In this document: positions 1 through 64,000 of the stretch, piece by piece
How positions within the stretch are numbered: position 1 is the first letter of the stretch
Layout of the letters: each line of letters begins with the position of its first letter
Assembly: GCA_030649135.1 (NCBI GenBank)
Contig: JAUSGI010000006.1
Span: 32,001-96,000, forward strand
Source: a bacterium
GTDB lineage: Bacteria > Patescibacteriota > Minisyncoccia > Phycocordibacterales > Zambryskibacteraceae
Length of the DNA stretch: 64,000 bases
Reading direction: 5' to 3'
Translations under genes and position numbers: made by a program
The notes under the pieces: model-generated
Told to the model about the DNA's origin: nothing
What the model saw: the letters and a program-made list of their open reading frames with translations, nothing else
Databases searched by the model: none

Positions 1-1411
1 ACATGCTCTAGTTTACCTAACTCTCGCTTCCAAGCCTCAATTTCGCCCCTTAAGGTCTCTTTAATCCCCATGAACTCGTCGTCAGTCAGTTGTCCTCGCA
101 CCCTCATAAGCGCCAGCTCCTTCTGTTCATGTTGTTTCTGGTCTAATGTTTTTCGGAGAGACGTTTTTCTTTCAAACTCATTTTGCTTGTCATCCTTCTC
201 AAGAGCAGTGATGTTTTCAATACACCAATCGCTCAGTGCTTTTGATATTTTTAGCTTACTTCCGTAGTAATCAGCAAGGTATTTATCGATCGCAACTTCT
301 TCAACACACTTTTCTTTGCAGTTTGGATTTTTCTTTCTAGTGCAGTGATAGTAAATGTAGTGTAGGTATAATGGGGTTTCTATATCTGTAATAAGTACGC
401 TACATTTCGGACATTTTTCTTTGTCTCGGTAAGAGAACTTTAACTTGCAATCACAGATCACTTGATATTTATGTTCAGCCGTAACACCTCCGCCACAACC
501 TCCACATCTTGTTGTCGGATCTTTATATGGAAACATTTCTAGATTTACAGACGGTCTCTGTCTGCCTTTGTTACCCATAATCTTCTGTATGTGCCAATAA
601 TTCTCATCTGTGATCATTCGGGGAATACTCTCGTGTAGTTTGTGTCTCTCTCCATCCTTAGTGAAGAAGAACCCAGCATAGACAGGATTTTTTAGGATTG
701 TGCCTGCTATGTATGAGAGAACGAGTTTTTTCCCGCCCTGTCTTTTTCTTAATGGGGTGCGAAGACCCATCTCCTCATTTGCAATTCTTAAGAGTTTTCT
801 AAATGAGTACCGGCCGGTCAGATAGAGTTCGAGCAACTGCTTTATGAGTGGAAAACGATCTTTATCCACTAACCAACCCCTATTACCTCGCTCTTTGGAG
901 AGATCATTTATAAAACCTATAGTAGCAACGCCGTTAGGATAGCCCTTGTCTGCCCGCTCTCGTATACCTCTCTTTGTGTCAGTGCTTAGGTCGCGCACAT
1001 ATTGATTGGCCATACCAAGCTCAACAGACATGATGAGTACATTGTCGTCCGGGTAGTAGCTACGCCCGTAAGTTTGAATATGCTTTACTACGCTCTGTTG
1101 AAGCATCCAACTGATAGTGCCACCGTCCACAGGATTTCTTGCTAGACGATTTATTTTCCAAACAATTATCCCGTCTGCTTCACCTTTATTAAGTCGACTA
1201 ATCATATTTGTGAACACAGGTCTTCCGGGTGCCTTAGCCGACATTGATTCTTGAAGTATTTCAACAATCTCAAGTCCGTTCTCCGTTGCTAGTTCTTTGA
1301 GAACTTTTATCTGGTCTGGTATTGATTGCACTTGTCGATCCTCTGCATCACTCGACTTTCTCACATACATGAAGTACTTAAGTTTTCTGTCGTGTGTTTT
1401 ATTTATCATCT
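1..1411 (-). mobile_element. Large serine recombinase, partial: N-terminal ~470 aa in window, C-terminus beyond position 1
   Basis: Manual reverse-strand translation from the ATG at 1409-1411 runs open to the window edge. N-terminus MINKTHDRKLKYFMYVRKSSDAEDRQVQSIPDQ fits the resolvase catalytic motif (YxRxSS...Q). Downstream recombinase domain and zinc ribbon CGGCGG..CDC..CPKC. Absent from the ORF track because no stop lies in the window. Confidence 0.75.
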
Positions 1412-3546
1412 AATTTTCTGTTTACCCCAATAACAACATTACCGCTAGGTTCTGACAAGTCCAGCCCTTGTTTTTCGGCCACAACGCCTTGCCGGTCATA
1501 TTCTCGAACATGATGCCCTACCACATCCAAGTCAACTTTTGTTTTAGAGAGAGTATTTTCCCGCTCCGGCTCTGCCAAAATCAGCGAATCTTGGGAACAA
1601 GAGATGATGTTTGAAGAATCAGGGTTTTCTGTCGATTTCGTTTCTCGTTTTTCTCGTCCCGTATATATATGGGGAACAAGAGAACAAGAATAGAGATAGG
1701 GGTCGTTGCGCTTTCCAGCACCTGTACGTTGCACCGACCCTTTGGTAACTAAATCCCGTAACGCCTTACGCTTTAGTCCCGTGCGACCCTCGACCTCGTT
1801 TTCGATGGCCTTTTCGATAGATGACTCCTCTTGCTCGGATAGAAAAGTGAGAATCTCATCCGCAACACGCTGTATATCGTCATCTTCCTTCGTACCACCG
1901 AGAGACGTTGTCTGGGTTGTCTCATCGAATAGCAACACCGTCGACTCCGTATCTGTGCCGTAGCGTTGTTGGGTCTCGATGGTCCGTTTACCCTCGGTTC
2001 TTTTGAGAATAATCGCTGTATCGACAGAGCCAAATATTGCTGTCGAGCCAAGAACAGAATCGCCACCGCTCCTGTCACCTTTGCCCGCATGATGCACAAC
2101 CATCACATGCGCTCCATGCTCTCTGGCAAGCGTAAGCAATGGCGAGAGTGCTGCAGTCACTTCTGCGTAGTCGTTGCCATTTCTAATCGAGACGAAGCGA
2201 AATAATGTATCGATAATAACGAGCACAGGCTTGCGGGCGACAATTTCTTTCTCAAGCCATCTAGATGCTTCTTGAGGAACTGAACCAATATATGTGTACA
2301 AATCTTCACTACCTGTCGCTCCGAGCAACTTGAAGTGATTTTTAACCTCGCTTCGTTTTTCCTCAAGCGAAACATACAGGACAGCACCTTTTGTCGTTTG
2401 GCGACCAAGAAATATCTCGCCCTGCGCGACATAGAGTGCTAACTGCCTCGCGAGCGTTGACTTACCGACCTTTGGTTTCGCGACTATCATGGAAAATCCG
2501 CTTGTAGGAAGTAACCCATCAACGATCCAGCTTGTCTCTTCATCCGGCTCGTTCAGAAGTGTGCCAAGAGAGGTGAAGCCGAATTTTTCACGAACGACTT
2601 CTGCCGATTCTACAGCTGTTTTTACCGCAGAAGGACCCCGAAGTATATATAGGTCATTGAAATCAGTTGTAGTCCCTCCGTTGATTGTTTCACCATCCTC
2701 AAATTTCGGAATCGCTAATCGTGCGCCAATATTTGCCGCCTCTCTCGCTTTCAAGAGTCCGTTAGTATCAGCATCGGCACAGATAATTATTTCTGCATTT
2801 GGAAATTTCTTCCGCATTTCCTCAGCCGTTGCTCTTAGATTCGTGGAAGAAAATGAGATTGCTGTGGCATACCCTGTGGCCTCAAACACACTCGCGCCGG
2901 TGGCAAATCCTTCCACGATGCACAGTCGTTCCATTGGCACTCCTATGAGAAAGAAGCACTTTGCTGTTATAGCTTCACTCAGGAATTGTTTACCTCCATC
3001 AGCATCAATGAACTGTATAGACGAGAGAAAGCCGTTACCAGTGTAGAGCGGTAGTACCAGCTTGTTTCTCTTAAAACGAACTCCGTGTGGTAAAACTTGT
3101 TTCTTTTTGAGATATGGGAAGTCGACGGGTGCTTCGCTTGCAGCCTCCCAAATTTCTTGAGCATTTAGGGCGCCTGTGTGTTTTTCACTTCTTTGCGAAT
3201 CCTGTTTCTCCATAGCTGGCCGATGATAAATACCGTCTCCAAGATGTCGTGCAAACATAGTGAAATTTCCCTTTGCGTCGCACTTCTTGCAGTGGTATAA
3301 ACCTGTTTCGGAGGCAATGTATAGATGCGCCTCGTTGCCTTTGCTATCTCTGTCACAATCACCGAATATACAGTGGGTGATAAGTTCACCGTTCACTTCG
3401 CGAAATGGTATGTTTTTATTAGAGAGATACTCACGAACGGCGAGATATTCGTTTATTGCGTTGTTTTTCATGTACAGTCGGAGTTTCTTATTGAAATCCT
3501 GGTGTCCGACTGTACGTTCTTTCACCAGAACTTCAATAAAAAACAA
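1399..3546 (-). CDS. Primase-helicase fusion: zinc ribbon + Toprim primase + RecA-like (RepA/DnaB-type) ATPase
   Basis: 715-aa ORF. Zinc-ribbon pair HCIFGDC...YHCKKCDAKGN. Toprim motifs CIVEGFATGASV and IIICADADTNG. Walker A VAKPKVGKST and Walker B VLVIIDTL. The called start is TTG and the true start may lie downstream. Confidence 0.8.
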   Translation of the reverse strand: MFFIEVLVKERTVGHQDFNKKLRLYMKNNAINEYLAVREYLSNKNIPFREVNGELITHCIFGDCDRDSKGNEAHLYIASETGLYHCKKCDAKGNFTMFARHLGDGIYHRPAMEKQDSQRSEKHTGALNAQEIWEAASEAPVDFPYLKKKQVLPHGVRFKRNKLVLPLYTGNGFLSSIQFIDADGGKQFLSEAITAKCFFLIGVPMERLCIVEGFATGASVFEATGYATAISFSSTNLRATAEEMRKKFPNAEIIICADADTNGLLKAREAANIGARLAIPKFEDGETINGGTTTDFNDLYILRGPSAVKTAVESAEVVREKFGFTSLGTLLNEPDEETSWIVDGLLPTSGFSMIVAKPKVGKSTLARQLALYVAQGEIFLGRQTTKGAVLYVSLEEKRSEVKNHFKLLGATGSEDLYTYIGSVPQEASRWLEKEIVARKPVLVIIDTLFRFVSIRNGNDYAEVTAALSPLLTLAREHGAHVMVVHHAGKGDRSGGDSVLGSTAIFGSVDTAIILKRTEGKRTIETQQRYGTDTESTVLLFDETTQTTSLGGTKEDDDIQRVADEILTFLSEQEESSIEKAIENEVEGRTGLKRKALRDLVTKGSVQRTGAGKRNDPYLYSCSLVPHIYTGREKRETKSTENPDSSNIISCSQDSLILAEPERENTLSKTKVDLDVVGHHVREYDRQGVVAEKQGLDLSEPSGNVVIGVNRKLDDK

Positions 3547-3550
3547 AGAA

Positions 3551-3739
3551 TTAATTTATAATTGGTTTGACTATTGAACGTCTTTCCTCTGCCCGGGCAA
3601 GAGCAACACTAGCCAGTCGAGCAAGTCTCAACAGAGATACACCAAAAACCTGAGTTTCATCTTCACTCATTTGTTTTCCGTAATCTTTATAGAGAATAAG
3701 CCGAAGCTTCTCTATGGCTTGAGGTGAAAGAGTTACCAT
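3551..3739 (-). CDS. Small helical protein (~62 aa) inside the integrative element; function unknown (regulator/RDF-like?)
   Basis: Lower part of track ORF 3551..3796 from the internal Met MVTLSPQAIEKLRLILYKDYGKQMSEDETQVFGVSLLRLARLASVALARAEERR. No SD, like the other native genes. Confidence 0.35.
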   Translation of the reverse strand: MVTLSPQAIEKLRLILYKDYGKQMSEDETQVFGVSLLRLARLASVALARAEERRSIVKPIIN

Positions 3740-3987
3740 GCCGCGATCTCGTGGCTGTAGTGTGCGGTAACTTAAAAGGCTGCCACCGCATCCCACAACG
3801 TGAGATGAAATGGCAGCCCCTCAACTTTGCCTGCCCAGCGGGGTCCCACCCCCGATTTACTATCCTCGGGCTTATCCGGGGATACCTTGATACACCCCAC
3901 ATTGGCATGTATCAAGAGGTACGCTAACTTACTCAGTATAACAAAGTTTTGCTGATAAGTATGTGTAGATATCCACAGTAATAATGC

Positions 3988-4017
3988 TAGACAGAAAAAA
4001 GTTTGATACAATGTAAT
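3988..4017 (+). promoter_or_regulatory. Candidate sigma70-type promoter (TAGACA-18-TGTAAT) for the ORF-free structured RNA region
   Basis: -35 TAGACA at 3988-3993, 18-nt spacer, -10 TGTAAT at 4012-4017. Confidence 0.3.
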
Positions 4018-4024
4018 TGCTCTC

Positions 4025-4580
4025 GTGCATTAAGGGTGCATGAGCAAGGTCAGAAATGATAGCAACCGGCACTCAATTCAGATATGGCCTAAGTACCTAC
4101 GATAAACAAGTTTGAAGGAACCATCGTTTTGACTGGTACTTAGGTAGGGAGGAGGGTAAAACCAACTCCAAACCTTAGTCCCTTAAACTTTGGTTTGGGT
4201 GTCAGGCTGAAAAGTCTTACTCCTGAACTGAGTGCCGGTCATAGTGATGGTTCCTTTTGCTTATCCGTGGTCTAAAGGCAATAGGCTATGAAAAAGCTGG
4301 CTAGGCACATTTAACCCCACTGCCATTAACAACGGCACAATTTGGGGGCTGACAAATCTTGGGGCGTGGAACTTCTTCGCTCTACAGCATGTTGTCAGAC
4401 AGCAGCAGGCAACGATCAACGTACTGACCGCAAGGTTGGCACAGTTGGAAAATCGTCTCCCTGCTCCCGCACAGGCATCGCGGCCTCTATTGCCTAATAC
4501 GAATAATCGCCGTCTACCGTAAGGTAAACAGCGATTACTCTGGATTAAAGCAGGTGTCCCGAAAGGGACGCTTGCTTTTT
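4025..4580 (+). ncRNA. Candidate large structured ncRNA (~550 nt); class unknown, strand uncertain
   Basis: About 630 bp with no ORF over 60 aa in any frame. Long-range complementarity 4065-4080 with 4223-4238 (16 bp, one mismatch) and CCUAAGUACC with GGUACUUAGG near 4088-4140. GNRA hairpins UACC-GUAA-GGUA (4515-4526) and GUCCC-GAAA-GGGAC. Ends at a hairpin plus U-run. Confidence 0.4.
4548..4580 (+). terminator. Intrinsic terminator-like hairpin (AGCAGGUGUCCC-GAAA-GGGACGCUUGCU) followed by UUUUU
   Basis: About 13-bp stem with GAAA tetraloop and a T-run at 4576-4580. May also serve the convergent minus-strand gene 4639..5157. Confidence 0.55.
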
Positions 4581-4638
4581 ATTATACCCCCGCCAGTAAC
4601 GGCGAGAGCAACCAATTTACCCTACCTGTGTATAACTA

Positions 4639-5157
4639 TCAAGCTGTGCCTGATTCTGGCTCATATTCATACTGTTTGCGTACCTCCCGCATACTAACGG
4701 GGCGATAGTTCTCCGCATCTTCTATCATGCTGATTCTCGGCATTATTGCCATGTTTTCTGGTATGGACGTGTCAAACTCTTCACGACGCTTCCTTGCCAG
4801 ATACCACATAGCTACCTTTGGGTCCGTTTCTAGCCGGTCCACAATGGTCTTTCTAGCTCTTAGTACAGGCATTTGTCTAAGAGCCTCAATTATATGGGAA
4901 AACTCCGGATGCTTCTCTACGAAATACTTATACTGATCTATTGAAATACCTGCTGAAAAGCACGCTTCTTTGATAGTTGCATCGTATTTGAAGGCGGTGA
5001 TTAAGCGGAGGACTTTTCCCTGATCACGATACCAGGCGTTGGCTGAGTTTTCGACCCGCAAAATGCCAAAAGCTCTGTCTTTAATGGTGTACGCGTACTG
5101 ATCTAACTTAGTTACTTCTAATACTTGATGGGTAGTGATTTGGTTTTGGTCTGTCAT
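4639..5157 (-). CDS. HTH-containing hypothetical protein (possibly terminase-small-subunit-like or regulator)
   Basis: 172 aa. Segment TIKEACFSAGISIDQYKYFVEKHPEF resembles the HTH of TerS or transposase-OrfA-type proteins. Lies next to the recombinase/primase module. Confidence 0.45.
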   Translation of the reverse strand: MTDQNQITTHQVLEVTKLDQYAYTIKDRAFGILRVENSANAWYRDQGKVLRLITAFKYDATIKEACFSAGISIDQYKYFVEKHPEFSHIIEALRQMPVLRARKTIVDRLETDPKVAMWYLARKRREEFDTSIPENMAIMPRISMIEDAENYRPVSMREVRKQYEYEPESGTA

Positions 5158-5197
5158 TCAAGCATTATATCTCAACTTCTATAGCCAGAGAACTATC

Positions 5198-6094
5198 TTA
5201 ATACCAACAGAACTCAGCTTTTTCTCCTATCTGATCTTCAACGTACTTCGTAGCAGTCGTGATATCTCCAATCTCATCAATCAGTCCAGACTTCAAAGCG
5301 TCCTCGCCTATATAGGTTAATCCATTAGCCAGACTCTCAACAGCCTTTAATTCAAGGCCTCTGTTCGTTGCCACATCCTTGACAAAAACATTGTGAGCCT
5401 TGCGGACGTCAGATAATAGAATCTCCTTTTCTTCCTGTGTTAATGGTTTGTTTGGATCACCAGTATCCTTATATTTAGCAGAAGAGAGTTCTACGAATGT
5501 GTAACCGTCCTTTGCGTTTTTATTGGATTCATTTAGATAAGAAGCTGTTACCCCAATACCTCCCACATCAGAGATTTTAGAAGCGTATATTTTATCCGCA
5601 CCGGTAGCCGCCCAGTAGGCAGCCGAAGCTCCAATACCTCGTATGACAGCCACGCTTGGTTTATCAAGACTTTTTAATGCTCGCGCTATTTCCTCTCCAG
5701 CTACTCCATCACCTCCGGGTGAGTCAATCGACAACATCACTGCTTTGATATCTGGATCATTTTGAGCACGTAGTATCCCATACACGATATCTTCTGACGA
5801 GGAAACATCCACTTCCTGTCCCTCTGGCTGGCTTGGTAAGTATGTACTCAAGTACCCTTTGATTGAGAATGCCAAGACATTACAGTCATCCTGTTGTAAT
5901 GAGTCAGTGATAGTAGTCTCTTCAGAAAAGTATGATCCTGCAAGAAAAGCCAGCACTCCAATAACTACAGCTAGTATGAGTACTTTCTTCTTGCTGATCT
6001 TTTTCTCCTCGTTCATATTCAAGATTATAGCTCTATTTCTTAATATATTCCCTATTCCTTTCCTTATGTCTTTCAATGATTCTCTGTGGATCAA
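5198..6094 (-). CDS. sppA: Signal peptide peptidase SppA-like (S49 peptidase, ClpP/crotonase fold)
   Basis: Motifs SIDSPGGDGVAG and GIGASAAYWAATGADKIYA with an N-terminal TM helix. Likely true start at the internal Met (MNEEKK, coordinate 6016), which would remove the overlap with 6033..6473. Confidence 0.75.
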   Translation of the reverse strand: MIHRESLKDIRKGIGNILRNRAIILNMNEEKKISKKKVLILAVVIGVLAFLAGSYFSEETTITDSLQQDDCNVLAFSIKGYLSTYLPSQPEGQEVDVSSSEDIVYGILRAQNDPDIKAVMLSIDSPGGDGVAGEEIARALKSLDKPSVAVIRGIGASAAYWAATGADKIYASKISDVGGIGVTASYLNESNKNAKDGYTFVELSSAKYKDTGDPNKPLTQEEKEILLSDVRKAHNVFVKDVATNRGLELKAVESLANGLTYIGEDALKSGLIDEIGDITTATKYVEDQIGEKAEFCWY

Positions 6095-6473
6095 AGGCTT
6101 TGCTTAATGGCATTGATGTTTCGAATTGAAAACTATTTTTAATGGCAGTCATAAGCTCCGGCCATTCCGGTATATATTCGCTATCAATCTCCTCATCAAT
6201 AGCTTCAGATATTTTACGTATTATTTCATCTTCATATATAGAGGTGTAATCATCTGTATCCATAAGATCACTAAGAGCGTCATCGTGGTACCTCTTAAGA
6301 AGAGCTAAATTAAGTTCCTCTGCTTTTTTTAGATTTTCCATATCAGCATCCAATGCTAGTCTCAGAATCACATTGCTCTTAAAGCTTTGGTATTTAGATA
6401 ATCTGTCAATCGTTCTAAGGAGTCTAAACCAGAGGATGAATAATACGGCAAGTAGTATATAGATTAATGTCAT
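6033..6473 (-). CDS. Hypothetical membrane-anchored protein (146 aa), acidic C-terminal region
   Basis: N-terminal TM helix LIYILLAVLFILWF. No recognisable domain. Confidence 0.45.
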   Translation of the reverse strand: MTLIYILLAVLFILWFRLLRTIDRLSKYQSFKSNVILRLALDADMENLKKAEELNLALLKRYHDDALSDLMDTDDYTSIYEDEIIRKISEAIDEEIDSEYIPEWPELMTAIKNSFQFETSMPLSKAFDPQRIIERHKERNREYIKK

Positions 6474-6475
6474 AA

Positions 6476-7417
6476 TTAATAAAAGATTGGCTTTTCACAA
6501 TACCAAGAATAGTTAGTCGGGTTTTTGTTAACACACTCTTGATATTGTTGCTGTTGGTATAGTTTGTATTCTAGATCGCTTTGTGGAGTATTAGTCCCGC
6601 ATTTAACCTCCCTGATTCTTCTTTGTTGTTGCGGAGATAGAGTTCGTAGTTCTGGCGGAGTAGGTTCTAATAAACAATCTGATTGTTGTTTTTGGGCTGT
6701 TATTGACTGTTGTTGCTGTTCACTTTTTGCCTTGTTATATTTCTCAACCTGAGCATCAATAAGTATTCGAAAACTCATATTACTCATGTAGCCATCGAGA
6801 AATTTAGAGTCTTTGCACGTTAGTGAGTTCACTTCTGGAACTTCCCCGCACATTTTAAACAGAGCACCCAGTTGTTGTGCCGTGGGAGGGGTAGCATACG
6901 GTTGTTGTATTTCCGCTTTGCTGTTCTTGCGAACCCACTGATTGCTTTCCTTTCTGTAGTATCTTTCTTCCCTCTGACGAGTAATGGAAATGGATGTCCA
7001 TCCCTTTGAATCAGCTTCGATGAAGAATCTTCGCTCCAGACTTTCCCAGGTCTCGACAGCAGGTGTCGCGATGTTTGAAGTAGTTATATTATTTATCGGT
7101 AGTGTCTCTTTTTCTATATTGTTTGCAGTAGACTGTTTCTCTTTTAACTTTTCTACCTCTCTTTTCAGCTTTTCAATTTCAACACTTTGATTGTCTACTA
7201 CGGGTACTGGTTGTACTTTTTCTGTAGTTACTGTTGGTTTTTCTACTTTATTCGGAACTACTACCGAAGAGGTTGCACTCTCGCTCGGCACTGGTTGTTC
7301 GATTTTTACTTCTTGCTTCTTATTAAATATTCTCCATGTAAATGGATTCCACCATGCCGCAAAAGCCACCTGAGGAATTATTATCGCAAGTAGGATTATT
7401 GGAATTATTTTTTTCAT
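6476..7417 (-). CDS. Hypothetical secreted protein (313 aa), Q/T-rich, several Cys pairs
   Basis: Signal peptide MKKIIPIILLAIIIPQVAFA. Its start overlaps the downstream 72-aa gene by 4 nt (ATGA), suggesting translational coupling. Confidence 0.55.
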   Translation of the reverse strand: MKKIIPIILLAIIIPQVAFAAWWNPFTWRIFNKKQEVKIEQPVPSESATSSVVVPNKVEKPTVTTEKVQPVPVVDNQSVEIEKLKREVEKLKEKQSTANNIEKETLPINNITTSNIATPAVETWESLERRFFIEADSKGWTSISITRQREERYYRKESNQWVRKNSKAEIQQPYATPPTAQQLGALFKMCGEVPEVNSLTCKDSKFLDGYMSNMSFRILIDAQVEKYNKAKSEQQQQSITAQKQQSDCLLEPTPPELRTLSPQQQRRIREVKCGTNTPQSDLEYKLYQQQQYQECVNKNPTNYSWYCEKPIFY

Positions 7418-7632
7418 AATTTTGGGGGAATTTCGTCGACTTTCTTTTTGTTAAGTTTGTAGTTCAAGTGAGAATAAAGAACTATGCCTAGTGGCCAGAT
7501 TAATGCTCCTGCCAAGGCCGCAATGATTTTGTTCATATTGTGTCTCTGAGCAACTCTATAACAATAAACACCAGACCAAATAACCATCACCACACCTACT
7601 AAGTACAGAAGACCACCTAGTACAGATCCCAT
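7414..7632 (-). CDS. Small 2-TM membrane protein, PLD-nuclease N-terminal (PLDc_N)-like
   Basis: 72 aa. Motif KIIAALAGALIWPLGIVLYSHL matches the K..W..P..G..Y pattern of PLDc_N-family small membrane proteins. Preceded by structured RNA copy A. Confidence 0.5.
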   Translation of the reverse strand: MGSVLGGLLYLVGVVMVIWSGVYCYRVAQRHNMNKIIAALAGALIWPLGIVLYSHLNYKLNKKKVDEIPPKL

Positions 7633-7657
7633 TTTATTTTAGTGATTATTTATAACA

Positions 7658-7792
7658 CAAAGCCCGCTACCAGGAAGGCGCCTTTCGACCACCTCTACCA
7701 GAGTTTCCCCTGGTAACGCGACGAACGCCCTGATAACGGGTTCTCTATGTTCGTCGCGCTTTCTTGCCATGCCGGTGGTTGCCCGGTTTAGG
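7658..7792 (-). ncRNA. Conserved structured RNA motif, copy A (candidate cis-regulatory leader or riboswitch-like element)
   Basis: Shares conserved blocks (CCUAAACCGGGCA..CCGGCAUGGCAAGAAAG and CUGGUAGCGGGCUUU) and two covarying stems with copy B at 9021-9152. Sits in the 5' UTR of the 72-aa membrane-protein gene. G-U pairs appear only in the minus-strand reading. Confidence 0.5.
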
Positions 7793-7836
7793 TTTGTCGC
7801 ACATCCACAGTTGCATAATTCTATGGATGTTCTGAA

Positions 7837-7899
7837 AAGTTGAGCTTCGTTAGAGTCCTGTTTCTTATCTGATACTCTAGCTAAGGTAATTGCTTTCAT
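7837..7899 (-). pseudogene. Resolvase-like N-terminal remnant (MKAITLARVSDKKQDSNEAQL); the rest of ORF 7639..7899 reads through RNA copy A
   Basis: The first ~21 codons match the small serine recombinase catalytic motif (x-ARVS-xxxQ). Downstream sequence has no recombinase similarity. Confidence 0.25.
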
Positions 7900-7907
7900 A
7901 AAGTATT

Positions 7908-8678
7908 TTAGTAGTAAATATCTTTAAGCAATTTAGCGTTGTAACCAGAATTTTCAAAGATATATTTAGCATAACTCTTTTGACCTTCCGTAACAGCTTT
8001 GTCAGCTTCTTCTTTGCTTAAAGAAGGATCCAGCCAATACCAACTAGGATAATCTCCTAACTGCTTATTAGAAGATACATCGTAAATCTTGTCTGATTTT
8101 TTCGTGTAATACTCGCTTTTTACGTTGTTATAATTACTGTAATCGTAACTATAATCAGTAGTATAAAGGCAAGTGTTCATTGAAGGACTGTAGAAAATAA
8201 AATTTAACTCTTCTTTTTCTGTTACAAAAGTGGTGTTTTTATATTTTTTAGAAAGTTCATCTTTGATGTTACTGGTTAATTTCGCACATTCAGTGTTTTT
8301 ACTAAACAAAGTATCTTTATCAATTTTAGAGTTCTTAACCAAGTCCGCTACATCCTTTTTTAGTTGAGCAAGTATATCCTTCGTAGCTGGGTCTGCTTTA
8401 ATTTCATCCGACATTGTAAGTATCAATGTGTTCTGTATTTTTGAGTCTTCCTTGTCGGCTTCTTCAGCAACCTTTTTTATTCTTTCATCAACTATCTTGT
8501 ATTTATCTTCTGGCAAAAGACTTTTATAAACATTTAAGTACTTATAAAATTCAACATCTTCGTTTGTACCAGAGTCTGCAACTTTGATAGAAGACATATT
8601 GGTTTTTCCTTTAACAAAAGGTATTCCGAGCCAAACAATTATTACCACAAGAACAACGATAATTATATTTTTAATCAT
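7908..8678 (-). CDS. Hypothetical membrane-anchored K/D/Y-rich protein (256 aa)
   Basis: N-terminal TM helix IIIVVLVVIIVWLGIPFV. Low-complexity Y/S/N-rich C-terminal part. Confidence 0.55.
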   Translation of the reverse strand: MIKNIIIVVLVVIIVWLGIPFVKGKTNMSSIKVADSGTNEDVEFYKYLNVYKSLLPEDKYKIVDERIKKVAEEADKEDSKIQNTLILTMSDEIKADPATKDILAQLKKDVADLVKNSKIDKDTLFSKNTECAKLTSNIKDELSKKYKNTTFVTEKEELNFIFYSPSMNTCLYTTDYSYDYSNYNNVKSEYYTKKSDKIYDVSSNKQLGDYPSWYWLDPSLSKEEADKAVTEGQKSYAKYIFENSGYNAKLLKDIYY

Positions 8679-8687
8679 ATTATTTTG

Positions 8688-8990
8688 TTATTTATTAAAT
8701 TCAAACCGACCGAAGAACCAAGAGAGTAAGCTTCTACTCCTCATTTTAAAGAAATAGCTTATGGAAATATAACCTGTCACTGCTGATATAAATCCCTCAA
8801 AAATACTTTCGGTAAATAGATAAATGACTATCCCAATGATGATCAGGGATAGGATGACTATGAATAGGTCAGCTAGTTTGGCCAGAATATAACGTACGAA
8901 TAGTTGACCACGACCCCTCTCCTTTATTGCTCTTAATTCTTCAAGGGCATCTCTCGCTATACCGTTAGCTTTAGATATATGTTCTTCCAT
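8688..8990 (-). CDS. Small 2-TM membrane protein (~100 aa); track ORF 8688..9089 trimmed to the internal Met
   Basis: The first 33 codons of the track ORF read through RNA copy B. Real start likely MEEHISKANG at 8990. TM segments LADLFIVILSLIIIGIVIYLF and AVTGYISISYFF. Confidence 0.45.
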   Translation of the reverse strand: MEEHISKANGIARDALEELRAIKERGRGQLFVRYILAKLADLFIVILSLIIIGIVIYLFTESIFEGFISAVTGYISISYFFKMRSRSLLSWFFGRFEFNK

Positions 8991-9020
8991 ATTGTTGCTT
9001 GATCGTCTTGTAATCTTTTG

Positions 9021-9152
9021 CGGGCACAAAAAGCCCGCCACAGGTAGAGGCCGAGGCCCCTCATACCGGTTTCCCGATATGGCGATCAAGCGACCCTATG
9101 ACGGGGTTTTTACCTTGATCGACTTTTTGCCATGCCGGTGCCCGGTTTAGGC
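9021..9152 (-). ncRNA. Conserved structured RNA motif, copy B
   Basis: Aligns with copy A. Stems GUCGAUCAAG/CUUGAUCG and CAUAUCGGG-AAAC-CGGUAUG covary with the copy-A stems. Ends in the hairpin GCGGGC-UUUUUGU-GCCCGC just before the start codon of the 100-aa gene. Confidence 0.5.
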
Positions 9153-9276
9153 CTATTTTCTTCACACTACCATTTTACCAGTTTTACAGAGTTAAGCTAA
9201 TGGCCTCAAATGTTCTCCTTCGAGCAGGGCAACTAAAGGTGGCAAAAGCGGTAGTGCACGGTATACTTCTTCTAAA

Positions 9277-10497
9277 ATGTTATATACCAAGCCCATTACT
9301 GAAATTACTTATGTCGATGTCATTGACTTCTGCAAACAGTCGTTAAAAGAGAATATAAACCTGGACTACAAGCTGGATGTCGATACTGGCATAGCCAAGA
9401 CCATAGCGGCAATGGCTAATACTTGGGGTGGGCTGATTGTGGTCGGTGTTGAAGACGAGGATAGTAAGCCCAAGCTACCTGTCGAGGGTATTCCATATCG
9501 CGAGCACATTGAGGAGCAGATAAACAACATTATTCTAGGTAATATCACTCCGCCAACCTTTCCAGAAGTTAAGGTGTGCCTGTCTGAAAATAAAGAGAAA
9601 ATGTTTGTGGTAATCAGGATTCCACAAAGCAATCTCACGCCTCATGCTATTAGGGGCAATACCAGAGTCTACATCAGAACCAATACTAGCAATGAACCTG
9701 AAGAAGAAATAACTATAGAAAAGTTAGGGTGGTTAGTTGATAAGCGAAAAAAGTCACTCGACCTGAAAGAACAACTACATCAGGAAGCTGATAGACGGTT
9801 TGAAAAACTATGCAGGATACAAGGAATAAAAAATTTTAGACATAACGATGTTAGTCTTATGACGTCTCCTCTATATCCATTCGAAATTCTAACTAAAAAG
9901 GAGCAACTTATCAGGGAGATACCTGAAAGGATGCGGACTGAAGCCTGGGGTAGATACTTCCCAAAGACTTTACATAGAACAAGCTACGAAGCTATTAATG
10001 GCGGTAGTTATGCCTTTATCTCGAATGGTCAGTCAGGATACTTTCTATATGAGGAATTTAATCATTACGGTCTTTTTTATCATAGGGAAGATTGGTGTAA
10101 AAGTGATAAAGATGAAGAAACTGGAGAAATCAAGCACACAGGTTTTTTGCATAGCTATTTATCCGAGATAGACCTAATGATTGAATCCGCAAGTAAATTC
10201 TATTCTGCAGTAGGATACTGGGGTCTTGTCGAAATAAAAGTTATTGCCAGAGAGTTAGAAGAAGTCAATTTTAGGGATTTACCAGCTCCAAAAGGTTTCT
10301 ATAAATTCGATAAACTTGAGAAGAGACCCATTGATAATAATCTTGAATTTACCAAAGAAGTTTCGGTCAGAGAACTGGTAGAAAAAAGGGTGGCACTAGT
10401 AACATATTTGATGCTCGATTTGAGCTGGGCACTTGGCTTCACTCATATCGATGAAGAAGGTATAGGAAGACTTCTAGAGGAGCAGGGTCGTCTCTAG
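9277..10497 (+). CDS. Schlafen/AlbA_2 (divergent AAA, putative DNA-binding) domain protein, defence-associated
   Basis: N-terminal motif IAKTIAAMANTWGGLIVVGVEDED matches the AlbA_2/Schlafen core. C-terminal ~200 aa unassigned. Adjacent and convergent to the Type III R-M system. Confidence 0.7.
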   Translation: MLYTKPITEITYVDVIDFCKQSLKENINLDYKLDVDTGIAKTIAAMANTWGGLIVVGVEDEDSKPKLPVEGIPYREHIEEQINNIILGNITPPTFPEVKVCLSENKEKMFVVIRIPQSNLTPHAIRGNTRVYIRTNTSNEPEEEITIEKLGWLVDKRKKSLDLKEQLHQEADRRFEKLCRIQGIKNFRHNDVSLMTSPLYPFEILTKKEQLIREIPERMRTEAWGRYFPKTLHRTSYEAINGGSYAFISNGQSGYFLYEEFNHYGLFYHREDWCKSDKDEETGEIKHTGFLHSYLSEIDLMIESASKFYSAVGYWGLVEIKVIARELEEVNFRDLPAPKGFYKFDKLEKRPIDNNLEFTKEVSVRELVEKRVALVTYLMLDLSWALGFTHIDEEGIGRLLEEQGRL

Positions 10498-10689
10498 AAT
10501 AGTCATTTTGGCTCTTACGTGCACAGGACCATCTGAAGCATTGTGTCCGGTACCTCTTTCTCCTAGTAGTTCTGTACTATCATGGCAGTTCTTCCTAATG
10601 CTCGTTCTGGCTCCCTGTGATCGTTTCTGGTGCGAGTTTATCTTCCGTTGAGAAACCCGACAAAGAATCAGGACCAGAGACAGATATGG

Positions 10690-13203
10690 TCACTCTGAAA
10701 GTGAAACATCTAAGGATGACCTGAAATTTTCTATATTTTTATCTCTGATACTTTGGAAATATCCGTTGAAATCTGTCGGGGTAAGGAAGTTGAATTTGTA
10801 TGATATGCCTTTCTTATTCTTTCGTAAATACGCATTTATCCTTTCAAAATGAGCGAGCGCATATTCGTTTTTCTTTTTGTTCTCCACGGACGGCTCGCTA
10901 ATCTCGTCGTCGTCTTTAATCTCAACAATCAAAATCAACTTGCCGGTCTTGATAAAAAAGTCGGGATTGAATTTTCCACGCTTTGGATGTTCGCCTTTCT
11001 TCCAAAAATAATCAATCTCGTAGAAACTCATCGGCGTTGATTTAATCCATGCGTCAATGTGTTGCGTGTTTTCGGATTTTACTAGCTCTTTAACGAATCT
11101 GCGCTCATTGTCATGATCCGAGACAACAGCATTGAGCGGTGTTTTGAAATCATAATGATTGGCGACTTTTGCGCACTTAAACCCGCTCCCTTCCTCCACG
11201 GCTTCTTCGTAAAATTCTTTATACTCATCCGGCATATTTTCTTTCGTTTTGCTTGTATAGAAAATCGTTTTGCCATTTTTCAGGTCGGATGCGCTTGCGC
11301 TCTCCTGCGGTCGCTCGGTCGTTAATATCGGATAGTAATTTGTCGGCTCAAAATCATAGCGAACCACTTGCGCTGCTTTTCTTTGAAGCGTTCCGAGCGA
11401 CTGCAAAAACTTTTGCCGCATATTTTCGGTAATAACCTTGTTGTCTGTTTCTTTAAGCGATTTTTTTACAATTTCCTCCAGTTTTTCAACGGGAAATTGC
11501 TTTATGTAAAATTTGCGGTCTTCGCCGTCCACCAAATCCTCAAACCGCTGGAACATCACCTCGGCAACTTCGTGCGTGGTATAGGTCTTATGCTTGATTT
11601 TCGTTTTCCATTGTGTCCGCACGCCGGTATCTGCTTCCTCAAACTCAACTGTCATATCCTCCACAGGAAGTTCCGTTGAAAGATCAACATAACCCTTTTT
11701 GAATAACTGATATGGCTTCTCCATTTTGTAAGTTTCGGTGCGCGGCTTCGGATCGTACTCAATGTTCAGCAGTTCAAAATTAAATTCGGACGAGGTAACT
11801 GGAAATGTTGGTATTCGTTTTTCAAATTCCAAAACTTCATGGACAAGGTGTCGTATGTCATCCGCCCATCTATCATGATTGAAAACAGTTACTTCCGGTT
11901 GCGCGCCTTTCCAGCCGTCCGGCACGCGTAAGCCGCGCCCAAGCACTTGAGCGATAAGCAACTTACTTTCAAACGCTCTTTTTTCGTGGGGGACAATTTG
12001 AAAAACGCGTTTTACATCCCAACCCTCGTTGAGCATGGAAACCGACAAAATCCACTCGACCTTACTGTTTGCGTTGTTTACGCTTGCGAGGCGCGGCAAA
12101 TCTGGTGCGTCGCTATGAATAACAAGCACCTGTTCGTCAATCTGCTCTCGGCTTTTGCCGGTCTCTTCTTTCAAAAACGCTTTGAATTTTTCTGCTACAT
12201 CTTTACACCCACTAATATCTTTCGTAACGATAATTGTAAGCGGGCGCAATTTATGCGCTTTCAATTTGCGCCTTATTTCTTCGTGGTGATTAAGTACCAA
12301 CTGCCACTTTTCTGTTTCCGGTTGTCTCGTCTGCGGCATTTCGGCAACATACTGCACTTTCTTAACAAATTTTTCTTCCATTGCTTGCCGCAACGAGTAA
12401 CGATAAATCACATCGGAAAAATACTCGTTGCCGAGATAGCAAGTGCCAGAAACGCCAATGACATAACGAAAGCCGTAATCTGGATCGGTCAAAAATTCCT
12501 TCCACTTTTTCGCTTTGCTCGCCACTTCGTTTGCGACATGGTGCGTCTCGTCGTTCAAAATGAGTGTCCTGTCTCCTTTGCCCTGCAGGCTGTCGCGGAT
12601 TGACGAGCGCACATGAGCGAGAATTGCGTGATAGTTTTCTATACAAATACTGCCAGATACAATGCTTTCGCTCGCGTTTATGACGTGCGGAGCGTTCACT
12701 GCTGCGTTTGCGGGTAAAAGGTCGCGCAAGTCGGCGTTTCCTGCCAGTAGCTCAAATTTTTCCAGCAATCCGGTCTCTATCGTCGTGGACGGACACAACA
12801 CTAAAACTCTATCAACCGCGCCCTCGGCAAGCATGATCGCCGCAATGCCATACATCACATAGCTTTTGCCCGTGCCGGTCGCCAAATCAAGCGAGGCGGC
12901 GAGTTGGTCCGGCAATTGCAAATACCGTTCCAGATTTCCGATTGAGCCGTATTTATCGCGCAAAACTTCGTTATGCTCAAAATTCTTTCCAGCCAAATCG
13001 CGCAAATCCCGATACTCGCCGCCGAGTAAATACCGCGTAGCGGCGCGGATTGCGTCTTTTTGATACTCACGAATGCCGCAAAGCTCATCAAGAAACGCCT
13101 CGTACTTATTTTCGTCCCATTTGCGACGATCAACCGAAGTGCTGACATCAAGCACTAGGTCTTCATTATGAAATCGTTTTGTTCCGTTTGTTCTTCTTGG
13201 CAT
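10690..13203 (-). CDS. res: Type III restriction enzyme Res subunit (SF2 helicase plus C-terminal PD-(D/E)xK nuclease)
   Basis: 837 aa. Helicase motif I LATGTGKSYV and motif II LILNDETHHV. C-terminal NPDFF...LILIVEIKDDD nuclease motif. Immediately downstream of mod. Confidence 0.85.
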   Translation of the reverse strand: MPRRTNGTKRFHNEDLVLDVSTSVDRRKWDENKYEAFLDELCGIREYQKDAIRAATRYLLGGEYRDLRDLAGKNFEHNEVLRDKYGSIGNLERYLQLPDQLAASLDLATGTGKSYVMYGIAAIMLAEGAVDRVLVLCPSTTIETGLLEKFELLAGNADLRDLLPANAAVNAPHVINASESIVSGSICIENYHAILAHVRSSIRDSLQGKGDRTLILNDETHHVANEVASKAKKWKEFLTDPDYGFRYVIGVSGTCYLGNEYFSDVIYRYSLRQAMEEKFVKKVQYVAEMPQTRQPETEKWQLVLNHHEEIRRKLKAHKLRPLTIIVTKDISGCKDVAEKFKAFLKEETGKSREQIDEQVLVIHSDAPDLPRLASVNNANSKVEWILSVSMLNEGWDVKRVFQIVPHEKRAFESKLLIAQVLGRGLRVPDGWKGAQPEVTVFNHDRWADDIRHLVHEVLEFEKRIPTFPVTSSEFNFELLNIEYDPKPRTETYKMEKPYQLFKKGYVDLSTELPVEDMTVEFEEADTGVRTQWKTKIKHKTYTTHEVAEVMFQRFEDLVDGEDRKFYIKQFPVEKLEEIVKKSLKETDNKVITENMRQKFLQSLGTLQRKAAQVVRYDFEPTNYYPILTTERPQESASASDLKNGKTIFYTSKTKENMPDEYKEFYEEAVEEGSGFKCAKVANHYDFKTPLNAVVSDHDNERRFVKELVKSENTQHIDAWIKSTPMSFYEIDYFWKKGEHPKRGKFNPDFFIKTGKLILIVEIKDDDEISEPSVENKKKNEYALAHFERINAYLRKNKKGISYKFNFLTPTDFNGYFQSIRDKNIENFRSSLDVSLSE

Positions 13204-13205
13204 AA

Positions 13206-15077
13206 TTATTTTTTAGCTTTGGCACGAAGCACTTTTGGTGTAATGACAATGCGTGATTCGTTGCCGTAAATATCCAAAAATACGAGCATGACATCACCTT
13301 TAATTTCTTTGGTGGGTAGCTCTATTTTCCACTTGTTATCTTTTATCGCGCTCGCGTAAAACGCTTTATCCAAATCAAATACCTTTCCGTTGTAATCGTA
13401 ATCTACCATCACCATTGAAAGCGCGTCGTGCTTGCTAATTTTATCCTCTCCGCGCAGTCGCGCCTTGCTCTCAAACTTCTTTATTTTAACAGACACGGCT
13501 TGTTTCTTTGCGGCAAGCTCAAGCTCAACTACCGGCGGCTGGATAAAATCAAAACCCACCGCCTCAACGGTTTCGTTGATAGCCATTTCGTCGTTTGGCT
13601 GAACGAGCGCGGAAAATTTACGTCGGTGCAGTTCGTTGATAAAAGAATACGGAATACGAAGCGCGTAATATCGCACACCGTCCATTTCGAGATAATCCTC
13701 TTGGAAAAGGAACGCGCCGCGCGGAGCAATAATAAAGCAACGATCTCCAACGGCTTTTCCAATGCTTGCGTGCAAGTCTGCTATTGTCTGCTGGCTAATC
13801 TGTCCTTCCTTAAAATGATTGAAAACATGAACGCTTGAACCTTGTCGCTTGCCATCCATTTGGAAGCCATGAATTTTGTGTGGCTCGTCTTTGCACTCAA
13901 AAAGCTGGAGCGCAAAAAATCGCCAATCTTCCCACGGCAAATTTCTCAAATTCTCAAAATCATACAAACCAGCGTTATAAAGTGTGAACGGCTTGGCGGC
14001 AAGCGACTCACCAGTATTGCTGATATTTTTGCGTAAAGTTAGCATTCGTTTTTGAATGGTATAAACTGCGAGCTTACTTACATCAATTGCAATCCAGCGT
14101 CGCTCTAACTTTTCGGCTGTCGCGGAAGTCGTTCCCGAACCCGCAAAAACATCCATAACAATATCACCTTTATTTGAGGAAGCTTCAATAATGCGCTTAA
14201 TCAATGCCTCTGGTTTCTGTGTCGGAAAATCAACTCGCTCTTTTGAATCCGCCTCTGTACCTAAAGGATAAATATCTTCCCAAACATCCCTACATACAGA
14301 ATTGTGATACCACTTTTGTTTGTCTTTATCGAAAAATTCAGGATATTTTTCACTAAAGTTATATTTCTTTTGCTGATACGATTTGTAGTATTGTGTGTTA
14401 AAAAGAAAATTACCGTTTTTTGCGTAGTAATAAATATTATCGTGTTTTCTGGCAAAGAAATTTTTACTTACACCACCAGTCCTATAACTCCAAATAATCT
14501 CATTTATAAAATTTTGTTCTCCAAAAATTTCATCCATTAAAACTTTTATGTAATGGCCTTTCCTATAATCAAGATGCACATAAATTCCACCATCATTTGC
14601 GAGTAACTCTTTTAAAAGAATAAGCCTCTTTCGCATAAATTCTAAAAATGCGCTGCCAGCAATTTTATCTTGATATGCTTTTTGATCTTGGCTTCCTTTG
14701 AAATCTCGCCGTGTTGAAAATGGTGGATCAATGTAAATAAGCCGAACGCCCGGCGTGCCGTCGGCGTTCACCAGCTTTCCATCTGCTTTCATTTGCAAAA
14801 GCGTCTTTATAGCCTGCAAATTGTCGCCAAAAATAAGTTTGTTGTGCCAATCAACCCCGTTCTGTCCAAAAGTGCTGACTTCTTGAAACGGCACAGCCAT
14901 TGTGTCGGCGAGAATTTGCTCCTCGGTTTCTTTGCCGTTGTAGACAAGTTCGTACTCGCGGCGTTCGGGCGGAAAAAACTCTCGCGCCCACTCTGCCGGA
15001 AGTTCCTCGCCGGTTTCGGTCAGCTTGAGTCCTCGTTTTAGCAACTCGTATATCTTTTCTTGACGACGTTTGTCCAT
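13206..15077 (-). CDS. mod: Type III R-M Mod subunit (beta-class N6-adenine/N4-cytosine DNA methyltransferase)
   Basis: 623 aa. Motif IV IYIDPPF precedes motif I VMDVFAGSGTTSATA (beta-class order, motif IV before motif I). mod-res operon arrangement. Confidence 0.85.
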   Translation of the reverse strand: MDKRRQEKIYELLKRGLKLTETGEELPAEWAREFFPPERREYELVYNGKETEEQILADTMAVPFQEVSTFGQNGVDWHNKLIFGDNLQAIKTLLQMKADGKLVNADGTPGVRLIYIDPPFSTRRDFKGSQDQKAYQDKIAGSAFLEFMRKRLILLKELLANDGGIYVHLDYRKGHYIKVLMDEIFGEQNFINEIIWSYRTGGVSKNFFARKHDNIYYYAKNGNFLFNTQYYKSYQQKKYNFSEKYPEFFDKDKQKWYHNSVCRDVWEDIYPLGTEADSKERVDFPTQKPEALIKRIIEASSNKGDIVMDVFAGSGTTSATAEKLERRWIAIDVSKLAVYTIQKRMLTLRKNISNTGESLAAKPFTLYNAGLYDFENLRNLPWEDWRFFALQLFECKDEPHKIHGFQMDGKRQGSSVHVFNHFKEGQISQQTIADLHASIGKAVGDRCFIIAPRGAFLFQEDYLEMDGVRYYALRIPYSFINELHRRKFSALVQPNDEMAINETVEAVGFDFIQPPVVELELAAKKQAVSVKIKKFESKARLRGEDKISKHDALSMVMVDYDYNGKVFDLDKAFYASAIKDNKWKIELPTKEIKGDVMLVFLDIYGNESRIVITPKVLRAKAKK

Positions 15078-15325
15078 TCAATTCATCATACCCCAAAACA
15101 TCTCTATTCGTCTTGCATTGCCAATATATGTATTATCTATCCTCATACTGTCATTGTGGCTTGCTGTGGTCCTCTGGGGCGCGAGTTTTGTGCTATTTTG
15201 TAGTTACGCCTTGTTGGCCCGAAATCTCACTATATTGCCCTAAAGCACACGTTCTAACTTCGTTCAACATGCGGAGCCAGTCAGAATTTGGCAAGGTTTT
15301 GGGAAAAGAAAAACTTTGAACTACA

Positions 15326-15682
15326 ATGGACGAAAAAGCAGAAAATAAAAATGATAAGCCGATTCTGTCGAAGACGAAAAAGGTTATCATATTGGCTCTT
15401 GCCATAACTTTTTTTGTATTCTCCATATTCAATGTATATTTAGAAATTCGCAGGCAATTTATGTGTAGTCAGATGGTACTTCTTAATGCACAAATCCCGC
15501 CCTCCGACATTGATAGTTACATCTTGAGAAAAGAGGCTTTTGAAAATGTTTGCCTTGAAAGAACTGGACTTGGAAGTTACTTTTGGGCATTCGCTAGTTT
15601 CTGGTTTCTCGGCTATGTGATAACTTTTTTCGGCAAACATCCAGAAAAAGTACAAGCTAAGGATAACGGCATTGCTTCTTGA
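15326..15682 (+). CDS. Hypothetical 2-TM membrane protein (118 aa)
   Basis: TM helices VIILALAITFFVFSIFNVYL and YFWAFASFWFLGYVITFF. Confidence 0.5.
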   Translation: MDEKAENKNDKPILSKTKKVIILALAITFFVFSIFNVYLEIRRQFMCSQMVLLNAQIPPSDIDSYILRKEAFENVCLERTGLGSYFWAFASFWFLGYVITFFGKHPEKVQAKDNGIAS

Positions 15683-15712
15683 CCTTTCATCTGATAAGCG
15701 TATCGTAAGTTT

Positions 15713-16159
15713 ATGAGAAAATATGTCTTTATTGCGCTTTTTACATATACATTCATCCCATTAGCAGTCAGTGCCCATCCTGGCAACACAGCTTCTGATG
15801 GATGCCACTATTGCAGGACAAATTGTGATAAATGGGGTGTCGCATGGAATGAAAGGCATTGTCATGCTTCTAAGGGTGTCCCCCAACCTACGGAACCTAT
15901 AAGAAGTATTCGGGGAGAGGTTAGAGGAACTGCGGTACCGGCACCTGAGTATCAGACCTATATACCTAAGGCTTCCATTCCTGTTAGTGAGCCAGCCAAA
16001 GCTTTAAAGGAGATTAAAACTCAGGTACAAAAGAAGACATCAGCACCAGTTAATAATCAAGTAGTGGGAACATCAACGTCGTCCAAAGATATTGTTCCAA
16101 TATCTCAACCGAAGCCACAACAGAAGAAAAGCTTTTGGGCTAGATTCTTTGGCAGGTAG
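15713..16159 (+). CDS. Hypothetical secreted Cys/His-rich protein (148 aa)
   Basis: Signal peptide MRKYVFIALFTYTFIPLAVSA. Segment HPGNTASDGCHYCRTNCDKWGVAWNERHCH. Confidence 0.5.
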   Translation: MRKYVFIALFTYTFIPLAVSAHPGNTASDGCHYCRTNCDKWGVAWNERHCHASKGVPQPTEPIRSIRGEVRGTAVPAPEYQTYIPKASIPVSEPAKALKEIKTQVQKKTSAPVNNQVVGTSTSSKDIVPISQPKPQQKKSFWARFFGR

Positions 16160-16307
16160 TATATTTATCTACTGCTTGGGTTGAAATTCATTTTTTAGCT
16201 TTCCTTAAACTTTCTCAGCTTCTTCCACTTTTCTCATAGCTCTAATTAACATTAACCTTTGAGCCATTTGTTGCATATATTCTCGGTTTAAAAGGAGCGG
16301 TATATGA

Positions 16308-16733
16308 ATGCTATACTTGGGGAGCCCGAATAAAATGTCTTACCCTAGAGGATATATAAATAAGGAATTAGAGAAAGAGATCGATAGGTATGGTGATGAA
16401 AGTCCAAATAGTCATTTGGGACCTTCCTACTACGCAAGAGCTTCACTTGGATTAACTGAATTAGAAAGAAGGAGCACAAAGAAAATAAATATGTTCTCTC
16501 TTTCTATAAGTACGCTTGCCTTAGTCTTTTCATTTTTAGCAGTTAAATACTCGGCAGAGCAAGCTGAATATTCAAGAATTCAAAGCGGTCCAGAACAAGT
16601 AAATCTGGCTCGTGCCATAAAACAGGCATTAGAATTTTGTAAGAACCAAAGAGAATGGGAACCTACAAGTCTGATGAATACCTCATCAGGAGAACAGATG
16701 ACGTGTTCAGAAGTGTTAAAATCATATAAATAA
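16308..16733 (+). CDS. Hypothetical protein with one TM helix (141 aa); true start may be the internal MSYPRG
   Basis: A 9-codon mini-ORF with an AAGGAG RBS overlaps the called start. Stop is immediately followed by the start of the next gene. Confidence 0.4.
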   Translation: MLYLGSPNKMSYPRGYINKELEKEIDRYGDESPNSHLGPSYYARASLGLTELERRSTKKINMFSLSISTLALVFSFLAVKYSAEQAEYSRIQSGPEQVNLARAIKQALEFCKNQREWEPTSLMNTSSGEQMTCSEVLKSYK

Positions 16734-17117
16734 ATGAAGACAATCTTAGTTGATGCTGTAGATTGTTTCGTTTCAGATACAGGAGAGATTTATAATGAAA
16801 TGCACGATCTTCTTGAGACCTACCCTAACAAGAAGATTATTCTTACTGGTGCAAATGATGAGCAATTTCAGAAATTCGGCTTAGACAAGATGCCTTATGA
16901 GGTATTTACCCTAAAGCATAGTCCTGAAAAAACAGACCCTTCCTATTATGTAAAGATGCTTGAGAACTTTGGATTAGGTAAGGAAGAGGTTATCTACTTT
17001 GAACACAACCCTGAAGCAGTTAAGAGCGCTCAATCTGCTGGAATAAAATCTTATTTCTTTGATTACGATAAGAAGGACTTGGCAAGCCTAAAAATATTCT
17101 TAGATAAAGACCTGTAG
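16734..17117 (+). CDS. Possible HAD-like hydrolase (127 aa)
   Basis: N-terminal KTILVDAVDCF and C-terminal FEHNPEAVKSAQSAGIKSYFFD resemble HAD motifs I and III/IV. Weak call. Confidence 0.4.
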   Translation: MKTILVDAVDCFVSDTGEIYNEMHDLLETYPNKKIILTGANDEQFQKFGLDKMPYEVFTLKHSPEKTDPSYYVKMLENFGLGKEEVIYFEHNPEAVKSAQSAGIKSYFFDYDKKDLASLKIFLDKDL

Positions 17118-17123
17118 ATAATA

Positions 17124-17426
17124 ATGGGATATCTAATTCTTATCTTTTTCTTTGGAATCATACCGTCTATATTGTTATTGTATTTCGCGAGAAATTATTT
17201 TAATTGGAAAGCATTCGGCATTACAGTCTTTATAGTATTTGTAGCGGCTTTTATCAGTGACTATATCGGAATTGAGAAAGAACTGTGGACCTATGGCATC
17301 AGTGGTACACAAACAATTGGTAAAACCGTCTTTGGCGTCCCAATAGAAGATTTAATATTCTTCCTCACAATTCCCCCATGGATTATTGGTAGCTACGAGT
17401 TATTGAAAGCTAAGTTTTCAAGATAG
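17124..17426 (+). CDS. Lycopene cyclase domain-containing small membrane protein
   Basis: 100 aa, 3 TM. Resembles CrtYcd-type lycopene cyclase domain proteins. Confidence 0.5.
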   Translation: MGYLILIFFFGIIPSILLLYFARNYFNWKAFGITVFIVFVAAFISDYIGIEKELWTYGISGTQTIGKTVFGVPIEDLIFFLTIPPWIIGSYELLKAKFSR

Positions 17427-17499
17427 ACAGGTTTAATAAATACCCTTGCATGGTAATCGAGACCCATGGTCGCTGATTAATTTGACTTAATTTTATAAT

Positions 17500-17901
17500 G
17501 TGTTATCGTCTACCCTAGAAAGGGGTGTCCGAATGCCTAAGTCAGCAGGTAGAGAAAAGAAGCTGGTAGTGTACGGGCAGACCTTGCAGAAAGCTCGACT
17601 CTCCTCAGGCATACTCAACCAAAAGCAAGCAGCCTCCCGCCTAACAGATGGTGGGCTACAGTGCTCTCAGCCTCTTATCGCTCAACACGAGACTGGCCGG
17701 ATAGTGGATCCTTCGCTAAATTTTTTGAAGGCCATTGCAGCTTTGTACGAAGTTGACTACCGAGACCTGGTCGCTGTACTCGTGATGGATAAGTACGGTG
17801 TCGATTTCACCTCTGGAGAGAAGCCTCGGAACTTGCTGATCCAGCTCGTGGAAAAAAATCTGGAGGAGTTGCAAAAGGAGCTTGCCAGGCTCAAGAAATG
17901 A
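17500..17901 (+). CDS. XRE-family HTH transcriptional regulator
   Basis: Segment LVVYGQTLQKARLSSGILNQKQAASRL is HTH_XRE-like. Probable start at the internal Met 17533 with AAAGGGG upstream. Confidence 0.65.
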   Translation: MLSSTLERGVRMPKSAGREKKLVVYGQTLQKARLSSGILNQKQAASRLTDGGLQCSQPLIAQHETGRIVDPSLNFLKAIAALYEVDYRDLVAVLVMDKYGVDFTSGEKPRNLLIQLVEKNLEELQKELARLKK

Positions 17902-18107
17902 GTGTGGATGGGAAAATAAAGAACCGCTTACCACAAAACTGGGGAGGCGGTTTTGTGTTTTATACGGAACTAAACCTCATAAGCTCTAAGCCTCGCACTA
18001 TATTAGGCAAATTAAGAGTCCTGAACTGCTCAACTAGAGAGTTCTGAACCCCGCCTGCCAGGCCCGGCGGGCAGGTCGTCCAATCATCGGAGCCATGATG
18101 GGAGCAC

Positions 18108-18800
18108 TTGGGATATAATGGGAGCATGATCGATCAGATTAAAAAATGGAACCAAAGTCATACTGAAATTCCTAAAGATAAAAGTGTTTCTCAATATGCT
18201 ATTGAAAGAGAGAAAGATTTTACAAGAAACTCATTTGTCTGTGAATTGGGAGGAGGAACGGGAGCTGATGCCATTTATTTTTTGCAACATGAGCATAAAG
18301 TGGCTTTAGTTGATATTTCAGACTATGCCTTAAAAATAGCTTTGGAAAAAGCAGAACAACTAAGTTTAAAGTTGGAAACTCACAGGGTAACCTTAGGAAA
18401 AGATGCAATACCGTTAGAAGATGAGAGTATAGATGTCGTTTATTCTAGACTCGCCCTGCACTATTTTGATTGGCAAACTACAGTCAACATTTTTAAAGAA
18501 ATTTATCGCATAATGAAAAACGGAGGAAGAGCTTACATTACGGTCAAATCCCCCGATGATTATGAAGAAATGAGTTTTCTAAGACAAACAGCGGTAGAAA
18601 AAGATAAAGGTATTTTTATGGATAAAGGCGATATCAAGAGTAGGTTTACAATAGAACAACTCGAAGCAATTTTAAGAGAAGCAGAAATACGCTCATTTGA
18701 GGTCAAGTCTTACTCTGAAAATTTCGGTACCAGGGTGGATAAAGTTAAATCTGGTAATACCCAGACGATTCTCAATGAGATACAAATTTCAAAAGTTTGA
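18108..18800 (+). CDS. Class I SAM-dependent methyltransferase
   Basis: Motif I VCELGGGTGADAIYF and post-I acidic LVDISD. GGAG 4 nt upstream of ATG. Confidence 0.7.
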   Translation: MGYNGSMIDQIKKWNQSHTEIPKDKSVSQYAIEREKDFTRNSFVCELGGGTGADAIYFLQHEHKVALVDISDYALKIALEKAEQLSLKLETHRVTLGKDAIPLEDESIDVVYSRLALHYFDWQTTVNIFKEIYRIMKNGGRAYITVKSPDDYEEMSFLRQTAVEKDKGIFMDKGDIKSRFTIEQLEAILREAEIRSFEVKSYSENFGTRVDKVKSGNTQTILNEIQISKV

Positions 18801-18954
18801 CTATAAAGAGAATTTTATGGTCGCGGAGCCAAGTATTGACTTTGGTATCCGATTGTGATTGAATGTTTGAAGAAAGCACGGGGGACCCGATTTCGTCGTG
18901 ATGTTTCTGCTTCAAAGTGTACGCATTTAGAGGCGCTAAGGAGGGAAACTGCTC

Positions 18955-19203
18955 GTGACGAACAATAGACCGAACGACATACACTGGGGTGCGTATCCGA
19001 AGGACGCTGTGCAGTGCGACGGCTGCGGTGGCCATGGATGTGACGTCTGCGGCAACAGGGGCTGGTTGCCTGCTGGCCACCCTCAAGGAAGGCGATGCCG
19101 ACGGGAAGGATGCAGGGAGCCGATTGCGCCGCCGCATTTCGGTGTCTACTGCACTCAAACATGCGCCTTCTTAGACAAGTCACGGACTCAGGACAGAATG
19201 TGA
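18955..19203 (+). CDS. Small Cys-rich zinc-ribbon-like protein (82 aa) in GC-rich island 1
   Basis: GTG start with AAGGAGGG 8 nt upstream. Cys pairs CDGCGGHGCDVCGNRGW..CRREGC..YCTQTC. About 60% GC. Followed by a strong terminator. Confidence 0.55.
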   Translation: MTNNRPNDIHWGAYPKDAVQCDGCGGHGCDVCGNRGWLPAGHPQGRRCRREGCREPIAPPHFGVYCTQTCAFLDKSRTQDRM

Positions 19204-19211
19204 CCGCCACC

Positions 19212-19267
19212 GCCGCGGGACGCGAGAAAAACCTCTCGTCCCGCGGCAGAGGGGCGGCTTTTCTTTT
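19212..19267 (+). terminator. Intrinsic terminator (GC stem about 13 bp plus UUUUCUUUUU)
   Basis: GCCGCGGGACGCGAG...CUCGUCCCGCGGC followed by a T-run at 19257-19267. Confidence 0.6.
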
Positions 19268-19509
19268 TATACATAGATTCGAACATCCTCAACCCAGCCA
19301 AGTGGTATGAACGACAAAAAAGCTATTGAAATATTAATGGGGATAGACCACAGGTATAAATTAAGCGACAAAGAAAAAGATGCTATTTCTTCAGCCATTG
19401 GCATGCTCAGCTAGTCTTCACTGACTCAAAGCAGACTAGAATCCAAGAAAAGAAAGCGAGACTAAGAATCACTCAGGTGGTGCCAAGCTATTGAACCTAT
19501 ACGTAACTA

Positions 19510-19538
19510 TTGACAGAATATATTATATATGCTAGACT
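19510..19538 (+). promoter_or_regulatory. Sigma70-like promoter TTGACA-17-TAGACT upstream of 19601..20068
   Basis: Perfect -35 TTGACA at 19510-19515, 17-nt AT-rich spacer, -10 TAGACT at 19533-19538. Confidence 0.45.
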
Positions 19539-19600
19539 AGATAAGTAGCCAAATTCCACGCTAATTTCAAGACCACTTGGGATAGCTAAGGAGAAGAGAG

Positions 19601-20068
19601 ATGGCACAGCTCTTTGTAGTTGATCAGAACGGGCACGTGCTCAATAACAACGTAGCCAGCATCATCAACCTCCGGGCGCTCGGTAAGAACATCGATGCCG
19701 AGAAGAACGGATGGGTGTACACGTGGCAGGAGGTATTCACCAGCGGGACGTACAACCTGCCGAAACCAATCTGCCCCGAGGTTCTCACTTTCGGCACGGC
19801 GCGGGCCTACCTCCACGCAAGCAATGGAATCGGAGGACTGCGGGTCACGGCCCGCATCGAGTGTACGGACCCTGCGGTGCTGGAGAAGGCAATCGAAATC
19901 GTGGTCAAGTACGTCGGTGGAAAGGTCAGCACGTTTGACCTCAACCAGCCGGCGCAGCCGAACTCCTTTGTCGATGGAGTTCGGAATGACCTCAAGCGTC
20001 TCTGGCACTGGGTTCGGTACAACGCCCTGCTCATGAGACGGCGCATCCTGCTCCGCCTCAGCATCTAA
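19601..20068 (+). CDS. Hypothetical protein (155 aa) in GC-rich island 1
   Basis: AAGGAG RBS 7 nt upstream. About 58% GC versus about 38-45% in flanking DNA. No recognised domain. Confidence 0.55.
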   Translation: MAQLFVVDQNGHVLNNNVASIINLRALGKNIDAEKNGWVYTWQEVFTSGTYNLPKPICPEVLTFGTARAYLHASNGIGGLRVTARIECTDPAVLEKAIEIVVKYVGGKVSTFDLNQPAQPNSFVDGVRNDLKRLWHWVRYNALLMRRRILLRLSI

Positions 20069-20124
20069 TCTGGAACAACAAGTAGTATCCGGCTCCACAA
20101 ACGATTGGCTCTATACAGCCCGCC

Positions 20125-20820
20125 GTGTGTGGAGCCTTTCGTTTTCATTTTTATACAAATTATTTTTCTACTTCTGATATACTTTCTGCCATGGAACATC
20201 TGACCAATCTGTTCAAGCTTATGGAGTTAACCAGGTCTCAACCACAGTATGGCTATGCTTTGGCTGGCATTCAACAAGACGAATTAAGTAACCTTGCGGA
20301 GCACCACTACTTAGTCACTTTTATAGCGTGGCAACTAGCTTCGCAGGTCAAGAAAGCCGGTGCCAAGATTGATATACGGAAAGTCTTGGAATTTGGACTC
20401 ATTCACGACCTTGGAGAATTATTTGGGGGCGACATATCGATGCCATATGCTCGCGCCAATCCAAAGGCAAGAGAATACGCCAAAGCATTCGAAGAAGAGA
20501 ATCAGAAATTCTTATCAAAATTTTTCGGCAATCAGTCCGAATACTTTAAGGAACTTGGGCATGAGATATTGGACGCAAAATCTGATGAATCTCTCATTGC
20601 CAAGATAGCCGATTATATCGAAGCAACTCACTATAAGCAGTACGTAAAAGTATTCTCCAAATTCGATACAGATTTAATAAAACCAAAACTTGCGTCAATG
20701 GTCGAGAAAATGACCGACCCCATCGCCAAGAAAGAGTTGGGTAAATTTATCAATGACTGGACCAGCGATATTACAAAGAAAGAAATTCCCGAAATTCTGT
20801 ATGAAAATACCGAGAAGTAG
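20125..20820 (+). CDS. HD-domain phosphohydrolase, YfbR-like 5'-deoxynucleotidase family
   Basis: Motifs AEHHYLVTFIAWQLA and LIHDLGELFGGDISMP. Probable start at Met 20191 (MEHLTNL), 8 nt after a TATACT -10, so possibly leaderless. Confidence 0.7.
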   Translation: MCGAFRFHFYTNYFSTSDILSAMEHLTNLFKLMELTRSQPQYGYALAGIQQDELSNLAEHHYLVTFIAWQLASQVKKAGAKIDIRKVLEFGLIHDLGELFGGDISMPYARANPKAREYAKAFEEENQKFLSKFFGNQSEYFKELGHEILDAKSDESLIAKIADYIEATHYKQYVKVFSKFDTDLIKPKLASMVEKMTDPIAKKELGKFINDWTSDITKKEIPEILYENTEK

Positions 20821-21007
20821 CAATAAACAATGTGGTTGAATCGAGGTAGAGATCCCAGCATTGCCGTGCGCAGCCCTTATGCTTACGGTTTTGTAAAAAG
20901 CATATTTTTTTTCATATAATTCGACCCCCCTAAATCGATGACGGTCAATCTGTTTATAAGTAGATTTACCCAAAAAAGATAGTGGTGTATACTGAAATTG
21001 AACAATT

Positions 21008-21742
21008 ATGATTTCGTCTATTAACTGGAGCGTAGAAAATTTCTTTGGTCTTTTCGCCCTTACCATGGGCTTACTTTGTAGTATCTACTTTTTCTATGAA
21101 TGGGTCAGGCATTACAGAAAACAAAATTACCTCCTCTTGTGGTCCATTAGCTTAGCGCTTTTTTATGTATTTCTGATTCCGTTCATTCAAATAAAATTTA
21201 GCGAGATAATTATTCTTACTGATTGGACAAATTTTTTCATTCCAACAGTTCCCTTTATATTTTTGGGCTGGGTACTTATCTATTGGACCATAACTCAAAT
21301 AAAATCGTCCGTAACGGATAGAAAATCAGCCAGACTTAAGGTATTTCTTTTGTTTTGGGTCCTTGCATCTTTTATTTTTTATTTTTTCAGATTTTCTTCA
21401 ACAGAAAACGGGAAGTTATTGTCAATTATCGGTCTTTTAATTTTCTTTATCACTATACATGTTTTCATTCTCTCAGCGTTATGGAAGTTATTTAAAACGG
21501 AACGTTGGCAAAAAAACATGCGGGTAAATGCTGGCATTATTTTTATAGCGAGCGCAATTATTATTTCTATCGTAAGATATCTGTTTCTTCTTAACAGCCT
21601 TATGAGACTTCCCGGAGATTTTTGGTTTTTGTCGATAGCATCGTTTGATTTCGTATTTATTTTAAGAAGTGTGGTTGTTATTCTATTAACTATTGGCTTT
21701 GTCCTGATACATAAGCACTATCTTCTCAAGTCTAGGATATAA
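21008..21742 (+). CDS. Hypothetical polytopic membrane protein (244 aa, ~7 TM)
   Basis: Multiple hydrophobic helices. AT-rich, no SD. Confidence 0.55.
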   Translation: MISSINWSVENFFGLFALTMGLLCSIYFFYEWVRHYRKQNYLLLWSISLALFYVFLIPFIQIKFSEIIILTDWTNFFIPTVPFIFLGWVLIYWTITQIKSSVTDRKSARLKVFLLFWVLASFIFYFFRFSSTENGKLLSIIGLLIFFITIHVFILSALWKLFKTERWQKNMRVNAGIIFIASAIIISIVRYLFLLNSLMRLPGDFWFLSIASFDFVFILRSVVVILLTIGFVLIHKHYLLKSRI

Positions 21743-21794
21743 ATATACTCCTTTTGTTTCTGTGTAATGGTTCTAACATCACTCACGGTGCGAA

Positions 21795-22022
21795 TTGGCT
21801 TTCAAACAACGTCTCAGGGAGAACTTGAGGGACAAATTAGATGGAGACGAGGGTATGTATGAGCGTGAAACTGTAGTAAAAGATTTCGATGCTACTCGCG
21901 AGATACTTCTTAAAATTGGACCGATTGAAAATCAGATTTATCGTCTGAAAGGACTGGACGACAGAAATTACACTAAACTTACCTTCTCCGAACAAATAAA
22001 GCGCGCAGAAAACAAATTTTAA
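21795..22022 (+). CDS. Hypothetical small protein (75 aa)
   Basis: Charged, helical-looking ORF. Confidence 0.35.
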   Translation: MAFKQRLRENLRDKLDGDEGMYERETVVKDFDATREILLKIGPIENQIYRLKGLDDRNYTKLTFSEQIKRAENKF

Positions 22023-22048
22023 TACAAAACAGTTGGCGGAATAGAAAA

Positions 22049-22076
22049 GGAAGTCGTAGAGTCACCTACGACTTCC
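22049..22076. terminator. Bidirectional hairpin GGAAGUCGUA-(8 nt loop)-UACGACUUCC flanked by A/T runs
   Basis: 10-bp perfect stem. Sits between convergent genes at the border of GC-rich island 2. Confidence 0.5.
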
Positions 22077-22098
22077 AAAAACAATGTCGGGCACATCA

Positions 22099-22284
22099 CT
22101 ACACTCTCGGGAGCCACCCGAGGAGGGATTGCAAACTCCATCCCATGTGAAAACTCACGAGCGAAATCGCTATCACGATGATTACGAAGACGATGGTCCA
22201 GTCATAACTGTAGCTAGGCTTAGGCGTCGCCTTCGGTCTCTCGACAATCCAGAGTAAGTTATGAAGGTCATCCCTCTTTCGCAT
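22099..22284 (-). CDS. Small 1-TM protein (~61 aa); track ORF 22099..22353 trimmed to the internal Met
   Basis: AGGAGA RBS 6 nt upstream of the ATG at 22284. TM helix WTIVFVIIVIAISLVSF. Confidence 0.3.
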   Translation of the reverse strand: MRKRDDLHNLLWIVERPKATPKPSYSYDWTIVFVIIVIAISLVSFHMGWSLQSLLGWLPRV

Positions 22285-22303
22285 TTGCTTTCTCCTACCG
22301 TGC

Positions 22304-22573
22304 CTAGCGCTTGGCACATCTGGTTGTGAGAACAATCGCAGTGCCATCCCCATTGATGACAGCGGAGGAAGTAACTTGCTTGCATCCGGCGGTGATGTAG
22401 AGAGTCATTTCTTGTTCATTCAGCACCCTCTTAAAGTCTCTGGGCGCGAGATTCTCCGAAGTGCTGACCTTCCGGCTGATGACTTGCACCTCCTCTAGAG
22501 GGGGAGCATTAGCGCCTACAAATGACCATGCAGACATCACCAGCAACACCGCCACTAGCACCTCTACCATCAC
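22304..22573 (-). CDS. Small secreted protein (89 aa) in GC-rich island 2
   Basis: Signal peptide MMVEVLVAVLLVMSAWSFVGANA. AAGGAGGG RBS immediately upstream. Confidence 0.5.
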   Translation of the reverse strand: MMVEVLVAVLLVMSAWSFVGANAPPLEEVQVISRKVSTSENLAPRDFKRVLNEQEMTLYITAGCKQVTSSAVINGDGTAIVLTTRCAKR

Positions 22574-22821
22574 GCCCTCCTTCGTTCTCTGCGTTTTGTT
22601 CGGTACGGAGAATTACGATTGAGAACGGCGCACCACGCAGCGCCGTCCTTTCCCGCTTCTACATTTCCTGCGAGAAACACATGACCCCCAACGAGAATGT
22701 CTTCCGAACCTACGTCATCGACGGGATGTTTATCACATCGCCTCGGACTCATCGTACGCGGATCGAAGTCATCGCCCAGACATACGGGGCACACTTCAGC
22801 AACCCCTGCCATGTCTACCAT
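22570..22821 (-). CDS. Small Cys-containing protein with basic tail (~83 aa); C-terminal part of track ORF 22570..23031
   Basis: ATG 1 nt after the stop of the upstream 88-aa gene (TGACATG). Segments CPVCLGDD..C..H and the tail YRTKRRERRRA. The longer 153-aa reading conflicts with the well-supported 88-aa gene. Confidence 0.3.
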   Translation of the reverse strand: MVDMAGVAEVCPVCLGDDFDPRTMSPRRCDKHPVDDVGSEDILVGGHVFLAGNVEAGKDGAAWCAVLNRNSPYRTKRRERRRA

Positions 22822-22822
22822 G

Positions 22823-23089
22823 TCAGACCTCCATTGTCTCGAGAAGTGTGCTTCTATCCAACTCCTGACGATTAGCACAACGGCAGACCTTCTCACTTCC
22901 CGGTACCTTAAACTGCAACCACAAAGTGCTGTTGTACCAAACCCTGATCTCGTACCAGACGTACCAGCAGTGATACGGGACTCCATCTTCAGTAAAATGG
23001 TACAGTTCATCTTCCATCTTGCACCATCCATTTCTTGTATCGAAGAGCTCTCCTACCTTCATTGTACCCCTCATACAACCATCTTTCAC
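22823..23089 (-). CDS. Hypothetical W/Y-rich small protein (88 aa) in GC-rich island 2
   Basis: GTG start with AAGGAGGG 9 nt upstream. Confidence 0.45.
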   Translation of the reverse strand: MKDGCMRGTMKVGELFDTRNGWCKMEDELYHFTEDGVPYHCWYVWYEIRVWYNSTLWLQFKVPGSEKVCRCANRQELDRSTLLETMEV

Positions 23090-23190
23090 TTTTGTTATCC
23101 CCTCCTTAGTACGCCCCCATTTTACGATATAATTATAGGCAGAAACGATCTTAGTTCTAAATAAAATCGTCGGAGAGAGGGAGGGTTACC

Positions 23191-23934
23191 ATGTACTATC
23201 AGCTTCTCTTGGTGTTCGGTGTCGCAATGCTCTTGTCACAAGTGGCCGTGCTCGCGACGACCATCCAACTGCATCGTGCCGCAACACATGCAACGCTTGG
23301 AGGGCTCGTCCTCGATCCGAAGGTTGCATGGGCATGCAATCTCATCCTGTGGATTACCACTGGTCAGAGGAGGAGGCAGTGGGTGGCCGTGCACCGCAAG
23401 CACCACGTCTTCACAGACAAGGTGGGTGACCCGCACAGCCCACGCGTGCTCGGCTTCTGGCATGTCCAACTCGGCAACGTCTTTTACTATGTGTGGGCGC
23501 TGAGGGAGAAAGATATCCTGGACAAGTACGCTCCCGATATCCAGGAAGACAAGTGGGACCGGTGGCTCTTCAACCACGGCAAGCTTGGTCTCCTGCTAGG
23601 AACGGTAGCACTCTGCTCGCTCATGGGCATGTGGTGGGGACTGCTCACGGCACTAATTCATGCCGTGACATACATCTTCGTCATCGCCTCCTCCATCAAC
23701 GGCCTGTGCCACACCTACGGCTACAGGAACTTCGATAACACAGCGACTAATCTGCGTCTCCTCGCGTGGATCACCGGAGGCGAAGGGTTGCACAACAACC
23801 ATCACGAATACCCAACTCGTGCGAAGTTCAGTTTCTTCCCGGGCGAGTGGGACCCAGGGTGGTCGATCATCAAGCTTTTGATCAGAGTCAACCTGGCCAC
23901 CATGAAGAAGACCCTTTGGACAGTCCCGAGGTAA
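23191..23934 (+). CDS. Acyl-CoA/acyl-lipid delta-9-type fatty acid desaturase
   Basis: Histidine boxes VHRKHHVFTDKVGDPHSP and GEGLHNNHHEYP, with TM segments. GAGGGAGGG RBS. About 60% GC. Confidence 0.8.
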   Translation: MYYQLLLVFGVAMLLSQVAVLATTIQLHRAATHATLGGLVLDPKVAWACNLILWITTGQRRRQWVAVHRKHHVFTDKVGDPHSPRVLGFWHVQLGNVFYYVWALREKDILDKYAPDIQEDKWDRWLFNHGKLGLLLGTVALCSLMGMWWGLLTALIHAVTYIFVIASSINGLCHTYGYRNFDNTATNLRLLAWITGGEGLHNNHHEYPTRAKFSFFPGEWDPGWSIIKLLIRVNLATMKKTLWTVPR

Positions 23935-23967
23935 GGATAACGGAAGGGCAAAACCTTCCTTCGACCC

Positions 23968-23999
23968 AACCCTGGGCGCATAGCGCCCAGGGTTGTTTT
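23968..23999 (+). terminator. Intrinsic terminator (12-bp stem AACCCUGGGCGC/GCGCCCAGGGUU plus GUUUU)
   Basis: Perfect hairpin directly after the desaturase stop. Confidence 0.55.
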
Positions 24000-24085
24000 C
24001 ATTCACCACCAAGAGTTGTGCACATTCTGTCAACAGGATATCCACCAACTTATTCTGATGACATTGTTGTGTTAGAATCACTCAC

Positions 24086-24631
24086 ATGAAGAAAGTGGTA
24101 GTCATCTTGGTTATCATCGGGGCGGTTGCACTTATATACACCATGCGCAATGGTTCTGCCACAACAAGTAACGTTCCGACAGTAAGCGATAAGGGTATCT
24201 TCCGTCCCGACCCGTCGGGCGCCACTTTCACCTTCGACGACGAATCGGTTACTCTGTCGGCAGGACGAAATGAAACAACCATTACCCCGGGAAGTGCGCT
24301 AGTAGAAGAAACAGCCTTGTTGGACCAATTTGCCTACGGGGATATCAATGCGGACGGCAAAGAGGACACCGTCCTACTTTTGGCCCGTTATGGTGGCGGT
24401 TCAGGAACATTTATATATTTGGCGGCCTTTGTTTCCGGGCCAGTCACTTACCGCGGGTCGGAGGCCACTTTTATCGGAGATCGAGTGTCTCCCCAATCTC
24501 TTTCTATAAATAAAGGCGTTGTGACCATACAATATTTAGACCGTAAAGCGGATGAATCTTTTGCTGCCGAGCCGACCGTGCCGGTATCAAAGCAATTTGT
24601 TTACAAAGCCGGAGGATTTGAAGAAAGATAG
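24086..24631 (+). CDS. Hypothetical membrane-anchored/secreted protein (181 aa)
   Basis: N-terminal hydrophobic helix VVVILVIIGAVALIY. Confidence 0.55.
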   Translation: MKKVVVILVIIGAVALIYTMRNGSATTSNVPTVSDKGIFRPDPSGATFTFDDESVTLSAGRNETTITPGSALVEETALLDQFAYGDINADGKEDTVLLLARYGGGSGTFIYLAAFVSGPVTYRGSEATFIGDRVSPQSLSINKGVVTIQYLDRKADESFAAEPTVPVSKQFVYKAGGFEER

Positions 24632-24654
24632 AAAATGTGTTTTAATAGCCACTT

Positions 24655-26442
24655 ATGGAAATAAGGAATATAGCTATTATCGCGCACGTCGACCACGGTA
24701 AAACCACTCTTACCGACGCTTTGATGCGAGAGACGGGAATGACGGGGGAGGGGGTAACGATGGACTCAAACGCTCTAGAACTGGAACGTGGTATTACCAT
24801 TTATGCCAAAAATACCTCCATTTTTTACAAAGATACGAAGATAAATATTGTCGATACTCCCGGCCACTCTGACTTCGGCTCGGAAGTGGAACGCGTCTTG
24901 CGCTCCATAGATACAGTCCTTCTGGTTGTAGACGCGCAGGAGGGACCGATGCCTCAAACTCGTTTCGTTCTGAAGAAGTCACTCGAGCTCGGTTTGAAAC
25001 CAATCGTAGTGATAAATAAAATTGATAAGCCGGCGGCCCGGCCGGAAGTGGCACATGAATTGGTGCTTGAACTCTTCCTGGAGCTGGGTGCCAACAATGA
25101 GCAGATTGAATTCCCCACCGTTTTCGCTATCGGTAGAGAAGGTGTTGCAAAGAAAAAGTTGACCGACGAATCAAAAGACCTAACCCCCCTACTCGATACT
25201 ATTCTCGAACACGTGCCGCCCGCCGAGCAGAAACTTGATGCACCTGCCCGTTTACAACCCTTTAACCTCGCTTACGATAATTTCCTCGGGCGTCTTGCTA
25301 TCGCACGTATTTACGAAGGCACGTTGAAAAACGGCCAAAAAGTTTTTGTGAAAAAGCCGGATGGAGAAACTTACGCGGGAAAGATAAGCAAACTCTACAC
25401 TTTCGAAGGCCTGAAAAGGAAAGAAGTTGCTGAAGCCGTGGCTGGAGATATTTGTATGCTCGCAGGACTGCCACAAATTTATATCGGTGACACTATCACG
25501 GCAAGCGAGGATACTCCGGCTCTGCCGGCTATTTCGGTCGATGAACCAACTATTTCTCTTAATCTTGTGGTAAACGATTCCCCTTTCGCCGGTCGTGTCG
25601 GTAAATTCGTCACCGGTCGCCAGATCCGTGAGCGCCTTGAACGCGAACTGGAAGTTAACGTTGGACTCAAGATAGATTTTTCCTCCAGTGAATTCATGAC
25701 CGTCTACGGTCGGGGCGAACTTCATCTTGCTATCCTTCTTGAGAATATGCGCCGCGAAGGATTCGAACTCCAAGTTTCGCAGCCGCATGTTTTGGAAAAA
25801 ACAGAAAACGGCAACAGACTTGAACCCTTCGAAGAGGTGCTGATAGATGTGCCGGAACAAATGTCGAGTGCTGTTATCTCCAAGCTAACGGAGCGACGCG
25901 CCAGTCTTATGGATATGAAGACGGAAAATGGACAGACTCGTATTACCTTTGAGGCGCCTACCCGCGGACTATTGGGGTATCGTAATCAATTTATTATTGA
26001 TACTAAAGGTTTGGGCATTCTTTCCTCTCGCTTTACCGCGTTTAAACCATATGCCGGAGAGATGAAACATGAGAAGGGTGGCTCAATGATATCTATGGAG
26101 AACGGCAAAGCGCTCGCTTTCTCGCTCGATAATCTACAAGACAGAGGGGTATTATATATCAAGCCAGCGGAGGAGGTATATGAAGGACAGGTTATCGGTA
26201 ATACCTCAAAGGGTGAAGACCTTTATGTTAATCCAACTAAAGGTAAACAGCTCACCAACATGCGCGCTTCTGGTTCTGACGAAGGTATTTATCTGACCCC
26301 CGCTTACAAACTTGATATAGAACGAGCCATGGAGATTATGGGTGACGATGAATATATAGAAATTACTCCGGATGATGTCCGTCTCCGAAAAATCCTTCTG
26401 ACACAACAGGCACGTTCAAAGGCTCAAAGAAAGACTGTATAA
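24655..26442 (+). CDS. typA: Translational GTPase TypA/BipA
   Basis: 595 aa. N-terminal motif [22 protein letters not shown] (G1) plus DTPGHSDF and NKIDKP. Length and architecture fit BipA. Confidence 0.9.
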
Positions 26443-26449
26443 TATCCCT

Positions 26450-27214
26450 ATGGCAAAACTTGATACGGGACCCTACAAAGGCGTCAGGGATTTTTATCCC
26501 GAAGATATGGCTATCGAGAACCATATCTTCAAAACTTGGCGAGAAGTCGTCGAGAAAGCAGGATACCAAGAATATAGCGCTTCTATCCTTGAACCTACCG
26601 AAATTTATACCGAGAAATCGGGCGTAGAGATAATCAATGAACAGACCTTCACTTTCACGGATAGAGGCGACCGGTCAGTTACTTTACGTCCAGAGATGAC
26701 CCCTACTCTTGCACGCATGATTGCCGCGCGTCGTAGAAATTTGAAATTTCCCCTACGTTGGTACTCGATTCCCAACCTCTTTCGTTACGAACGTCCCCAG
26801 CGCGGCAGAAAGCGCGAACATTGGCAATTAAATTGCGACCTCTTGGGTATCACCGGCATTGAGGCAGATATAGAAATTATCTCCCTTGCTTATAAAATTA
26901 TGAAAGAATTTGGAGCCAAGGATGAAAATTTTGAAATCAGAATCAATAATTCCAATACAGACGACTTGAAAGAAATCGGGCCAAACATAGTCTACGACCC
27001 TACTTTGGCCAGAGGACAAACTTACTACACAGGAATAGTCTTTGAAATCTTTGATACTAACAAAGAAAACGGGCGTTCTATAGCCGGTGGCGGTCGATAT
27101 GACAACCTCCTGGAAATATTTGAGGTAGATCCTATACCGGCAGTTGGTTTCGGTATGGGCGATATAACCATTAACGACTTCCTCGAGACACATAAGTTAG
27201 GTCCTTATGCGTAA
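26450..27214 (+). CDS. hisS: Histidyl-tRNA synthetase catalytic domain only (no anticodon-binding domain), HisRS/HisZ-like
   Basis: 254 aa. Class II motifs include motif 2 FRYERPQRGRKREHWQLNCDLLG and motif 3 GGGRYDNLL. ORF ends right after AVGFGMGD, where the anticodon-binding domain normally begins. Confidence 0.75.
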   Translation: MAKLDTGPYKGVRDFYPEDMAIENHIFKTWREVVEKAGYQEYSASILEPTEIYTEKSGVEIINEQTFTFTDRGDRSVTLRPEMTPTLARMIAARRRNLKFPLRWYSIPNLFRYERPQRGRKREHWQLNCDLLGITGIEADIEIISLAYKIMKEFGAKDENFEIRINNSNTDDLKEIGPNIVYDPTLARGQTYYTGIVFEIFDTNKENGRSIAGGGRYDNLLEIFEVDPIPAVGFGMGDITINDFLETHKLGPYA

Positions 27215-27782
27215 AATAGTTTTTGATATAGAAACAAAAAACTTCTTCCAGGAGGTCGGTAAAAATGACCCATCCCTCTTGGACCTCTCCTTGGTTGCTA
27301 TCTATGATTCCCTGACTGACTCGTATTCTTCGTACTTGGAAGAAGAGCTGGGAAAACTCTGGCCGATACTCGAGCGGGCCGACATGCTCATTGGTTTTAA
27401 TTCAGACCATTTCGACATTCCCCTACTTAATAAATACTACCCGGGAGATTTGACAAAAATAAAGAGTCTAGATATTTTAAAAGAAATCAAAGACTCTTAC
27501 GGACGCCGGATGCGCCTCGACCAGTTGGCGGAAGGAACACTTGGTAAAAATAAATCAGGCCACGGCGCAGATGCTACGGACTGGTGGAAGGCAGGCGATG
27601 TGGAAAGAGTCCGCGCCTATTGCCTAGATGACGTCAAACTCACTAAGGGACTCTACGACTACGCTCTTGCCAACAACAAACTTATATTCAAAGAAGGAGG
27701 TGCCCTCAATGAAATTAAACTGGACACTTCCGGATGGGAAAAAGCCAACGACCACAAACTCACTTTCTCTCTGCCATTTTGA
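27207..27782 (+). CDS. DEDDy-type 3'-5' exonuclease (DnaQ/RNase D-like fold)
   Basis: Exo I VFDIET, Exo II GFNSDHFDIPLL, Exo III YCLDDVKLTKGLY. Overlaps the hisS-like stop by 8 nt. Confidence 0.7.
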   Translation: MRKIVFDIETKNFFQEVGKNDPSLLDLSLVAIYDSLTDSYSSYLEEELGKLWPILERADMLIGFNSDHFDIPLLNKYYPGDLTKIKSLDILKEIKDSYGRRMRLDQLAEGTLGKNKSGHGADATDWWKAGDVERVRAYCLDDVKLTKGLYDYALANNKLIFKEGGALNEIKLDTSGWEKANDHKLTFSLPF

Positions 27783-27811
27783 ATGCTATAATATTTACTT
27801 AATAAAAAACG

Positions 27812-28498
27812 ATGGAATCAACACCACAAAATAAATACCTTATCCCTTTAGCTATCATAGCCGCGGGCGGTTTGGTCGCAGTCGCCATTTACTTCGGCGG
27901 TTCGACAAGCTCACCGCAAGCGGTCGTAAATAATACAGGCCCAGAAATTGACCTCCCTCCTGTCACAGAGAAGGACCACATCATCGGCAGCAGGAACGCC
28001 GACTTGGTGATAGTCGAGTATTCAGATACCGAATGTCCTTTTTGTAAAACCTTCCACAACACTATGAAAGAGGTGGTACAAACTTACGAGGGAAAAGTGG
28101 CCTGGGTTTACAGACATTTCCCAATCGTCCAATTACATTCCAAGGCGCCTAAAGAGGCGGAAGCCACAGAGTGCGCAGCAGAACTCGGAGGTAATCAGAT
28201 TTTTTGGGACTACATCGATAAACTTTTGGAAACTACCAAATCCAACGACTCACTTAACCCAAGCGAGTTGCCGAAAATAGCAACATCTGTAGGGCTTGAT
28301 GCGACTGCATTCACTACATGTCTCTCAAGCGGTAAATATACCGAATTGGTACAAAAGAGTGTGGAAGAAGCAATTAAGGCCGGCGCCCTGGGGACACCTT
28401 ACTCCATTATCGTCACCAAAGATGGTCAAAAAATAGTGATAAACGGAGCCGAACCGCTTAGAGACGTTAAGCTGAAAATTGACGCCCTGCTTAAGTAA
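27812..28498 (+). CDS. DsbA-like thiol:disulfide oxidoreductase, membrane-anchored
   Basis: CPFC active site (SDTECPFCKTFH). N-terminal TM helix. Confidence 0.75.
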   Translation: MESTPQNKYLIPLAIIAAGGLVAVAIYFGGSTSSPQAVVNNTGPEIDLPPVTEKDHIIGSRNADLVIVEYSDTECPFCKTFHNTMKEVVQTYEGKVAWVYRHFPIVQLHSKAPKEAEATECAAELGGNQIFWDYIDKLLETTKSNDSLNPSELPKIATSVGLDATAFTTCLSSGKYTELVQKSVEEAIKAGALGTPYSIIVTKDGQKIVINGAEPLRDVKLKIDALLK

Positions 28499-28501
28499 CT
28501 T

Positions 28502-30043
28502 CTAAACTCTTTCTTCAAGATACTTGAGGATAGCATACATCGCATAAGTATCTAAGCCGCAGTATTCTCGAAGATCATCCATTATTTTCTCTTTCTTATC
28601 CGAGTCTTTCCCGCGTAAAACAGTTTGCATCCAGACACGTTGTGCTTGCCCGCCTTCGGAAATATTGAGCTTTTTATAACTGAATTCCGGGAGAAGCGCC
28701 GGCAAGACCGACTTTATTGAAGCCTTGCCGAAGAAGTCTTTATCTACAAACCACCCTTTGGAAAATGGAATCATCAGGTCAACCATCCTTTCATTGACTC
28801 CCGCCAGAAACTTTTCATATTTGGGATGCATTTTCCCCATCTCTGTGTTTCTAGCTTTTTCAAAAGTCATGTACCAGGAAATGACAGAGCCTTTGGCATC
28901 CCGCCTGCTAGCGCCTGAGCTTAGCGATGGCGGGCAGGCAAAATCATTTTGGAGGTGTTCCAGGAGGGCCGGCACCGGGTCGGAATTATCCGTGTGCAAA
29001 TACTCCTTCTGTCTCAGTTCCCCACCCGGTTTATCCAGAATATGCAGAGAATATTGGAAAGGCACTTGCTGATATGGCCGATAACCATCAAAGGCCGGTA
29101 TCACGCTTGCAAGAGTCTCATAATCCAAAAAATATAATGGGTACTCTAAATCGTTGAGAAAGGCTTTAATCTCTTCCTTGTTTATATGTTGTGTCCCGGA
29201 CTTCATGGCTTCGACTTGCCGCAATTGTTTTTCCGTAAGAGGCCCATCAAGCGGAATGTCATCGAGAAGTTCTATGCCATTGTCTTCGAGCCACGCAATA
29301 GTCTTTACATCGGGACCGGCGAGTTTATAGATGCTGTACTTAGGAAACTCTCCTTTTATAGCTTGTACAATACTAAGCCACTCTTCTATCACGCCTGCAT
29401 TCTGTTTGAGATGGCGCGGGGAGAGGTCAGGCATCTTCTTTTCTTTCAATATCTCAAATGCTTTTTGGATATTCTCTTTTGTTTCCTCAATTATTTCTCG
29501 TACTTCCTCGGTCACATCTGTTTTTTCAGAAATCAGAGCGGGATCAATCTCGCCCTGTCTTACATATTTATTATTGACATGCAGGACAAACATCTTGCGC
29601 ACAGAAAGTCCCGCGCTCTCTAAAACGATAGTCTGGAACGCAAGGTCTGGGATATGTTCAGGTTTGACGCTGGTGGAAGATTTTATTTCGTAAAGGTCAT
29701 AAGTTTTATCACCTGTTTTTTCCAAGACATCGAAAATAGAAGTAATATTATCGGCCTCTACCCTACCTTGTAGTATTACTTCCGTTCCCTTCTCAATTTC
29801 CTTAGCTGTAAGCTCCGGCAGAGCATAATACTTAGTGCCGCTGAATTCATTATCATTCTTGTAACCAAGCTTAGCCGCTTTAGGGAAAAGTTTTTCGGCA
29901 TACTGTTCGAATAGAGACCCTTCGTCGAAAAGTGCCTGTAGACCCTCGTCCGGCACCGGCAACTTTTCTTTATCGAATTTCTTAAGCCACAACCACGCCG
30001 GGTGCTTCAGAAACATCATGAATTCTGATTTGGAGATAACCAT
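28502..30043 (-). CDS. DUF2779-like protein: N-terminal PD-(D/E)xK nuclease-like plus C-terminal RNase H-like/exonuclease-like domain
   Basis: 513 aa. Motifs D..YEIKSST and LYFLDYETL. Confidence 0.55.
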   Translation of the reverse strand: MVISKSEFMMFLKHPAWLWLKKFDKEKLPVPDEGLQALFDEGSLFEQYAEKLFPKAAKLGYKNDNEFSGTKYYALPELTAKEIEKGTEVILQGRVEADNITSIFDVLEKTGDKTYDLYEIKSSTSVKPEHIPDLAFQTIVLESAGLSVRKMFVLHVNNKYVRQGEIDPALISEKTDVTEEVREIIEETKENIQKAFEILKEKKMPDLSPRHLKQNAGVIEEWLSIVQAIKGEFPKYSIYKLAGPDVKTIAWLEDNGIELLDDIPLDGPLTEKQLRQVEAMKSGTQHINKEEIKAFLNDLEYPLYFLDYETLASVIPAFDGYRPYQQVPFQYSLHILDKPGGELRQKEYLHTDNSDPVPALLEHLQNDFACPPSLSSGASRRDAKGSVISWYMTFEKARNTEMGKMHPKYEKFLAGVNERMVDLMIPFSKGWFVDKDFFGKASIKSVLPALLPEFSYKKLNISEGGQAQRVWMQTVLRGKDSDKKEKIMDDLREYCGLDTYAMYAILKYLEERV

Positions 30044-30044
30044 T

Positions 30045-31253
30045 CTAATACCCCCTTAGCCTGTTTATTTTTTCGTGCTGGCGGATTTTTTCGTGGGCTT
30101 TGGCTTCTATTTGGCGAATACGTTCACGAGTGACGCCGAAAACTTTTCCCACTTCTTCGAGCGTGTGAGTATAACCGTCGACCAGCCCATGACGCATCTC
30201 CAAAATTTTCCTTTCCTTAGGAGGTAAGTCACCCAAGATTTCTTTCACCTGGTCAGAAACAATACGCCGTGAGGAGTCCTGGTCCGGGGACAGAATCTTG
30301 TCATCGGCCAAGAAATCCCCAAGCTTGCTCTTATCGTCTTCGCCGTCATTGCCCACCGGACTCTCAAGTGATACCGTGGACTGGTCAATTTTTTCGATCT
30401 GATAAATTTTCTCAACATCCAAATTCATCTCCAGAGCAATTTCTTCCTGTAGCGGGTCTCGGCCGAGGTCCTGCGTCAGGCGCCTAACTACTTGTTTATA
30501 TTTGGCGATAGTCTCCACCATGTGCACCGGTACGCGGATAGTGCGAGACTGGTCTGCCAGAGCACGAGTGATGGCCTGTCTAATCCACCATGTCGCATAG
30601 GTTGAAAATTTAAATCCTTTGGTCCAGTCAAACTTCTCTACCGCCTTATGCAACCCCAAATTTCCTTCCTGAATAAGGTCAAGCAGAGTAAGATCGGGAC
30701 TACGATTGGCGTATTTTTTGGCAATTGAGACCACCAGACGGAGATTGGCTTTCATTAAGAGGTTCTTGGCGTCCTCGTCTCCGCCTTCGATTCTTTTGGC
30801 CAGCTCTTTTTCCATCGCACCGGCAATGAGAGGATACTGGCCGATTTCCCTAAGATACATTTGAATGGAATCGTAGGATGAGTCACCTCTTGAGTAGGCG
30901 TAGTGCTTACCGGTTTCTGCTTCCGGCATTTCCAACAACCCTCCCCCTTCAAGAATATCGACACCCATGACATGCAACTTTTCATACAACTCATCCAGAA
31001 ACACAATATTGGTCTCAATATTCGGAAACTCTTTCAAAATTTCATCGTAGGTGACAAAACCACGGTCTTTGCCGCGCGAGATAAGACGTCCCATCTTGGA
31101 GGCCTCCTCCATGTTCTTTTTAGATATGGGCCTGGCTTTCGCTTTGCGCTTCTTTTTCGTCTTATGAGTCTTGGAGGCAACAGACCTTTTGTTGGGCTGT
31201 TTTTTACTCACCTTTTTGGATTTCTTAATTTTATGTTTTTTATTTTTTTTCAT
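30045..31253 (-). CDS. rpoD: RNA polymerase sigma factor RpoD (sigma-70)
   Basis: Region 2/3/4 motifs LIQEGNLGLHKAVEKFD and TYATWWIRQAITRAL. Basic N-terminal tail. Confidence 0.9.
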   Translation of the reverse strand: MKKNKKHKIKKSKKVSKKQPNKRSVASKTHKTKKKRKAKARPISKKNMEEASKMGRLISRGKDRGFVTYDEILKEFPNIETNIVFLDELYEKLHVMGVDILEGGGLLEMPEAETGKHYAYSRGDSSYDSIQMYLREIGQYPLIAGAMEKELAKRIEGGDEDAKNLLMKANLRLVVSIAKKYANRSPDLTLLDLIQEGNLGLHKAVEKFDWTKGFKFSTYATWWIRQAITRALADQSRTIRVPVHMVETIAKYKQVVRRLTQDLGRDPLQEEIALEMNLDVEKIYQIEKIDQSTVSLESPVGNDGEDDKSKLGDFLADDKILSPDQDSSRRIVSDQVKEILGDLPPKERKILEMRHGLVDGYTHTLEEVGKVFGVTRERIRQIEAKAHEKIRQHEKINRLRGY

Positions 31254-31314
31254 GGTTCGACTTTACTCACCATGACCCTGAGCTGTGTCGAAGGGTCATC
31301 AAATATGCCTTATC

Positions 31315-32931
31315 TTACAACATTTTCTTCTTTTCCTCGAGAGCCCTCATTTGACCGTGAACTTTTTGAATCCTCACGGTTAAGCTCGCAATCAATTTGC
31401 CGTCTTTGGACACCTCTGCCTGCGTAAGCTCGGAGAGCAGATGACTTAGATTATCGCGCAACACAATACCAGAGAGATTGTCCGAGAGTTCCGCCTCTTC
31501 TTTCTTAAGTACGACAAGCTCTGGAGCAGACTCCGGTAACTCTTTCTGCCAAAGTCTCATTTCAGCCAGGCGCTCTTCGATTTGCTCTCGATACGATGGC
31601 GGAAGTATTTTCTCGGCCTCGTCACCGAGAGCCAGCTTGGAGTCGGGCATCGGAGCGACATCAGCCCGTTTGGCTTTCTTCAAATCTTCCCAGAGTATTT
31701 CTTCCTTAATGCCTGTGCGCTTGGCAAGCATAGAAATAAAATAAGACTGTTCAATGGCACTTCCGATAATTTTTACCAGAGGCAAAATTCTTTTTTCGAC
31801 CAATTTGCCGAGCTTTCTCGGGTTCTTTTCTTTCTCTTCAACTTTGTTGAAGAAGAACTCCACTGCCGGCAAAGATTGCCTAAGAATATCTCTCCATACA
31901 AGAGGGTCCTCTTGTGCTATTTCCGCCGGGTCACGGCCCGATGGCACATTTGCCACTTTTACTTCAAGACCCAAGGCTATTCCAAGTATGCTTGCCTTCT
32001 CCGCCGCTTTTTCTCCCGCAGAATCACCATCAAAAGCAAGGATTATCCGAGCGGAAAGACGTTTGAGACGCTCCAGATGTGTGCGGGTAAAGGCAGTCCC
32101 GGAGGAGGCGACGGTGTTATCCACTCCGGCCTGATGAGAAAGGACCAAATCCATCTGTCCTTCCACAAGCACCGTATAATCCTTCTTGCGTATATGGTCC
32201 TTGGCCTTATCCAAACCGTAGAGCACTTCGCTTTTGGTGAAGAGAATCGTATCAGGACTGTTGAGATATTTTGGTTCTGTCTCTTTCGCGAGAGCCCGAC
32301 CGGAGAAAGCGATAATCCATCCGTTCGAATCGGCCATGGGGAAAATGATGCGGTCGCGGAAAACATCATAGGGTTCTTTAGTGGCATTGGCGTCGCTGGT
32401 CTTCGCCAGACCAGCCCTGGAGATAATTTGTCTGTCATGTCCAAGAGCCTCCAGATGGTTAAAAAGCACGCGCCATTCGGCTGGTGCATAACCGATACGC
32501 CATTTCTTGACGGTCTCATCGTTTATCCCTCTGGAAGCCAAGTAACTTTTAGCCGGTTCATTCCCGGCTAACTCCTTTTCAAAGAACTGTGTGGCATCTT
32601 CCAAAACTCCAAGAATTTTATCCTTCTCTGTTTTTGACTCACCACCACGATATTCAATCTCCACACCGGCTTTCTCCGCCAAGAGCTTCAAAGCTCCCCG
32701 AAAATCTAAACCCTCTACTGTCTCTACGAAAGTAAAGATGTCTCCCTTGGCCCCGCAACCAAAACAGTAGAAACTCTGGCGCACGGGTGACACGAAGAAA
32801 GACGGGGTCTTCTCGGTATGAAACGGGCAACGTGCTTTGAGACTAGTCCCCGCTTTCTCGAGTTTGACATATCCGGAGATAACTTCGGCTATGTCTAACC
32901 TTTCTTTGATTGTGTCAACATCGCCTCGCAT
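31315..32931 (-). CDS. dnaG: DNA primase DnaG
   Basis: CHC2 zinc finger CPFHTEKTPSFFV..YCFGCGAKGD. Toprim region. dnaG-rpoD arrangement. Confidence 0.9.
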   Translation of the reverse strand: MRGDVDTIKERLDIAEVISGYVKLEKAGTSLKARCPFHTEKTPSFFVSPVRQSFYCFGCGAKGDIFTFVETVEGLDFRGALKLLAEKAGVEIEYRGGESKTEKDKILGVLEDATQFFEKELAGNEPAKSYLASRGINDETVKKWRIGYAPAEWRVLFNHLEALGHDRQIISRAGLAKTSDANATKEPYDVFRDRIIFPMADSNGWIIAFSGRALAKETEPKYLNSPDTILFTKSEVLYGLDKAKDHIRKKDYTVLVEGQMDLVLSHQAGVDNTVASSGTAFTRTHLERLKRLSARIILAFDGDSAGEKAAEKASILGIALGLEVKVANVPSGRDPAEIAQEDPLVWRDILRQSLPAVEFFFNKVEEKEKNPRKLGKLVEKRILPLVKIIGSAIEQSYFISMLAKRTGIKEEILWEDLKKAKRADVAPMPDSKLALGDEAEKILPPSYREQIEERLAEMRLWQKELPESAPELVVLKKEEAELSDNLSGIVLRDNLSHLLSELTQAEVSKDGKLIASLTVRIQKVHGQMRALEEKKKML

Positions 32932-35900
32932 ATCAATTTTTCTTTGAAGCCTCCTTTGAAGCTGGTACCGGCCGGGATAAGACGACCGATGATGACGTTT
33001 TCTTTTAATCCCACCAGATTATCTTTGGCGCCCCGAATAGCTGCCTGAATCAACACGCGAGGCGTATGCTGGAACGAAGCGGCGGAGAGGAAGCTCGAAC
33101 GCGAGAGCGAAACCTCCGTAATACCCATGACAACCGCATCGGCGACTGCCTCCTCTAAACCTCGCTCCTTCATGCGGTTATTGATTTCCGTTAGTTCGGA
33201 AACTTCCACAATATCTCCACGAGTCAAGTGGGTGTCTCCGGCATCTTTAATCTTACGACGGGCAAACATTTGGCGTACGATTAGTTCGATATGTTTGTGA
33301 GATACGGCGGCGCCTTGAAGCTCATAGAGTTTAGAGACTTCGTGAATAACGTAGTTTTCGGTTTTTTCTCGGCCGGCATAACGGAAGAGTTCATCGAGGT
33401 CCACCGAACCGTCCGTTATCACATCACCCTTTTTGACATTCTGCCCAACCTTCACCAGAAGCGTCCTGGAAGCTTGGACTGTGTACTCGTTGTCGAGTTT
33501 TTTCGTTTTCGTTTCGCCCGCATCAGGTGTGACCACTATGAGCTTATCGTAACCAAGCACTTTCACTTCTGTCACCATCCCGTCAAGATGACTGATGACC
33601 GCGGGGCTTTTGGGTTTGCGTTTCTCGAATATTTCCTCAACACGTGGCAGACCGGCAGTAATGTCACCGCCAGCCGAAGCAATACCACCCGCGTGGAAGG
33701 TGCGCATGGTCAGCTGTGTTCCAGGCTCGCCGATAGCTTGAGCAGCCACCGTACCGACCGCTTCTCCCAATTCGACCGGCTTGTTGTTACCAAGGTCAAC
33801 ACCATAGCACTTGATGCAGACACCATGTATAGATTTGCAAGCCAGAGGCGAACGAACGTTTATAGACTCAATCGAAGTTTTGTCTACCGTTTCAGCGTCA
33901 CTTTTGGTGATGAGATGCCCTCGTTTGAACAAGAGTACGCCCGCGCCATCGGATAGGTCACTAGCCAGAAATCTGCCTTTAATCTTTTTGGAGAGCGGAA
34001 TCTCAATACCAGAGGCGGTTTTCTTATGGATAAACGTGCCGTCCTTGGTACCACAATCTTCTTCGGTCACAATCTCGTCTTGTGCGACGTCAAAGAGGCG
34101 ACGAGTCAGATAACCGGCCTTGGCGGTATTGAGAGCCGTATCGGTTAAACCCTTGCGACTGCCGTGAGTGGTGATGAAATATTCAAGGGGGGTGAGTCCT
34201 TCTTTGTAACATGACAAAATTGGAAACTCGAGAGATTCGCCTGAAATAGATGCGATGATACCCTTCATACCGGCCATTTGGTTAAGGTTACCGAGGGAAC
34301 CTCTGGCCTCCGAATAGGTCATATCGTAAACGGAATCATTGATGCCTAAAGTACCCGGGATGAGCTTCTCAACCTCGGCTTTAATACCCTGCCATATTTC
34401 GACCGATTTAGTAATACGTTCATGTTCGGAGAGAAGACCTTCTCTGTATTGACCGACCACCTCACTCACGGCTGCGCGACCTTTATCAATAATAACTTTC
34501 TTGCCTGGAGGAATCTTGACATCTCCAAGCCCCCAAGTTACTCCGGAAATAGTGGCGTAGCGGAAGCCGAAATCTTTAATCTTGTCCATGATCGGGGGCA
34601 AGTTATCAATGCCGTAGCGTTCAATCAAATCGTCGACCAATTCCGACATCTTCTTGCGGCTCATTTCGTGATTTAGGAACGGATAGTCCTTGGGCAAGAT
34701 ACCGTTAAACAGAAGCCGTCCGACGGACGTTTCGAAGACTTTTCCTTCAAACTGTTTATATCTCTCCGTATTGGTCGGGAGAATAGAAATTTTAGCGCGT
34801 AGACTGACTGCCCCAAACTCATAAGCGGTCACGGCACTATTCGGACTGGAGTAATATCTGCCCTCTCCTTTCTCACCGACAAGTGTTCGGGTTACCCAGT
34901 AAGTACCGAGCACGATATCAAGGAGTTTTGCCGAAACTACCGGTTCACCGTTACCGGGCTTTAGAATATTTTTGTCTGCGGCCATAATCAGGCGAGCTTC
35001 AGCCTGAGCTTCTTCGGAGAGAGGCACATGGACAGCCATCTGGTCACCATCAAAATCGGCGTTGAAAGCGGTGCAGACCAGCGGGTGAAGTTGGATAGCA
35101 TTGCCCTCAATCAGTATTGGCTGGAAGGCTTGGATACCCAAACGGTGTAACGTTGGAGCGCGGTTCAAGAGCACATACTTGCCACGAATAACTTCTTCAA
35201 GGATAGCCCAAACTTCCGGAATAGCATCTTCGATAAGACGGCGAGCGCCGGGAATATTGAAGGAAAGTTCGCGTTTCAATAGTTCAGAAATAATGAATGG
35301 CTTGAAAAGTTCCAGAGCCATATGTTTCGGCAAACCGCATTGATGAAGCTTCAATTCCGGACCAACCACAATTACCGAGCGACCGGAATAGTCCACGCGT
35401 TTCCCCAACAGATTTTGTCTGAAAAGACCCCTTTTGCCCTTGAGATTGTCGGAGAGTGATTTGAGCGGCCGGCGCTGAGATTGGTTGCCGGAGACACTCG
35501 AATGCCTGATGGTGTTGTCGATGAGGGCATCGACCGCTTCTTGGAGAATTCTTTTCTCGTTACGTAAAATGACGTCTGGAGCGTTAATCTCTTTAAGTTT
35601 CTTGAGACGATTATTGCGATTAATAACGCGACGATAGAGGTCATTAACATCAGAGGTGGCGTAGCGTCCGCCATCCAGAGGCACCATCGGTCTAATAGCC
35701 GGCGGAATAACCGGAATGCGTACCAGAAACATCCATTCCGGCCTATTACCGGAATTAATCATCCACTGGACAGTCGAGATACGTTTGTTCAGGCGGACAA
35801 TCTCCGTCGAAGGCGCGTGCTCAAGTTCTATCGCAAGCTCCTTCAAAAGTTTCCCGAGGTCAAGACCTTTTAAAATATCGTAAATTGCTTCTGCCCCAAT

Positions 35901-36551
35901 ACCCGCCTCAAAAATAGTCGGATATTTAATGGACGAGCGGTGATACTCGATTTCATTGAGCACTTGCCCGGGTACCAGAGACTCAATATCACGCCGGGTG
36001 CTAAGCGCCAGTTCCTTGAGCGCGAGTTTGCTTTTATCATCCTTTAGGGACTTGGTTTTAGCTTTAAATTCCGATTCTAAATCCTTGAGCACACGAGCCT
36101 TTTCCGATTCCGAAACACTAGTGACAATATAGCCGGCAAAGTAAATAACCTTTTCAAGTTCCGAGACAGGAATACCCATTACCAAAGAAATTCGCGATGG
36201 CACGTTTTTTAAAAACCAGATATGGGCTACCGGGGTGGCAAGCTCTATATGACCCATGCGATCGCGCCGCACAATAGAACGCGTGATTTCCACGCCGCAC
36301 TTCTCGCAAACAATACCTTTGTATCGAATACCGCGGTATTTGCCGCAATAACACTCGAAATCCTTATCGGGCCCAAAAATCTTTTCGTCGAAGAGGCCGT
36401 TTCTCTCGCTCCTTTGCGTGCGGTAGTTAATAGTTTCCGGTTTGGTAACTTCGCCATGCGACCACTCCTTGATGCATTCCGGAGATGCCAGCCTAATGCT
36501 TATCGCATTAAATTGTTCCGCGTCGTTCACTTTTATTTTATAATTATGCAT
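32895..36551 (-). CDS. rpoC: DNA-directed RNA polymerase subunit beta' (RpoC)
   Basis: 1218 aa. Catalytic NADFDGDQMAVHVPLS. Confidence 0.95.
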   Translation of the reverse strand: MHNYKIKVNDAEQFNAISIRLASPECIKEWSHGEVTKPETINYRTQRSERNGLFDEKIFGPDKDFECYCGKYRGIRYKGIVCEKCGVEITRSIVRRDRMGHIELATPVAHIWFLKNVPSRISLVMGIPVSELEKVIYFAGYIVTSVSESEKARVLKDLESEFKAKTKSLKDDKSKLALKELALSTRRDIESLVPGQVLNEIEYHRSSIKYPTIFEAGIGAEAIYDILKGLDLGKLLKELAIELEHAPSTEIVRLNKRISTVQWMINSGNRPEWMFLVRIPVIPPAIRPMVPLDGGRYATSDVNDLYRRVINRNNRLKKLKEINAPDVILRNEKRILQEAVDALIDNTIRHSSVSGNQSQRRPLKSLSDNLKGKRGLFRQNLLGKRVDYSGRSVIVVGPELKLHQCGLPKHMALELFKPFIISELLKRELSFNIPGARRLIEDAIPEVWAILEEVIRGKYVLLNRAPTLHRLGIQAFQPILIEGNAIQLHPLVCTAFNADFDGDQMAVHVPLSEEAQAEARLIMAADKNILKPGNGEPVVSAKLLDIVLGTYWVTRTLVGEKGEGRYYSSPNSAVTAYEFGAVSLRAKISILPTNTERYKQFEGKVFETSVGRLLFNGILPKDYPFLNHEMSRKKMSELVDDLIERYGIDNLPPIMDKIKDFGFRYATISGVTWGLGDVKIPPGKKVIIDKGRAAVSEVVGQYREGLLSEHERITKSVEIWQGIKAEVEKLIPGTLGINDSVYDMTYSEARGSLGNLNQMAGMKGIIASISGESLEFPILSCYKEGLTPLEYFITTHGSRKGLTDTALNTAKAGYLTRRLFDVAQDEIVTEEDCGTKDGTFIHKKTASGIEIPLSKKIKGRFLASDLSDGAGVLLFKRGHLITKSDAETVDKTSIESINVRSPLACKSIHGVCIKCYGVDLGNNKPVELGEAVGTVAAQAIGEPGTQLTMRTFHAGGIASAGGDITAGLPRVEEIFEKRKPKSPAVISHLDGMVTEVKVLGYDKLIVVTPDAGETKTKKLDNEYTVQASRTLLVKVGQNVKKGDVITDGSVDLDELFRYAGREKTENYVIHEVSKLYELQGAAVSHKHIELIVRQMFARRKIKDAGDTHLTRGDIVEVSELTEINNRMKERGLEEAVADAVVMGITEVSLSRSSFLSAASFQHTPRVLIQAAIRGAKDNLVGLKENVIIGRLIPAGTSFKGGFKEKLICEAMLTQSKKG

Positions 36552-39500
36552 TATTTTGAGGATTATCCGGTTTCTTCTTTAACTCCACATCAAGTGCCAG
36601 GCCGCGAAGGTTATTTAAAAGCACATTAAACGAGGCCGGCAGATGCGGTTCCGGAATCTGCTCTCCCTTAACTATTGCGTCAAAAGCCGCGCTGCGACCT
36701 AAAATGTCGTCAGACTTGATAGTCAGCATCTCGCGGAGAGTATAGCTTGCTCCGTGGCCGAGAAGCGCCCAGACTTCCATCTCCCCGAAACGCTGGCCAC
36801 CATTCTGCGCTTTACCTCCCAGAGGCTGTTGAGTGATGAGGGAATACGGACCGATGGAACGCATATGTATTTTGTCTTCGACCATGTGGTGAAGTTTAAG
36901 AATATACATGTAGCCGATAGCAATCTCTTGATTGAACGACTCGCCGGTGCGACCGTCGAAAAGTTTAACTTTGCCGGATTCTTTAAAGTTTGCCTTAACG
37001 AGTTCCTCCTTAATCTCATCCTCGGTCGCACCGGCGAAGGGCGGTACAATCGCTTGATAGTTAAGGGTATGCGCCGCAAGGCCAAGATGCATCTCCAAAA
37101 TCTGCCCGAGATTCATACGGGAAGGCACTCCGAGAGGGGTCAGAATCACATCGATAGGAGTACCATCGGCCATATAAGGCATATCTTCAACCGGTAGAAT
37201 TCTGGAGATAACACCTTTATTGCCGTGGCGACCAGCCAGTTTGTCGCCTACCGAGACGTTTCTCAATTGCGCCACTTGAATATGAATTTGTTTCAGAATC
37301 CCCGAATCGAGCTTGTCCCCTTTCTCGCGGGTAAAGACTTGTACCGATATCACCCGGCCCCGCTTGCCTCCTTCCATGCGCTTGGAAGTATCTTTGACAT
37401 CGCGGGCTTTCTCACCGAAAAGAGAACGGAGCAGACGTTCTTCCGGAGTCAGTTGGGACTCGCCCTTGGGAGTAATTTTACCTACCAAAATATCGCCGGA
37501 ACGAACTTCGGCTCCAACTCTGATGATGCCATCTTCGGCCAAGTTTTTGAGCTTGGATTCTCCAACATTCGGGATATCGCAAGTGGTCATCTCCGGCCCC
37601 AATTTAGTATCTCTGACATTTACAGTAAACTCCTCGATATGAATAGAGGTAAATTTGCTTTTCTCAACCAGGCGCTCGGATATAATGATGGCATCTTCGT
37701 AATTAGCTCCGGACCATGACATGAATGCCACCAAAACATTCTGCCCAATGGACATCTGCCCATTGGATGAAGAAGACGTGTCGGCCAAAACGGACCCTTT
37801 CTTCACCTTCTGCCCCAACTCGACTGAAGGTCTTTGGTGAAAAGTGGTAAAACCATTGGTCATGGAGAAATTTACCAAAGGAAACTTGTGGCTATTCCCC
37901 TTGTTGTCTTTTACCACCACCAACTTGCCATCCACATAAGACACTACGCCATCTACGTTTGAGAAAACAATACGGCCGGTATCACGAATCGCTATTTCCT
38001 CGATACCGGTGGCCACCAATGGCACCTCCGGGACAATGCAGGGTGTTGCCTGCTTCTGCATATTTGAACCCATGAGCGCGCGATTGGCATCATCGTGATT
38101 GAGAAACGGAATCATCGAGGTTGCAATCGAGAAGGCCTGGTTGGTCGCCACGTCCATAAAGTCAACATCATCGCGAGAACGGGTCTGAGGAGTGCCTTTG
38201 ACGCGCACTTCCACCATATCGCTCACTATTTTATCCGCCTCGATGGGCGTAGCTGCATGGGCAATAATCGAGTTTTCTTCCTCTAGGGCATTGAGATATT
38301 TAATTTCTCCGGTAATCTTGCCCGCCGAGACTACTGCATAGGGAGTCTCAATCATACCGAACTCGTTGATGCGGGCGTAAGCGGCTAAACGCAGGATGAG
38401 ACCAATGTTTGGACCCTCCGGAGTCTGAATGGGGCAAAGGCGACCATAGTGCGACGGATGAACATCTCGTACTTCGTAACCGGCGCGAGCACGATTGAGA
38501 CCACCCGGACCAAGAGCCGAAACGGTACGGAGATGTTCGAGTTCTTCAAGTGCATTGGTCTGTTGCATGAACTGCGAAAGTTGGTTGGTGGTGAAAAACT
38601 CTTTCATCCTGGCCTGGAGTGGTTTGGGGGAGATGAATTGCACGGGCAAGGTGACGTCGGTATCGATGGTAGACATCCGATTCTGAATATTGCGTTTAAT
38701 CTGGGCCATACCGACACGAATCTTCTGTTGGAAAAGTTCTCCCACGAGACGCACTCTTCGGGAACCCAAGTGGTCGATGTCATCTTCCTTCACACCCGGG
38801 GTGACATTGAGATAAATAATATGCGAGATGATAGATACCATGTCAGAAAGGGAGAGCGTGCGGCGTTCAATCTCTTTGGCGGTTTCTTTGATACCGAAAC
38901 GGTTATTGAATCGAAAACGACCAACGCGAGAAAGGTCATAACGCTCCTTGTCGAAGATGGAGCGGACGAACTCACGGGCATTTTCCGCTGCTGCCAAGTC
39001 ACCATCGCGCAAACGTTTGTGGATTTCTATGGCGGCCTCGTCGATAGTGGTTGTGTGGTCCTTGGCCAAAGTCTTCTCAAGATGATGCTTGGCGCCGGCC
39101 ACGCCTTCAAAGAGAGCTGCAATCTTGTCGTTTGAGGTCACACCGAAAGCGCGTAGAAGAATAGTAATGGGAAATTTTCTCTTGCGGTCAATACGAACAT
39201 AGATGGTGCCGTCCAAGTCGGTTTCCAGCTCAATCCAAGCGCCGCGACTTGGGATAATTTTGGCACCGAAAGTTTTTTTACCTTTCAACTCTTGAGCTGT
39301 AAAAGAAACTCCGGTTGAACGAGCAAGCTGTGGCACCACTACACGTTCAATACCGGAGATGATGAAGGTGCCGTGCGTTGTCATGAGCGGAAAATCCGCC
39401 ATGAAAATTTCTTGCTCCTTCTCGGTACCCATAATCAGATTCTTGAGCCGTACTCGCACTTTCAAAGGTGCCTCGTAAGAGAGCTTTCTATCCTTGGCTA

Positions 39501-39762
39501 TGTACTCGTCAAATTTCGGCTCTGCCAATTCAAAACTAACAAAGTCCAGCTGAAATTTTTTCTCGGAAAAATCTTTAATGGATGAGAATTCTTCGAAAAC
39601 TTCTTTGAGACCTTTTTCAATCAACCACTTGAATGACTCCACCTGCGAGACTACCAGATTCGGTGTCTCGGCTAAGGGTTTCCTAAATCGACCGAAATAT
39701 TTTTTCGGTCGTACGGTTGGATTGATTAAGTTGGCAGATTTTCCCGATGGGGGTGTATCCAT
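36544..39762 (-). CDS. rpoB: DNA-directed RNA polymerase subunit beta (RpoB)
   Basis: 1072 aa. Segment GPGGLNRARAGYEVRDVHPSHYGRLCPIQTPEGPNIGL. Overlaps rpoC by 8 nt. No SD. Confidence 0.95.
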   Translation of the reverse strand: MDTPPSGKSANLINPTVRPKKYFGRFRKPLAETPNLVVSQVESFKWLIEKGLKEVFEEFSSIKDFSEKKFQLDFVSFELAEPKFDEYIAKDRKLSYEAPLKVRVRLKNLIMGTEKEQEIFMADFPLMTTHGTFIISGIERVVVPQLARSTGVSFTAQELKGKKTFGAKIIPSRGAWIELETDLDGTIYVRIDRKRKFPITILLRAFGVTSNDKIAALFEGVAGAKHHLEKTLAKDHTTTIDEAAIEIHKRLRDGDLAAAENAREFVRSIFDKERYDLSRVGRFRFNNRFGIKETAKEIERRTLSLSDMVSIISHIIYLNVTPGVKEDDIDHLGSRRVRLVGELFQQKIRVGMAQIKRNIQNRMSTIDTDVTLPVQFISPKPLQARMKEFFTTNQLSQFMQQTNALEELEHLRTVSALGPGGLNRARAGYEVRDVHPSHYGRLCPIQTPEGPNIGLILRLAAYARINEFGMIETPYAVVSAGKITGEIKYLNALEEENSIIAHAATPIEADKIVSDMVEVRVKGTPQTRSRDDVDFMDVATNQAFSIATSMIPFLNHDDANRALMGSNMQKQATPCIVPEVPLVATGIEEIAIRDTGRIVFSNVDGVVSYVDGKLVVVKDNKGNSHKFPLVNFSMTNGFTTFHQRPSVELGQKVKKGSVLADTSSSSNGQMSIGQNVLVAFMSWSGANYEDAIIISERLVEKSKFTSIHIEEFTVNVRDTKLGPEMTTCDIPNVGESKLKNLAEDGIIRVGAEVRSGDILVGKITPKGESQLTPEERLLRSLFGEKARDVKDTSKRMEGGKRGRVISVQVFTREKGDKLDSGILKQIHIQVAQLRNVSVGDKLAGRHGNKGVISRILPVEDMPYMADGTPIDVILTPLGVPSRMNLGQILEMHLGLAAHTLNYQAIVPPFAGATEDEIKEELVKANFKESGKVKLFDGRTGESFNQEIAIGYMYILKLHHMVEDKIHMRSIGPYSLITQQPLGGKAQNGGQRFGEMEVWALLGHGASYTLREMLTIKSDDILGRSAAFDAIVKGEQIPEPHLPASFNVLLNNLRGLALDVELKKKPDNPQNNA

Positions 39763-39765
39763 AAA

Positions 39766-39804
39766 GTAAAAAAATTCAAAGCACGCCGTGACTATCCGTG
39801 CTTA
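39766..39804 (-). terminator. Hairpin (AAGCACG/CGUGCUU, 12-nt loop) plus U-run downstream of trmD, ending 4 nt before the rpoB ATG
   Basis: On the minus strand the stem-loop is followed by UGAAUUUUUUU and abuts the rpoB start codon. Confidence 0.45.
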
Positions 39805-39864
39805 CCAAAAAATGATTAATCTATACTGAAACTCTTTCTACTGGCCGTAACTCAATCGTTCGGG

Positions 39865-40539
39865 CTATCTTACTCCAGTACCCTGTTTCCTGTCAAGCCC
39901 CCGTCTACCTTTTTTCCACACATCTATCTTGGCACGGTGGCCGGAGAGAAGAACCTTGGGCACACGATATGATTTACCTTTGTATTTGAAAACTTCTGGA
40001 CGTGTATAGACTTCGCTAGATGATATGCGCCTCTCCTCAACAGAATCAAAATTGCCCAAGACGCCTGAGACCTGGCGACTCATAACATCTACAATAACCA
40101 TCGCCGGCAGTTCTCCTCCCGTCAGTATAAAAGGTCCAACTGATATTTCATCCATCTTGAAAATTTTCTTCACCCGAGCATCAATACCTTCATAGCGCCC
40201 ACATACAATAATCACATTTTTATACTTCTTAGCTACTTTGGCTGCGTAAGTATTAGTAAATTGTGTGCCACTCGGGCTCAAAAATATTATTTTAGGCTTA
40301 CCTCCAGCTTTGGCGACGGCTGAAGCAATAGCTTTCACCACCGGCTCTGCTTGGATAACCATTCCTGGGCCGCCGGCATATGGAGGCCTGTCTATTCTCT
40401 TGTTTTTATCCTTAACAAAATCCCGCGGGTTGTAAAAAAAAACTTTAATTTTTTTATCTTCTATGGCGCGCTTCAAAATCGACTCGCCTAAATACGAGTC
40501 AAATGCTTTAGGAAAAAGGGTGATGATGTGGAAATGCAT
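39865..40539 (-). CDS. trmD: tRNA (guanine37-N1)-methyltransferase TrmD
   Basis: N-terminal MHFHIITLFPKAF. SPOUT-fold motifs including GGPGMV. Confidence 0.9.
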   Translation of the reverse strand: MHFHIITLFPKAFDSYLGESILKRAIEDKKIKVFFYNPRDFVKDKNKRIDRPPYAGGPGMVIQAEPVVKAIASAVAKAGGKPKIIFLSPSGTQFTNTYAAKVAKKYKNVIIVCGRYEGIDARVKKIFKMDEISVGPFILTGGELPAMVIVDVMSRQVSGVLGNFDSVEERRISSSEVYTRPEVFKYKGKSYRVPKVLLSGHRAKIDVWKKGRRGLDRKQGTGVR

Positions 40540-40570
40540 GAGTTAGGTTCTAGGGACTTGGGACTAGGTA

Positions 40571-40936
40571 CTAGCTTTTAAGATCTAGTTTCTTTACTAG
40601 ACCCATGGTCATCTTAGAGACTTCAGCAAGAAGCCCGTTGATTTCAATATACTTCTGTTCAGGAAGAAAAGAAAGCTCCTTAGCAATCTCAATCTGAGTT
40701 TCCAATTCTGATGCCGAACCTAAAGCAATGCTGAGAAAATGCAGAAAATCCTTGGTCGTATGTCTACTTCGACCTTCTGCTATATTCGAAGGGATGGAAA
40801 CGGCGGAACGGCGTATTGGAGAAGTAATCCCATAAATCTCTGATTTGGGAAAATTTTCAGTTACCTCATATACGGCCTTGCAGAGTTGAATTCCTTTCTG
40901 CCAAACTGTTAAATCTTTATGAGAATAAATTGGCAT
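40571..40936 (-). CDS. Four-helix-bundle protein (23S rRNA intervening-sequence protein / Avd-like family)
   Basis: 121 aa. Segments WQKGIQLCKAVYEVTENFPKSEIYGITSPIRRSAVSIPSNIAEG and SASELETQIEIA are typical of PF05635-like proteins. Confidence 0.7.
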   Translation of the reverse strand: MPIYSHKDLTVWQKGIQLCKAVYEVTENFPKSEIYGITSPIRRSAVSIPSNIAEGRSRHTTKDFLHFLSIALGSASELETQIEIAKELSFLPEQKYIEINGLLAEVSKMTMGLVKKLDLKS

Positions 40937-40940
40937 TTGG

Positions 40941-41870
40941 TTAAGCTAGATTTTCCGGTCTTTTAACCTTCACTCTCTGTTGACCGAAAAAAGGACTATA
41001 ACTTGTTATCTCTTCTGATATAGAAAATCCCAGAGTTTTTACTATTTTTTCTATCTCATTAAGCGAATCGGCACTAGCGCTTATCTTCGCAGCTCTATCA
41101 AGCAACTGTAAATCAAGCTCAGGAAAATCATTCTCTGCTTTATCCGCAATGCCCCAGTAGTCCCAGGGTAAAGCTTCCCACTTATATAGGGCGGAGATAT
41201 CACGAACTACGCTTCCTCGTACAAACCACTGACCTTTAATATCAATACTTGAGACCCCAAACTTATCTGGATCAGTTCCATGACGAATCATTTTCCACGC
41301 TTCCCCCGCAACAATAAATTTATCATATGGGATATTTAGTGGGTTAAGAGTGATCTCATATTTCTTGACTACCGTTTCATCAAGATTAGCATCCACTAGA
41401 ATCCATTTAGCCTGTTCACTGTCCCAATATTCACAAAGCCAATGATCATCATAGAAGTCTTTTTTAATTCCAAAATATTGGTCAAAACCACATCTCAAAC
41501 GTGCTGGAATATTTTTATGGCGAAGCATTGAACAGAGCACTATCGCATAATCTCGGCAACTTCCTACAAAGCGATTACCTGGGTCCCTAATCTGATCGAG
41601 AGGTCGATTGTCTCTTGCCATAAGTCGTCCAAGAATAGTCTCAACATACCGCGTATCAACATCTTTCTGCTTTTCCTCATTTAATGTTTCGCCATAAAGT
41701 TCTAGGAAATCTTTATCAATAACAAGATCTTGAACTATTTTCACAAGTTCTGGTATAGCATCCGGCAAAACAGCAAAAAGTTTGCCAAACTTACCTGGTT
41801 TAGTAACCAAGCTTTGGCTTAAATATATTTCTGGTATTTCCATGTTCTTCGAAATCAGAACCTGTCTCAA
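40941..41870 (-). CDS. Transglutaminase-like cysteine protease superfamily protein
   Basis: Cys-His-Asp core GSCRDYAIVLCSMLR ... DDHWLCEYW ... WILVDAN. Confidence 0.6.
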   Translation of the reverse strand: MRQVLISKNMEIPEIYLSQSLVTKPGKFGKLFAVLPDAIPELVKIVQDLVIDKDFLELYGETLNEEKQKDVDTRYVETILGRLMARDNRPLDQIRDPGNRFVGSCRDYAIVLCSMLRHKNIPARLRCGFDQYFGIKKDFYDDHWLCEYWDSEQAKWILVDANLDETVVKKYEITLNPLNIPYDKFIVAGEAWKMIRHGTDPDKFGVSSIDIKGQWFVRGSVVRDISALYKWEALPWDYWGIADKAENDFPELDLQLLDRAAKISASADSLNEIEKIVKTLGFSISEEITSYSPFFGQQRVKVKRPENLA

Positions 41871-41903
41871 GCTGGCTAGTCCCTAGCCACTAGAACCTAG
41901 CCA

Positions 41904-42254
41904 CTAGTCTAGATTCAAATCCTCCATAGCCTCATCAAGGGTCTTGGAGGTATTAGGAGCAGGAGGAGCAATTGGTCCTCGCCTATCTTGCCAAGACTGT
42001 CCGCCCATACCGGCAGGTTCATTAATCTTGAGGTTGATGCGGGCATTATTTTTCATACCTACTACGCGTAGCAAAATCCTGATGGCTTTGGCGGTATTAC
42101 CGGCTCGACCTATCACCTTACCCATATCGTCAGGATGAACGTCTAGGGACATGAGCACACCCATTTCATCGACAGTCCTTTTAATCTTAATGTCATCCGG
42201 ATGTGACACTAATGCTTTCACAACATATTCAAGAAATTGAACATCATCAATCAT
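41904..42254 (-). CDS. KH-domain RNA-binding protein (UPF0109/YlqC-like)
   Basis: Segment MGKVIGRAGNTAKAIRILL matches the KH motif. Position between rpsP and trmD fits the conserved operon. Confidence 0.75.
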   Translation of the reverse strand: MIDDVQFLEYVVKALVSHPDDIKIKRTVDEMGVLMSLDVHPDDMGKVIGRAGNTAKAIRILLRVVGMKNNARINLKINEPAGMGGQSWQDRRGPIAPPAPNTSKTLDEAMEDLNLD

Positions 42255-42274
42255 GCTCTTTAGTTAAGGAATAA

Positions 42275-42637
42275 TCAGACGGCCTCTTCTGTAATCACAG
42301 GCTCTATTATATCATCCGCAACAGGTTTAACTTCTTCAACCACGGGTTTCTTGGTCTCGGGAGCTTTCTTGGACTTAGCCGAAACATTAATCTTTTTGGC
42401 ACTGATGATTCTGTGTTTGACCAGAAGGTTGTGAATGGTGGGAGTTGGGCTAGCACCTTGAGAAAGCCAGTATTTAATGCGTTCAGTTTCCAGAGAATCC
42501 CTAGATTGACGAGGGTCATAAGAACCAAGAATTTCTTTAAAGCGACCACTCTTGGTGCTGTTCTTCGAGTCGGTCAAAACAAGTCGAAAGCTTGGTTCGT
42601 GCGTTCTCCCCACCCTCTGCAATCTGATTTTAAGCAT
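42275..42637 (-). CDS. rpsP: 30S ribosomal protein S16
   Basis: N-terminal MLKIRLQRVGRTHEPSFRLVLTDS, with a lysine-rich C-terminal extension. Confidence 0.9.
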   Translation of the reverse strand: MLKIRLQRVGRTHEPSFRLVLTDSKNSTKSGRFKEILGSYDPRQSRDSLETERIKYWLSQGASPTPTIHNLLVKHRIISAKKINVSAKSKKAPETKKPVVEEVKPVADDIIEPVITEEAV

Positions 42638-42643
42638 CTGAGC

Positions 42644-42672
42644 AGATTAACAAGAAAACACGCATCAGTCAA
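42644..42672 (-). promoter_or_regulatory. Candidate rpsP promoter TTGACT-17-TAATCT, about 7 nt before the ATG (near-leaderless)
   Basis: Minus-strand -35 TTGACT (plus 42667-42672) and -10 TAATCT (plus 42644-42649). No SD before the ATG at 42637. Confidence 0.4.
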
Positions 42673-42679
42673 TTTAAAA

Positions 42680-42713
42680 GGAGGGGCGTCAGCTGACGCC
42701 CCTCCAACGCCAA
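42680..42713 (-). terminator. Perfect 13+13 palindrome GGAGGGGCGUCAG/CUGACGCCCCUCC plus U-run; terminator for the upstream GC-rich gene
   Basis: Hairpin followed on the minus strand by UUUUAAAUU. Lies between the 163-aa gene stop and the rpsP promoter. Confidence 0.55.
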
Positions 42714-42730
42714 TCATCCCAGGCACCCAC

Positions 42731-43222
42731 CTACGCAGAGACGACAGATAAGTCGCAGACACAGAGGAACACATCGTCCTCGTCCAGCTCGCGGTCGAAG
42801 CTTGCCAGATGGAAGCCGAAGCCTCCGCGCTCGAGAACGACGAGGTTGGGCACCTCGTACTTCAAGAGACGTTCCGGCTCGTCGAGGGAGGCATACCACC
42901 GGCCCTTACAGAGACTCTCCCTCCATTCTTCAAAGACGAGGGAGAGACCGGCAGATCCAATGAACACATTTCTTGCTTGCTTGCGACAGAACGCCACCCG
43001 CTCTGCGTACGTCGTCTTGCCTGGCATTACTTGCCCGAATACTCGAAACCACAGCTTGTCACCAGGCCTAGGAATGCGGGTGGGACGGAAATGCCGGTCA
43101 GACCTGGCTCTATCGTCGTAAACGAAGTAGCCAGCATTTTGCTTGCGGAGTGATGCTGGACGATAGTTCTCCGACACCGTGGTCACACCGAAATCATCCA
43201 GTAGGTCAAACTTAGTCATCAT
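42731..43222 (-). CDS. Hypothetical protein (163 aa), GC-rich island 3
   Basis: About 60% GC insert between prfB and rpsP. No recognised domain. Confidence 0.5.
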   Translation of the reverse strand: MMTKFDLLDDFGVTTVSENYRPASLRKQNAGYFVYDDRARSDRHFRPTRIPRPGDKLWFRVFGQVMPGKTTYAERVAFCRKQARNVFIGSAGLSLVFEEWRESLCKGRWYASLDEPERLLKYEVPNLVVLERGGFGFHLASFDRELDEDDVFLCVCDLSVVSA

Positions 43223-43277
43223 TTCGCCCTTTCTTGTTCAGGAAATTCTCGCTTGTCTGCCTAAATTATACACATCT

Positions 43278-44156
43278 CTAGAGAGATTGCTCGGCCTCAA
43301 TAAATTCCTCTAAATTGCCGTTAAGAACTTTTTCGACATCGTGAACCTCAACATTGGTGCGATGGTCCTTGACCATCTTGTATGGATGAAGCACATAGGA
43401 GCGGATCTGGTTGCCCCATTCTATTTGAGTAGTTTTAGAAATATACATGCCCTTTTCTTTGGCCTTACGCTCGTCTTCGAGCAGTTTGTATAACTTCGCT
43501 TCAAGCAGAATTTGGGCTTTCTCTCTATTCTGCACTTGAGAACGTTCGGATTCCACATGCACCGAGAGGTTAGTGGGTATGTGTACGAGACGTACTGCCG
43601 TTTCGCGTTTATTGACATTTTGCCCCCCGGGACCGCTTGACTTCGAATACTCGGTCTTAATATCTTCCGGCGGAATTTTCACCTCGTCCGGTTTCTCAAA
43701 TTTAGGAATAACCTCCACCATCGAAAACGAGGTGTGCCGAAGCGCTTTGGCGTTGAAAGGCGAGATACGCACCAGACGGTGAACGCCCGATTCATTCTTC
43801 AACGTGCCATAAACATTTTTGCCATTTATCTCCAGAGTGATATTTCTATAACCGCCATGGTCATTTTCATTTTTATGGATAATAGAGTATTGCCACTTTT
43901 GTTTATCAAAAAATTTCAAATACATTTCTAAAAGAATTTTGGAGAAATCCTCGGCGTCATCTCCCCCCGCGCCGGAGAAAATGGTCATGACAGCCCCACC
44001 CTTGTCATACTTTCCTGCTCCCATAAGTTCACTTTTCAGTGATTCATACTCACGGATAGTGGCTTGAGCCCTGTCTTTATCCGCCCAAAAGTCCGCCGAG
44101 CTCATCGCTTCCTCGATTGCTTCGATTTTTTGCTTTATTTCTTCCGGCTTGGACAT
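43278..44156 (-). CDS. prfB: Peptide chain release factor 2, N-terminally short, no programmed frameshift
   Basis: SPF tripeptide (RISPFNAKALRHTSF) and GGQ motif (GPGGQNVNKRET). 292 aa in a single frame. An in-frame stop lies 2 codons upstream of the ATG. Confidence 0.85.
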   Translation of the reverse strand: MSKPEEIKQKIEAIEEAMSSADFWADKDRAQATIREYESLKSELMGAGKYDKGGAVMTIFSGAGGDDAEDFSKILLEMYLKFFDKQKWQYSIIHKNENDHGGYRNITLEINGKNVYGTLKNESGVHRLVRISPFNAKALRHTSFSMVEVIPKFEKPDEVKIPPEDIKTEYSKSSGPGGQNVNKRETAVRLVHIPTNLSVHVESERSQVQNREKAQILLEAKLYKLLEDERKAKEKGMYISKTTQIEWGNQIRSYVLHPYKMVKDHRTNVEVHDVEKVLNGNLEEFIEAEQSL

Positions 44157-44551
44157 TATTTAAACTGGATTTGAAAATTATACATCCCCATCGCGCAAAG
44201 TCCCTGTAGGGTCGAACCCGATTCTTGAGGGGGCAACTCTACCAAAGTCTCGCCTGACGGCGGCAAATTATTGCGGTAACCCAAACTTGGAATTACCAGT
44301 GCCGCCGAACAATCGAAGGTGCCCAGCGTATTGATTTTGATAACCGTCGGTATGCCCGCTTCGGCGACCGTCATTTTAGGCGAATAGCCGCCCTTAGCAC
44401 TAATTTCAATTATTTGTTTGCCGTCAGTCACACTCACGTTATTAGCATCTTGTGGCGTAGTACCGTCTGAATCTTTGCGACTGCCAACAAGCATAATAGC
44501 TCCTCCAATAAGAACGACAGTAACCAGTATAGATATAGCTGTTATTCTCAT
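44156..44551 (-). CDS. Hypothetical secreted protein (131 aa), possibly cupredoxin-like and copper-related
   Basis: Signal peptide MRITAISILVTVVLIGGAIMLVG. C-terminal FDCSAA...LCAMGMYNF. Stop overlaps the prfB start (TAATG). Confidence 0.5.
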   Translation of the reverse strand: MRITAISILVTVVLIGGAIMLVGSRKDSDGTTPQDANNVSVTDGKQIIEISAKGGYSPKMTVAEAGIPTVIKINTLGTFDCSAALVIPSLGYRNNLPPSGETLVELPPQESGSTLQGLCAMGMYNFQIQFK

Positions 44552-44575
44552 AAGTTAGTACTTTAGCAATTTTAG

Positions 44576-45595
44576 TCAGAAATTAAAAATCGGCTGGATA
44601 ATACCAGCGGCGGCCAAAACATTGACGAGGTTAAAGAGGCCGAAAAATATTACCACAAGACCTGCCGTTTTAAAGAATACCCCCGACTGCGCCTTCTTAT
44701 GAATACCAAGCGAGCTGAAACTCAAGAGTGCCAACACTGGCAGAGTACCCAACGCAAATGCCGACATAATCAACGCTCCGGCCATAAAACTTCCGGTTGT
44801 CAAAGTGTAAATCTGCATCGATTGGGTAAAGCCACATGGCAAAAAGAATGTTACTGCGCCAATCAGGAGGGGGGTGAGGGTATGATTTAAGTTTTTGAGA
44901 CCGTGAATATGTTTACCGACAAAACTTGGGAGAGTCGGCTGAAGTTTCTTGGCCCACGGGAAGACATCGAGGAGGTTAACGCCCAGAATTAACAAGACAA
45001 GCGCCACGGCCAAACTTAAAACTAAAGTGGCGGTCGCGCCAAGTTGAAATGCTGAGCCAAGCGCGCCGATTGCACCACCTAGCAGAAAGAAAGATACCAG
45101 TCGGCCGACATGGAACAAAACCTGCGGGCGCACCTTGTCGCCCTCTTTGGCAAAATTCGTGGACATGGAAAGCACGAGACCTCCCACCACCGCCATACAA
45201 GTAGAGACGGAAGCAATGAGACCCACTACAAACGCCGTGCCGTAACCAACCTCCGATGCCGTGATTAAATTCACAATGCCGAGCTTTTGTAAAATAATAA
45301 ATAGAGCAATAAACGCTCCCGCGGCAGGAAGAGCAATCCGGAAATCAGACCACTTGACCGAGTGTCGCTGTTTTTCGACAGAAAGGGTGTAACCATGCGG
45401 TTTCAATATCACGCTCAAATCTCGCGCAATGTGTTCCGCTTCCTTGTCACCGAAGTCGCCGGTGACTTCAACATTAAAATGCTTAAGTGATGCTTTCACA
45501 TTGGAAACTTCCGGTACCGCACCGAGTTCACTTTCTATAAGCACCGCGCATGAGTTGCAGTGCATACCGTTGACGTGAAATATACAGGTTTTCAT
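44576..45595 (-). CDS. Heavy-metal-associated (HMA) domain fused to a CcdA/DsbD/MerT-like polytopic membrane domain
   Basis: N-terminal GMHCNSC metal-binding motif. Membrane domain has Cys in TM segments (SVSTCMAV, FFLPCGFTQS). Confidence 0.55.
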   Translation of the reverse strand: MKTCIFHVNGMHCNSCAVLIESELGAVPEVSNVKASLKHFNVEVTGDFGDKEAEHIARDLSVILKPHGYTLSVEKQRHSVKWSDFRIALPAAGAFIALFIILQKLGIVNLITASEVGYGTAFVVGLIASVSTCMAVVGGLVLSMSTNFAKEGDKVRPQVLFHVGRLVSFFLLGGAIGALGSAFQLGATATLVLSLAVALVLLILGVNLLDVFPWAKKLQPTLPSFVGKHIHGLKNLNHTLTPLLIGAVTFFLPCGFTQSMQIYTLTTGSFMAGALIMSAFALGTLPVLALLSFSSLGIHKKAQSGVFFKTAGLVVIFFGLFNLVNVLAAAGIIQPIFNF

Positions 45596-45599
45596 AGAG

Positions 45600-47891
45600 T
45601 TATAATGTTTTCGCTTTTATACGAAGTGAATTCGATACTACCGACACAGAGGACATCGCCATCGCAAACCCCGCAAAGACCGGTGAGAGAAGCCAACCAA
45701 AAATTGGGTAAAATAATCCTGCCGCCAACGGAATTCCGACAATGTTGTAAATAAACGCCCAGAAAAGATTCTGTTTAATACCTCGCATAGTTAATTTGGA
45801 TAACTTGACTGCTTTAACCAGTTTAGAGATATCTCCGCCAAGAAGTGTAATACCGGCGGTCTCAATCGCTACGTCAGTGCCAGTGCCCATGGCAATTCCC
45901 ACGTCAGCTTGAGCCAGCGCCGGCGCATCGTTGACGCCATCCCCCGCCATGGCCACCACTTTGCCTTGTGACTGTAAGTCTTTTATCTTTTCCAATTTAT
46001 CCTGCGGCGAGACATGGGCGATGACATCGTCAATACCGACCAGAGAAGCCATATGCTTTGCCGCTTTCTCGTCATCCCCCGTCAGCATGACGACCTTGAT
46101 GCCCAGTTTATGAAGGTCGACAATCGCTTGTTTGGACTCTGTTTTAACTTCGTCCGCCACCATCACAAACCCGAGCACATTGTCTTGGGTTGCAAGAATG
46201 ACAGGCGTTTTACCTTGCGCGGTGAACAAATCAATTTTGGAAGCATCGAATGATACCCCGAGGTCTTTAATAAGTTTGGCATTACCGACATAATATGTCA
46301 CACCATTGACTACTCCTTTCAGCCCTTTGCCTTGGATACTTTCGAAATCGGTGACACTTTCTGCATTTATATTTCTCTCCTGCGCATAATTCACGATTGC
46401 GTGCGCGATTGGATGTTCTGATTTTTTTTCAAGCGAAGCAAGAACTGATATGAGCTCGTCGCTCTTTAGGTTAGACATGTTTTGAATATCAACCAGAGTC
46501 GGCTTGCCGATAGTGATGGTGCCGGTTTTATCGACGATAACCGTATCTACTTTATGGAGTTTCTCAAGAGTAGCCGCGTCTTTAATTAAAATACCTTCTT
46601 TGGCGCCCTTACCCACTCCCACGATAATCGCCGTTGGTGTCGCTAAACCAAGCGCGCAAGGGCAAGCGATGACGAGCACCCCCACAAATGACACCAGTCC
46701 GTAAGACAACGCCTGTGAGAATCCAAGCAAACCGGTACCGATAGAGAGCCAAGCCCCTAAGGTCAGAAAAGCGATGGCCAGAGTAATGGGTACGAAGACG
46801 CTTGAGATTTTATCGGCCAGAGCTTGAATCGGCGCCCTGCTTCCCTGTGCATCTTCCACCATCTGTATGATATGCGCGAGTAATGTTTCCGATCCGACCT
46901 TGGTAGCTTTAAATATAAACGACCCGCTGGTATTTATCGTTGCGGCAACCACAGTATCTCCAACCTTCTTTTGAACTGGCATTGATTCACCCGTGACCAT
47001 AGATTCGTCGATAAACGAAGAACCCTCCGCAACGACACCATCAACCGGAATCTTTGCCCCCGGTTTGATAATAATAAGATCGCCATGCTTGACCTCACCT
47101 ACGCCAACTTCTACTTCTTTTCCATCGCGCATTACCAAAGCAGTCTTGGCTTGTAGATTCAGAAGCTTTTCGATAGCATCGCCAGTTTTTAATTTCGACC
47201 GGGCTTCCAAATATTTTCCAAGCGCGATAAAAGTAATGACGATAATGGTGACGTCATAATATGTCACACTAACGTCTATGAAAGGTTTGAGCACCTCCTC
47301 AAACGCAGTCACTGCCAAACTGTACAAGTATGCAGTCAGGGTACCGATACCAATAAGCGTATCCATATTGGCTTTGCCATAGCGGAGGAAACGATAGAAG
47401 CCGAGTAGGTATGGTTTTCCCACTACAAAAAGTGTATACGTCGCCATTAAAGGCAAAAGGTGATGAAAAAATTCACTAGTTACTTCACCCATTACCGGTG
47501 CTGCATTATATCGGGCCAGGATATCCCAGCTCATGATAAAAATACTGACTGCAGCAAGCGGTATGGCCGACACCACTTTCGACCGCATATCCACCACTTC
47601 CGCAAGCTTTTCTTTCTTTGACTGATTAACGCCTAAGTGCGCGGCGTGTTCGTCTACCGACATCCCCATTTCTCGAGCAGTGGGTACGAGTAGAGAATAT
47701 CCAAGCGGTTCAATCTGTCGGGAAAGAGCTTCGGGATTTGTCTTGGATGGGTCAAAAGAGACTTTGGCTTTTTCCGTGCCATAATTAACCTTAACAGACT
47801 CGACTCCCTCAACTTTTTTAAAAGTCTTTTCAATCGTTGACGAACATGAGGCGCAATGCATTCCTTTCACCTGATAAGTCTCGGTGCGCAT
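45600..47891 (-). CDS. copA: Copper-translocating P1B-type ATPase
   Basis: N-terminal HMA GMHCASC. TM CPC motif [18 protein letters not shown] phosphorylation site. [10 protein letters not shown]. Confidence 0.9.
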
Positions 47892-47892
47892 A

Positions 47893-48222
47893 TTACTTTC
47901 TTTTAAGTTTATACACCTTGAGAATCTCCTCTGTCGCTTTGTGTGTCTGTCCGGACTTCACTTGGCGTAAGATGCAACTTTCCAAATGATTACCCAACAG
48001 TAAATCCTCAACATTCGAAAGACCTTGTTTAACCGCCGATGTCTGGGTTATGACATTTATGCAATAGGTATCCTTTTCCACCATTTCTTGAAGTCCTCGG
48101 ATTTGACCTTCCAGAATCTTGAGCCGGCGGACAATCCGATGCTTACTTTTGCTTTCCATATATTTCATGCAGGAATAGTATATACCCCCATGGGGTATAG
48201 TCAAGCCTCTACCTGTGGACAA
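47893..48222 (-). CDS. csoR: CsoR/RcnR-family metal-sensing transcriptional repressor
   Basis: 109 aa. Pattern C-x..H-x..C is typical of the DUF156/CsoR fold ([12 protein letters not shown] ... HLESCI). Confidence 0.75.
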
Positions 48223-48233
48223 TACGCCCAGAC

Positions 48234-48309
48234 TGGAGCCGGAGGCGAGATTCGAACTCGCGACTTACCCCTTACGAAGGGGTTACTCTACCAACTGAGT
48301 TACTCCGGC
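48234..48309 (-). tRNA. tRNA-Thr (anticodon CGU), CCA encoded
   Basis: Manual cloverleaf: acceptor GCCGGAG/CUCCGGC. D arm ACUC-AGUUGGUA-GAGU. Anticodon loop UUCGUAA. T arm GCGAG-UUCGAAU-CUCGC. Discriminator U plus CCA. Confidence 0.85.
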
Positions 48310-48360
48310 TTACTGCTCTACTTCACCCCGCCTAGCCCGGGCGGGGCAAGCTGAGCTAAG
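48310..48360 (-). promoter_or_regulatory. Conserved upstream element of tRNA-Thr(CGU) with GC hairpin; second copy at 48472-48525
   Basis: Both tRNA-Thr genes are preceded by AGCUCAGCUUGCCCCGCC-(5-6 nt)-UAGGYGGGGUGAAGUAGAGCA, containing the hairpin CCCCGCC/GGCGGGG. Confidence 0.4.
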
Positions 48361-48396
48361 GTGGCACTACTTCGCCTAGGCTACGAAGTGCGAAGC

Positions 48397-48471
48397 TGGA
48401 GCCAGAGGGGAGAATCGGACTCCCGACCTCTTTCTTACCATGAAAGCGTTCTACCACTGAACTACTCTGGC
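48397..48471 (-). tRNA. tRNA-Thr (anticodon GGU), CCA encoded; T-loop UCCGAUU (C55)
   Basis: Manual cloverleaf: acceptor GCCAGAG/CUCUGGC. Anticodon loop AUGGUAA. T arm GGGAG-UCCGAUU-CUCCC. Confidence 0.8.
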
Positions 48472-48525
48472 TTATTGTGCTCTACTTCACCCCACCTAAG
48501 TCAGGCGGGGCAAGCTGAGCTATCT
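48472..48525 (-). promoter_or_regulatory. Conserved upstream element of tRNA-Thr(GGU); second copy of the element at 48310-48360
   Basis: See previous feature. About 90% identity over about 45 nt. Confidence 0.4.
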
Positions 48526-48600
48526 TGGCAAACAAAAGAATGGCTCTAATCTTATAGAGTTTAAAGCCCTTTTGCAAAATAGCGTCCGGATGACTGGTCG

Positions 48601-49485
48601 CTAATCGTCATCCTCCTCTCCTTCCTCATCTTCCTGCTTATCAAGCTTGTCTTCTACTTCCTCCAGACTTTTATCCGCCTGCTTCGCTAGTTGTTTGGCC
48701 CCTTGGTAATTTTCCTTTTGAAATAACTCTTTGGCTTGGGCCAGGAGTCTGTCAAATTTGGTAAAGAAACCCTGGGTCAGAACAACGCCATTCTTTTCAG
48801 CGTCGGCCAATAATTTTTGTTTCTCTGCCTCTGCTTCTCTGATGGCTTGTTCCGCGTCATCTTTCTTATCCAGTTCTTTCTCAATTTTGTCTTCTTCCTG
48901 TTCCATAGCTTTTTTCTGTTCGTCTTTTTGGAGTTCCAACGCCTTCTTCTGGCTATCTATATCAAGCAATTCTTTGGTTAAGGACTCCACCAGAGCGGTG
49001 TTGCCAGCTTGCCGAGCCTCTTGGATTTGATCTTTGAGTTCTTCCTTCCTGATTTTCAAAACTCGCTTCTGGTCTTTAAAAGACTGGTCAAGGGCACTTC
49101 GGGAAGCTTCAAATTGGTCATCAAGCTCTTTGGCAAGCTTACTGACATCTTTACCTTCGGTTTTTTCTTTCGTGATTATGTCGGAAACCCTGGCAAGGTG
49201 CGCGTCCATTCTGCTTTGGGCAACCTCAAGACCTTTGGCATCTATGCCGTCTGTTTCCAAGAGAATTTTAATCTCGGCAATACGTTCGGAAGCAAAACTA
49301 ATCTGCAGACGAGCTTTTGCCTCTGGACTGAAAGCCAGAAACTCTTGTAAAGCCTCACCCAATTTGTCCAAGAAATAAAAAGAGTTTAGCGGAGTCAGTC
49401 CGGCATTCGGCAACTCTGGCTCGGCCTGGGCCAGCGAGATAAACGGAACCAGCAACAAAACCGCAAGATATTTTTTGGTCTTCAT
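48601..49485 (-). CDS. Hypothetical secreted coiled-coil protein (294 aa), acidic C-terminal tail
   Basis: Signal peptide MKTKKYLAVLLLVPFISLAQA. E/K/Q-rich heptad-like sequence. Confidence 0.55.
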   Translation of the reverse strand: MKTKKYLAVLLLVPFISLAQAEPELPNAGLTPLNSFYFLDKLGEALQEFLAFSPEAKARLQISFASERIAEIKILLETDGIDAKGLEVAQSRMDAHLARVSDIITKEKTEGKDVSKLAKELDDQFEASRSALDQSFKDQKRVLKIRKEELKDQIQEARQAGNTALVESLTKELLDIDSQKKALELQKDEQKKAMEQEEDKIEKELDKKDDAEQAIREAEAEKQKLLADAEKNGVVLTQGFFTKFDRLLAQAKELFQKENYQGAKQLAKQADKSLEEVEDKLDKQEDEEGEEDDD

Positions 49486-49559
49486 GAATAAGCCTAAAAT
49501 ATTAATACTTAGATTATACCATGGTGCGCTGGGTAGTGGACCGCGGAACTAGGATTATG

Positions 49560-49790
49560 CTATCTCCTTTCTATCACAATTCCAATACATGCGTTTCCCC
49601 CACCAGCATCAGGGCAAGAGCGGCCATCGGGTGTTTTGCAAGAATTATCGATTTTAATTCCTAAACAGTCACACTCCCTGTGGATATACCCCCACGCGTA
49701 ATTCGTATAATCGCAAGATTTGGGATAAATAACATAACCAATAAGGACAAGCCCTGTTATTATTAAAATAATTTGAATAGTTCTTTTCAT
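49560..49790 (-). CDS. Small secreted Cys-rich protein (76 aa)
   Basis: Signal peptide/TM IQIILIITGLVLIGYVIY, then 7 Cys. Confidence 0.4.
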   Translation of the reverse strand: MKRTIQIILIITGLVLIGYVIYPKSCDYTNYAWGYIHRECDCLGIKIDNSCKTPDGRSCPDAGGGNACIGIVIERR

Positions 49791-49792
49791 AG

Positions 49793-49866
49793 CGCGGTCA
49801 ACCGGACTTGAACCGGCAACCTCTCCCGTGACAGGGGAGTGCTCTAACCAGTTGAGCTATGACCGC
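49793..49866 (-). tRNA. tRNA-Asp (anticodon GUC), no encoded CCA
   Basis: Acceptor GCGGUCA/UGACCGC. D arm GCUC-AACUGGUUA-GAGC. Anticodon loop CUGUCAC. T arm GCCGG-UUCAAGU-CCGGU. Discriminator G. Confidence 0.85.
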
Positions 49867-49908
49867 AATGGATTACAAATTAGCAGATTTTCGCCACTAA
49901 TTCAATTG

Positions 49909-49979
49909 TGCCGGTGAATGGAATCGGACCATTGTTTGAGGCTTATGAGTCCTCTGTTCTGCCATTGAACTACACCGGC
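49909..49979 (-). tRNA. tRNA with CAU anticodon (Met or Ile2); short, T-loop UCCGAUU (C55)
   Basis: Acceptor GCCGGUG/CACCGGC (G1-C72 paired). D arm GUUC-AAUGGCA-GAAC. Anticodon stem has an A31-G39 mismatch. Loop CUCAUAA. 4-nt variable loop. No CCA. Confidence 0.65.
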
Positions 49980-50044
49980 AATAGCCTTGATACTATATTA
50001 TGAAATCTTGATTTTCTCAATAAAAAGCGTATGATGGGCGGGAC

Positions 50045-50115
50045 AGCGGGTTGGAGGAGTAGTACCTCGACAGGCTCATAACCTGTAGGCATCCGTGCAA
50101 ATCGGGTACCCGCAA
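50045..50115 (+). tRNA. Non-canonical tRNA-like gene with CAU anticodon (A1-A72 mismatch, D-loop lacks GG, T-loop UGCAAAU), divergent from the previous tRNA
   Basis: Manual fold: acceptor AGCGGGU/ACCCGCA (6 bp plus terminal A-A). D arm GAGG-AGUAGUA-CCUC. Anticodon arm ACAGG-CUCAUAA-CCUGU. Variable AGGC. T arm AUCCG-UGCAAAU-CGGGU. Confidence 0.45.
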
Positions 50116-50117
50116 CA

Positions 50118-50795
50118 CTAAATTACCTGGAATTCTTTAAAGACCTTCTCGAAGAGAGCAACAACTCGTTTGGTTTCGCGTTCGCTTAATTGAAAGTCTC
50201 CCCCAGAATGTGCGATGGCATTTCTGACTTTGTGCGCCTCCCAAGCATCGTCAATGGTCAGAAATTCATTTTTATCGGCCGACTTGAGCATATCGCCTAC
50301 AGATTCCCCCAGGTAGCCAATGGTGCGTAAAAGCGATTCAAGCATCACATCTGCCTCGATGACAGCCAGACGCCAGTCCGAAGCATTATTGGAATTTGCA
50401 TACTTCAGAACTTGCTCCCATTTCTCGTTTTTCGGCTCTTTGACGGCATCTCCGTCCGAGACAGAGGTTTCGGGAAGAGGATTATAAATTTTATTTTCTT
50501 CAATATTGATAGCTCGCAGTTTCCAAGAATTATAAATAATACCAGCGATGGCAAGCAAACTCACAATAGCCGCCACAATCTTCCAAATTGGCCAGATATA
50601 TCGGAGGAAGTAATCCACTATACGGGCCCAGATATCATTAATATTGCCCGCCCCCAAACTTTCGAGATAGTCAACTAGGGCGGCAACTATCGCTGCGAGG
50701 AGGAGAAGTCCCGCCAATAGAAAGATGATGCGTTCAACAGTTTTTCTGTCGCTGTTATCTCCCGTGACTTTTATTGGTTTTTTCTCTTCTGCCAT
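50118..50795 (-). CDS. Membrane-anchored HEPN-family (DUF4145-like) protein, candidate RNase toxin or abortive-infection effector
   Basis: 225 aa. Two N-terminal TM helices. C-terminal helical domain with the Rx4H motif (HKVRNAIAHSG) characteristic of HEPN/DUF4145. Stop lies 3 nt from the tRNA-like gene. Confidence 0.55.
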   Translation of the reverse strand: MAEEKKPIKVTGDNSDRKTVERIIFLLAGLLLLAAIVAALVDYLESLGAGNINDIWARIVDYFLRYIWPIWKIVAAIVSLLAIAGIIYNSWKLRAINIEENKIYNPLPETSVSDGDAVKEPKNEKWEQVLKYANSNNASDWRLAVIEADVMLESLLRTIGYLGESVGDMLKSADKNEFLTIDDAWEAHKVRNAIAHSGGDFQLSERETKRVVALFEKVFKEFQVI

Positions 50796-50804
50796 AGCTA
50801 TATC

Positions 50805-52241
50805 TTATTCCCCCAGAAATTCTTTACCAGCGACAAATAAATTATCTTCTCGTCCCAGACCGGCAGTCAGTTCGATACCAAGCGGTAGGGCATGGTCAAA
50901 ACCGGACGGAATAGACATGGACGGCAGTCCGGCAATGTTGGCTGGTACGGTAAAAATGTCGGCTAAGTACATGGCGAGCGGGTCCGCTGTTTTTTCTCCG
51001 AGTTTAAATGCCGGAGTGGGCGTGGTGGGAGTTAAAATGAAATCAATTTCTTCAAATGCACGGTTCAATTCCGCCGTAATCAATGCCTTCATCTTTAGAG
51101 CGCTTCCGTAGTATTCATCATAATAACCGGAGGAAAGCACATAAGTGCCCAGGATAATTCTTCTGCGCACTTCCCTGCCAAAACCTTCGCCACGGGTTTG
51201 GAAATAATCTTCTATCACATCCTTACCATCTTTATGAAAACCGTATTTCACACCATCAAAGCGTGCCAGGTTGGAAGAAGCCTCAGCCGGCATAATGATG
51301 TAGTACGTCGCCAGAGCATATTTAATATGTGACAGTTCAACATCTTTAATTTCATATCCCAACGATTTAAATTTGTCCAACGCTTCTTTAAAATTATTCC
51401 TGATGCTCTCATCTATGCCTTCGCCGTCTACAAACGCCTGTGGAATCCCTATGACCCGGGAGAACTTCTTCCCAGAAGCATACGTTTCTTCTGTTATTGT
51501 CGTACTATCAAGAGCATCCCTACCCTTCAATACATCATATAGGATTTCAGCGTCACCAACTGTCTTTGTAAATGGACCAATTTGATCAAGTGAGGAGGCG
51601 AGTGCAATAAGACCAGAACGCGATACCCTGCCATAAGTGGGTTTGAGACCGACAACACCACAGAAAGCTGCCGGCTGCCTGATTGAACCGCCGGTATCGG
51701 AACCGAGAGCGGCCAGCGCAAGGTTAGCCGCCACAGCCGCCGCCGAGCCTCCGGAAGAACCGCCGGGCACCAGAGATAAGTCATGAGGATTTTTGGTTAC
51801 GCCATATGCCGAACTTTCGGTGGAACTCCCCATAGCAAACTCATCCATATTGGTGCGCCCCAGGATAATAGCGCCGGCGTCTTTAAGTTTTTTGACTGCA
51901 GTGCTGTCATAAGGAGACACAAAGCCTTCGAGAATTTTGGAGCCGGCAGTAGCACGCTTGCCATCCATGAGCATATTATCTTTAATCGCGACGGGAATAC
52001 CGAGGAGCGGAAGGTTTTCCCCATTGGCTATTTTTTTGTCGGCTAGCTCCGCTTGTTCTGAAGCGTCCCCGAAGACTTCAAGAAAAGCGTGAATGCCTGC
52101 CCGTCCCTGTCCGGAGGGCGGGTCACCATCTTTCTCTCTGATAGCATCTAAATAAGTCTGGGTCAAGTCGTGAGCTGAAAACTCTTTTTTCTCTAAAGCA
52201 TTCCGCGCGCTTTTTATGGAGAGTTTGGAAATATTAGGCAT
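50805..52241 (-). CDS. gatA: Glutamyl-tRNA(Gln) amidotransferase subunit A
   Basis: Amidase signature GGSSGGSAAAVAA. 478 aa. Confidence 0.9.
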   Translation of the reverse strand: MPNISKLSIKSARNALEKKEFSAHDLTQTYLDAIREKDGDPPSGQGRAGIHAFLEVFGDASEQAELADKKIANGENLPLLGIPVAIKDNMLMDGKRATAGSKILEGFVSPYDSTAVKKLKDAGAIILGRTNMDEFAMGSSTESSAYGVTKNPHDLSLVPGGSSGGSAAAVAANLALAALGSDTGGSIRQPAAFCGVVGLKPTYGRVSRSGLIALASSLDQIGPFTKTVGDAEILYDVLKGRDALDSTTITEETYASGKKFSRVIGIPQAFVDGEGIDESIRNNFKEALDKFKSLGYEIKDVELSHIKYALATYYIIMPAEASSNLARFDGVKYGFHKDGKDVIEDYFQTRGEGFGREVRRRIILGTYVLSSGYYDEYYGSALKMKALITAELNRAFEEIDFILTPTTPTPAFKLGEKTADPLAMYLADIFTVPANIAGLPSMSIPSGFDHALPLGIELTAGLGREDNLFVAGKEFLGE

Positions 52242-52525
52242 CAGAGAATTTTCTTTACCTTAATATGGCCACCTTCCCTCGCCGGAGCTTGCGCTAGAAT
52301 CTTCTCGGTATAGAGACCGGACTGGTGGGGCTCTCCGTCCTCCCTAAAAACATTAGACAAACCGACATTCTCCAGTTTGTTGGTTTGTTGGTCACCTGTC
52401 GCAGCCTTGACCTCGCCGACATAATCGAGGATAGCGCTAAACTCACGAGTCAGGTTCTCTGCCTCCTCGTCTTTTAACTCAATCCTCGCTAGTTTGGCTA
52501 GACTTAGTACTTTTTCCTTATCCAT
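52241..52525 (-). CDS. gatC: Glutamyl-tRNA(Gln) amidotransferase subunit C
   Basis: 94 aa. Segment VLSLAKLARIELKDEE. Overlaps the gatA start. Confidence 0.85.
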   Translation of the reverse strand: MDKEKVLSLAKLARIELKDEEAENLTREFSAILDYVGEVKAATGDQQTNKLENVGLSNVFREDGEPHQSGLYTEKILAQAPAREGGHIKVKKIL

Positions 52526-52529
52526 GTCT

Positions 52530-54554
<2,025 letters not shown>

Positions 54555-54998
54555 TTAATATGTAACGCGCAAGGCACGCTCCACTCGTCGAGGGCTCAAT
54601 AGACTACAGGTATTATAACCCTTTGATTCAATTCTGGTGGTACCGGTGGGCCCTTTGTTAACCGTCACAACGACACAAAATGGGTCCGGACTGAAGTCGA
54701 AAGTAAATGTGGACGTGGCAGAACCGCCGACCGGTATGTTGTTCTGATTGTTGCAACTTATCCTAGAGCCGGTCGAGGCGGAGAAGGCACTTGAGCCACT
54801 AGGATTTTGAACGTCCCAAAAGAGAGCGCATTCCACGCCGGAGTCTGCCGCGTAAAATGCCTGCTGTGATTCTCGGCCAGAAGTGGATACGAGCGCCTGT
54901 CTGACCGCCAGACTTACTATCCCTGTAGCAATTAGAAGGAGCGTTCCCGCCACAATCATCGCTATGAAAAGTGTGAAGCCTTTGTTTTTCATTGCCAA
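54555..54998 (-). CDS. Type IV pilus minor pilin / pseudopilin
   Basis: N-terminal class III signal KNKGFTLFIAMIVAG. Confidence 0.65.
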   Translation of the reverse strand: MAMKNKGFTLFIAMIVAGTLLLIATGIVSLAVRQALVSTSGRESQQAFYAADSGVECALFWDVQNPSGSSAFSASTGSRISCNNQNNIPVGGSATSTFTFDFSPDPFCVVVTVNKGPTGTTRIESKGYNTCSLLSPRRVERALRVTY

Positions 54999-55516
54999 TT
55001 TAAAATATTTTCTCTAGCCATGAACTGTCTGTTCACGATACCCTTTGACCAATCAACTGTCACCTTAACCGATATTTCATTCGCATTTATCTGTGTCAGG
55101 ACAACTTCCCTCCTGAAAACGGTGGCCGGCCAAGTAGAATCGTAGCCGAAGAACCCTGTGGTTGCATTCTGCCGAAGCATCGGGCAATTCCCCGGTCCGC
55201 CACCGCAACGAGCAGGAACCGGGCTCGCTACGGGGTCGACAACACAGGCATTGCCGAAGTAACAGGGGTCACTTGAATTGAGAGACAATCCAGTGAGCCA
55301 ATTTTGACTCTTTAAACCGTTTTCGTCGCGAATATTTCGCACCTGCTCGAATCCTTCTTGAGCGAGATAGAAAGCAATCACTTGGTCCTTCGAGAAAATG
55401 TATGACGAAATGCCTGACTGTACGGCACTTGCCACACCGGTAATCACAAGTACCAGGATGGCAATCGAGACAAGACTTTCTATCATGGTAAATCCTTTGT
55501 TCATGTTATATATCAA
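54989..55516 (-). CDS. Type IV pilus minor pilin / pseudopilin
   Basis: N-terminal MNKGFTMIESLVSIAIL prepilin motif. Confidence 0.7.
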   Translation of the reverse strand: MIYNMNKGFTMIESLVSIAILVLVITGVASAVQSGISSYIFSKDQVIAFYLAQEGFEQVRNIRDENGLKSQNWLTGLSLNSSDPCYFGNACVVDPVASPVPARCGGGPGNCPMLRQNATTGFFGYDSTWPATVFRREVVLTQINANEISVKVTVDWSKGIVNRQFMARENILNWQ

Positions 55517-56027
55517 AAGTCCGCTGGGATACGAGGGTCTCTAAGGTAAAGTCCGACCGACTTTTACCCGCACCGACATGGCTCTTGATTCTGACAATTA
55601 CCTTGGGTTGCAAGGTGTCGCCAGTAGCTGCGCCTAGAGTGTAGAAAATAAGGTCATCGATAATAATCTCCGGCGCGGTTACCGCTATGTAGCCGCCACT
55701 ACCGATTCGTTTTTGCATCGTCTCCCCATTCAGACGATAGGTAATCTGCGCGTTATCACTCGAGAGAAAACTCATGAGCGTACCACCAGTGTTGCAATTT
55801 TGCGGTACGGTGACATTGCCGGCACCGCAGTGATAATTGGTACCAAAACGCATTTCTTTTGACATGCTCTCCATGGCCAGATTGAGGTTGTTGAGCACGG
55901 TTTTTAGAGACCTGGATTTGCGATTGGCATCAAAGACACCAACAATCGAACCCATGGAGATAGTCATCACAATGATAAAAATGGATATGGCGACCATCAA
56001 TTCAATTAAGGTAAATCCCTTTTTCAT
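55506..56027 (-). CDS. Type IV pilus minor pilin / pseudopilin
   Basis: N-terminal [17 protein letters not shown] prepilin motif. Confidence 0.7.
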   Translation of the reverse strand: MKKGFTLIELMVAISIFIIVMTISMGSIVGVFDANRKSRSLKTVLNNLNLAMESMSKEMRFGTNYHCGAGNVTVPQNCNTGGTLMSFLSSDNAQITYRLNGETMQKRIGSGGYIAVTAPEIIIDDLIFYTLGAATGDTLQPKVIVRIKSHVGAGKSRSDFTLETLVSQRTFDI

Positions 56028-56761
56028 TGGACTGATATTTGACCAGTACTGTAGACAGTAACAGACCTGGTTGACCCACCTGGGCTCTGAAGCACTATCT
56101 TAGCCCCAATCATGTTCGGCGGATTAAATTGTCCCCCGCTAGTATTAAAGAAAATAAGTTGAGTCTCGGTATCTGGACGAGCAAAACTAATGTCCACTCG
56201 TCGAGCGACACTGCAGTTATCTGCACCAGAGCTTCGGACGACACAGAGTGATTCTATGTAGTTACCGCGAGAAATATCCACTTTTCCCAAACACTCTGAA
56301 GAGCCGCCTACAGGACACGACCAGTCCCCGTCGTAGCTTTGATTGGGAAGTGCCGGACCTATTGGGTCACGGTCGGCAAAAGAAAGATAGGCAGTATTGG
56401 AATCGGAACTAAGGAGACTAAACGCGAGACCATAGGAAGCGTCGAACTCGCCTGAACCGGGAGAGAATTCTTTTACCCCTATGCCATACGCCTGTGCTTG
56501 AGAAACCGACGAACTGATTTCATCAGCTAATCCCATAAGAGCGGCCCCGTCGGTATAAGTAGACTGATTTGAGACCACGACGGTAAGTATCACAGACACT
56601 ATGGCAAGAGAGACCATGAGCTCAACGAGAGTAAACCCCGCCACAGGATCGGCGGGCAGGCCACGATTGTTTCTAAAATAATGCAACATGAAGAATATCG
56701 AGATGAAACACCAAAGACATCCAAGCGCCCAAGATGATAGCCGGCGCAAATGGCACCTCAC
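56024..56761 (-). CDS. Type IV pilus minor pilin / pseudopilin (likely start at internal Met 56689)
   Basis: GFTLVELMVSLAIV motif follows a leader. The upstream part of the ORF overlaps the pilD C-terminus. Confidence 0.6.
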   Translation of the reverse strand: MRCHLRRLSSWALGCLWCFISIFFMLHYFRNNRGLPADPVAGFTLVELMVSLAIVSVILTVVVSNQSTYTDGAALMGLADEISSSVSQAQAYGIGVKEFSPGSGEFDASYGLAFSLLSSDSNTAYLSFADRDPIGPALPNQSYDGDWSCPVGGSSECLGKVDISRGNYIESLCVVRSSGADNCSVARRVDISFARPDTETQLIFFNTSGGQFNPPNMIGAKIVLQSPGGSTRSVTVYSTGQISVQ

Positions 56762-57422
56762 TCTTCATTGTAAGCTTTTTAGCATCTTTAAGAAAGCCCG
56801 ACTTATTTAAAAACAGATAAGTTAGCGAACCGAATGACCCAATCCAAAAGGCAAGGACAATAGCAGAGAAGCCCAACGGAGCGCCCAAGAGTAATCCGAC
56901 AGAGAGTCCAAGCTTGGCATCGCCGAAACCCATAGCCCGACCACGGCTTACAAGCCAAATTAGTCCAAAGAAGATAAACAAAACGGGCCCCGCCAGCCAG
57001 TCCAACAGACTGCCACCGGAAAAAAGTTTCAAAACCAGAGCCAGCAAAATACTCGTATAGACCAAAGTGTCCGGAATAATCTTATGTCTGAAATCGTAGA
57101 TAGTGATAACTACATAGATACAAAATACGGGTATAAAAATATATGGAACAGTAGCAAATAAGAGACCAGTCCAAAGTTCAATCAGAGGATACTGCCAAGA
57201 GATTTTTGCCTGGCATCCTCGGCACCTCGCCCTAAGCAAGAAGAAGCTTACAATCGGCACCAGTTCTTGCCACCGGAGAACTTTTCCACAGGAAGGACAT
57301 GCCGACCGACCGCCTAGATTAGAAAGAACCCCGCCACGGCGGGGCAGGTCCCAACGCAAGCCAACCACATTGAGAAAACTGCCGACAATGGCGCCTAAAA
57401 CAAAAAGGATGACCGTAGTCAT
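56673..57422 (-). CDS. pilD: Prepilin peptidase (A24 family)
   Basis: N-terminal zinc ribbon CPSCGKVLRW...CRGCQAKI. Polytopic membrane core. Confidence 0.8.
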   Translation of the reverse strand: MTTVILFVLGAIVGSFLNVVGLRWDLPRRGGVLSNLGGRSACPSCGKVLRWQELVPIVSFFLLRARCRGCQAKISWQYPLIELWTGLLFATVPYIFIPVFCIYVVITIYDFRHKIIPDTLVYTSILLALVLKLFSGGSLLDWLAGPVLFIFFGLIWLVSRGRAMGFGDAKLGLSVGLLLGAPLGFSAIVLAFWIGSFGSLTYLFLNKSGFLKDAKKLTMKSEVPFAPAIILGAWMSLVFHLDILHVALF

Positions 57423-57463
57423 CCTTTAAGTATAGCAAACCCACAAATTTGCTCTTTGTTGTT

Positions 57464-59563
57464 TTATCGCGCCATATCTTTCAATATGACCTGCATCTGG
57501 TCCAGTACTGCTTTCATACTCTCGAGTGCTACGGCATATTGTTGAGTTGTCGCCTGAACACTGCCTCCACTACCACCCCCGGATGCTCCTTCCACTATAC
57601 TAAACGGCGCATCACTTTGATCTGATTTCCCCGTTTTAGAATCAGTGAACACGACTACATATTGACCAGCTGGAATGGGGCTCCCATTCATATCATAACC
57701 AACTTTCCACAGGAAAGAACTCTTACCGAGTGGTATCTTTTTGACAGGCTCTAGGGTATACAGAATACTCGGCATCATGGGACACATCTGGGTTTTTGTA
57801 TCGCAGGGCTGAATCCAATTTGTAAGTGTAATATCACCATAGGTCATAATATCAGACGGCGAAGAAAACAAGTCAATGGCTCTGTGAGTATCTTTCTCCC
57901 ACACTTCTCCTCCATTCGGCGAAAGAATAGTGACGAGAGGAGGAGCGCTGACTGTAAACATGAAGGAGTTACTCATGCCACCTGAGTTTATGACGGAAAC
58001 GGGATGAGAGCCTGGCACTACCTGCCAGCGCAAGAGAGACAGGATACACATGCGGTCAGGAGGACAAGTGTTTAAATCGCTAGGAAGTGTAAAAGTTATG
58101 GTTGTCCCATTTGAACTAAGCCCATGCAGATACCCTGCGCCAAATGCAACGCTGTTATTGGTAGAAGTAAAGTTACTGCCAGTGATGGTAACGTTCGTAC
58201 CGACCATGCCCGAGACAGGCTTGAGGGCGGTGATGGAAGGAGGCGCAACAACAGAACTGCCTACGGGTACACTAAGCGTATGCTCCGCGCTTCCGCCACG
58301 GCAGTCATTGGCCGTCGCCTTCACGGTGTATGTTCCTGATGCCGCCCATGCGTGAGACCGCGTGAAATTCCAGTTTTGCTTGTTTTGCTGATGTGGAATC
58401 GAGCACGGTCCCACCGCTCCGGGTCCGTCTCCCCACGATATGTCCCATGCAAGATCGTCGCCATCGGCATCGGTTGCCGCCCAGCTGAATGAGACAATCT
58501 GACCAACTTTGATGTCCGCGGGAACTGCGGGAAATCCGTTGATGACAGGATAAATATTCGGACCAGCCCAACCCACTATTTTGAATTCTCTGTCGCTTGA
58601 ATCGCAGATGCTTGTGCCGGACTGGCAGACTTGAATAGTATAATAATCACCATGGTAGGGAATATCGTAGCCCAGTCCGTACTTACCTACCTCCCAGCTA
58701 TACGAAGAACTAGACACACCGTTGGCAATCTGATACGAGTCATGACGCGGGGTACAAGTATAGATGGACGGTTCGCAGTAGTCGGCTGCTATTCTGATGT
58801 CGTACAGCCGTGACGGGCAAGGTAGACCGATTTGGCATGTAGTGGTCATGTTGTCCTGCCACTTAATCGTCTGCTTCGTCTCTTTACTCCACGTCTCTCC
58901 CCCATTCGGCGAAAGTACTGTAATGGAACCGATGATTTCCGATGGCGGAGTATGGCAGGCCGTAATAATCCTTGCGCGTGTCTGTGACCCCACCACGCCA
59001 TATCCTGTTGTCACCGGACTCCCCGAAGAAACGATGCCCTGTTTCGCCTGCCAGCGCTGTACCGCTCTTTCAGTAGCTACGCCGTAGTAACCGGTGATTA
59101 ACCCTTCCGGATAGACCGTTGGGTCGACGGCCAAGATTTGCTGTAATTTAGTCACTTCTCCCTCTGATGCCGCATCATTTATGCCGCGGGAGAGGGTGTG
59201 TGTGAATACAGGACACACCGAAGGAACTTGGGTTGGCCGCGATACAGGTTGCAGTTCAGTCTGACTTAAGTTGATTAATTGTTGTTGCAGTACCTGAATC
59301 TGCTCTTTGATTGCATTAATTTGCGCCTGAACCTCTGCACTTGTAGCAGCGAAACTCAAACTAGGTACGGCAAGTAGAACTAGCGACAGGGAAAGTAACG
59401 TGTATTTTTTAAACATATTGTTTACGGGCAGGAAATCGCTCCAAGAGCAAGATTGGCCGGAATCAGTTTGGAAGCACCGGTACTGTCTACACACCATGCT
59501 TCTCCAGTAGTGGATGTTAATAGTAACGCCGACACCGCGTAGGCAGTACCATCTGTGTGGCAT
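57464..59563 (-). CDS. Large secreted protein with peptidoglycan-binding (PG_binding_1-like) domain and repeated beta-domains; likely start at Met 59416
   Basis: Signal peptide MFKKYTLLSLSLVLLAVPSLSFA from the internal Met. Segment QQILAVDPTVYPEGLITGYYGVATERAVQRWQ. Duplicated LSPNGGE.W modules. GGSGGS linker. Confidence 0.6.
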   Translation of the reverse strand: MPHRWYCLRGVGVTINIHYWRSMVCRQYRCFQTDSGQSCSWSDFLPVNNMFKKYTLLSLSLVLLAVPSLSFAATSAEVQAQINAIKEQIQVLQQQLINLSQTELQPVSRPTQVPSVCPVFTHTLSRGINDAASEGEVTKLQQILAVDPTVYPEGLITGYYGVATERAVQRWQAKQGIVSSGSPVTTGYGVVGSQTRARIITACHTPPSEIIGSITVLSPNGGETWSKETKQTIKWQDNMTTTCQIGLPCPSRLYDIRIAADYCEPSIYTCTPRHDSYQIANGVSSSSYSWEVGKYGLGYDIPYHGDYYTIQVCQSGTSICDSSDREFKIVGWAGPNIYPVINGFPAVPADIKVGQIVSFSWAATDADGDDLAWDISWGDGPGAVGPCSIPHQQNKQNWNFTRSHAWAASGTYTVKATANDCRGGSAEHTLSVPVGSSVVAPPSITALKPVSGMVGTNVTITGSNFTSTNNSVAFGAGYLHGLSSNGTTITFTLPSDLNTCPPDRMCILSLLRWQVVPGSHPVSVINSGGMSNSFMFTVSAPPLVTILSPNGGEVWEKDTHRAIDLFSSPSDIMTYGDITLTNWIQPCDTKTQMCPMMPSILYTLEPVKKIPLGKSSFLWKVGYDMNGSPIPAGQYVVVFTDSKTGKSDQSDAPFSIVEGASGGGSGGSVQATTQQYAVALESMKAVLDQMQVILKDMAR

Positions 59564-59862
59564 GAGAGATCAGCACCAGTTGGGTAGTTAGCAGGGTCGG
59601 TATATTGAACCATACTAGAATCAGCATCCGTGAAGAAAGCATCGGAACATACATCTGCGACAGCAGCGCCATAATTACTATTAGAATCGAAGTAGACTTC
59701 GGCGGCAGCTCGAAGGCCGGAAAGTTGCGCCTTAACCTTAGCATCATTGCCCTTGCCTCGCGCAGTATTGAGGGATGCCAGCACCACCGATGAGAGAATG
59801 CCGATAATAGCGATAACTACCAGAAGTTCGATGAGGGTGAAGCCTCTTTCTTTTCTAACCAT
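59422..59862 (-). CDS. pilA: Type IV pilin (PilA-like major pilin)
   Basis: N-terminal [32 protein letters not shown]-terminal Cys pair. Confidence 0.8.
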   Translation of the reverse strand: MVRKERGFTLIELLVVIAIIGILSSVVLASLNTARGKGNDAKVKAQLSGLRAAAEVYFDSNSNYGAAVADVCSDAFFTDADSSMVQYTDPANYPTGADLSCHTDGTAYAVSALLLTSTTGEAWCVDSTGASKLIPANLALGAISCP

Positions 59863-59885
59863 ATATTCTTTAGGAAATTTAACTA

Positions 59886-60317
59886 TTAACAGCTAGTGGT
59901 AGTAATGGCTGTAGTCCTAGTTTTCGAACTACCGAGACTATCAACACACCAAGAATTTGTGCCTCCAACTCCTGGCAAGAGGGCAGAAACGGCATAAGCC
60001 GAAACGGATGACCGGCAAGTGAGAGTAGCATTTGTCGGGTAATTTCCTTGAGTGGTGTACTGCACCATGCCGGAAAGTGTGTCATTAAACATGCCCGCAC
60101 CACAGCCTGGGTTGGAAGCCGGGCCGTAATTTCCGACAGTGTCGAAATAAATTTCTGCCGATGCTCGCAGGCCGGAAAGTTGAGCCTTAATCTTGGCATC
60201 ATTGCCCTTACCTCGCGCGGTATTGAGGGATGCCAGCACCACCGAAGAGAGAATGCCGATAATAGCGATAACCACCAGAAGCTCGATGAGGGTGAAACCC
60301 TTTGTTCTTTTGTTCAT
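59886..60317 (-). CDS. pilA: Type IV pilin paralog (PilA-like)
   Basis: N-terminal [31 protein letters not shown]. The first ~60 aa are nearly identical to the neighbouring pilin. Confidence 0.8.
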
Positions 60318-60383
60318 AATAACTTTAACAATTTTATCTATAACTTATAAATCACCTATTTTGAGTGATAAGCCCATTATACC

Positions 60384-61592
60384 CTATAAGCCGGCGGAAT
60401 TGGCAATGTCGTATATGGGGATAAGCACGGAAGCCAAAAGGACACCGACCCCAAGACCCAAAAGGACAATCATTACCGGCTCGATTAAGCTTACCAGAGT
60501 ATCGACGGCATTTATCACTTCTCTCTGGTAAAAGTGAGCCATAGTGCCGAGGATTGAGCCAAGTTCACCGGATTCCTCACCCACCTTTATCATCTGGACA
60601 AGCATGCCCGGGATTTCCTCATATTGAGACAGCGACTGGGAAAACGAGCTCCCGCCTTTTACAGCTAGGAGGCTCTCCTCCAGAATCTGCCTATAAACGT
60701 CGTTACCAACTACGGAGGCGGTTACTTCGATCGATTTAACCATAGGAATACCGGAGAGCACCATCGTGTTCATGTTGTCTGCAATGATGGAAAGATAGAG
60801 TTTCTTATAAAGAGAGCCGACATAAGGTACGGAGAGCTTGAAGCGGGCCAAAGCCGACCTGCCCTCGGCTGTGCGCGTGTAGCGCACGACGAAAAATCCG
60901 AAAATCACTAGAGCTACCGGTATGACAATGCCGTAGCTGATAAAAAAGTTACTGACAGCGAAAACGATTTTAGTATAGAACGGTATCGTCTGACCAGACT
61001 CGAGAATAATGAGACTGATTTTCGGAATAATCACCGTAAACATCAGCACCATCACCGCGATAAAGACGGTGATAACGAAAGCCGGATAAATCAAGGCATT
61101 CTGGGCCTTGGAAACCACCTCGTAGTTGCGGTCCAGGTAATCGGCCAGATGATTGAAAGTCTCGTTTAATTTGCCGGTCTCTTCGCCGGAGCGAACCATG
61201 TTGACATAGAACTCGGAGAAGACAGCCGGATGTTTGGCAAGCGCCTTGGAAATACTGCTACCGGACTGGAGGTCATCCGCGACTTGGATTAAACTTTTCT
61301 TTAAAGTTTTATTTTCCATCTCGCTCGACAGGAGAGTAAATATCTTCAGGGCGGAAACTTGCGCCTCGAACAGGGTGGCCATCTGCCGCGAGAGTATCAC
61401 CACTTCCTTATGCGAAACCCCCGAACCAAAGTGCATATTGGAGAACCACGACTCTTTCTCGTCCGGTGATATCTCGGAAATGATGAGTCCGCGCCTCTGG
61501 AGCGAACCGACAGCCACGTCAAGAGATACCGCTTCAATCGAACCGGCTACGCGTTTCCCAGAATTTTCCAGAGCTTTGTAGTTGAAAAGCAT
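60384..61592 (-). CDS. pilC: Type IV pilus platform protein PilC (GspF family)
   Basis: 402 aa. Two GspF repeats. 3 TM. Confidence 0.85.
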   Translation of the reverse strand: MLFNYKALENSGKRVAGSIEAVSLDVAVGSLQRRGLIISEISPDEKESWFSNMHFGSGVSHKEVVILSRQMATLFEAQVSALKIFTLLSSEMENKTLKKSLIQVADDLQSGSSISKALAKHPAVFSEFYVNMVRSGEETGKLNETFNHLADYLDRNYEVVSKAQNALIYPAFVITVFIAVMVLMFTVIIPKISLIILESGQTIPFYTKIVFAVSNFFISYGIVIPVALVIFGFFVVRYTRTAEGRSALARFKLSVPYVGSLYKKLYLSIIADNMNTMVLSGIPMVKSIEVTASVVGNDVYRQILEESLLAVKGGSSFSQSLSQYEEIPGMLVQMIKVGEESGELGSILGTMAHFYQREVINAVDTLVSLIEPVMIVLLGLGVGVLLASVLIPIYDIANSAGL

Positions 61593-61597
61593 TTTGG

Positions 61598-62665
61598 TTA
61601 CACCATACGCTCAAGCGTCTTGGGGTTAGAGGAGAATTGGAAAGCATTTTCCACCGTCACTTCTCCCTTTCTCACCAATTCAGCCAGACATCTGTTCAAA
61701 TCAATCATCCCGTCCTCCGAACTGGTCTCAATGACAGAACCGATTTCGTGGGTGCGTTTTTCGCGAATCAGATTGGCGGTAGCGTTATTATTAATGAGAA
61801 GTTCAAAGGCCGGAATCAATCCGCCGGAGATGCGAGGCAAGAGACGCTGGGAAAAGATACCCAAGAGACTGCTTGCCAATTGGATACGGATTTGGGTTTG
61901 CTGGTCAGACGGGAAGGAGTCGATAATACGGTCCACCGTCTGACCAGCCGTATTGGTATGGAGAGTCGATAAGACGAGATGCCCGGTTTCCGCGGCAGTC
62001 ACCGCGGTAGAGATAGTTTCCGGGTCACGCATCTCACCAATCATCACAATATCGGCGTCCTGACGAAAGACTCCCTGCAGTGCAGTATGGAAATCTGGGG
62101 TATCAAGCTTGACCTCGCGCTGGTCGATAATCGCTTTCTTGGGTTCGAAAATGTATTCCACCGGGTCCTCGATGGTAATGATGTGTTCGAGCCGCTCCAG
62201 GTTGATGGTCTCCACCATAGTGGCAAGCGTAGTGGATTTACCCACCCCTACCGGACCCACTACCAAGAAAAATCCCTGCTGGCGCTTGGCAAACGTTTCA
62301 AGAATCGGCGGCAGATTGAGCTCTTCGAAACTTTTTACTTTGGTCGGCACCAACCTCATAGCTACGTTAAATCTGCCTAGTGAGAAGAAGGCGTTACAGC
62401 GGAAACGCAGTTTACCGACATGACTGTAAGCAAAGTTAGTCTCCTTGCGGGCCACAAATTCTTTGTTTGCTTCCGGAGAAAGAAAGACGGCGAGAAATCC
62501 CTCCATGTCCGCGCGCGTAAGTACGGGCATCTTCATCAGAGGAATCAAGAAATTAGAAACTCGAATGACTGGTGGCCGGCCTTCCGAAAGGTGGAGATCG
62601 GAAGCGCCCTCCTTGACCACCGTGTCCACAAGTTCACTTAAAAGTTTTTCCGGTGTGGCAGACAT
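61598..62665 (-). CDS. pilT: Type IV pilus retraction ATPase PilT
   Basis: 355 aa. Walker A GPVGVGKSTTLA. Segment IITIEDPVEYIF. Asp/His boxes. Confidence 0.85.
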   Translation of the reverse strand: MSATPEKLLSELVDTVVKEGASDLHLSEGRPPVIRVSNFLIPLMKMPVLTRADMEGFLAVFLSPEANKEFVARKETNFAYSHVGKLRFRCNAFFSLGRFNVAMRLVPTKVKSFEELNLPPILETFAKRQQGFFLVVGPVGVGKSTTLATMVETINLERLEHIITIEDPVEYIFEPKKAIIDQREVKLDTPDFHTALQGVFRQDADIVMIGEMRDPETISTAVTAAETGHLVLSTLHTNTAGQTVDRIIDSFPSDQQTQIRIQLASSLLGIFSQRLLPRISGGLIPAFELLINNNATANLIREKRTHEIGSVIETSSEDGMIDLNRCLAELVRKGEVTVENAFQFSSNPKTLERMV

Positions 62666-62666
62666 A

Positions 62667-63086
62667 TTATTTATTTTCCAAATTAGCGATTTTTAGGGCC
62701 TCCTCGACTACTTCCGAAGGGATAGTTGTCGCCTTAACGATATAGCCATTGATGCCGAGCGCTTTGGCCTGCTCGATCTTGTCCCGATCGCTTTCATTAG
62801 TGAGCATAATGACCACGGCATTGGGAACGAGTTTCTCTTTACGAATAATTTCCAGAAGTTCGATACCGTCGATGTCCGGCATGATGATATCGAGAATGAG
62901 GATGTCCGGTTTGGCGCCGCCGCGCAGTTTGATAAGCGCATACTCGGAACCGACCACCACATCCACGACGGCACCTTCACTTTCAAACTTCTTGCGATAC
63001 ATGTCCAAGAGAAACTTGTCGTCATCCACTATGAGTACCGTGTATTTTTTCCCCATCACTCTATTATAGCGTATTAATTTCCTCAA
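62667..63086 (-). CDS. Stand-alone CheY-like response regulator receiver domain
   Basis: 139 aa. Acidic pocket DDD, phospho-acceptor D in ILILDIIMPDIDG, conserved T and K. Confidence 0.8.
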   Translation of the reverse strand: MRKLIRYNRVMGKKYTVLIVDDDKFLLDMYRKKFESEGAVVDVVVGSEYALIKLRGGAKPDILILDIIMPDIDGIELLEIIRKEKLVPNAVVIMLTNESDRDKIEQAKALGINGYIVKATTIPSEVVEEALKIANLENK

Positions 63087-64000
63087 ATGGAATGATTCGT
63101 TGGAAGGCCTTGAGGACGGCGTCCTCTTTCATAGAGAGCATCCCTTTGGCCCGCGCCACCTTGTGAATCTCGGTTTCGGTCGGATTTTTGAGAATGACCG
63201 CCTCGATATTCTTATCCATTTCAAGCACCTCTATTACCGCCACCCGCCCGGAGGTGCCTTTGAGACATTCCGGCGTTTGTTCAATCTCGTAAACTTCTTT
63301 ACCGAAAGCAATTTTCTTTCTGAATTCCGGGGGTAAATCTTCGAATTGCTTGTCAAGCATCAACTTGATGGAATCTTCGACAGCAATCGGTTTACCGCTA
63401 TTAGGACAGAGCTTCCTAACCAGCCGCTGGGCCATGGTTAGAATTAATGTCGGGGCTATGAGGTAGGGGTCTACGCCCATGTCTATCAGTCGCGGGATGG
63501 CGCCGATGGCGTTATTGGTGTGAAGAGTTGAGAACACGAGATGTCCGGTCAGTGCGGCTTGGATAGCAAGCTGGGCTGTCTCCTTGTCCCGAATCTCCCC
63601 CACCATAATCACGTCTGGGTCCTGACGCAAAGTGGTGCGCAGACCGGTAGCGAAGGTGTAGTCTATCTCCGGATGAATTTGAGACTGCGAGACACCGTCT
63701 ATCGAGTACTCCACAGGGTCCTCAAGCGAAAGGACGTTCATGTGGTCCTTATCCACTTCATTAAGCATCGCGTAAAGAGTGGTTGACTTACCGGACCCTG
63801 TCGGGCCGGTGACGAGAATCAGACCATACGGACGTTTGAAAGCTTTTCTTAGCAATGCCAGATTAGTTTCCGAGAAACCCATATCGTCGAGAGTCCTTAA
63901 ACCTTGCGACTGGTCGAGAATACGCATGACCACTTTCTCGCCATAATAGGTGGGGAAAGTCGAAACACGAAAGTCAATCTTTCTGTCACCCACTCTGGCG
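63064..64000 (-). CDS. pilB: Type IV pilus assembly ATPase PilB/GspE, C-terminal part (N-terminus beyond window end)
   Basis: Walker A LVTGPTGSGKSTTLYAML. Segment VLSLEDPVEY. Tetracysteine-free C-terminus. The ORF is open to the window edge. Confidence 0.8.
   Translation of the reverse strand, partial: ARVGDRKIDFRVSTFPTYYGEKVVMRILDQSQGLRTLDDMGFSETNLALLRKAFKRPYGLILVTGPTGSGKSTTLYAMLNEVDKDHMNVLSLEDPVEYSIDGVSQSQIHPEIDYTFATGLRTTLRQDPDVIMVGEIRDKETAQLAIQAALTGHLVFSTLHTNNAIGAIPRLIDMGVDPYLIAPTLILTMAQRLVRKLCPNSGKPIAVEDSIKLMLDKQFEDLPPEFRKKIAFGKEVYEIEQTPECLKGTSGRVAVIEVLEMDKNIEAVILKNPTETEIHKVARAKGMLSMKEDAVLKAFQRIIPFEEINTL

Follow-up and report, generated by a model that had tools for sequence, protein, structure and literature searches.

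Old, patchily distributed, Shine-Dalgarno-led accessory cassettes as a probable explanation of three GC-rich patches in a groundwater Parcubacteria genome

Genomic islands of atypical composition that arise by horizontal transfer ameliorate over time, as modelled by Lawrence and Ochman, and are usually more AT-rich than their host. Phage morons are transcribed autonomously, each from its own promoter to its own terminator, and deviate in base composition, while in bacterial lineages poor in Shine-Dalgarno (SD) sites, such as the Bacteroidota, a few genes retain strong ones. Within the Patescibacteria, horizontal gene transfer has been found to be mostly intra-phylum and not recent (PMC12455944), and the anti-SD motif (CCTCCT) has been reported missing from about half of Parcubacteria 16S sequences (PMC9297842). 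Three GC-rich patches within a 64,000-nucleotide stretch of DNA (the window) were compared with these systems. Like genomic islands, they are atypical in GC3 and codon usage, patchily present and located in variable hot spots; however, no mobility genes or att repeats occur at their borders, and they are more GC-rich than the host, the opposite of the usual AT-rich islands. Like morons, they are single genes or mini-operons of deviant GC with a promoter at one end and an intrinsic terminator at the other, but they have no demonstrated prophage context and no viral homologues were found (PHROG, IMG/VR, BFVD and annotated phages). As in SD-poor lineages and anti-SD-less Parcubacteria, core genes are SD-less and a small minority of genes has strong SDs; the difference is that here SD presence follows composition and accessory status (GC3 of ≥0.65) clade-wide, and a literature search yielded no report of SD presence tracking these two properties across a clade.

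The source organism is a groundwater member of the Parcubacteria near Candidatus Zambryskibacteria. TypA of the window shares 88 to 89% identity with Candidatus Zambryskibacteria and other Parcubacteria, which supports the Patescibacteria origin that an earlier note had presumed. The GC content of the whole window is 45.4%, and that of the patches is 52.4% (18850 to 20110, island 1), 52.7% (22030 to 24000, island 2) and 55.2% (42640 to 43230, island 3). The patches are thus real, but the 58 to 60% first attributed to them is too high, as they average 52 to 55% against 45% for the window and 58 to 62% is reached only by 300-nt peaks. Most of the top-GC 300-nt windows fall within the patches, with others at 48.2, 51.6, 58.2 and 63.4 kb likewise at 55 to 59%; the spacer between islands 1 and 2 (20110 to 22030) is unusually low at 37%. 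Patch coding sequences have a GC content of 47 to 59% and a GC3 of 0.55 to 0.77 (0.48 for a doubtful 83-aa open reading frame [ORF]), and core genes a GC3 of approximately 0.45 to 0.50. The codon-usage analysis that the note had proposed marks the patch genes as accessory and atypical in both composition and codon usage (AAG, 92% versus 37%; ATC, 74% versus 32%; TAC, 77% versus 42%), with the bias mostly in two-fold boxes and 26 to 55% of four-fold codons still ending in A or T.

SD sites were scored with duplexfold as the folding energy of the duplex between ACCUCCUUA and the 20 nt upstream of the start codon, with -8 kcal/mol or lower regarded as strong, a threshold passed by 3.3% of random 20-mers. 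Strong sites precede six of the eight patch genes and 3 of the 52 other genes in the window (Fisher P = 4e-5), core genes being without an SD, in agreement with the description of native genes as SD-less. The companion claim that every patch gene carries a strong SD holds for these six but not for p61 or p163, the latter with its GAAAGGG alone making it not quite true (Table 1). Across 53 related contigs, with start codons chosen heuristically, SDs were present in five of the only eight genes with a GC3 of ≥0.65, compared with 2 to 10% of the remaining genes. The same pattern was repeated gene by gene in contigs L002, L086, L087 and L089.

Table 1. Features of the GC-rich patches and the adjoining backbone
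Feature	Position	Strand	SD score (kcal/mol)	Details
SD AAGGAGGG	18938..18945	+	-12.5	9 nt upstream of p82 GTG start
p82	18955..19203	+		82-aa Cys-rich ORF, two CxxCxGxG motifs; uncertain gene call; GC 0.59, GC3 0.64
Terminator after p82	19207..19257	+		GC-rich hairpin, then T run
35-aa ORF	19307..19414	+		In AT-rich spacer; probably no gene; GC 0.36, no SD
p155 promoter	19510..19538	+		Sigma-70-type TTGACA-17-TAGACT, TG-extended; same architecture before L091 and L092 family members
SD AAGGAG	19588..19593	+	-9.1	7 nt upstream of p155 ATG (19601)
p155	19601..20068	+		155 aa; small uncharacterised family, ~150 aa
Terminator after p155	20091..20136	+		Hairpin
Terminator of small-gene operon	22049..22076	-		Intrinsic, 12-bp stem
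p61	22099..22284	-	-7.3	61-aa small membrane protein; AGGAG SD at 22292-22296; GC3 0.68
p88a	22304..22570	-	-12.2	88 aa, N-terminal hydrophobic segment; SD AAGGAGGG at 22575-22582
p83	22570..22821	-	-10.0	83-aa ORF, doubtful gene; GGAGG SD; GC3 only 0.48
p88b	22823..23089	-	-12.5	88 aa (83 aa if ATG 23074); SD AAGGAGGGG at 23099-23107
Divergent promoter	23132..23161	-		
Desaturase -10 box	23128..23133	+		TATAAT
5' leader motif GATCTTAGTTCT	23147..23158	+		Conserved in window, L002, L006 and L089 (-31 to -41)
SD GGAGAGAGGGAGGG	23172..23185	+	-11.9	Purine-rich; 5 nt upstream of desaturase ATG
Desaturase	23191..23934	+		247-aa short membrane fatty-acid desaturase (Delta-9/DesA/SCD1-like); GC3 0.73
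Terminator after desaturase	23967..23995	+		Perfect 13-bp GC hairpin
Core backbone	24086..26442	+		p181 24086-24631, typA 24655-26442; right border of variable region; GC3 0.46-0.48, no SD
p163 terminator	42680..42705	-		GC hairpin, then conserved rpsP promoter
p163	42731..43222	-	-4.4	163 aa, between prfB and rpsP; GC3 0.65; weak SD GAAAGGG
p163 cassette -10 box TGTGTATAAT	43265..43270	-		TG-extended; directly after prfB stop; L173 equivalent TATATATAAT

We think it rather probable that the patches are old, patchily distributed accessory cassettes of the Parcubacteria with a persisting GC3-rich, SD-led signature. Comparison with sister genomes, as the note had suggested, showed the patches to be patchily distributed, and the GC hairpin terminators that it described were confirmed (Table 1). 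The backbone is conserved on one side (MreB, def/fmt, HPF and VanY) and on the other (p181, typA and a hisS-like gene, onwards to rpoC), with p181/typA conserved in L002, L086, L087 and L089, and the variable region is different in every relative compared. The desaturase and three small genes of island 2 are at the same locus in the sister contig L002, where the desaturase shares 78% amino acid identity (dN, 0.13; dS, 0.63; dN/dS, 0.21), and in the distant Parcubacteria contig L006 the desaturase is again near a p181 homologue. A TA(T/C)AAT box, a (G)ATCTT(A/C)GTT leader motif and an SD are common to four Parcubacteria desaturase copies only, despite protein identities of merely 56 to 62%. The motif GATCTTAGTTCT was not found at L017, nor, except for an off-position match (-68, L051), in front of any of the 70-odd genes compared from Acidobacteriota and Actinomycetota. 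All five Patescibacteria copies retain the SD and have a GC3 of 0.67 to 0.75, with flanks of 45 to 48% GC. As silent-site similarity between the window and L002 is higher for the desaturase (0.64) than for typA (0.47), the gene could have been transferred after these lineages split; the dS of 0.63 would also be compatible with an initial GC3 of approximately 0.9 that ameliorated incompletely and in parallel.

The enzyme was identified as a membrane desaturase, as had been proposed, by a match to PF00487 (53.5 bits; cut-off, 29.7) and three His boxes (H28-H33, H68-H72 and H201-H205) that are invariant across the short family and match the HX4H, HX2HH and HX2HH boxes of Delta-9 desaturases (PF00487; SCD1 4ymk/4zyo; Pseudomonas DesA NF049918). 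Residues 60 to 211 align with SCD1 4ymk (E value, 2.6e-10), and positions 11 to 242 of the DesA model NF049918 are aligned at 174 bits (cut-off, 400), the protein being without roughly the last 140 of the 385 model positions. Four minus-strand genes had been proposed beside it. Conservation in L002 at 46 to 55% amino acid identity indicates that three are real, namely p61 (54% with a 53-aa gene), p88a (NCBI MDO8589993.1; 53% with L002 9389-9658) and p88b (46 to 47% with L002 9660-9881); p83 is unsupported, as its 250-nt segment is missing from L002, where the two flanking genes abut.

In island 3, the 163-aa gene is indeed wedged between prfB and rpsP, a site that is empty in seven relatives and filled in L173, the closest relative, by a copy with 44% identity. 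Four-fold-site identity between the two copies is 0.36 over only 33 sites, compared with 0.28 expected at random; silent sites are therefore saturated, and the cassette is older than the split from the L173 lineage. GC3 is 0.65 and 0.66 in the window and L173, respectively, versus 0.45 to 0.49 in flanking genes, the four-fold-site GC of core prfB (0.56 to 0.64) being little below that of p163. A further homologue, on a contig of 47% GC (L085), has a GC3 of 0.69.

Island 1 differs in that p82 and p155 were not found in any relative examined, and it could therefore be a recent gain. For p82, no Pfam, PHROG or NCBIfam match was identified, the protein collection searched contained neither a homologue nor a gene call, and GC by codon position is not clearly coding-like. 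The promoter noted earlier for p155 is present; its type recurs on L091 and L092, where the p155 homologues also have an SD and a GC3 of 0.72. The only members found of the p155 and p163 families are GC-rich outliers, on contigs of approximately 47 to 53% GC, with no homologue of either seen in a high-GC context, and no donor of the p155, p163 and p82 genes can be named. The 35-aa ORF listed earlier is unsupported, with its low GC, lack of an SD and no homologue at any related locus compared.

An unlikely reading, but the strongest of the alternatives, is that the cassettes are moron cargo of a Parcubacteria-specific mobile-element or phage pool with its own higher GC and SD use, dropped repeatedly into hot spots, the left 24 kb of the window being one large integrated element. 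In keeping with phage morons, every cassette is provided with a promoter and a terminator of its own, but a search of the cassette borders revealed no integrase, att repeats or target-site duplications. A GC-rich IS30-like transposase immediately precedes a p155 homologue (L092 and L093), yet IMG/VR contained no p155 relative, viral desaturases were at 40% or less and no match was found among annotated phages and plasmids. The left part of the window encodes a Toprim-AAA_25 primase-helicase, a type III restriction-modification system, a Schlafen/AlbA_2 protein and an XRE regulator, and insertions recur in the prfB-rpsP spacer, which in L169 is occupied by PIN and SWIM-type genes; against this, only the XRE regulator had a PHROG match and a BFVD search gave no fold match.

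The earlier note favoured horizontal transfer in the very recent past, the donor being a high-GC, SD-using organism and perhaps an actinobacterial host of episymbiotic Patescibacteria, with the signals unameliorated. We regard this as improbable, and for islands 2 and 3 it is largely refuted. Atypical GC3 and codon usage are consistent with it, but the two-fold-box bias and the A/T-ending four-fold codons are unlike those of genes from 65 to 70% GC genomes. SDs are found in the islands and almost nowhere else, and high-GC bacteria of soil and groundwater have many members of the desaturase family, likewise with GGAGG SDs; however, the promoter and leader are homologous in the four Parcubacteria copies and missing from candidate donors. 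Although BLASTP had been expected to return Actinobacteria-like hits, the closest non-Parcubacteria desaturases are from Acidobacteriota (Vicinamibacterales; 55 to 63%), with Actinomycetota at 45 to 50%. The short (~245-aa) subfamily occurs mainly in Acidobacteriota and Actinomycetota metagenome-assembled genomes (MAGs), its relationships being drawn from a neighbour-joining tree without support values, and the desaturase lineage may ultimately derive from an Acidobacteriota-like high-GC bacterium. The lack of island 1 in the relatives examined would also suit a recent arrival, whereas the synteny of the desaturase block with L002 and the saturated silent sites of p163 do not. Nor does simple amelioration predict a signature that survives such saturation and at least 40% desaturase protein divergence within the recipient clade. 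An assembly or binning artefact, in which high-GC community DNA was joined chimerically into a Parcubacteria contig, is scarcely credible and close to refuted: the source is a MAG of a complex community and the GC changes are abrupt, but a check for chimerism gave no sign of it, as a 12,784-bp independent Logan assembly of SRR13727527 matches window positions 15249 to 28032, including islands 1 and 2, with 0 mismatches, the desaturase/p181 and prfB/p163/rpsP junctions recur in other samples (L002 and L173), and promoter and spacer DNA within the islands is AT-rich and host-like.

As old accessory cassettes, the patches would be self-contained expression units at variable sites of a Zambryskibacteria-like Parcubacteria genome, namely the large variable region upstream of p181-typA and the prfB-rpsP spacer. 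In each, a GC3-rich coding sequence would be preceded by a dedicated sigma-70-type promoter and a 30- to 60-nt leader with an SD, and followed by a dedicated GC-hairpin terminator, so that leadered, SD-led cassette genes would stand among clade core genes that appear to initiate without an SD, many of them apparently leaderless. Their patchy distribution among relatives suggests that, over evolutionary time, the cassettes move horizontally, but they would be long-standing residents of the Parcubacteria rather than genes newly imported from a high-GC host. The desaturase cassette, promoter and leader included, and the p163 cassette appear to have diverged within the clade up to 40 to 56% protein difference, through which a GC3 of approximately 0.65 to 0.75 and purine-rich ribosome-binding sites would have been retained; the evidence that high GC3 persists comes from a small number of genes with short sequences. 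Because the anti-SD is reportedly missing in about half of Parcubacteria (PMC9297842) and the 16S rRNA lies outside the window, the SD sites might be non-functional relics. We infer instead that they are probably functional, in which case the ribosome would keep its anti-SD. The desaturase itself would be an O2-dependent di-iron enzyme that creates a cis double bond in the acyl chains of scavenged lipids, probably at the Delta-9 position.

The observation of three patches whose base composition departs from the rest of the window is real and statistically solid. An earlier note had put the patches, here islands 1 to 3, at 58 to 60% GC; this was an overstatement, as 58 to 62% is reached by 300-nt peaks only and the means are 52.4 to 55.2%, against 45.4% for the window. 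Most of the 300-nt windows of highest GC fall in the three patches, and 55 to 59% is also attained in a small number of core segments (at 48.2, 51.6, 58.2, and 63.4 kb). The contrast was sharper at silent sites than overall: GC at third codon positions (GC3) is 0.55 to 0.77 in island genes and about 0.46 in host genes, and the codon usage distance to the core is 1.5 to 2.0 for island genes compared to 0.5 to 1.2 for core genes, confirming the deviation from the host. The Lys codon AAG is used at 92% in island genes and 37% in core genes, with corresponding values of 74 and 32% for ATC, 77 and 42% for TAC, and 49 and 22% for CTC. Two-fold boxes carry most of this bias; in four-fold boxes, 26 to 55% of codons still end in A or T, unlike those of a gene from a 65 to 70% GC genome. 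As the spacer between islands 1 and 2 is abnormally GC poor, at 37%, their neighborhood is a compositional mosaic. The 244-aa multi-pass membrane protein and a 75-aa open reading frame (ORF) encoded in the low-GC patch there had no homolog in any fetched locus.

Shine-Dalgarno (SD) sites were scored by comparing the 20 nt 5' of each plausible start with the 16S tail ACCUCCUUA; no rRNA gene lies inside the 64,000-nt window. A strong site (-8 kcal/mol or lower, found in 3.3% of random 20-mers) precedes six of the eight island genes (p82, p155, p88a, p83, p88b, and the desaturase gene), compared to 3 of 52 other window genes (Fisher P = 4e-5), and in these six a purine-rich motif complementary to CCUCC lies 4 to 9 nt 5' of the start codon. 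The contrast with the remainder of the window therefore stood, but not the claim that every island gene carries a strong SD, as p61 has AGGAG at -7.3 kcal/mol and p163 only GAAAGGG at -4.4 kcal/mol. The GC hairpin terminators and the TTGACA-17-TAGACT promoter previously described were borne out. A near-consensus TATAAT, often TG-extended, ends 4 to 12 nt 5' of the start codon in 11 of 58 genes (a raw count), a placement that would fit leaderless mRNAs. One of only three nonisland genes scoring a strong SD is a core DUF2779 gene, with an upstream G-rich SD-like motif, AGGGGGTATTA, conserved in the related contig L086, a hint that SD sites can be recognized by the ribosome. CCTCCT is kept by only 48% of Parcubacteria 16S sequences (PMC9297842).

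An assembly artifact is very unlikely. A 12,784-bp contig in the Logan assembly of SRR13727527 is identical to the window across islands 1 and 2, the desaturase/p181/typA junction recurs in the ENA sister contig L002, and the prfB/p163/rpsP junctions recur in the JGI contig L173, so no chimerism is indicated. TypA is 100% identical to an NCBI MAG protein encoded on a 107.5-kb contig and 88 to 89% identical to that of "Candidatus Zambryskibacteria," with all other named matches from Parcubacteria, Minisyncoccia, or Patescibacteria, in line with the assignment first made.

Positions and composition of features in the window and in related contigs
Feature	Sequence	Position (strand)	GC or GC3	Remark
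Island 1	window	18850-20110	mean GC 52.4%	p82, p155
Island 2	window	22030-24000	mean GC 52.7%	small minus-strand genes, desaturase
Island 3	window	42640-43230	mean GC 55.2%	p163
p155	window		GC3 0.77	155 aa
Desaturase	window		GC3 0.73	247 aa
p61	window		GC3 0.68	61 aa
p163	window		GC3 0.65	163 aa
p82	window		GC3 0.64	82 aa
Core genes	window		GC3 about 0.45-0.50
Region identical to Logan contig	window	15249-28032
Toprim + AAA_25 primase-helicase	window	1399-3546
S49 peptidase	window	5198-6094
LOOT RNA (RF03000)	window	7675-7794 (-)		61.3 bits
256-aa gene	window	7908-8678	GC 31%
LOOT RNA (RF03000)	window	9046-9153 (-)		64.7 bits
Schlafen/AlbA_2 protein	window	9277-10497
Type III restriction gene	window	10690-13203
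Type III methylase gene	window	13206-15077
Spacer, islands 1 to 2	window	20110-22030	GC 37%
Low-GC patch	window	20900-22030	GC 32-37%
244-aa multi-pass membrane protein	window	21008-21742		gene call in Logan assembly only
83-aa ORF (p83)	window	22570-22821 (-)	GC3 0.48
Desaturase leader motif	window	23147-23158		leader element GATCTTAGTTCT
Desaturase leader motif	L002	about 9960-9971
p181	window	24086-24631
DUF2779 gene	window	28502-30043 (-)
DUF2779 gene	L086	10866-12362
121-aa PF05635 protein	window	40571-40936 (-)
prfB-rpsP segment with p163	window	42638-43277
prfB-rpsP insert	L169	3283-4951		AT rich
Two tRNA-Thr	window	48234-48471
Two tRNA-Met (CAT)	window	49908-50116		beside tRNA-Asp
IS30-like transposase and p155-family gene	L092	1828-3402
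Dihydroorotase-like and dihydroorotate-dehydrogenase-like genes	L166	6265-8394	GC3 0.66 and 0.64

The island 2 locus is preserved in L002 (TypA 93%), where three small minus-strand genes, the desaturase gene, p181, and typA occur in the same order, with 80% nucleotide identity to the window across 3.5 kb. As the small genes are 46 to 55% identical to their counterparts, they are real and fast evolving. Three of the four originally called are thereby supported; the 83-aa ORF is absent from L002 and was left doubtful as a fourth gene of the operon. Longer readings of 84 and 153 aa were dropped, the 61- and 88-aa genes matching L002 and having SD sites. The desaturase was not found in L086 (TypA 92%) or L087 (TypA 90%). 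In L089/L090 (TypA 89%, matching the named Zambryskibacteria TypA cluster) a 56% identical copy sits elsewhere in the same variable region, and in the more distant Parcubacteria locus L006 the gene again adjoins a p181 homolog. The conserved backbone comprises MreB, def/fmt, HPF, and VanY on one side and p181 and typA on to rpoC on the other, and the content from VanY to p181 is different in every genome compared. None of VanY, HPF, def/fmt, and MreB, which lie upstream of p181-typA in relatives, was seen in the left part of the window; the sequence left of the islands, from 1399 to 15077, has the look of an extensive mobile or accessory segment. Within it, two matches to the Rfam LOOT RNA (gathering score 46.4) flank a very AT-rich 256-aa gene and a 133-aa ORF.

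The 247-aa protein of island 2 had been called a membrane desaturase, and this identification was confirmed. It matches PF00487 (E = 3.8e-14; 53.5 bits, cutoff 29.7) and aligns to SCD1 structures, and the three di-iron-binding His boxes by which the family is recognized (HX3-4H, HX2HH, and HX2HH), here H28/H33, H68/H71/H72, and H201/H204/H205, are invariant among 18 aligned members. Between the window and L002 the protein is 78% identical (dN 0.13, dS 0.63, dN/dS 0.21), and both copies have a GC3 of about 0.73 to 0.75 and an SD. By its sequence, the gene therefore encodes a membrane di-iron His-box desaturase held under purifying selection. A full-length DesA equivalog was ruled out by a score of 174 bits against NCBIfam NF049918 (cutoff 400) and a match to positions 11 to 242 of 385, the first two-thirds of the model; the protein is a short relative. 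The "delta-9" label derives solely from JGI annotations of homologs, and the enzyme would be O2 dependent and introduce a cis double bond, probably Δ9, into acyl chains. To our knowledge, fatty acid synthesis is generally absent from CPR bacteria, and the substrate would thus be scavenged lipid.

A scan of GTDB species genomes with the desaturase returned mainly Acidobacteriota (Vicinamibacterales and Luteitalea; 51 to 62% identity), with Actinomycetota copies at 45 to 50% and two from Patescibacteria, L006 and the Doudnabacteria locus L017; viral desaturases are at most 40% identical. An actinobacterial donor or host, as had been suggested, is not supported, Acidobacteriota being closer (51 to 63%). 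In a neighbor-joining tree, from which L089 was left out, the window and L002 copies share a long branch and cluster with L006 and a single short contig assigned to Chloroflexi by binning; this group falls outside the Acidobacteriota clade, in which L017 is nested. The L089 copy is about equidistant (56 to 59% pairwise identity) from the window, L002, and Acidobacteriota-type copies. An old Acidobacteriota-like source of the gene is plausible but unproven.

The 70 nt 5' of the desaturase gene are homologous in the window, L002, L006, and L089, with a TA(T/C)AAT box, (G)ATCTT(A/C)GTT(C/T) at -31 to -41, and a purine-rich SD in shared order. The leader motif is absent 5' of all Acidobacteriota and Actinomycetota copies examined, apart from an off-position match at -68 in L051, and is also absent from L017. 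The region shared by the Parcubacteria copies indicates that promoter, leader, and coding sequence traveled together inside Parcubacteria. These desaturases have diverged to 56 to 62% identity, GC3 has stayed at 0.67 to 0.75 in genomes of 45 to 48% GC, and the upstream SD is conserved in five lineages. The motif may serve as an operator or as an element that pairs weakly with the SD; an SD-sequestering hairpin was rejected, the RNAalifold consensus of four sequences (-0.99 kcal/mol) being too weak. In Actinomycetota (L056 to L084), many short desaturase genes are preceded, 20 to 60 nt 5' of the start, by a palindrome (for example, CCTACCGACCGGTAGG or TACCTACCGGTAGGTA) that is conserved and resembles a repressor operator; Acidobacteriota and Parcubacteria copies lack it.

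For p163, 80 metagenome loci were fetched with prfB as the query. In seven of the closest relatives (prfB 78 to 86%) the site is empty, with rpsP 16 to 51 nt after prfB. A cassette of the same build as that in the window is present in L173, the closest relative (prfB 90%): a TATAAT box just past the prfB stop and then caAGAAAGG precede a GC-rich coding sequence, after which come a GC hairpin and the conserved rpsP promoter. The two p163 proteins are only 44% identical, and silent sites are saturated (dS 2.4 for p163, 1.4 for prfB, and 2.1 for S16), with four-fold-site identity in p163 of 0.36 (random expectation, 0.28) and agreement in GC-versus-AT class of 0.55 (expectation, 0.54). Despite this saturation, GC3 is 0.65 in the window and 0.66 in L173, compared to 0.45 to 0.49 in flanking genes. 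A third family member, on the SD-poor, 47% GC contig L085, has a GC3 of 0.69, and none of the family members found lay in a high-GC context. The predicted structure of p163, from 3 sequences, was unusable (pLDDT 41). The prfB-rpsP spacer is a recurrent insertion site. In L169, a different insert with genes for PIN-like (145-aa) and SWIM-zinc-finger-like (239-aa) proteins replaces the p163 cassette. Elsewhere in the window, a 121-aa protein adjoining a transglutaminase-like gene matches PF05635 (E = 1.8e-39), the family named "23S rRNA intervening sequence protein," with a weaker bAvd-like match. Proteins of this family are sometimes found with diversity-generating retroelements.

Island 1 was seen in no relative examined, and a recent gain of this island is therefore possible. 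A word-indexed search with concatenated p82, p155, and p163 returned two p163 relatives only and missed even self matches. By such searching p155 seemed an ORFan, but exhaustive HMMER found 20 distant homologs of 140 to 218 aa (all but one 140 to 171 aa) with LSW, VRIES, and NSFVxGVxNDLRRL motifs in common. The readable contexts, L091 and L092, present the same cassette, with TTGAC(A/G)-17/18-TA(T/C)A(A/C)T, leader, SD, and a GC3 of 0.72, in AT-rich or mid-GC DNA. In L092 and L093, from two samples, the p155-family gene lies directly 3' of a 328-aa IS30-like transposase gene (HTH_38), whose GC3 is 0.61 compared to 0.44 for a neighboring cobalamin adenosyltransferase gene. The AlphaFold model of p155 is confident (pLDDT 85), with no convincing structural match. 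The Cys-rich p82 combines two CxxCxGxG motifs with an SD and a terminator; protein searches found neither a homolog nor a gene call, and its status as a gene is uncertain. A 35-aa ORF proposed for the same island was unsupported.

The presence of the cassettes is patchy (the desaturase in L002 and L089 and not in L086 or L087, p163 in L173 and not in seven others), and their accessory status is supported. The claim of very recent transfer, however, fails for islands 2 and 3. Neither near identity to a donor nor low divergence between copies was observed: the best desaturase match outside Parcubacteria is 63% identical, within-clade copies are 44 to 78% identical, with dS from 0.63 to saturated, and the leader is shared. 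The cassettes are best read as horizontally mobile over evolutionary time, yet old residents of Parcubacteria, in agreement with the report that horizontal transfer in Patescibacteria is mostly intraphylum and not recent (PMC12455944). A search of the flanks for att-like repeats, direct or inverted, yielded only short matches consistent with chance, there is no tRNA gene near the islands, and no integrase was among the scanned proteins. A phage or plasmid origin, tested six ways, was not supported, as PHROGs, INPHARED, annotated phages and plasmids, and BFVD gave no matches; IMG/VR gave no p155 relative and only desaturases of at most 40% identity. Elsewhere in the window, two tRNA-Met genes, 65 nt apart and facing away, lie beside a tRNA-Asp gene, and there are two tRNA-Thr genes.

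The link between GC3 and SD extends across the clade. In L002, L086, L087, and L089, most strong SD sites are on genes with raised GC3, among them genes for an HD-like protein, DUF2103, and several small proteins. In 53 related contigs, totaling 461 kb and 468 ORFs of 90 aa or longer, a strong SD was found in 2 to 10% of genes with a GC3 below 0.65, about the same as at internal control positions (5 to 14%), and in five of eight genes with a GC3 of at least 0.65, compared to none of eight controls (GC3 of at least 0.60 versus below 0.55, Fisher P = 5e-4). L166 carries two GC3-rich genes, of types judged by eye from sequence: a dihydroorotase-like gene with a strong SD and a dihydroorotate-dehydrogenase-like gene with a weak SD only. 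The same gene class may carry pyrimidine synthesis capacity in other Parcubacteria. A GC3-rich, SD-led gene class in an SD-less clade is the residual puzzle, moderately interesting and testable.

We tentatively propose, as a reading we consider possible rather than probable, that two stable gene classes coexist. The core would be SD-less and largely leaderless, with a GC3 of about 0.45, and a small accessory set, leadered, SD dependent, and with a GC3 of 0.65 to 0.75, would circulate as self-contained cassettes. Deviant composition and SD would be actively maintained, not a decaying foreign signature, the cause being either selection that acts on translation or on the mRNA or GC-biased gene conversion among cassettes that recombine frequently. 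The ribosome would retain a functional anti-SD, and this minority regulon would be its sole user. Alternatively, the signature could persist because alleles were repeatedly replaced from a pool of mobile genes within Parcubacteria. Amelioration, if slow or parallel, is still compatible with the desaturase, as a gene starting from a GC3 of about 0.9 would be left at about 0.74 after a dS of 0.63, but it fits the saturated p163 pair poorly.

Guesses at the hosts of uncultivated Patescibacteria widely rely on calls of "recent HGT" or "host-derived genes" from composition; here the signal misleads, as the cassettes have long been resident and give no indication of a host. The desaturase would imply O2-dependent remodeling of scavenged lipids by some Parcubacteria. 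The clade-wide link between GC3 and SD offers a concrete handle on translation initiation in Parcubacteria, in many of which an anti-SD is reportedly missing, and bears on whether they run two initiation modes side by side.

Follow-up and report, generated by a model that had tools for sequence, protein, structure and literature searches.

The 64,000-nucleotide stretch of DNA analysed here (the window) carries, on its minus strand, a gene for a 225-aa protein with a predicted C-terminal HEPN domain, which lies between a tRNA cluster and the genes gatA, gatC and ligA. The features of the locus are listed below in order of position, with the source of each assignment in brackets.

48237..48309, minus strand: tRNA-Thr(CGU), normal T-loop, U55 (ARAGORN; RF00005, 69.8 bits)
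48400..48471, minus strand: tRNA-Thr(GGU), T-loop UCCGAUU, C55 (ARAGORN; RF00005, 63.6 bits)
49793..49866, minus strand: tRNA-Asp(GUC), normal T-loop, U55 (ARAGORN; RF00005, 69.8 bits)
49909..49979, minus strand: tRNA(CAU), elongator Met or Ile2, here tRNA B (ARAGORN; RF00005, 64.3 bits)
49992..50020, minus strand: promoter-like TTGAGA-17-TATAGT for tRNA B, divergent from the tRNA A site (consensus scan)
50008..50035, plus strand: promoter-like TTGATT-16-TATGAT for the predicted initiator tRNA (consensus scan)
50045..50115, plus strand: predicted initiator tRNA(CAU), here tRNA A (ARAGORN; Rfam RF00005, 49.1 bits, E=7e-9)
50118..50795, minus strand: HEPN gene, 225 aa, two TM helices and a predicted C-terminal HEPN domain (ORF list)
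50121..50432, minus strand: predicted HEPN-fold domain, predicted to be cytoplasmic, residues ~122-225
50208..50225, minus strand: R191-N-A-I-A-H196 (Rx4H) motif (read directly from the sequence)
50532..50606, minus strand: TM helix 2, residues ~64-88 (alignment of 30 homologues, hydropathy)
50661..50729, minus strand: TM helix 1, residues ~23-45 (hydropathy, charge count, AF2 helix 15-46)
50805..52241, minus strand: gatA, amidase family (ORF; PF01425 in the syntenic genes of relatives)
52241..52525, minus strand: gatC (ORF; PF02686 in the syntenic genes of relatives)
52530..54548, minus strand: ligA, NAD-dependent DNA ligase (ORF; Pfam ligase domains in the syntenic genes)

The spacing is 4 nt between ligA and gatC, -1 nt between gatC and gatA (a 1-nt overlap) and 9 nt between gatA and the HEPN gene; this spacing suggests that the HEPN gene closes a ligA-gatC-gatA operon and is expressed with it. 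At its other end the stop codon (TAG, 50118-50120) faces A73 of tRNA A (50115) on the opposite strand. An earlier note on this DNA had correctly placed the two genes side by side; the exact gap is 2 nt, not the 3 nt given there. The HEPN gene is present in a single copy within the window and its G + C content (0.448) is close to that of the window (0.455). A protein search with the 225-aa sequence returned one NCBI protein that was 100% identical and 267 homologues, with an identity of 58-80% across the best 120 matches. The only contig found to encode the window's own protein is 7.3 kb long and ends at the tRNA cluster.

The membrane anchoring proposed for the protein is real; it contains two hydrophobic segments at residues ~23-45 and 64-88. 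In an alignment of 30 homologues the start methionine is invariant, as is W68-P69-x-W71 in TM helix 2. The N-terminus preceding TM helix 1 is a K/R-rich stretch. The counts of K+R/D+E are 6/5 before TM helix 1, 1/2 in the loop and 3/2 after TM helix 2, a pattern that is weakly compatible with an N-in/C-in topology. Longer homologues carry SH3_3-like inserts between the two TM helices, which suggests that the loop points to the extracellular side.

Following the AF2 model and the alignments, the C-terminal domain is predicted to have the HEPN fold, with an invariant R-N-x3-H motif. R191, N192 and H196 are invariant in the 30 homologues; a second alignment, of 30 far more distant ones, conserves R, N and H of the motif to at least 90%. 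An Rx4H motif may arise by chance in a single protein; its invariance across homologues speaks against chance here. The conserved acidic residue in helix 2 that is expected of the HEPN superfamily is also found: E147 and D149 are invariant in the 30 homologues, with the aspartate at least 90% conserved in the 30 distant ones, and E153-x3-R157 is present in addition. In the AF2 model (mean pLDDT 79), helix 181-200, the third core helix of the domain, carries the motif at its C-terminal end, ahead of the loop to helix 205-221. The definition of HEPN domains puts Rx4-6H at the C-terminal end of that helix, the same place as R191-H196 (PMC3710099).

Database comparisons gave fainter signals. The window protein had no match in Pfam at E<=1 to DUF4145 or to any other HEPN family, and direct scans of the 225-aa protein against Pfam, NCBIfam and PADLOC yielded weak matches to transmembrane regions. 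A weak Cas13e-like match (E=0.076) covered the motif region. Taken alone, the C-terminal domain scored only 13.4 bits (E=0.099) against HEPN_Swt1 (PF18731), for which the gathering threshold is 27.5 bits. Among 30 diverse C-terminal domains of relatives, 13 matched HEPN_Swt1 (best E=4.9e-4), six RiboL-PSP, four DUF4145 (PF13643; best E=4.5e-4), four Cthe2314 and three pEK499_p136, all below the curated cut-offs. The sub-threshold matches to HEPN_Swt1 point to the HEPN clan, not to membership of that family. Searches of PDB sequences with profiles from both 30-sequence alignments (close and distant) retrieved no HEPN entries. Foldseek of the AF2 model against the PDB gave no significant match (best E ~0.2); its highest-probability real matches were 1wty and 2q00, which we take to be HEPN-type proteins, and the structural support is limited by the ease with which four-helix bundles match each other. 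Because the window protein itself has no Pfam match, the HEPN assignment rests on structure prediction and family-level signals that are weak. Of the earlier description, an Rx4H HEPN domain in a DUF4145-like context, the HEPN-like C-terminal domain holds and the DUF4145 match does not.

The family, one of Patescibacteria, is large, comprising 2681 clusters at 50% identity, of which 716 have E<=1e-30, and has no Pfam or NCBIfam model. A scan of viral contigs found no relatives, and the PADLOC scan of the window protein gave no significant match, the best being to a candidate family (E=0.026). The HEPN gene is a vertically inherited core gene of Patescibacteria of the Parcubacteria/Paceibacteria type, which are ultra-small bacteria. 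In nearly all relatives gatA lies directly upstream on the same strand. The block of gatA, HEPN gene and initiator tRNA was found in Zambryski-, Adler-, Kaiser-, Vogel-, Sung- and Taylorbacteria and others, and persists down to 30-40% protein identity; the distance from the 3' end of the HEPN gene to the tRNA is 4-250 nt and has been kept through repeated inversions. No convincing inverted repeats flanking the tRNA were found that might drive its inversion. The region just past the tRNA cluster is an insertion hot spot in relatives, with genes for ParE, Fic or recombinases.

Starting from the protein, an initiator tRNA was present within 400 nt downstream, in either orientation, in 42 of the approximately 60 loci with room downstream, and several loci keep gatA and have no tRNA within 4 kb. 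Starting from the tRNA, a homologue was present within 1.5 kb in 64 of approximately 86 loci, which were labelled as Patescibacteria or unlabelled and were chosen solely by tRNA pattern. The HEPN gene is thus tied more strongly to gatA (near universal) than to the tRNA (~65-70%).

In each of the four arrangements that were read, covering both orientations, a promoter-like site stands ahead of the initiator tRNA; in L001 and L005, where the arrangement is co-directional, the equivalent site is again upstream of it. The consensus scan found 10 sites in the region against 5.9 expected from shuffled sequences, so that a single site is weak evidence. As the initiator tRNA has a promoter-like site of its own in both orientations, the idea that it adjoins the HEPN gene because the two are co-transcribed was rejected. 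Since gatA is near universal and the tRNA is present in about two thirds of the loci, in either orientation and with its own promoter-like site, the adjacency of HEPN gene and tRNA looks like conserved synteny, that is, inherited gene order. Adjacency at 30-50% protein identity nevertheless exceeds typical random synteny, and there could be a function behind it.

All five tRNAs of the cluster are real. The two CAU genes point away from each other, with 65 bp between them. For tRNA A, which ARAGORN calls tRNA-Met(cat), the covariance score of 49.1 bits is above the RF00005 gathering score of 29. The cmscan alignment bore out the unusual features noted earlier for this gene, namely A1xA72, a D-loop (AGUAGUA) without GG and the T-loop UGCAAAU, which gives the combination A18/G55; the gene further has A11:U24 and does not encode CCA. 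Its cloverleaf is supported by covariation, with compensatory changes among relatives in 12 of the 20 pairs. The absence of a Watson-Crick pair at 1:72, as expected of an initiator, is common in its orthologues, of which 88 unique ones included 60 with AxA, 16 with CxA and nine with U1-A72. A11:U24 is A-U in 36/36 aligned orthologues. The anticodon stem has G:C pairs at 30:40 and 31:39 and A29:U41, against the three consecutive G:C pairs usually taken as a criterion, and this AGG/CCU form is found in 84 of the 88 orthologues.

The closest comparison is the metY/metZ type, with tRNA A 77% identical to E. coli metY. The two share the CAU anticodon, the unpaired 1:72, G2:C71, C3:G70, A11:U24, G30:C40, G31:C39 and A73, and the T-loop of metY is identical save for position 55. 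The metY/metZ type differs in having C1xA72 instead of A1xA72, a third G:C pair in place of A29:U41, G18 where tRNA A has A18 in a 7-nt D-loop, and U55 instead of G55; unlike it, tRNA A has a 4-nt variable loop and no encoded CCA. On these sequence features, the plus-strand gene is the functional initiator tRNA of the lineage. It had been left open before whether it was an initiator, a decoy or a pseudogene: the identity to metY and the compensatory changes favour the first and speak against the other two. In annotation, this 'tRNA-like' gene should be named initiator tRNA.

The features noted earlier for tRNA B (G1-C72, an A31.G39 mismatch and the T-loop UCCGAUU, with C55) and C55 in tRNA-Thr(GGU) were also seen in the cmscan alignment. 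tRNA B is 58% identical to each of E. coli metT and ileY, and relatives have C55 or U55 at its position. C55 was present in 9/20 Thr-GGU genes of related loci. U55 is thus replaced in at least three tRNAs of the window, as had been proposed: by G55 in tRNA A and by C55 in tRNA B and Thr-GGU.

Among 298 unique tRNAs, 177 were G18/U55, 19 G18/C55 and 99 A18/G55, the initiator sample being enriched for G55 by the search pattern; three had no assignable base 18. G55 always co-occurred with A18, and the combinations A18/U55 and G18/G55 were both absent from the 298. The replacement of U55 is a lineage trait, as had been suggested, and not a coincidence. U55 has not been lost in general, as it persists in many tRNAs of the same loci. 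truB was found neither by a Pfam scan of 20 window ORFs nor when E. coli TruB was compared by tblastn with the window and with ~1.5 Mb from related loci; these sequences are a small local fraction of the genomes, and the result has no bearing on whether truB is present in them. A literature search on initiator tRNAs of the CPR, A18/G55, TruB in the CPR and HEPN in Patescibacteria found nothing relevant. Since homologues of the HEPN protein adjoin both G55 and U55 initiators, the idea that the protein is linked specifically to the G55 form was rejected.

The strict rule of A18/G55 versus G18/U55 (or C55) amounts to a natural experiment on a highly conserved tertiary contact of tRNA. It also makes it worth asking, on concrete grounds, whether these organisms can do without TruB. 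If the tRNA elbow is indeed rewired, Psi55 (TruB) and Gm18 would be dispensable for A18/G55 or G18/C55 tRNAs, and co-adapted elbow readers (the ribosomal L1 stalk, uL5, RNase P) may follow. For annotation, G55 or C55 is no ground to discard tRNA predictions in Patescibacteria.

The explanation that we favour overall, with a confidence a little above even, is that the gene encodes a membrane-tethered, cytoplasm-facing HEPN endoribonuclease that is housekeeping or regulated by a stimulus, and is not a tRNA-targeting toxin. The protein would cross the inner membrane twice, with its N-terminus in, a short loop out and its C-terminus in. Its cytoplasmic HEPN domain, with the predicted catalytic signature intact (the acidic residue in helix 2 and R-N-x3-H), would by analogy with other HEPN enzymes be an endoribonuclease that needs no metal, leaves 2',3'-cyclic phosphate ends and probably works as a dimer. 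Its target would be cytoplasmic RNA close to the inner membrane face, which it may cut constitutively, in RNA processing or turnover. Alternatively, cleavage may be triggered by a signal that the membrane-embedded or extracellular part senses, like eukaryotic Ire1. The tRNA cluster would be a long-standing neighbour by synteny, with promoter-like sites of its own, and not necessarily a target.

We know of no bacterial HEPN RNase with a housekeeping function, which gives conflict-related roles the higher prior. The earlier note had proposed an abortive-infection toxin of the anticodon-nuclease kind with a part in tRNA-targeting immunity. Such an effector would be held inactive at the membrane and cleave tRNA on phage attack. 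The intact catalytic motif, the weak Cas13e-like match over it and the insertion hot spot beyond the tRNA cluster in relatives fit this reading, as does the predominance of toxins and defence effectors among the prokaryotic HEPN RNases characterised so far (PMC3710099). However, the synteny with housekeeping genes is kept across hundreds of species, the identity of 58-80% across the best 120 matches is unlike that of fast-evolving toxins, and no MNT antitoxin, NTPase or restriction-modification partner was seen adjoining the gene. A single copy, native G + C content, a place in an operon, a large family and no viral or defence matches beyond the PADLOC hit to a candidate family leave the toxin or immunity reading unsupported, and we regard it as very improbable. 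In another reading, the HEPN domain is non-catalytic and binds a nucleotide, RNA or a protein partner, acting as a membrane scaffold or as the output of a sensor and cutting no RNA, like MtlR, sacsin and the substrate-binding domains of nucleotidyltransferases. At least one relative (L068) has lost the R and H of the motif. But non-catalytic HEPN domains usually lose Rx4-6H (PMC3710099), whereas even very divergent members of this family retain R, N and H at 90% or more, along with the acidic residue of helix 2; we consider a non-catalytic domain decidedly unlikely.

A housekeeping role linked to tRNA is rather doubtful, although the block of gatA, HEPN gene and initiator tRNA speaks for it, both by its persistence at low protein identity and by the closeness of the tRNA to the 3' end of the HEPN gene despite repeated inversions. 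GatCA acts on tRNA-bound substrates, and tRNA-Asp lies within the same cluster. The protein would take part in processing or quality control of the initiator or of tRNAs handled by GatCAB, or would tether such a complex to the membrane. Against this, the initiator tRNA carries a promoter-like site of its own and changes orientation between loci, about one third of the protein-selected loci have gatA and no initiator tRNA nearby, and the protein, which has no tRNA-binding domain, adjoins U55 as well as G55 initiators and so is not tied to the unusual form; adjacency is weak evidence in compact genomes. Two further proposals, both of which could be new, are likewise speculative and on balance unlikely. 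In the first, the protein is the first housekeeping bacterial HEPN endoribonuclease, a membrane-tethered enzyme found throughout the Parcubacteria and functionally coupled to the GatCA/initiator-tRNA block (in processing or quality control of tRNA or other stable RNA). In the second, the otherwise near-universal G18-Psi55 contact of the elbow is rewired to A18-G55 or G18-C55 in several tRNA species, including most of the sampled initiators.

The gene seems to belong to the core set of a major branch of the Candidate Phyla Radiation, and for this conserved 'unknown' the HEPN fold gives a biochemical hypothesis that can be tested. If the protein is an active housekeeping RNase, bacterial HEPN enzymes are not confined to conflict systems.

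Compared with known systems, the protein resembles PrrC and RloC in its HEPN-type RNase motif and, conceptually, in its connection to tRNA. These have an N-terminal ABC-type NTPase domain and linked restriction-modification genes, both absent here: the N-terminal 105 residues of the 225-aa protein hold two TM helices and no NTPase domain was found in them. HEPN-MNT toxins (SO_3166, PDB 5yep; 7ae2; 8xdj) and Abi HEPN effectors have a cognate partner next to them (an MNT nucleotidyltransferase or another defence gene) and are mobile and patchily distributed; the window protein has no adjacent MNT antitoxin, is membrane-anchored and vertically inherited in a housekeeping operon, and its neighbours are gatA and tRNA genes in conserved synteny.

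To our knowledge, none of the bacterial membrane-associated HEPN groups has been characterised experimentally. Membrane-associated bacterial HEPN domains, including a DUF4145-like group with a 'WP' signature in the TM helix, were described by Anantharaman et al. (2013, PMC3710099), who list fusions of DUF4145 to 'TM and SH3', propose RNA cleavage at the inner membrane face, possibly stimulus-dependent, and draw the analogy to Ire1, RNase L and C6orf70. With the latter (KEN-domain proteins in the case of Ire1 and RNase L) the window protein would have in common a membrane-tethered, cytoplasm-facing HEPN domain, an activity expected to depend on dimerisation and possibly a sensing part across the membrane. 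Ire1 and RNase L are eukaryotic and have a kinase domain and a circularly permuted HEPN fold, features absent from the window protein, which is bacterial and has a tiny external loop; this is a working analogy, with homology only at the superfamily level. The DUF4145-like group is closer, as it too combines a membrane anchor at the N-terminus with a HEPN domain at the C-terminus that is predicted to be cytoplasmic and keeps Rx4-6H intact. The invariant W68-P69 in TM helix 2 corresponds to its WP signature, which in the present family is confined to a Zambryskibacteria-like subfamily, and its TM/SH3 fusions recall the SH3_3-like inserts of the long members. That group has one TM segment where the present family has two, and the present family stays below the Pfam threshold for DUF4145, with weak matches in 4/30 relatives. 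Unlike the DUF4145-like group, the family of the window protein is a core operon gene of Patescibacteria.

The gene for the 225-aa protein, a two-pass membrane protein with a C-terminal HEPN-like domain, occurs once in the window, with a G + C content of 0.448 against 0.455 for the window as a whole. Its product is identical to a protein on record from a metagenome-assembled genome. The window has ordinary chromosomal content: type IV pilus genes, ligA, gatC, gatA, a CsoR-like repressor gene, trmD, dnaG, rpoD, bipA, hisS and a 763-aa ORF recognised by eye as a putative P-type ATPase. The spacing between ligA, gatC, gatA and the 225-aa gene is 4, -1 and 9 nt, respectively, so that the four look like one operon. 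Elsewhere in the window lie a Schlafen AlbA_2-domain protein (406 aa, 9277-10497, plus strand) and a DUF2779 protein (513 aa, 28502-30043, minus strand). tRNA genes were called with ARAGORN and the Rfam tRNA model (cmscan), which agreed on five genes.

Features of the locus
48237-48309, minus strand, tRNA-Thr-CGU (ARAGORN and Rfam)
48400-48471, minus strand, tRNA-Thr-GGU (ARAGORN and Rfam)
49793-49866, minus strand, tRNA-Asp (ARAGORN and Rfam)
49909-49979, minus strand, tRNA(CAU) B (ARAGORN and Rfam, 64.3 bits)
50045-50115, plus strand, tRNA(CAU) A (ARAGORN and Rfam, 49.1 bits, E = 7e-9)
50118-50795, minus strand, ORF of the 225-aa protein (ORF listing)
50208-50225, minus strand, R191-N-A-I-A-H196 motif (read from the sequence)

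The cmscan alignments matched every tRNA detail folded by hand in the earlier note, and tRNA A, there only tRNA-like, was called as a gene. tRNA B has G1-C72, an A31.G39 mismatch and the T-loop UCCGAUU, which is also that of tRNA-Thr-GGU; tRNA A has A1xA72, the D-loop AGUAGUA and the T-loop UGCAAAU; tRNA-Asp and tRNA-Thr-CGU have ordinary UUC T-loops. A 76-aa ORF (49560-49790, minus strand) begins 2 nt after tRNA-Asp; its product has eight cysteines and is hydrophobic near its N-terminus, and family scans of it gave no match.

Judged from its sequence, tRNA A is an initiator tRNA, one of the options entertained in the earlier note. It shares 77% identity with E. coli metY and just 45-49% with metT or ileY, and it has an unpaired 1:72, G2:C71, C3:G70 and A11:U24. 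Across 36 orthologues the cloverleaf is preserved, 12 of its 20 pairs having changed in a compensatory way, and A11:U24 is invariant. It is a lineage variant of the bacterial initiator: where the E. coli type has C1, a third G:C pair and G18/U55, tRNA A has A1, A29:U41 and A18/G55, and unlike that type it has no encoded CCA. Position 1:72 was AxA in 60, CxA in 16 and U1-A72 in 9 of 88 orthologues. tRNA B is 58% identical to each of E. coli elongator Met and Ile2. A further initiator variant lies beside the HEPN gene in four related loci (L144, L149, L160 and L191), with the T-loop AGCGUUA and the D-loop AAAAGUA; its A54 and U58 are apparently the reverse of the usual U54-A58 pair.

In the window tRNA A is convergent with the 225-aa ORF, its A73 lying 2 nt from the TAG stop. 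Since it has neither an encoded CCA nor a terminator-like site after it (50116-50135), transcription of its 3' trailer must enter the HEPN gene around the stop codon, in antisense. The initiator tRNA is likewise convergent in related locus L003, and in L001 and L005 the two genes are co-directional. A promoter-like site of its own lies about 10 nt upstream in each of the four arrangements read and moves with the tRNA, the two spanning about 115 bp (window 49980-50117; L001 5679-5800; L003 5673-5811; L005). From the two orientations and this promoter-like site, the initiator tRNA looks like a separate, repeatedly inverted transcription unit. Repeated inversion was seen among close relatives, L128-L140 also being involved; no convincing inverted repeats flanking the invertible tRNA were found. 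Past the tRNA(CAU)-tRNA-Asp cluster the sequence is variable, with a serine recombinase and a gene of LAGLIDADG type in L001 (6042-8338) and with ParE, Fic and HTH genes in L005 (6316-7340), which suggests a hot spot for integration at the tRNA cluster.

The named homologues among 267 first-pass relatives were all from Patescibacteria (e.g. Zambryskibacteria, Parcubacteria, Minisyncoccia). With clustering at 50% identity, an exhaustive profile search gave 2681 clusters; 716 had E<=1e-30, and in nearly every one of the best 150 of the 2681 the match spanned the C-terminal end. The order in relatives found by protein was pseudopilins, ligA, gatC, gatA, HEPN gene, tRNA(CAU) A, tRNA(CAU) B, tRNA-Asp, a variable stretch and tRNA-Thr. 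The linkage was measured in two independent samples. The tRNA-selected sample (anticodon arm plus G55 T-loop pattern, one genome per species) held at least 120 loci, and about 86 of the 120 matches listed were labelled Patescibacteria or were unlabelled "bacterium" records. Among the matches listed, a HEPN homologue (25-66% identity) lay within 1.5 kb of the tRNA in 64 of these roughly 86, at most 1.47 kb away and usually with 4-250 nt between the tRNA and the 3' end of the gene, and gatA was directly upstream of it on the same strand. In the protein-selected sample of 80 metagenome loci, gatA was upstream in almost all loci with room. In 42 loci an initiator-type tRNA followed the HEPN gene within 400 nt (26 with G55, 16 with U55), and no tRNA was present in 14 loci that extend 150 nt or more downstream; five of the 14 (L165, L172, L184, L197, L206) keep gatA upstream and are tRNA-free for 4 kb downstream. 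Over both samples the HEPN gene is thus linked to gatA nearly universally and to the initiator tRNA about two thirds of the time, and the HEPN protein shows no preference for the unusual form of the tRNA.

Direct family scans of the 225-aa protein gave nothing significant and PDB sequence searches for its family were empty; the main evidence for a HEPN fold is structure prediction. An AlphaFold2 model built on 30 homologues (mean pLDDT 79) has predicted helices at 15-46, 52-104, 124-133, 138-159, 166-172, 181-200 and 205-221. Structures listed with it were TTHA0636 (1wwp), the HEPN toxins 5yep_B, 8xdj and 7ae2, sacsin HEPN, TT1696 and Csm6, with LsoA, RnlA, AbiA and HepS lower down; Foldseek with the model gave no significant match. 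A survey of the HEPN superfamily (PMC3710099) assigns Rx4-6H to the end of core helix 3, R typically being followed by N, D or H. The R-N-x3-H of the 225-aa protein lies at that helix end, just ahead of the loop to the last helix, and helix 2 carries the expected acidic residue, which does not vary (E147, D149), so the motif and conserved residues fit the published definition, and the catalytic-type motif is intact in the predicted fold. Scanned one by one against Pfam, 30 diverse C-terminal domains of the family gave sub-threshold matches to HEPN_Swt1 (13), RiboL-PSP (6), DUF4145 (4), Cthe2314 (4) and pEK499_p136 (3). On predicted structure, motif position and these weak matches we accept membership of the HEPN superfamily, as proposed earlier; the DUF4145 part of that proposal, like membership of any other curated family, was not accepted, all Pfam matches being sub-threshold. 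In L068, a 184-aa homologue that still adjoins a tRNA lacks the R as well as the H of the motif (AAHQVCQDIIRD) and may be an inactivated member.

The protein is anchored in the membrane. Its K+R/D+E counts (6/5 ahead of TM1, 1/2 in the inter-helix loop, 3/2 past TM2) are weakly compatible with an N-in/C-in topology. In all relatives the C-terminal domain is preceded by one or two hydrophobic segments near the N-terminus; in those of 300-700 aa an insert with weak matches to bacterial SH3 (SH3_3) separates the two segments. SH3_3-type domains are typical of extracytoplasmic, cell-wall-binding proteins. From charges, segment layout and inserts, the HEPN domain is placed in the cytoplasm. Repeated SH3_3-like segments between two transmembrane helices were seen in L013, L067 and the homologues P0170, P0200 and P0205 (387-473 aa), where they may serve outside the cell for binding or sensing.

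On balance we lean towards a membrane-anchored cytoplasmic HEPN endoribonuclease. It would be metal-independent, would probably work as a dimer and would cut RNA at the membrane. It could do so as a housekeeping enzyme, or its activity could be under the control of a signal that comes from the membrane or the external part. A housekeeping role tied to the neighbouring tRNA, which has its own promoter-like site and is present in about two thirds of cases, we consider unlikely. That the HEPN domain is non-catalytic is quite doubtful; the L068 homologue may be so, and the motif of the 225-aa protein is intact. The toxin or tRNA-targeting immunity role proposed in the earlier note is not supported and is improbable: no relative was found in 2.9 million viral contigs, and the gene is a core, not a mobile, one in strikingly conserved synteny.

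The earlier suspicion that non-U55 is a lineage trait proved right and was sharpened by positions 18 and 55 in 298 unique tRNA sequences from loci carrying the HEPN protein, the G55 initiators from the genome scan having been picked for G55 but not for A18.

Nucleotides at positions 18 and 55 (298 unique tRNAs)
G18 / U55: 177
G18 / C55: 19
A18 / G55: 99
A18 / U55: 0
G18 / G55: 0
Position 18 not assignable: 3

In these Parcubacteria loci the elbow pair 18:55 shows strict covariation, and certain tRNAs of the lineage tolerate a base other than U at position 55. A18/G55 is carried by initiators and also by Met-B, Phe and Thr-GGU tRNAs; C55, which swaps with U55 between relatives, by Met-B, Thr-GGU and one Thr-CGU; U55 is kept in Asp and nearly all Thr-CGU tRNAs. 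In L011, L022 and L026 (non-Patescibacteria) G55 occurs with an ordinary GG D-loop. Sporadic initiator-like tRNAs with an AG-type D-loop (A18) and G55 outside Patescibacteria (L014, L029, L051, L084, L107), including in cultured Proteobacteria, mean that the variant is not exclusive to the Candidate Phyla Radiation; that of Euryhalocaulis caribicus JL2009 (L084, 4123-4197) has A1xA72 as well. L007 (Verrucomicrobiaceae), L008 (Acidobacteriota), L010 (Hyphomicrobiaceae) and L020 (Nostoc) each pack 10-31 tRNA genes densely into 8 kb; in these and in L058 (also Nostoc) a pattern-matched tRNA-Met-like sequence carries a G55 T-loop, the stretch in L008 not being called as a gene by ARAGORN. A search of the available literature library found no paper describing the A18/G55 pattern, which does not in itself prove novelty.

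The strict A18/G55 rule and the possible housekeeping HEPN RNase are the most interesting leftovers. To our knowledge, the architecture class of membrane HEPN proteins has never been characterised. The 225-aa protein represents a new, uncurated family inside the known HEPN superfamily, with an architecture class predicted in 2013, when a DUF4145-like membrane HEPN group with a "WP" transmembrane helix was described and proposed to cut RNA at the inner membrane face, possibly on external stimuli (PMC3710099). The 225-aa protein shares the WP with that group, its TM2 carrying an invariant W68-P69.
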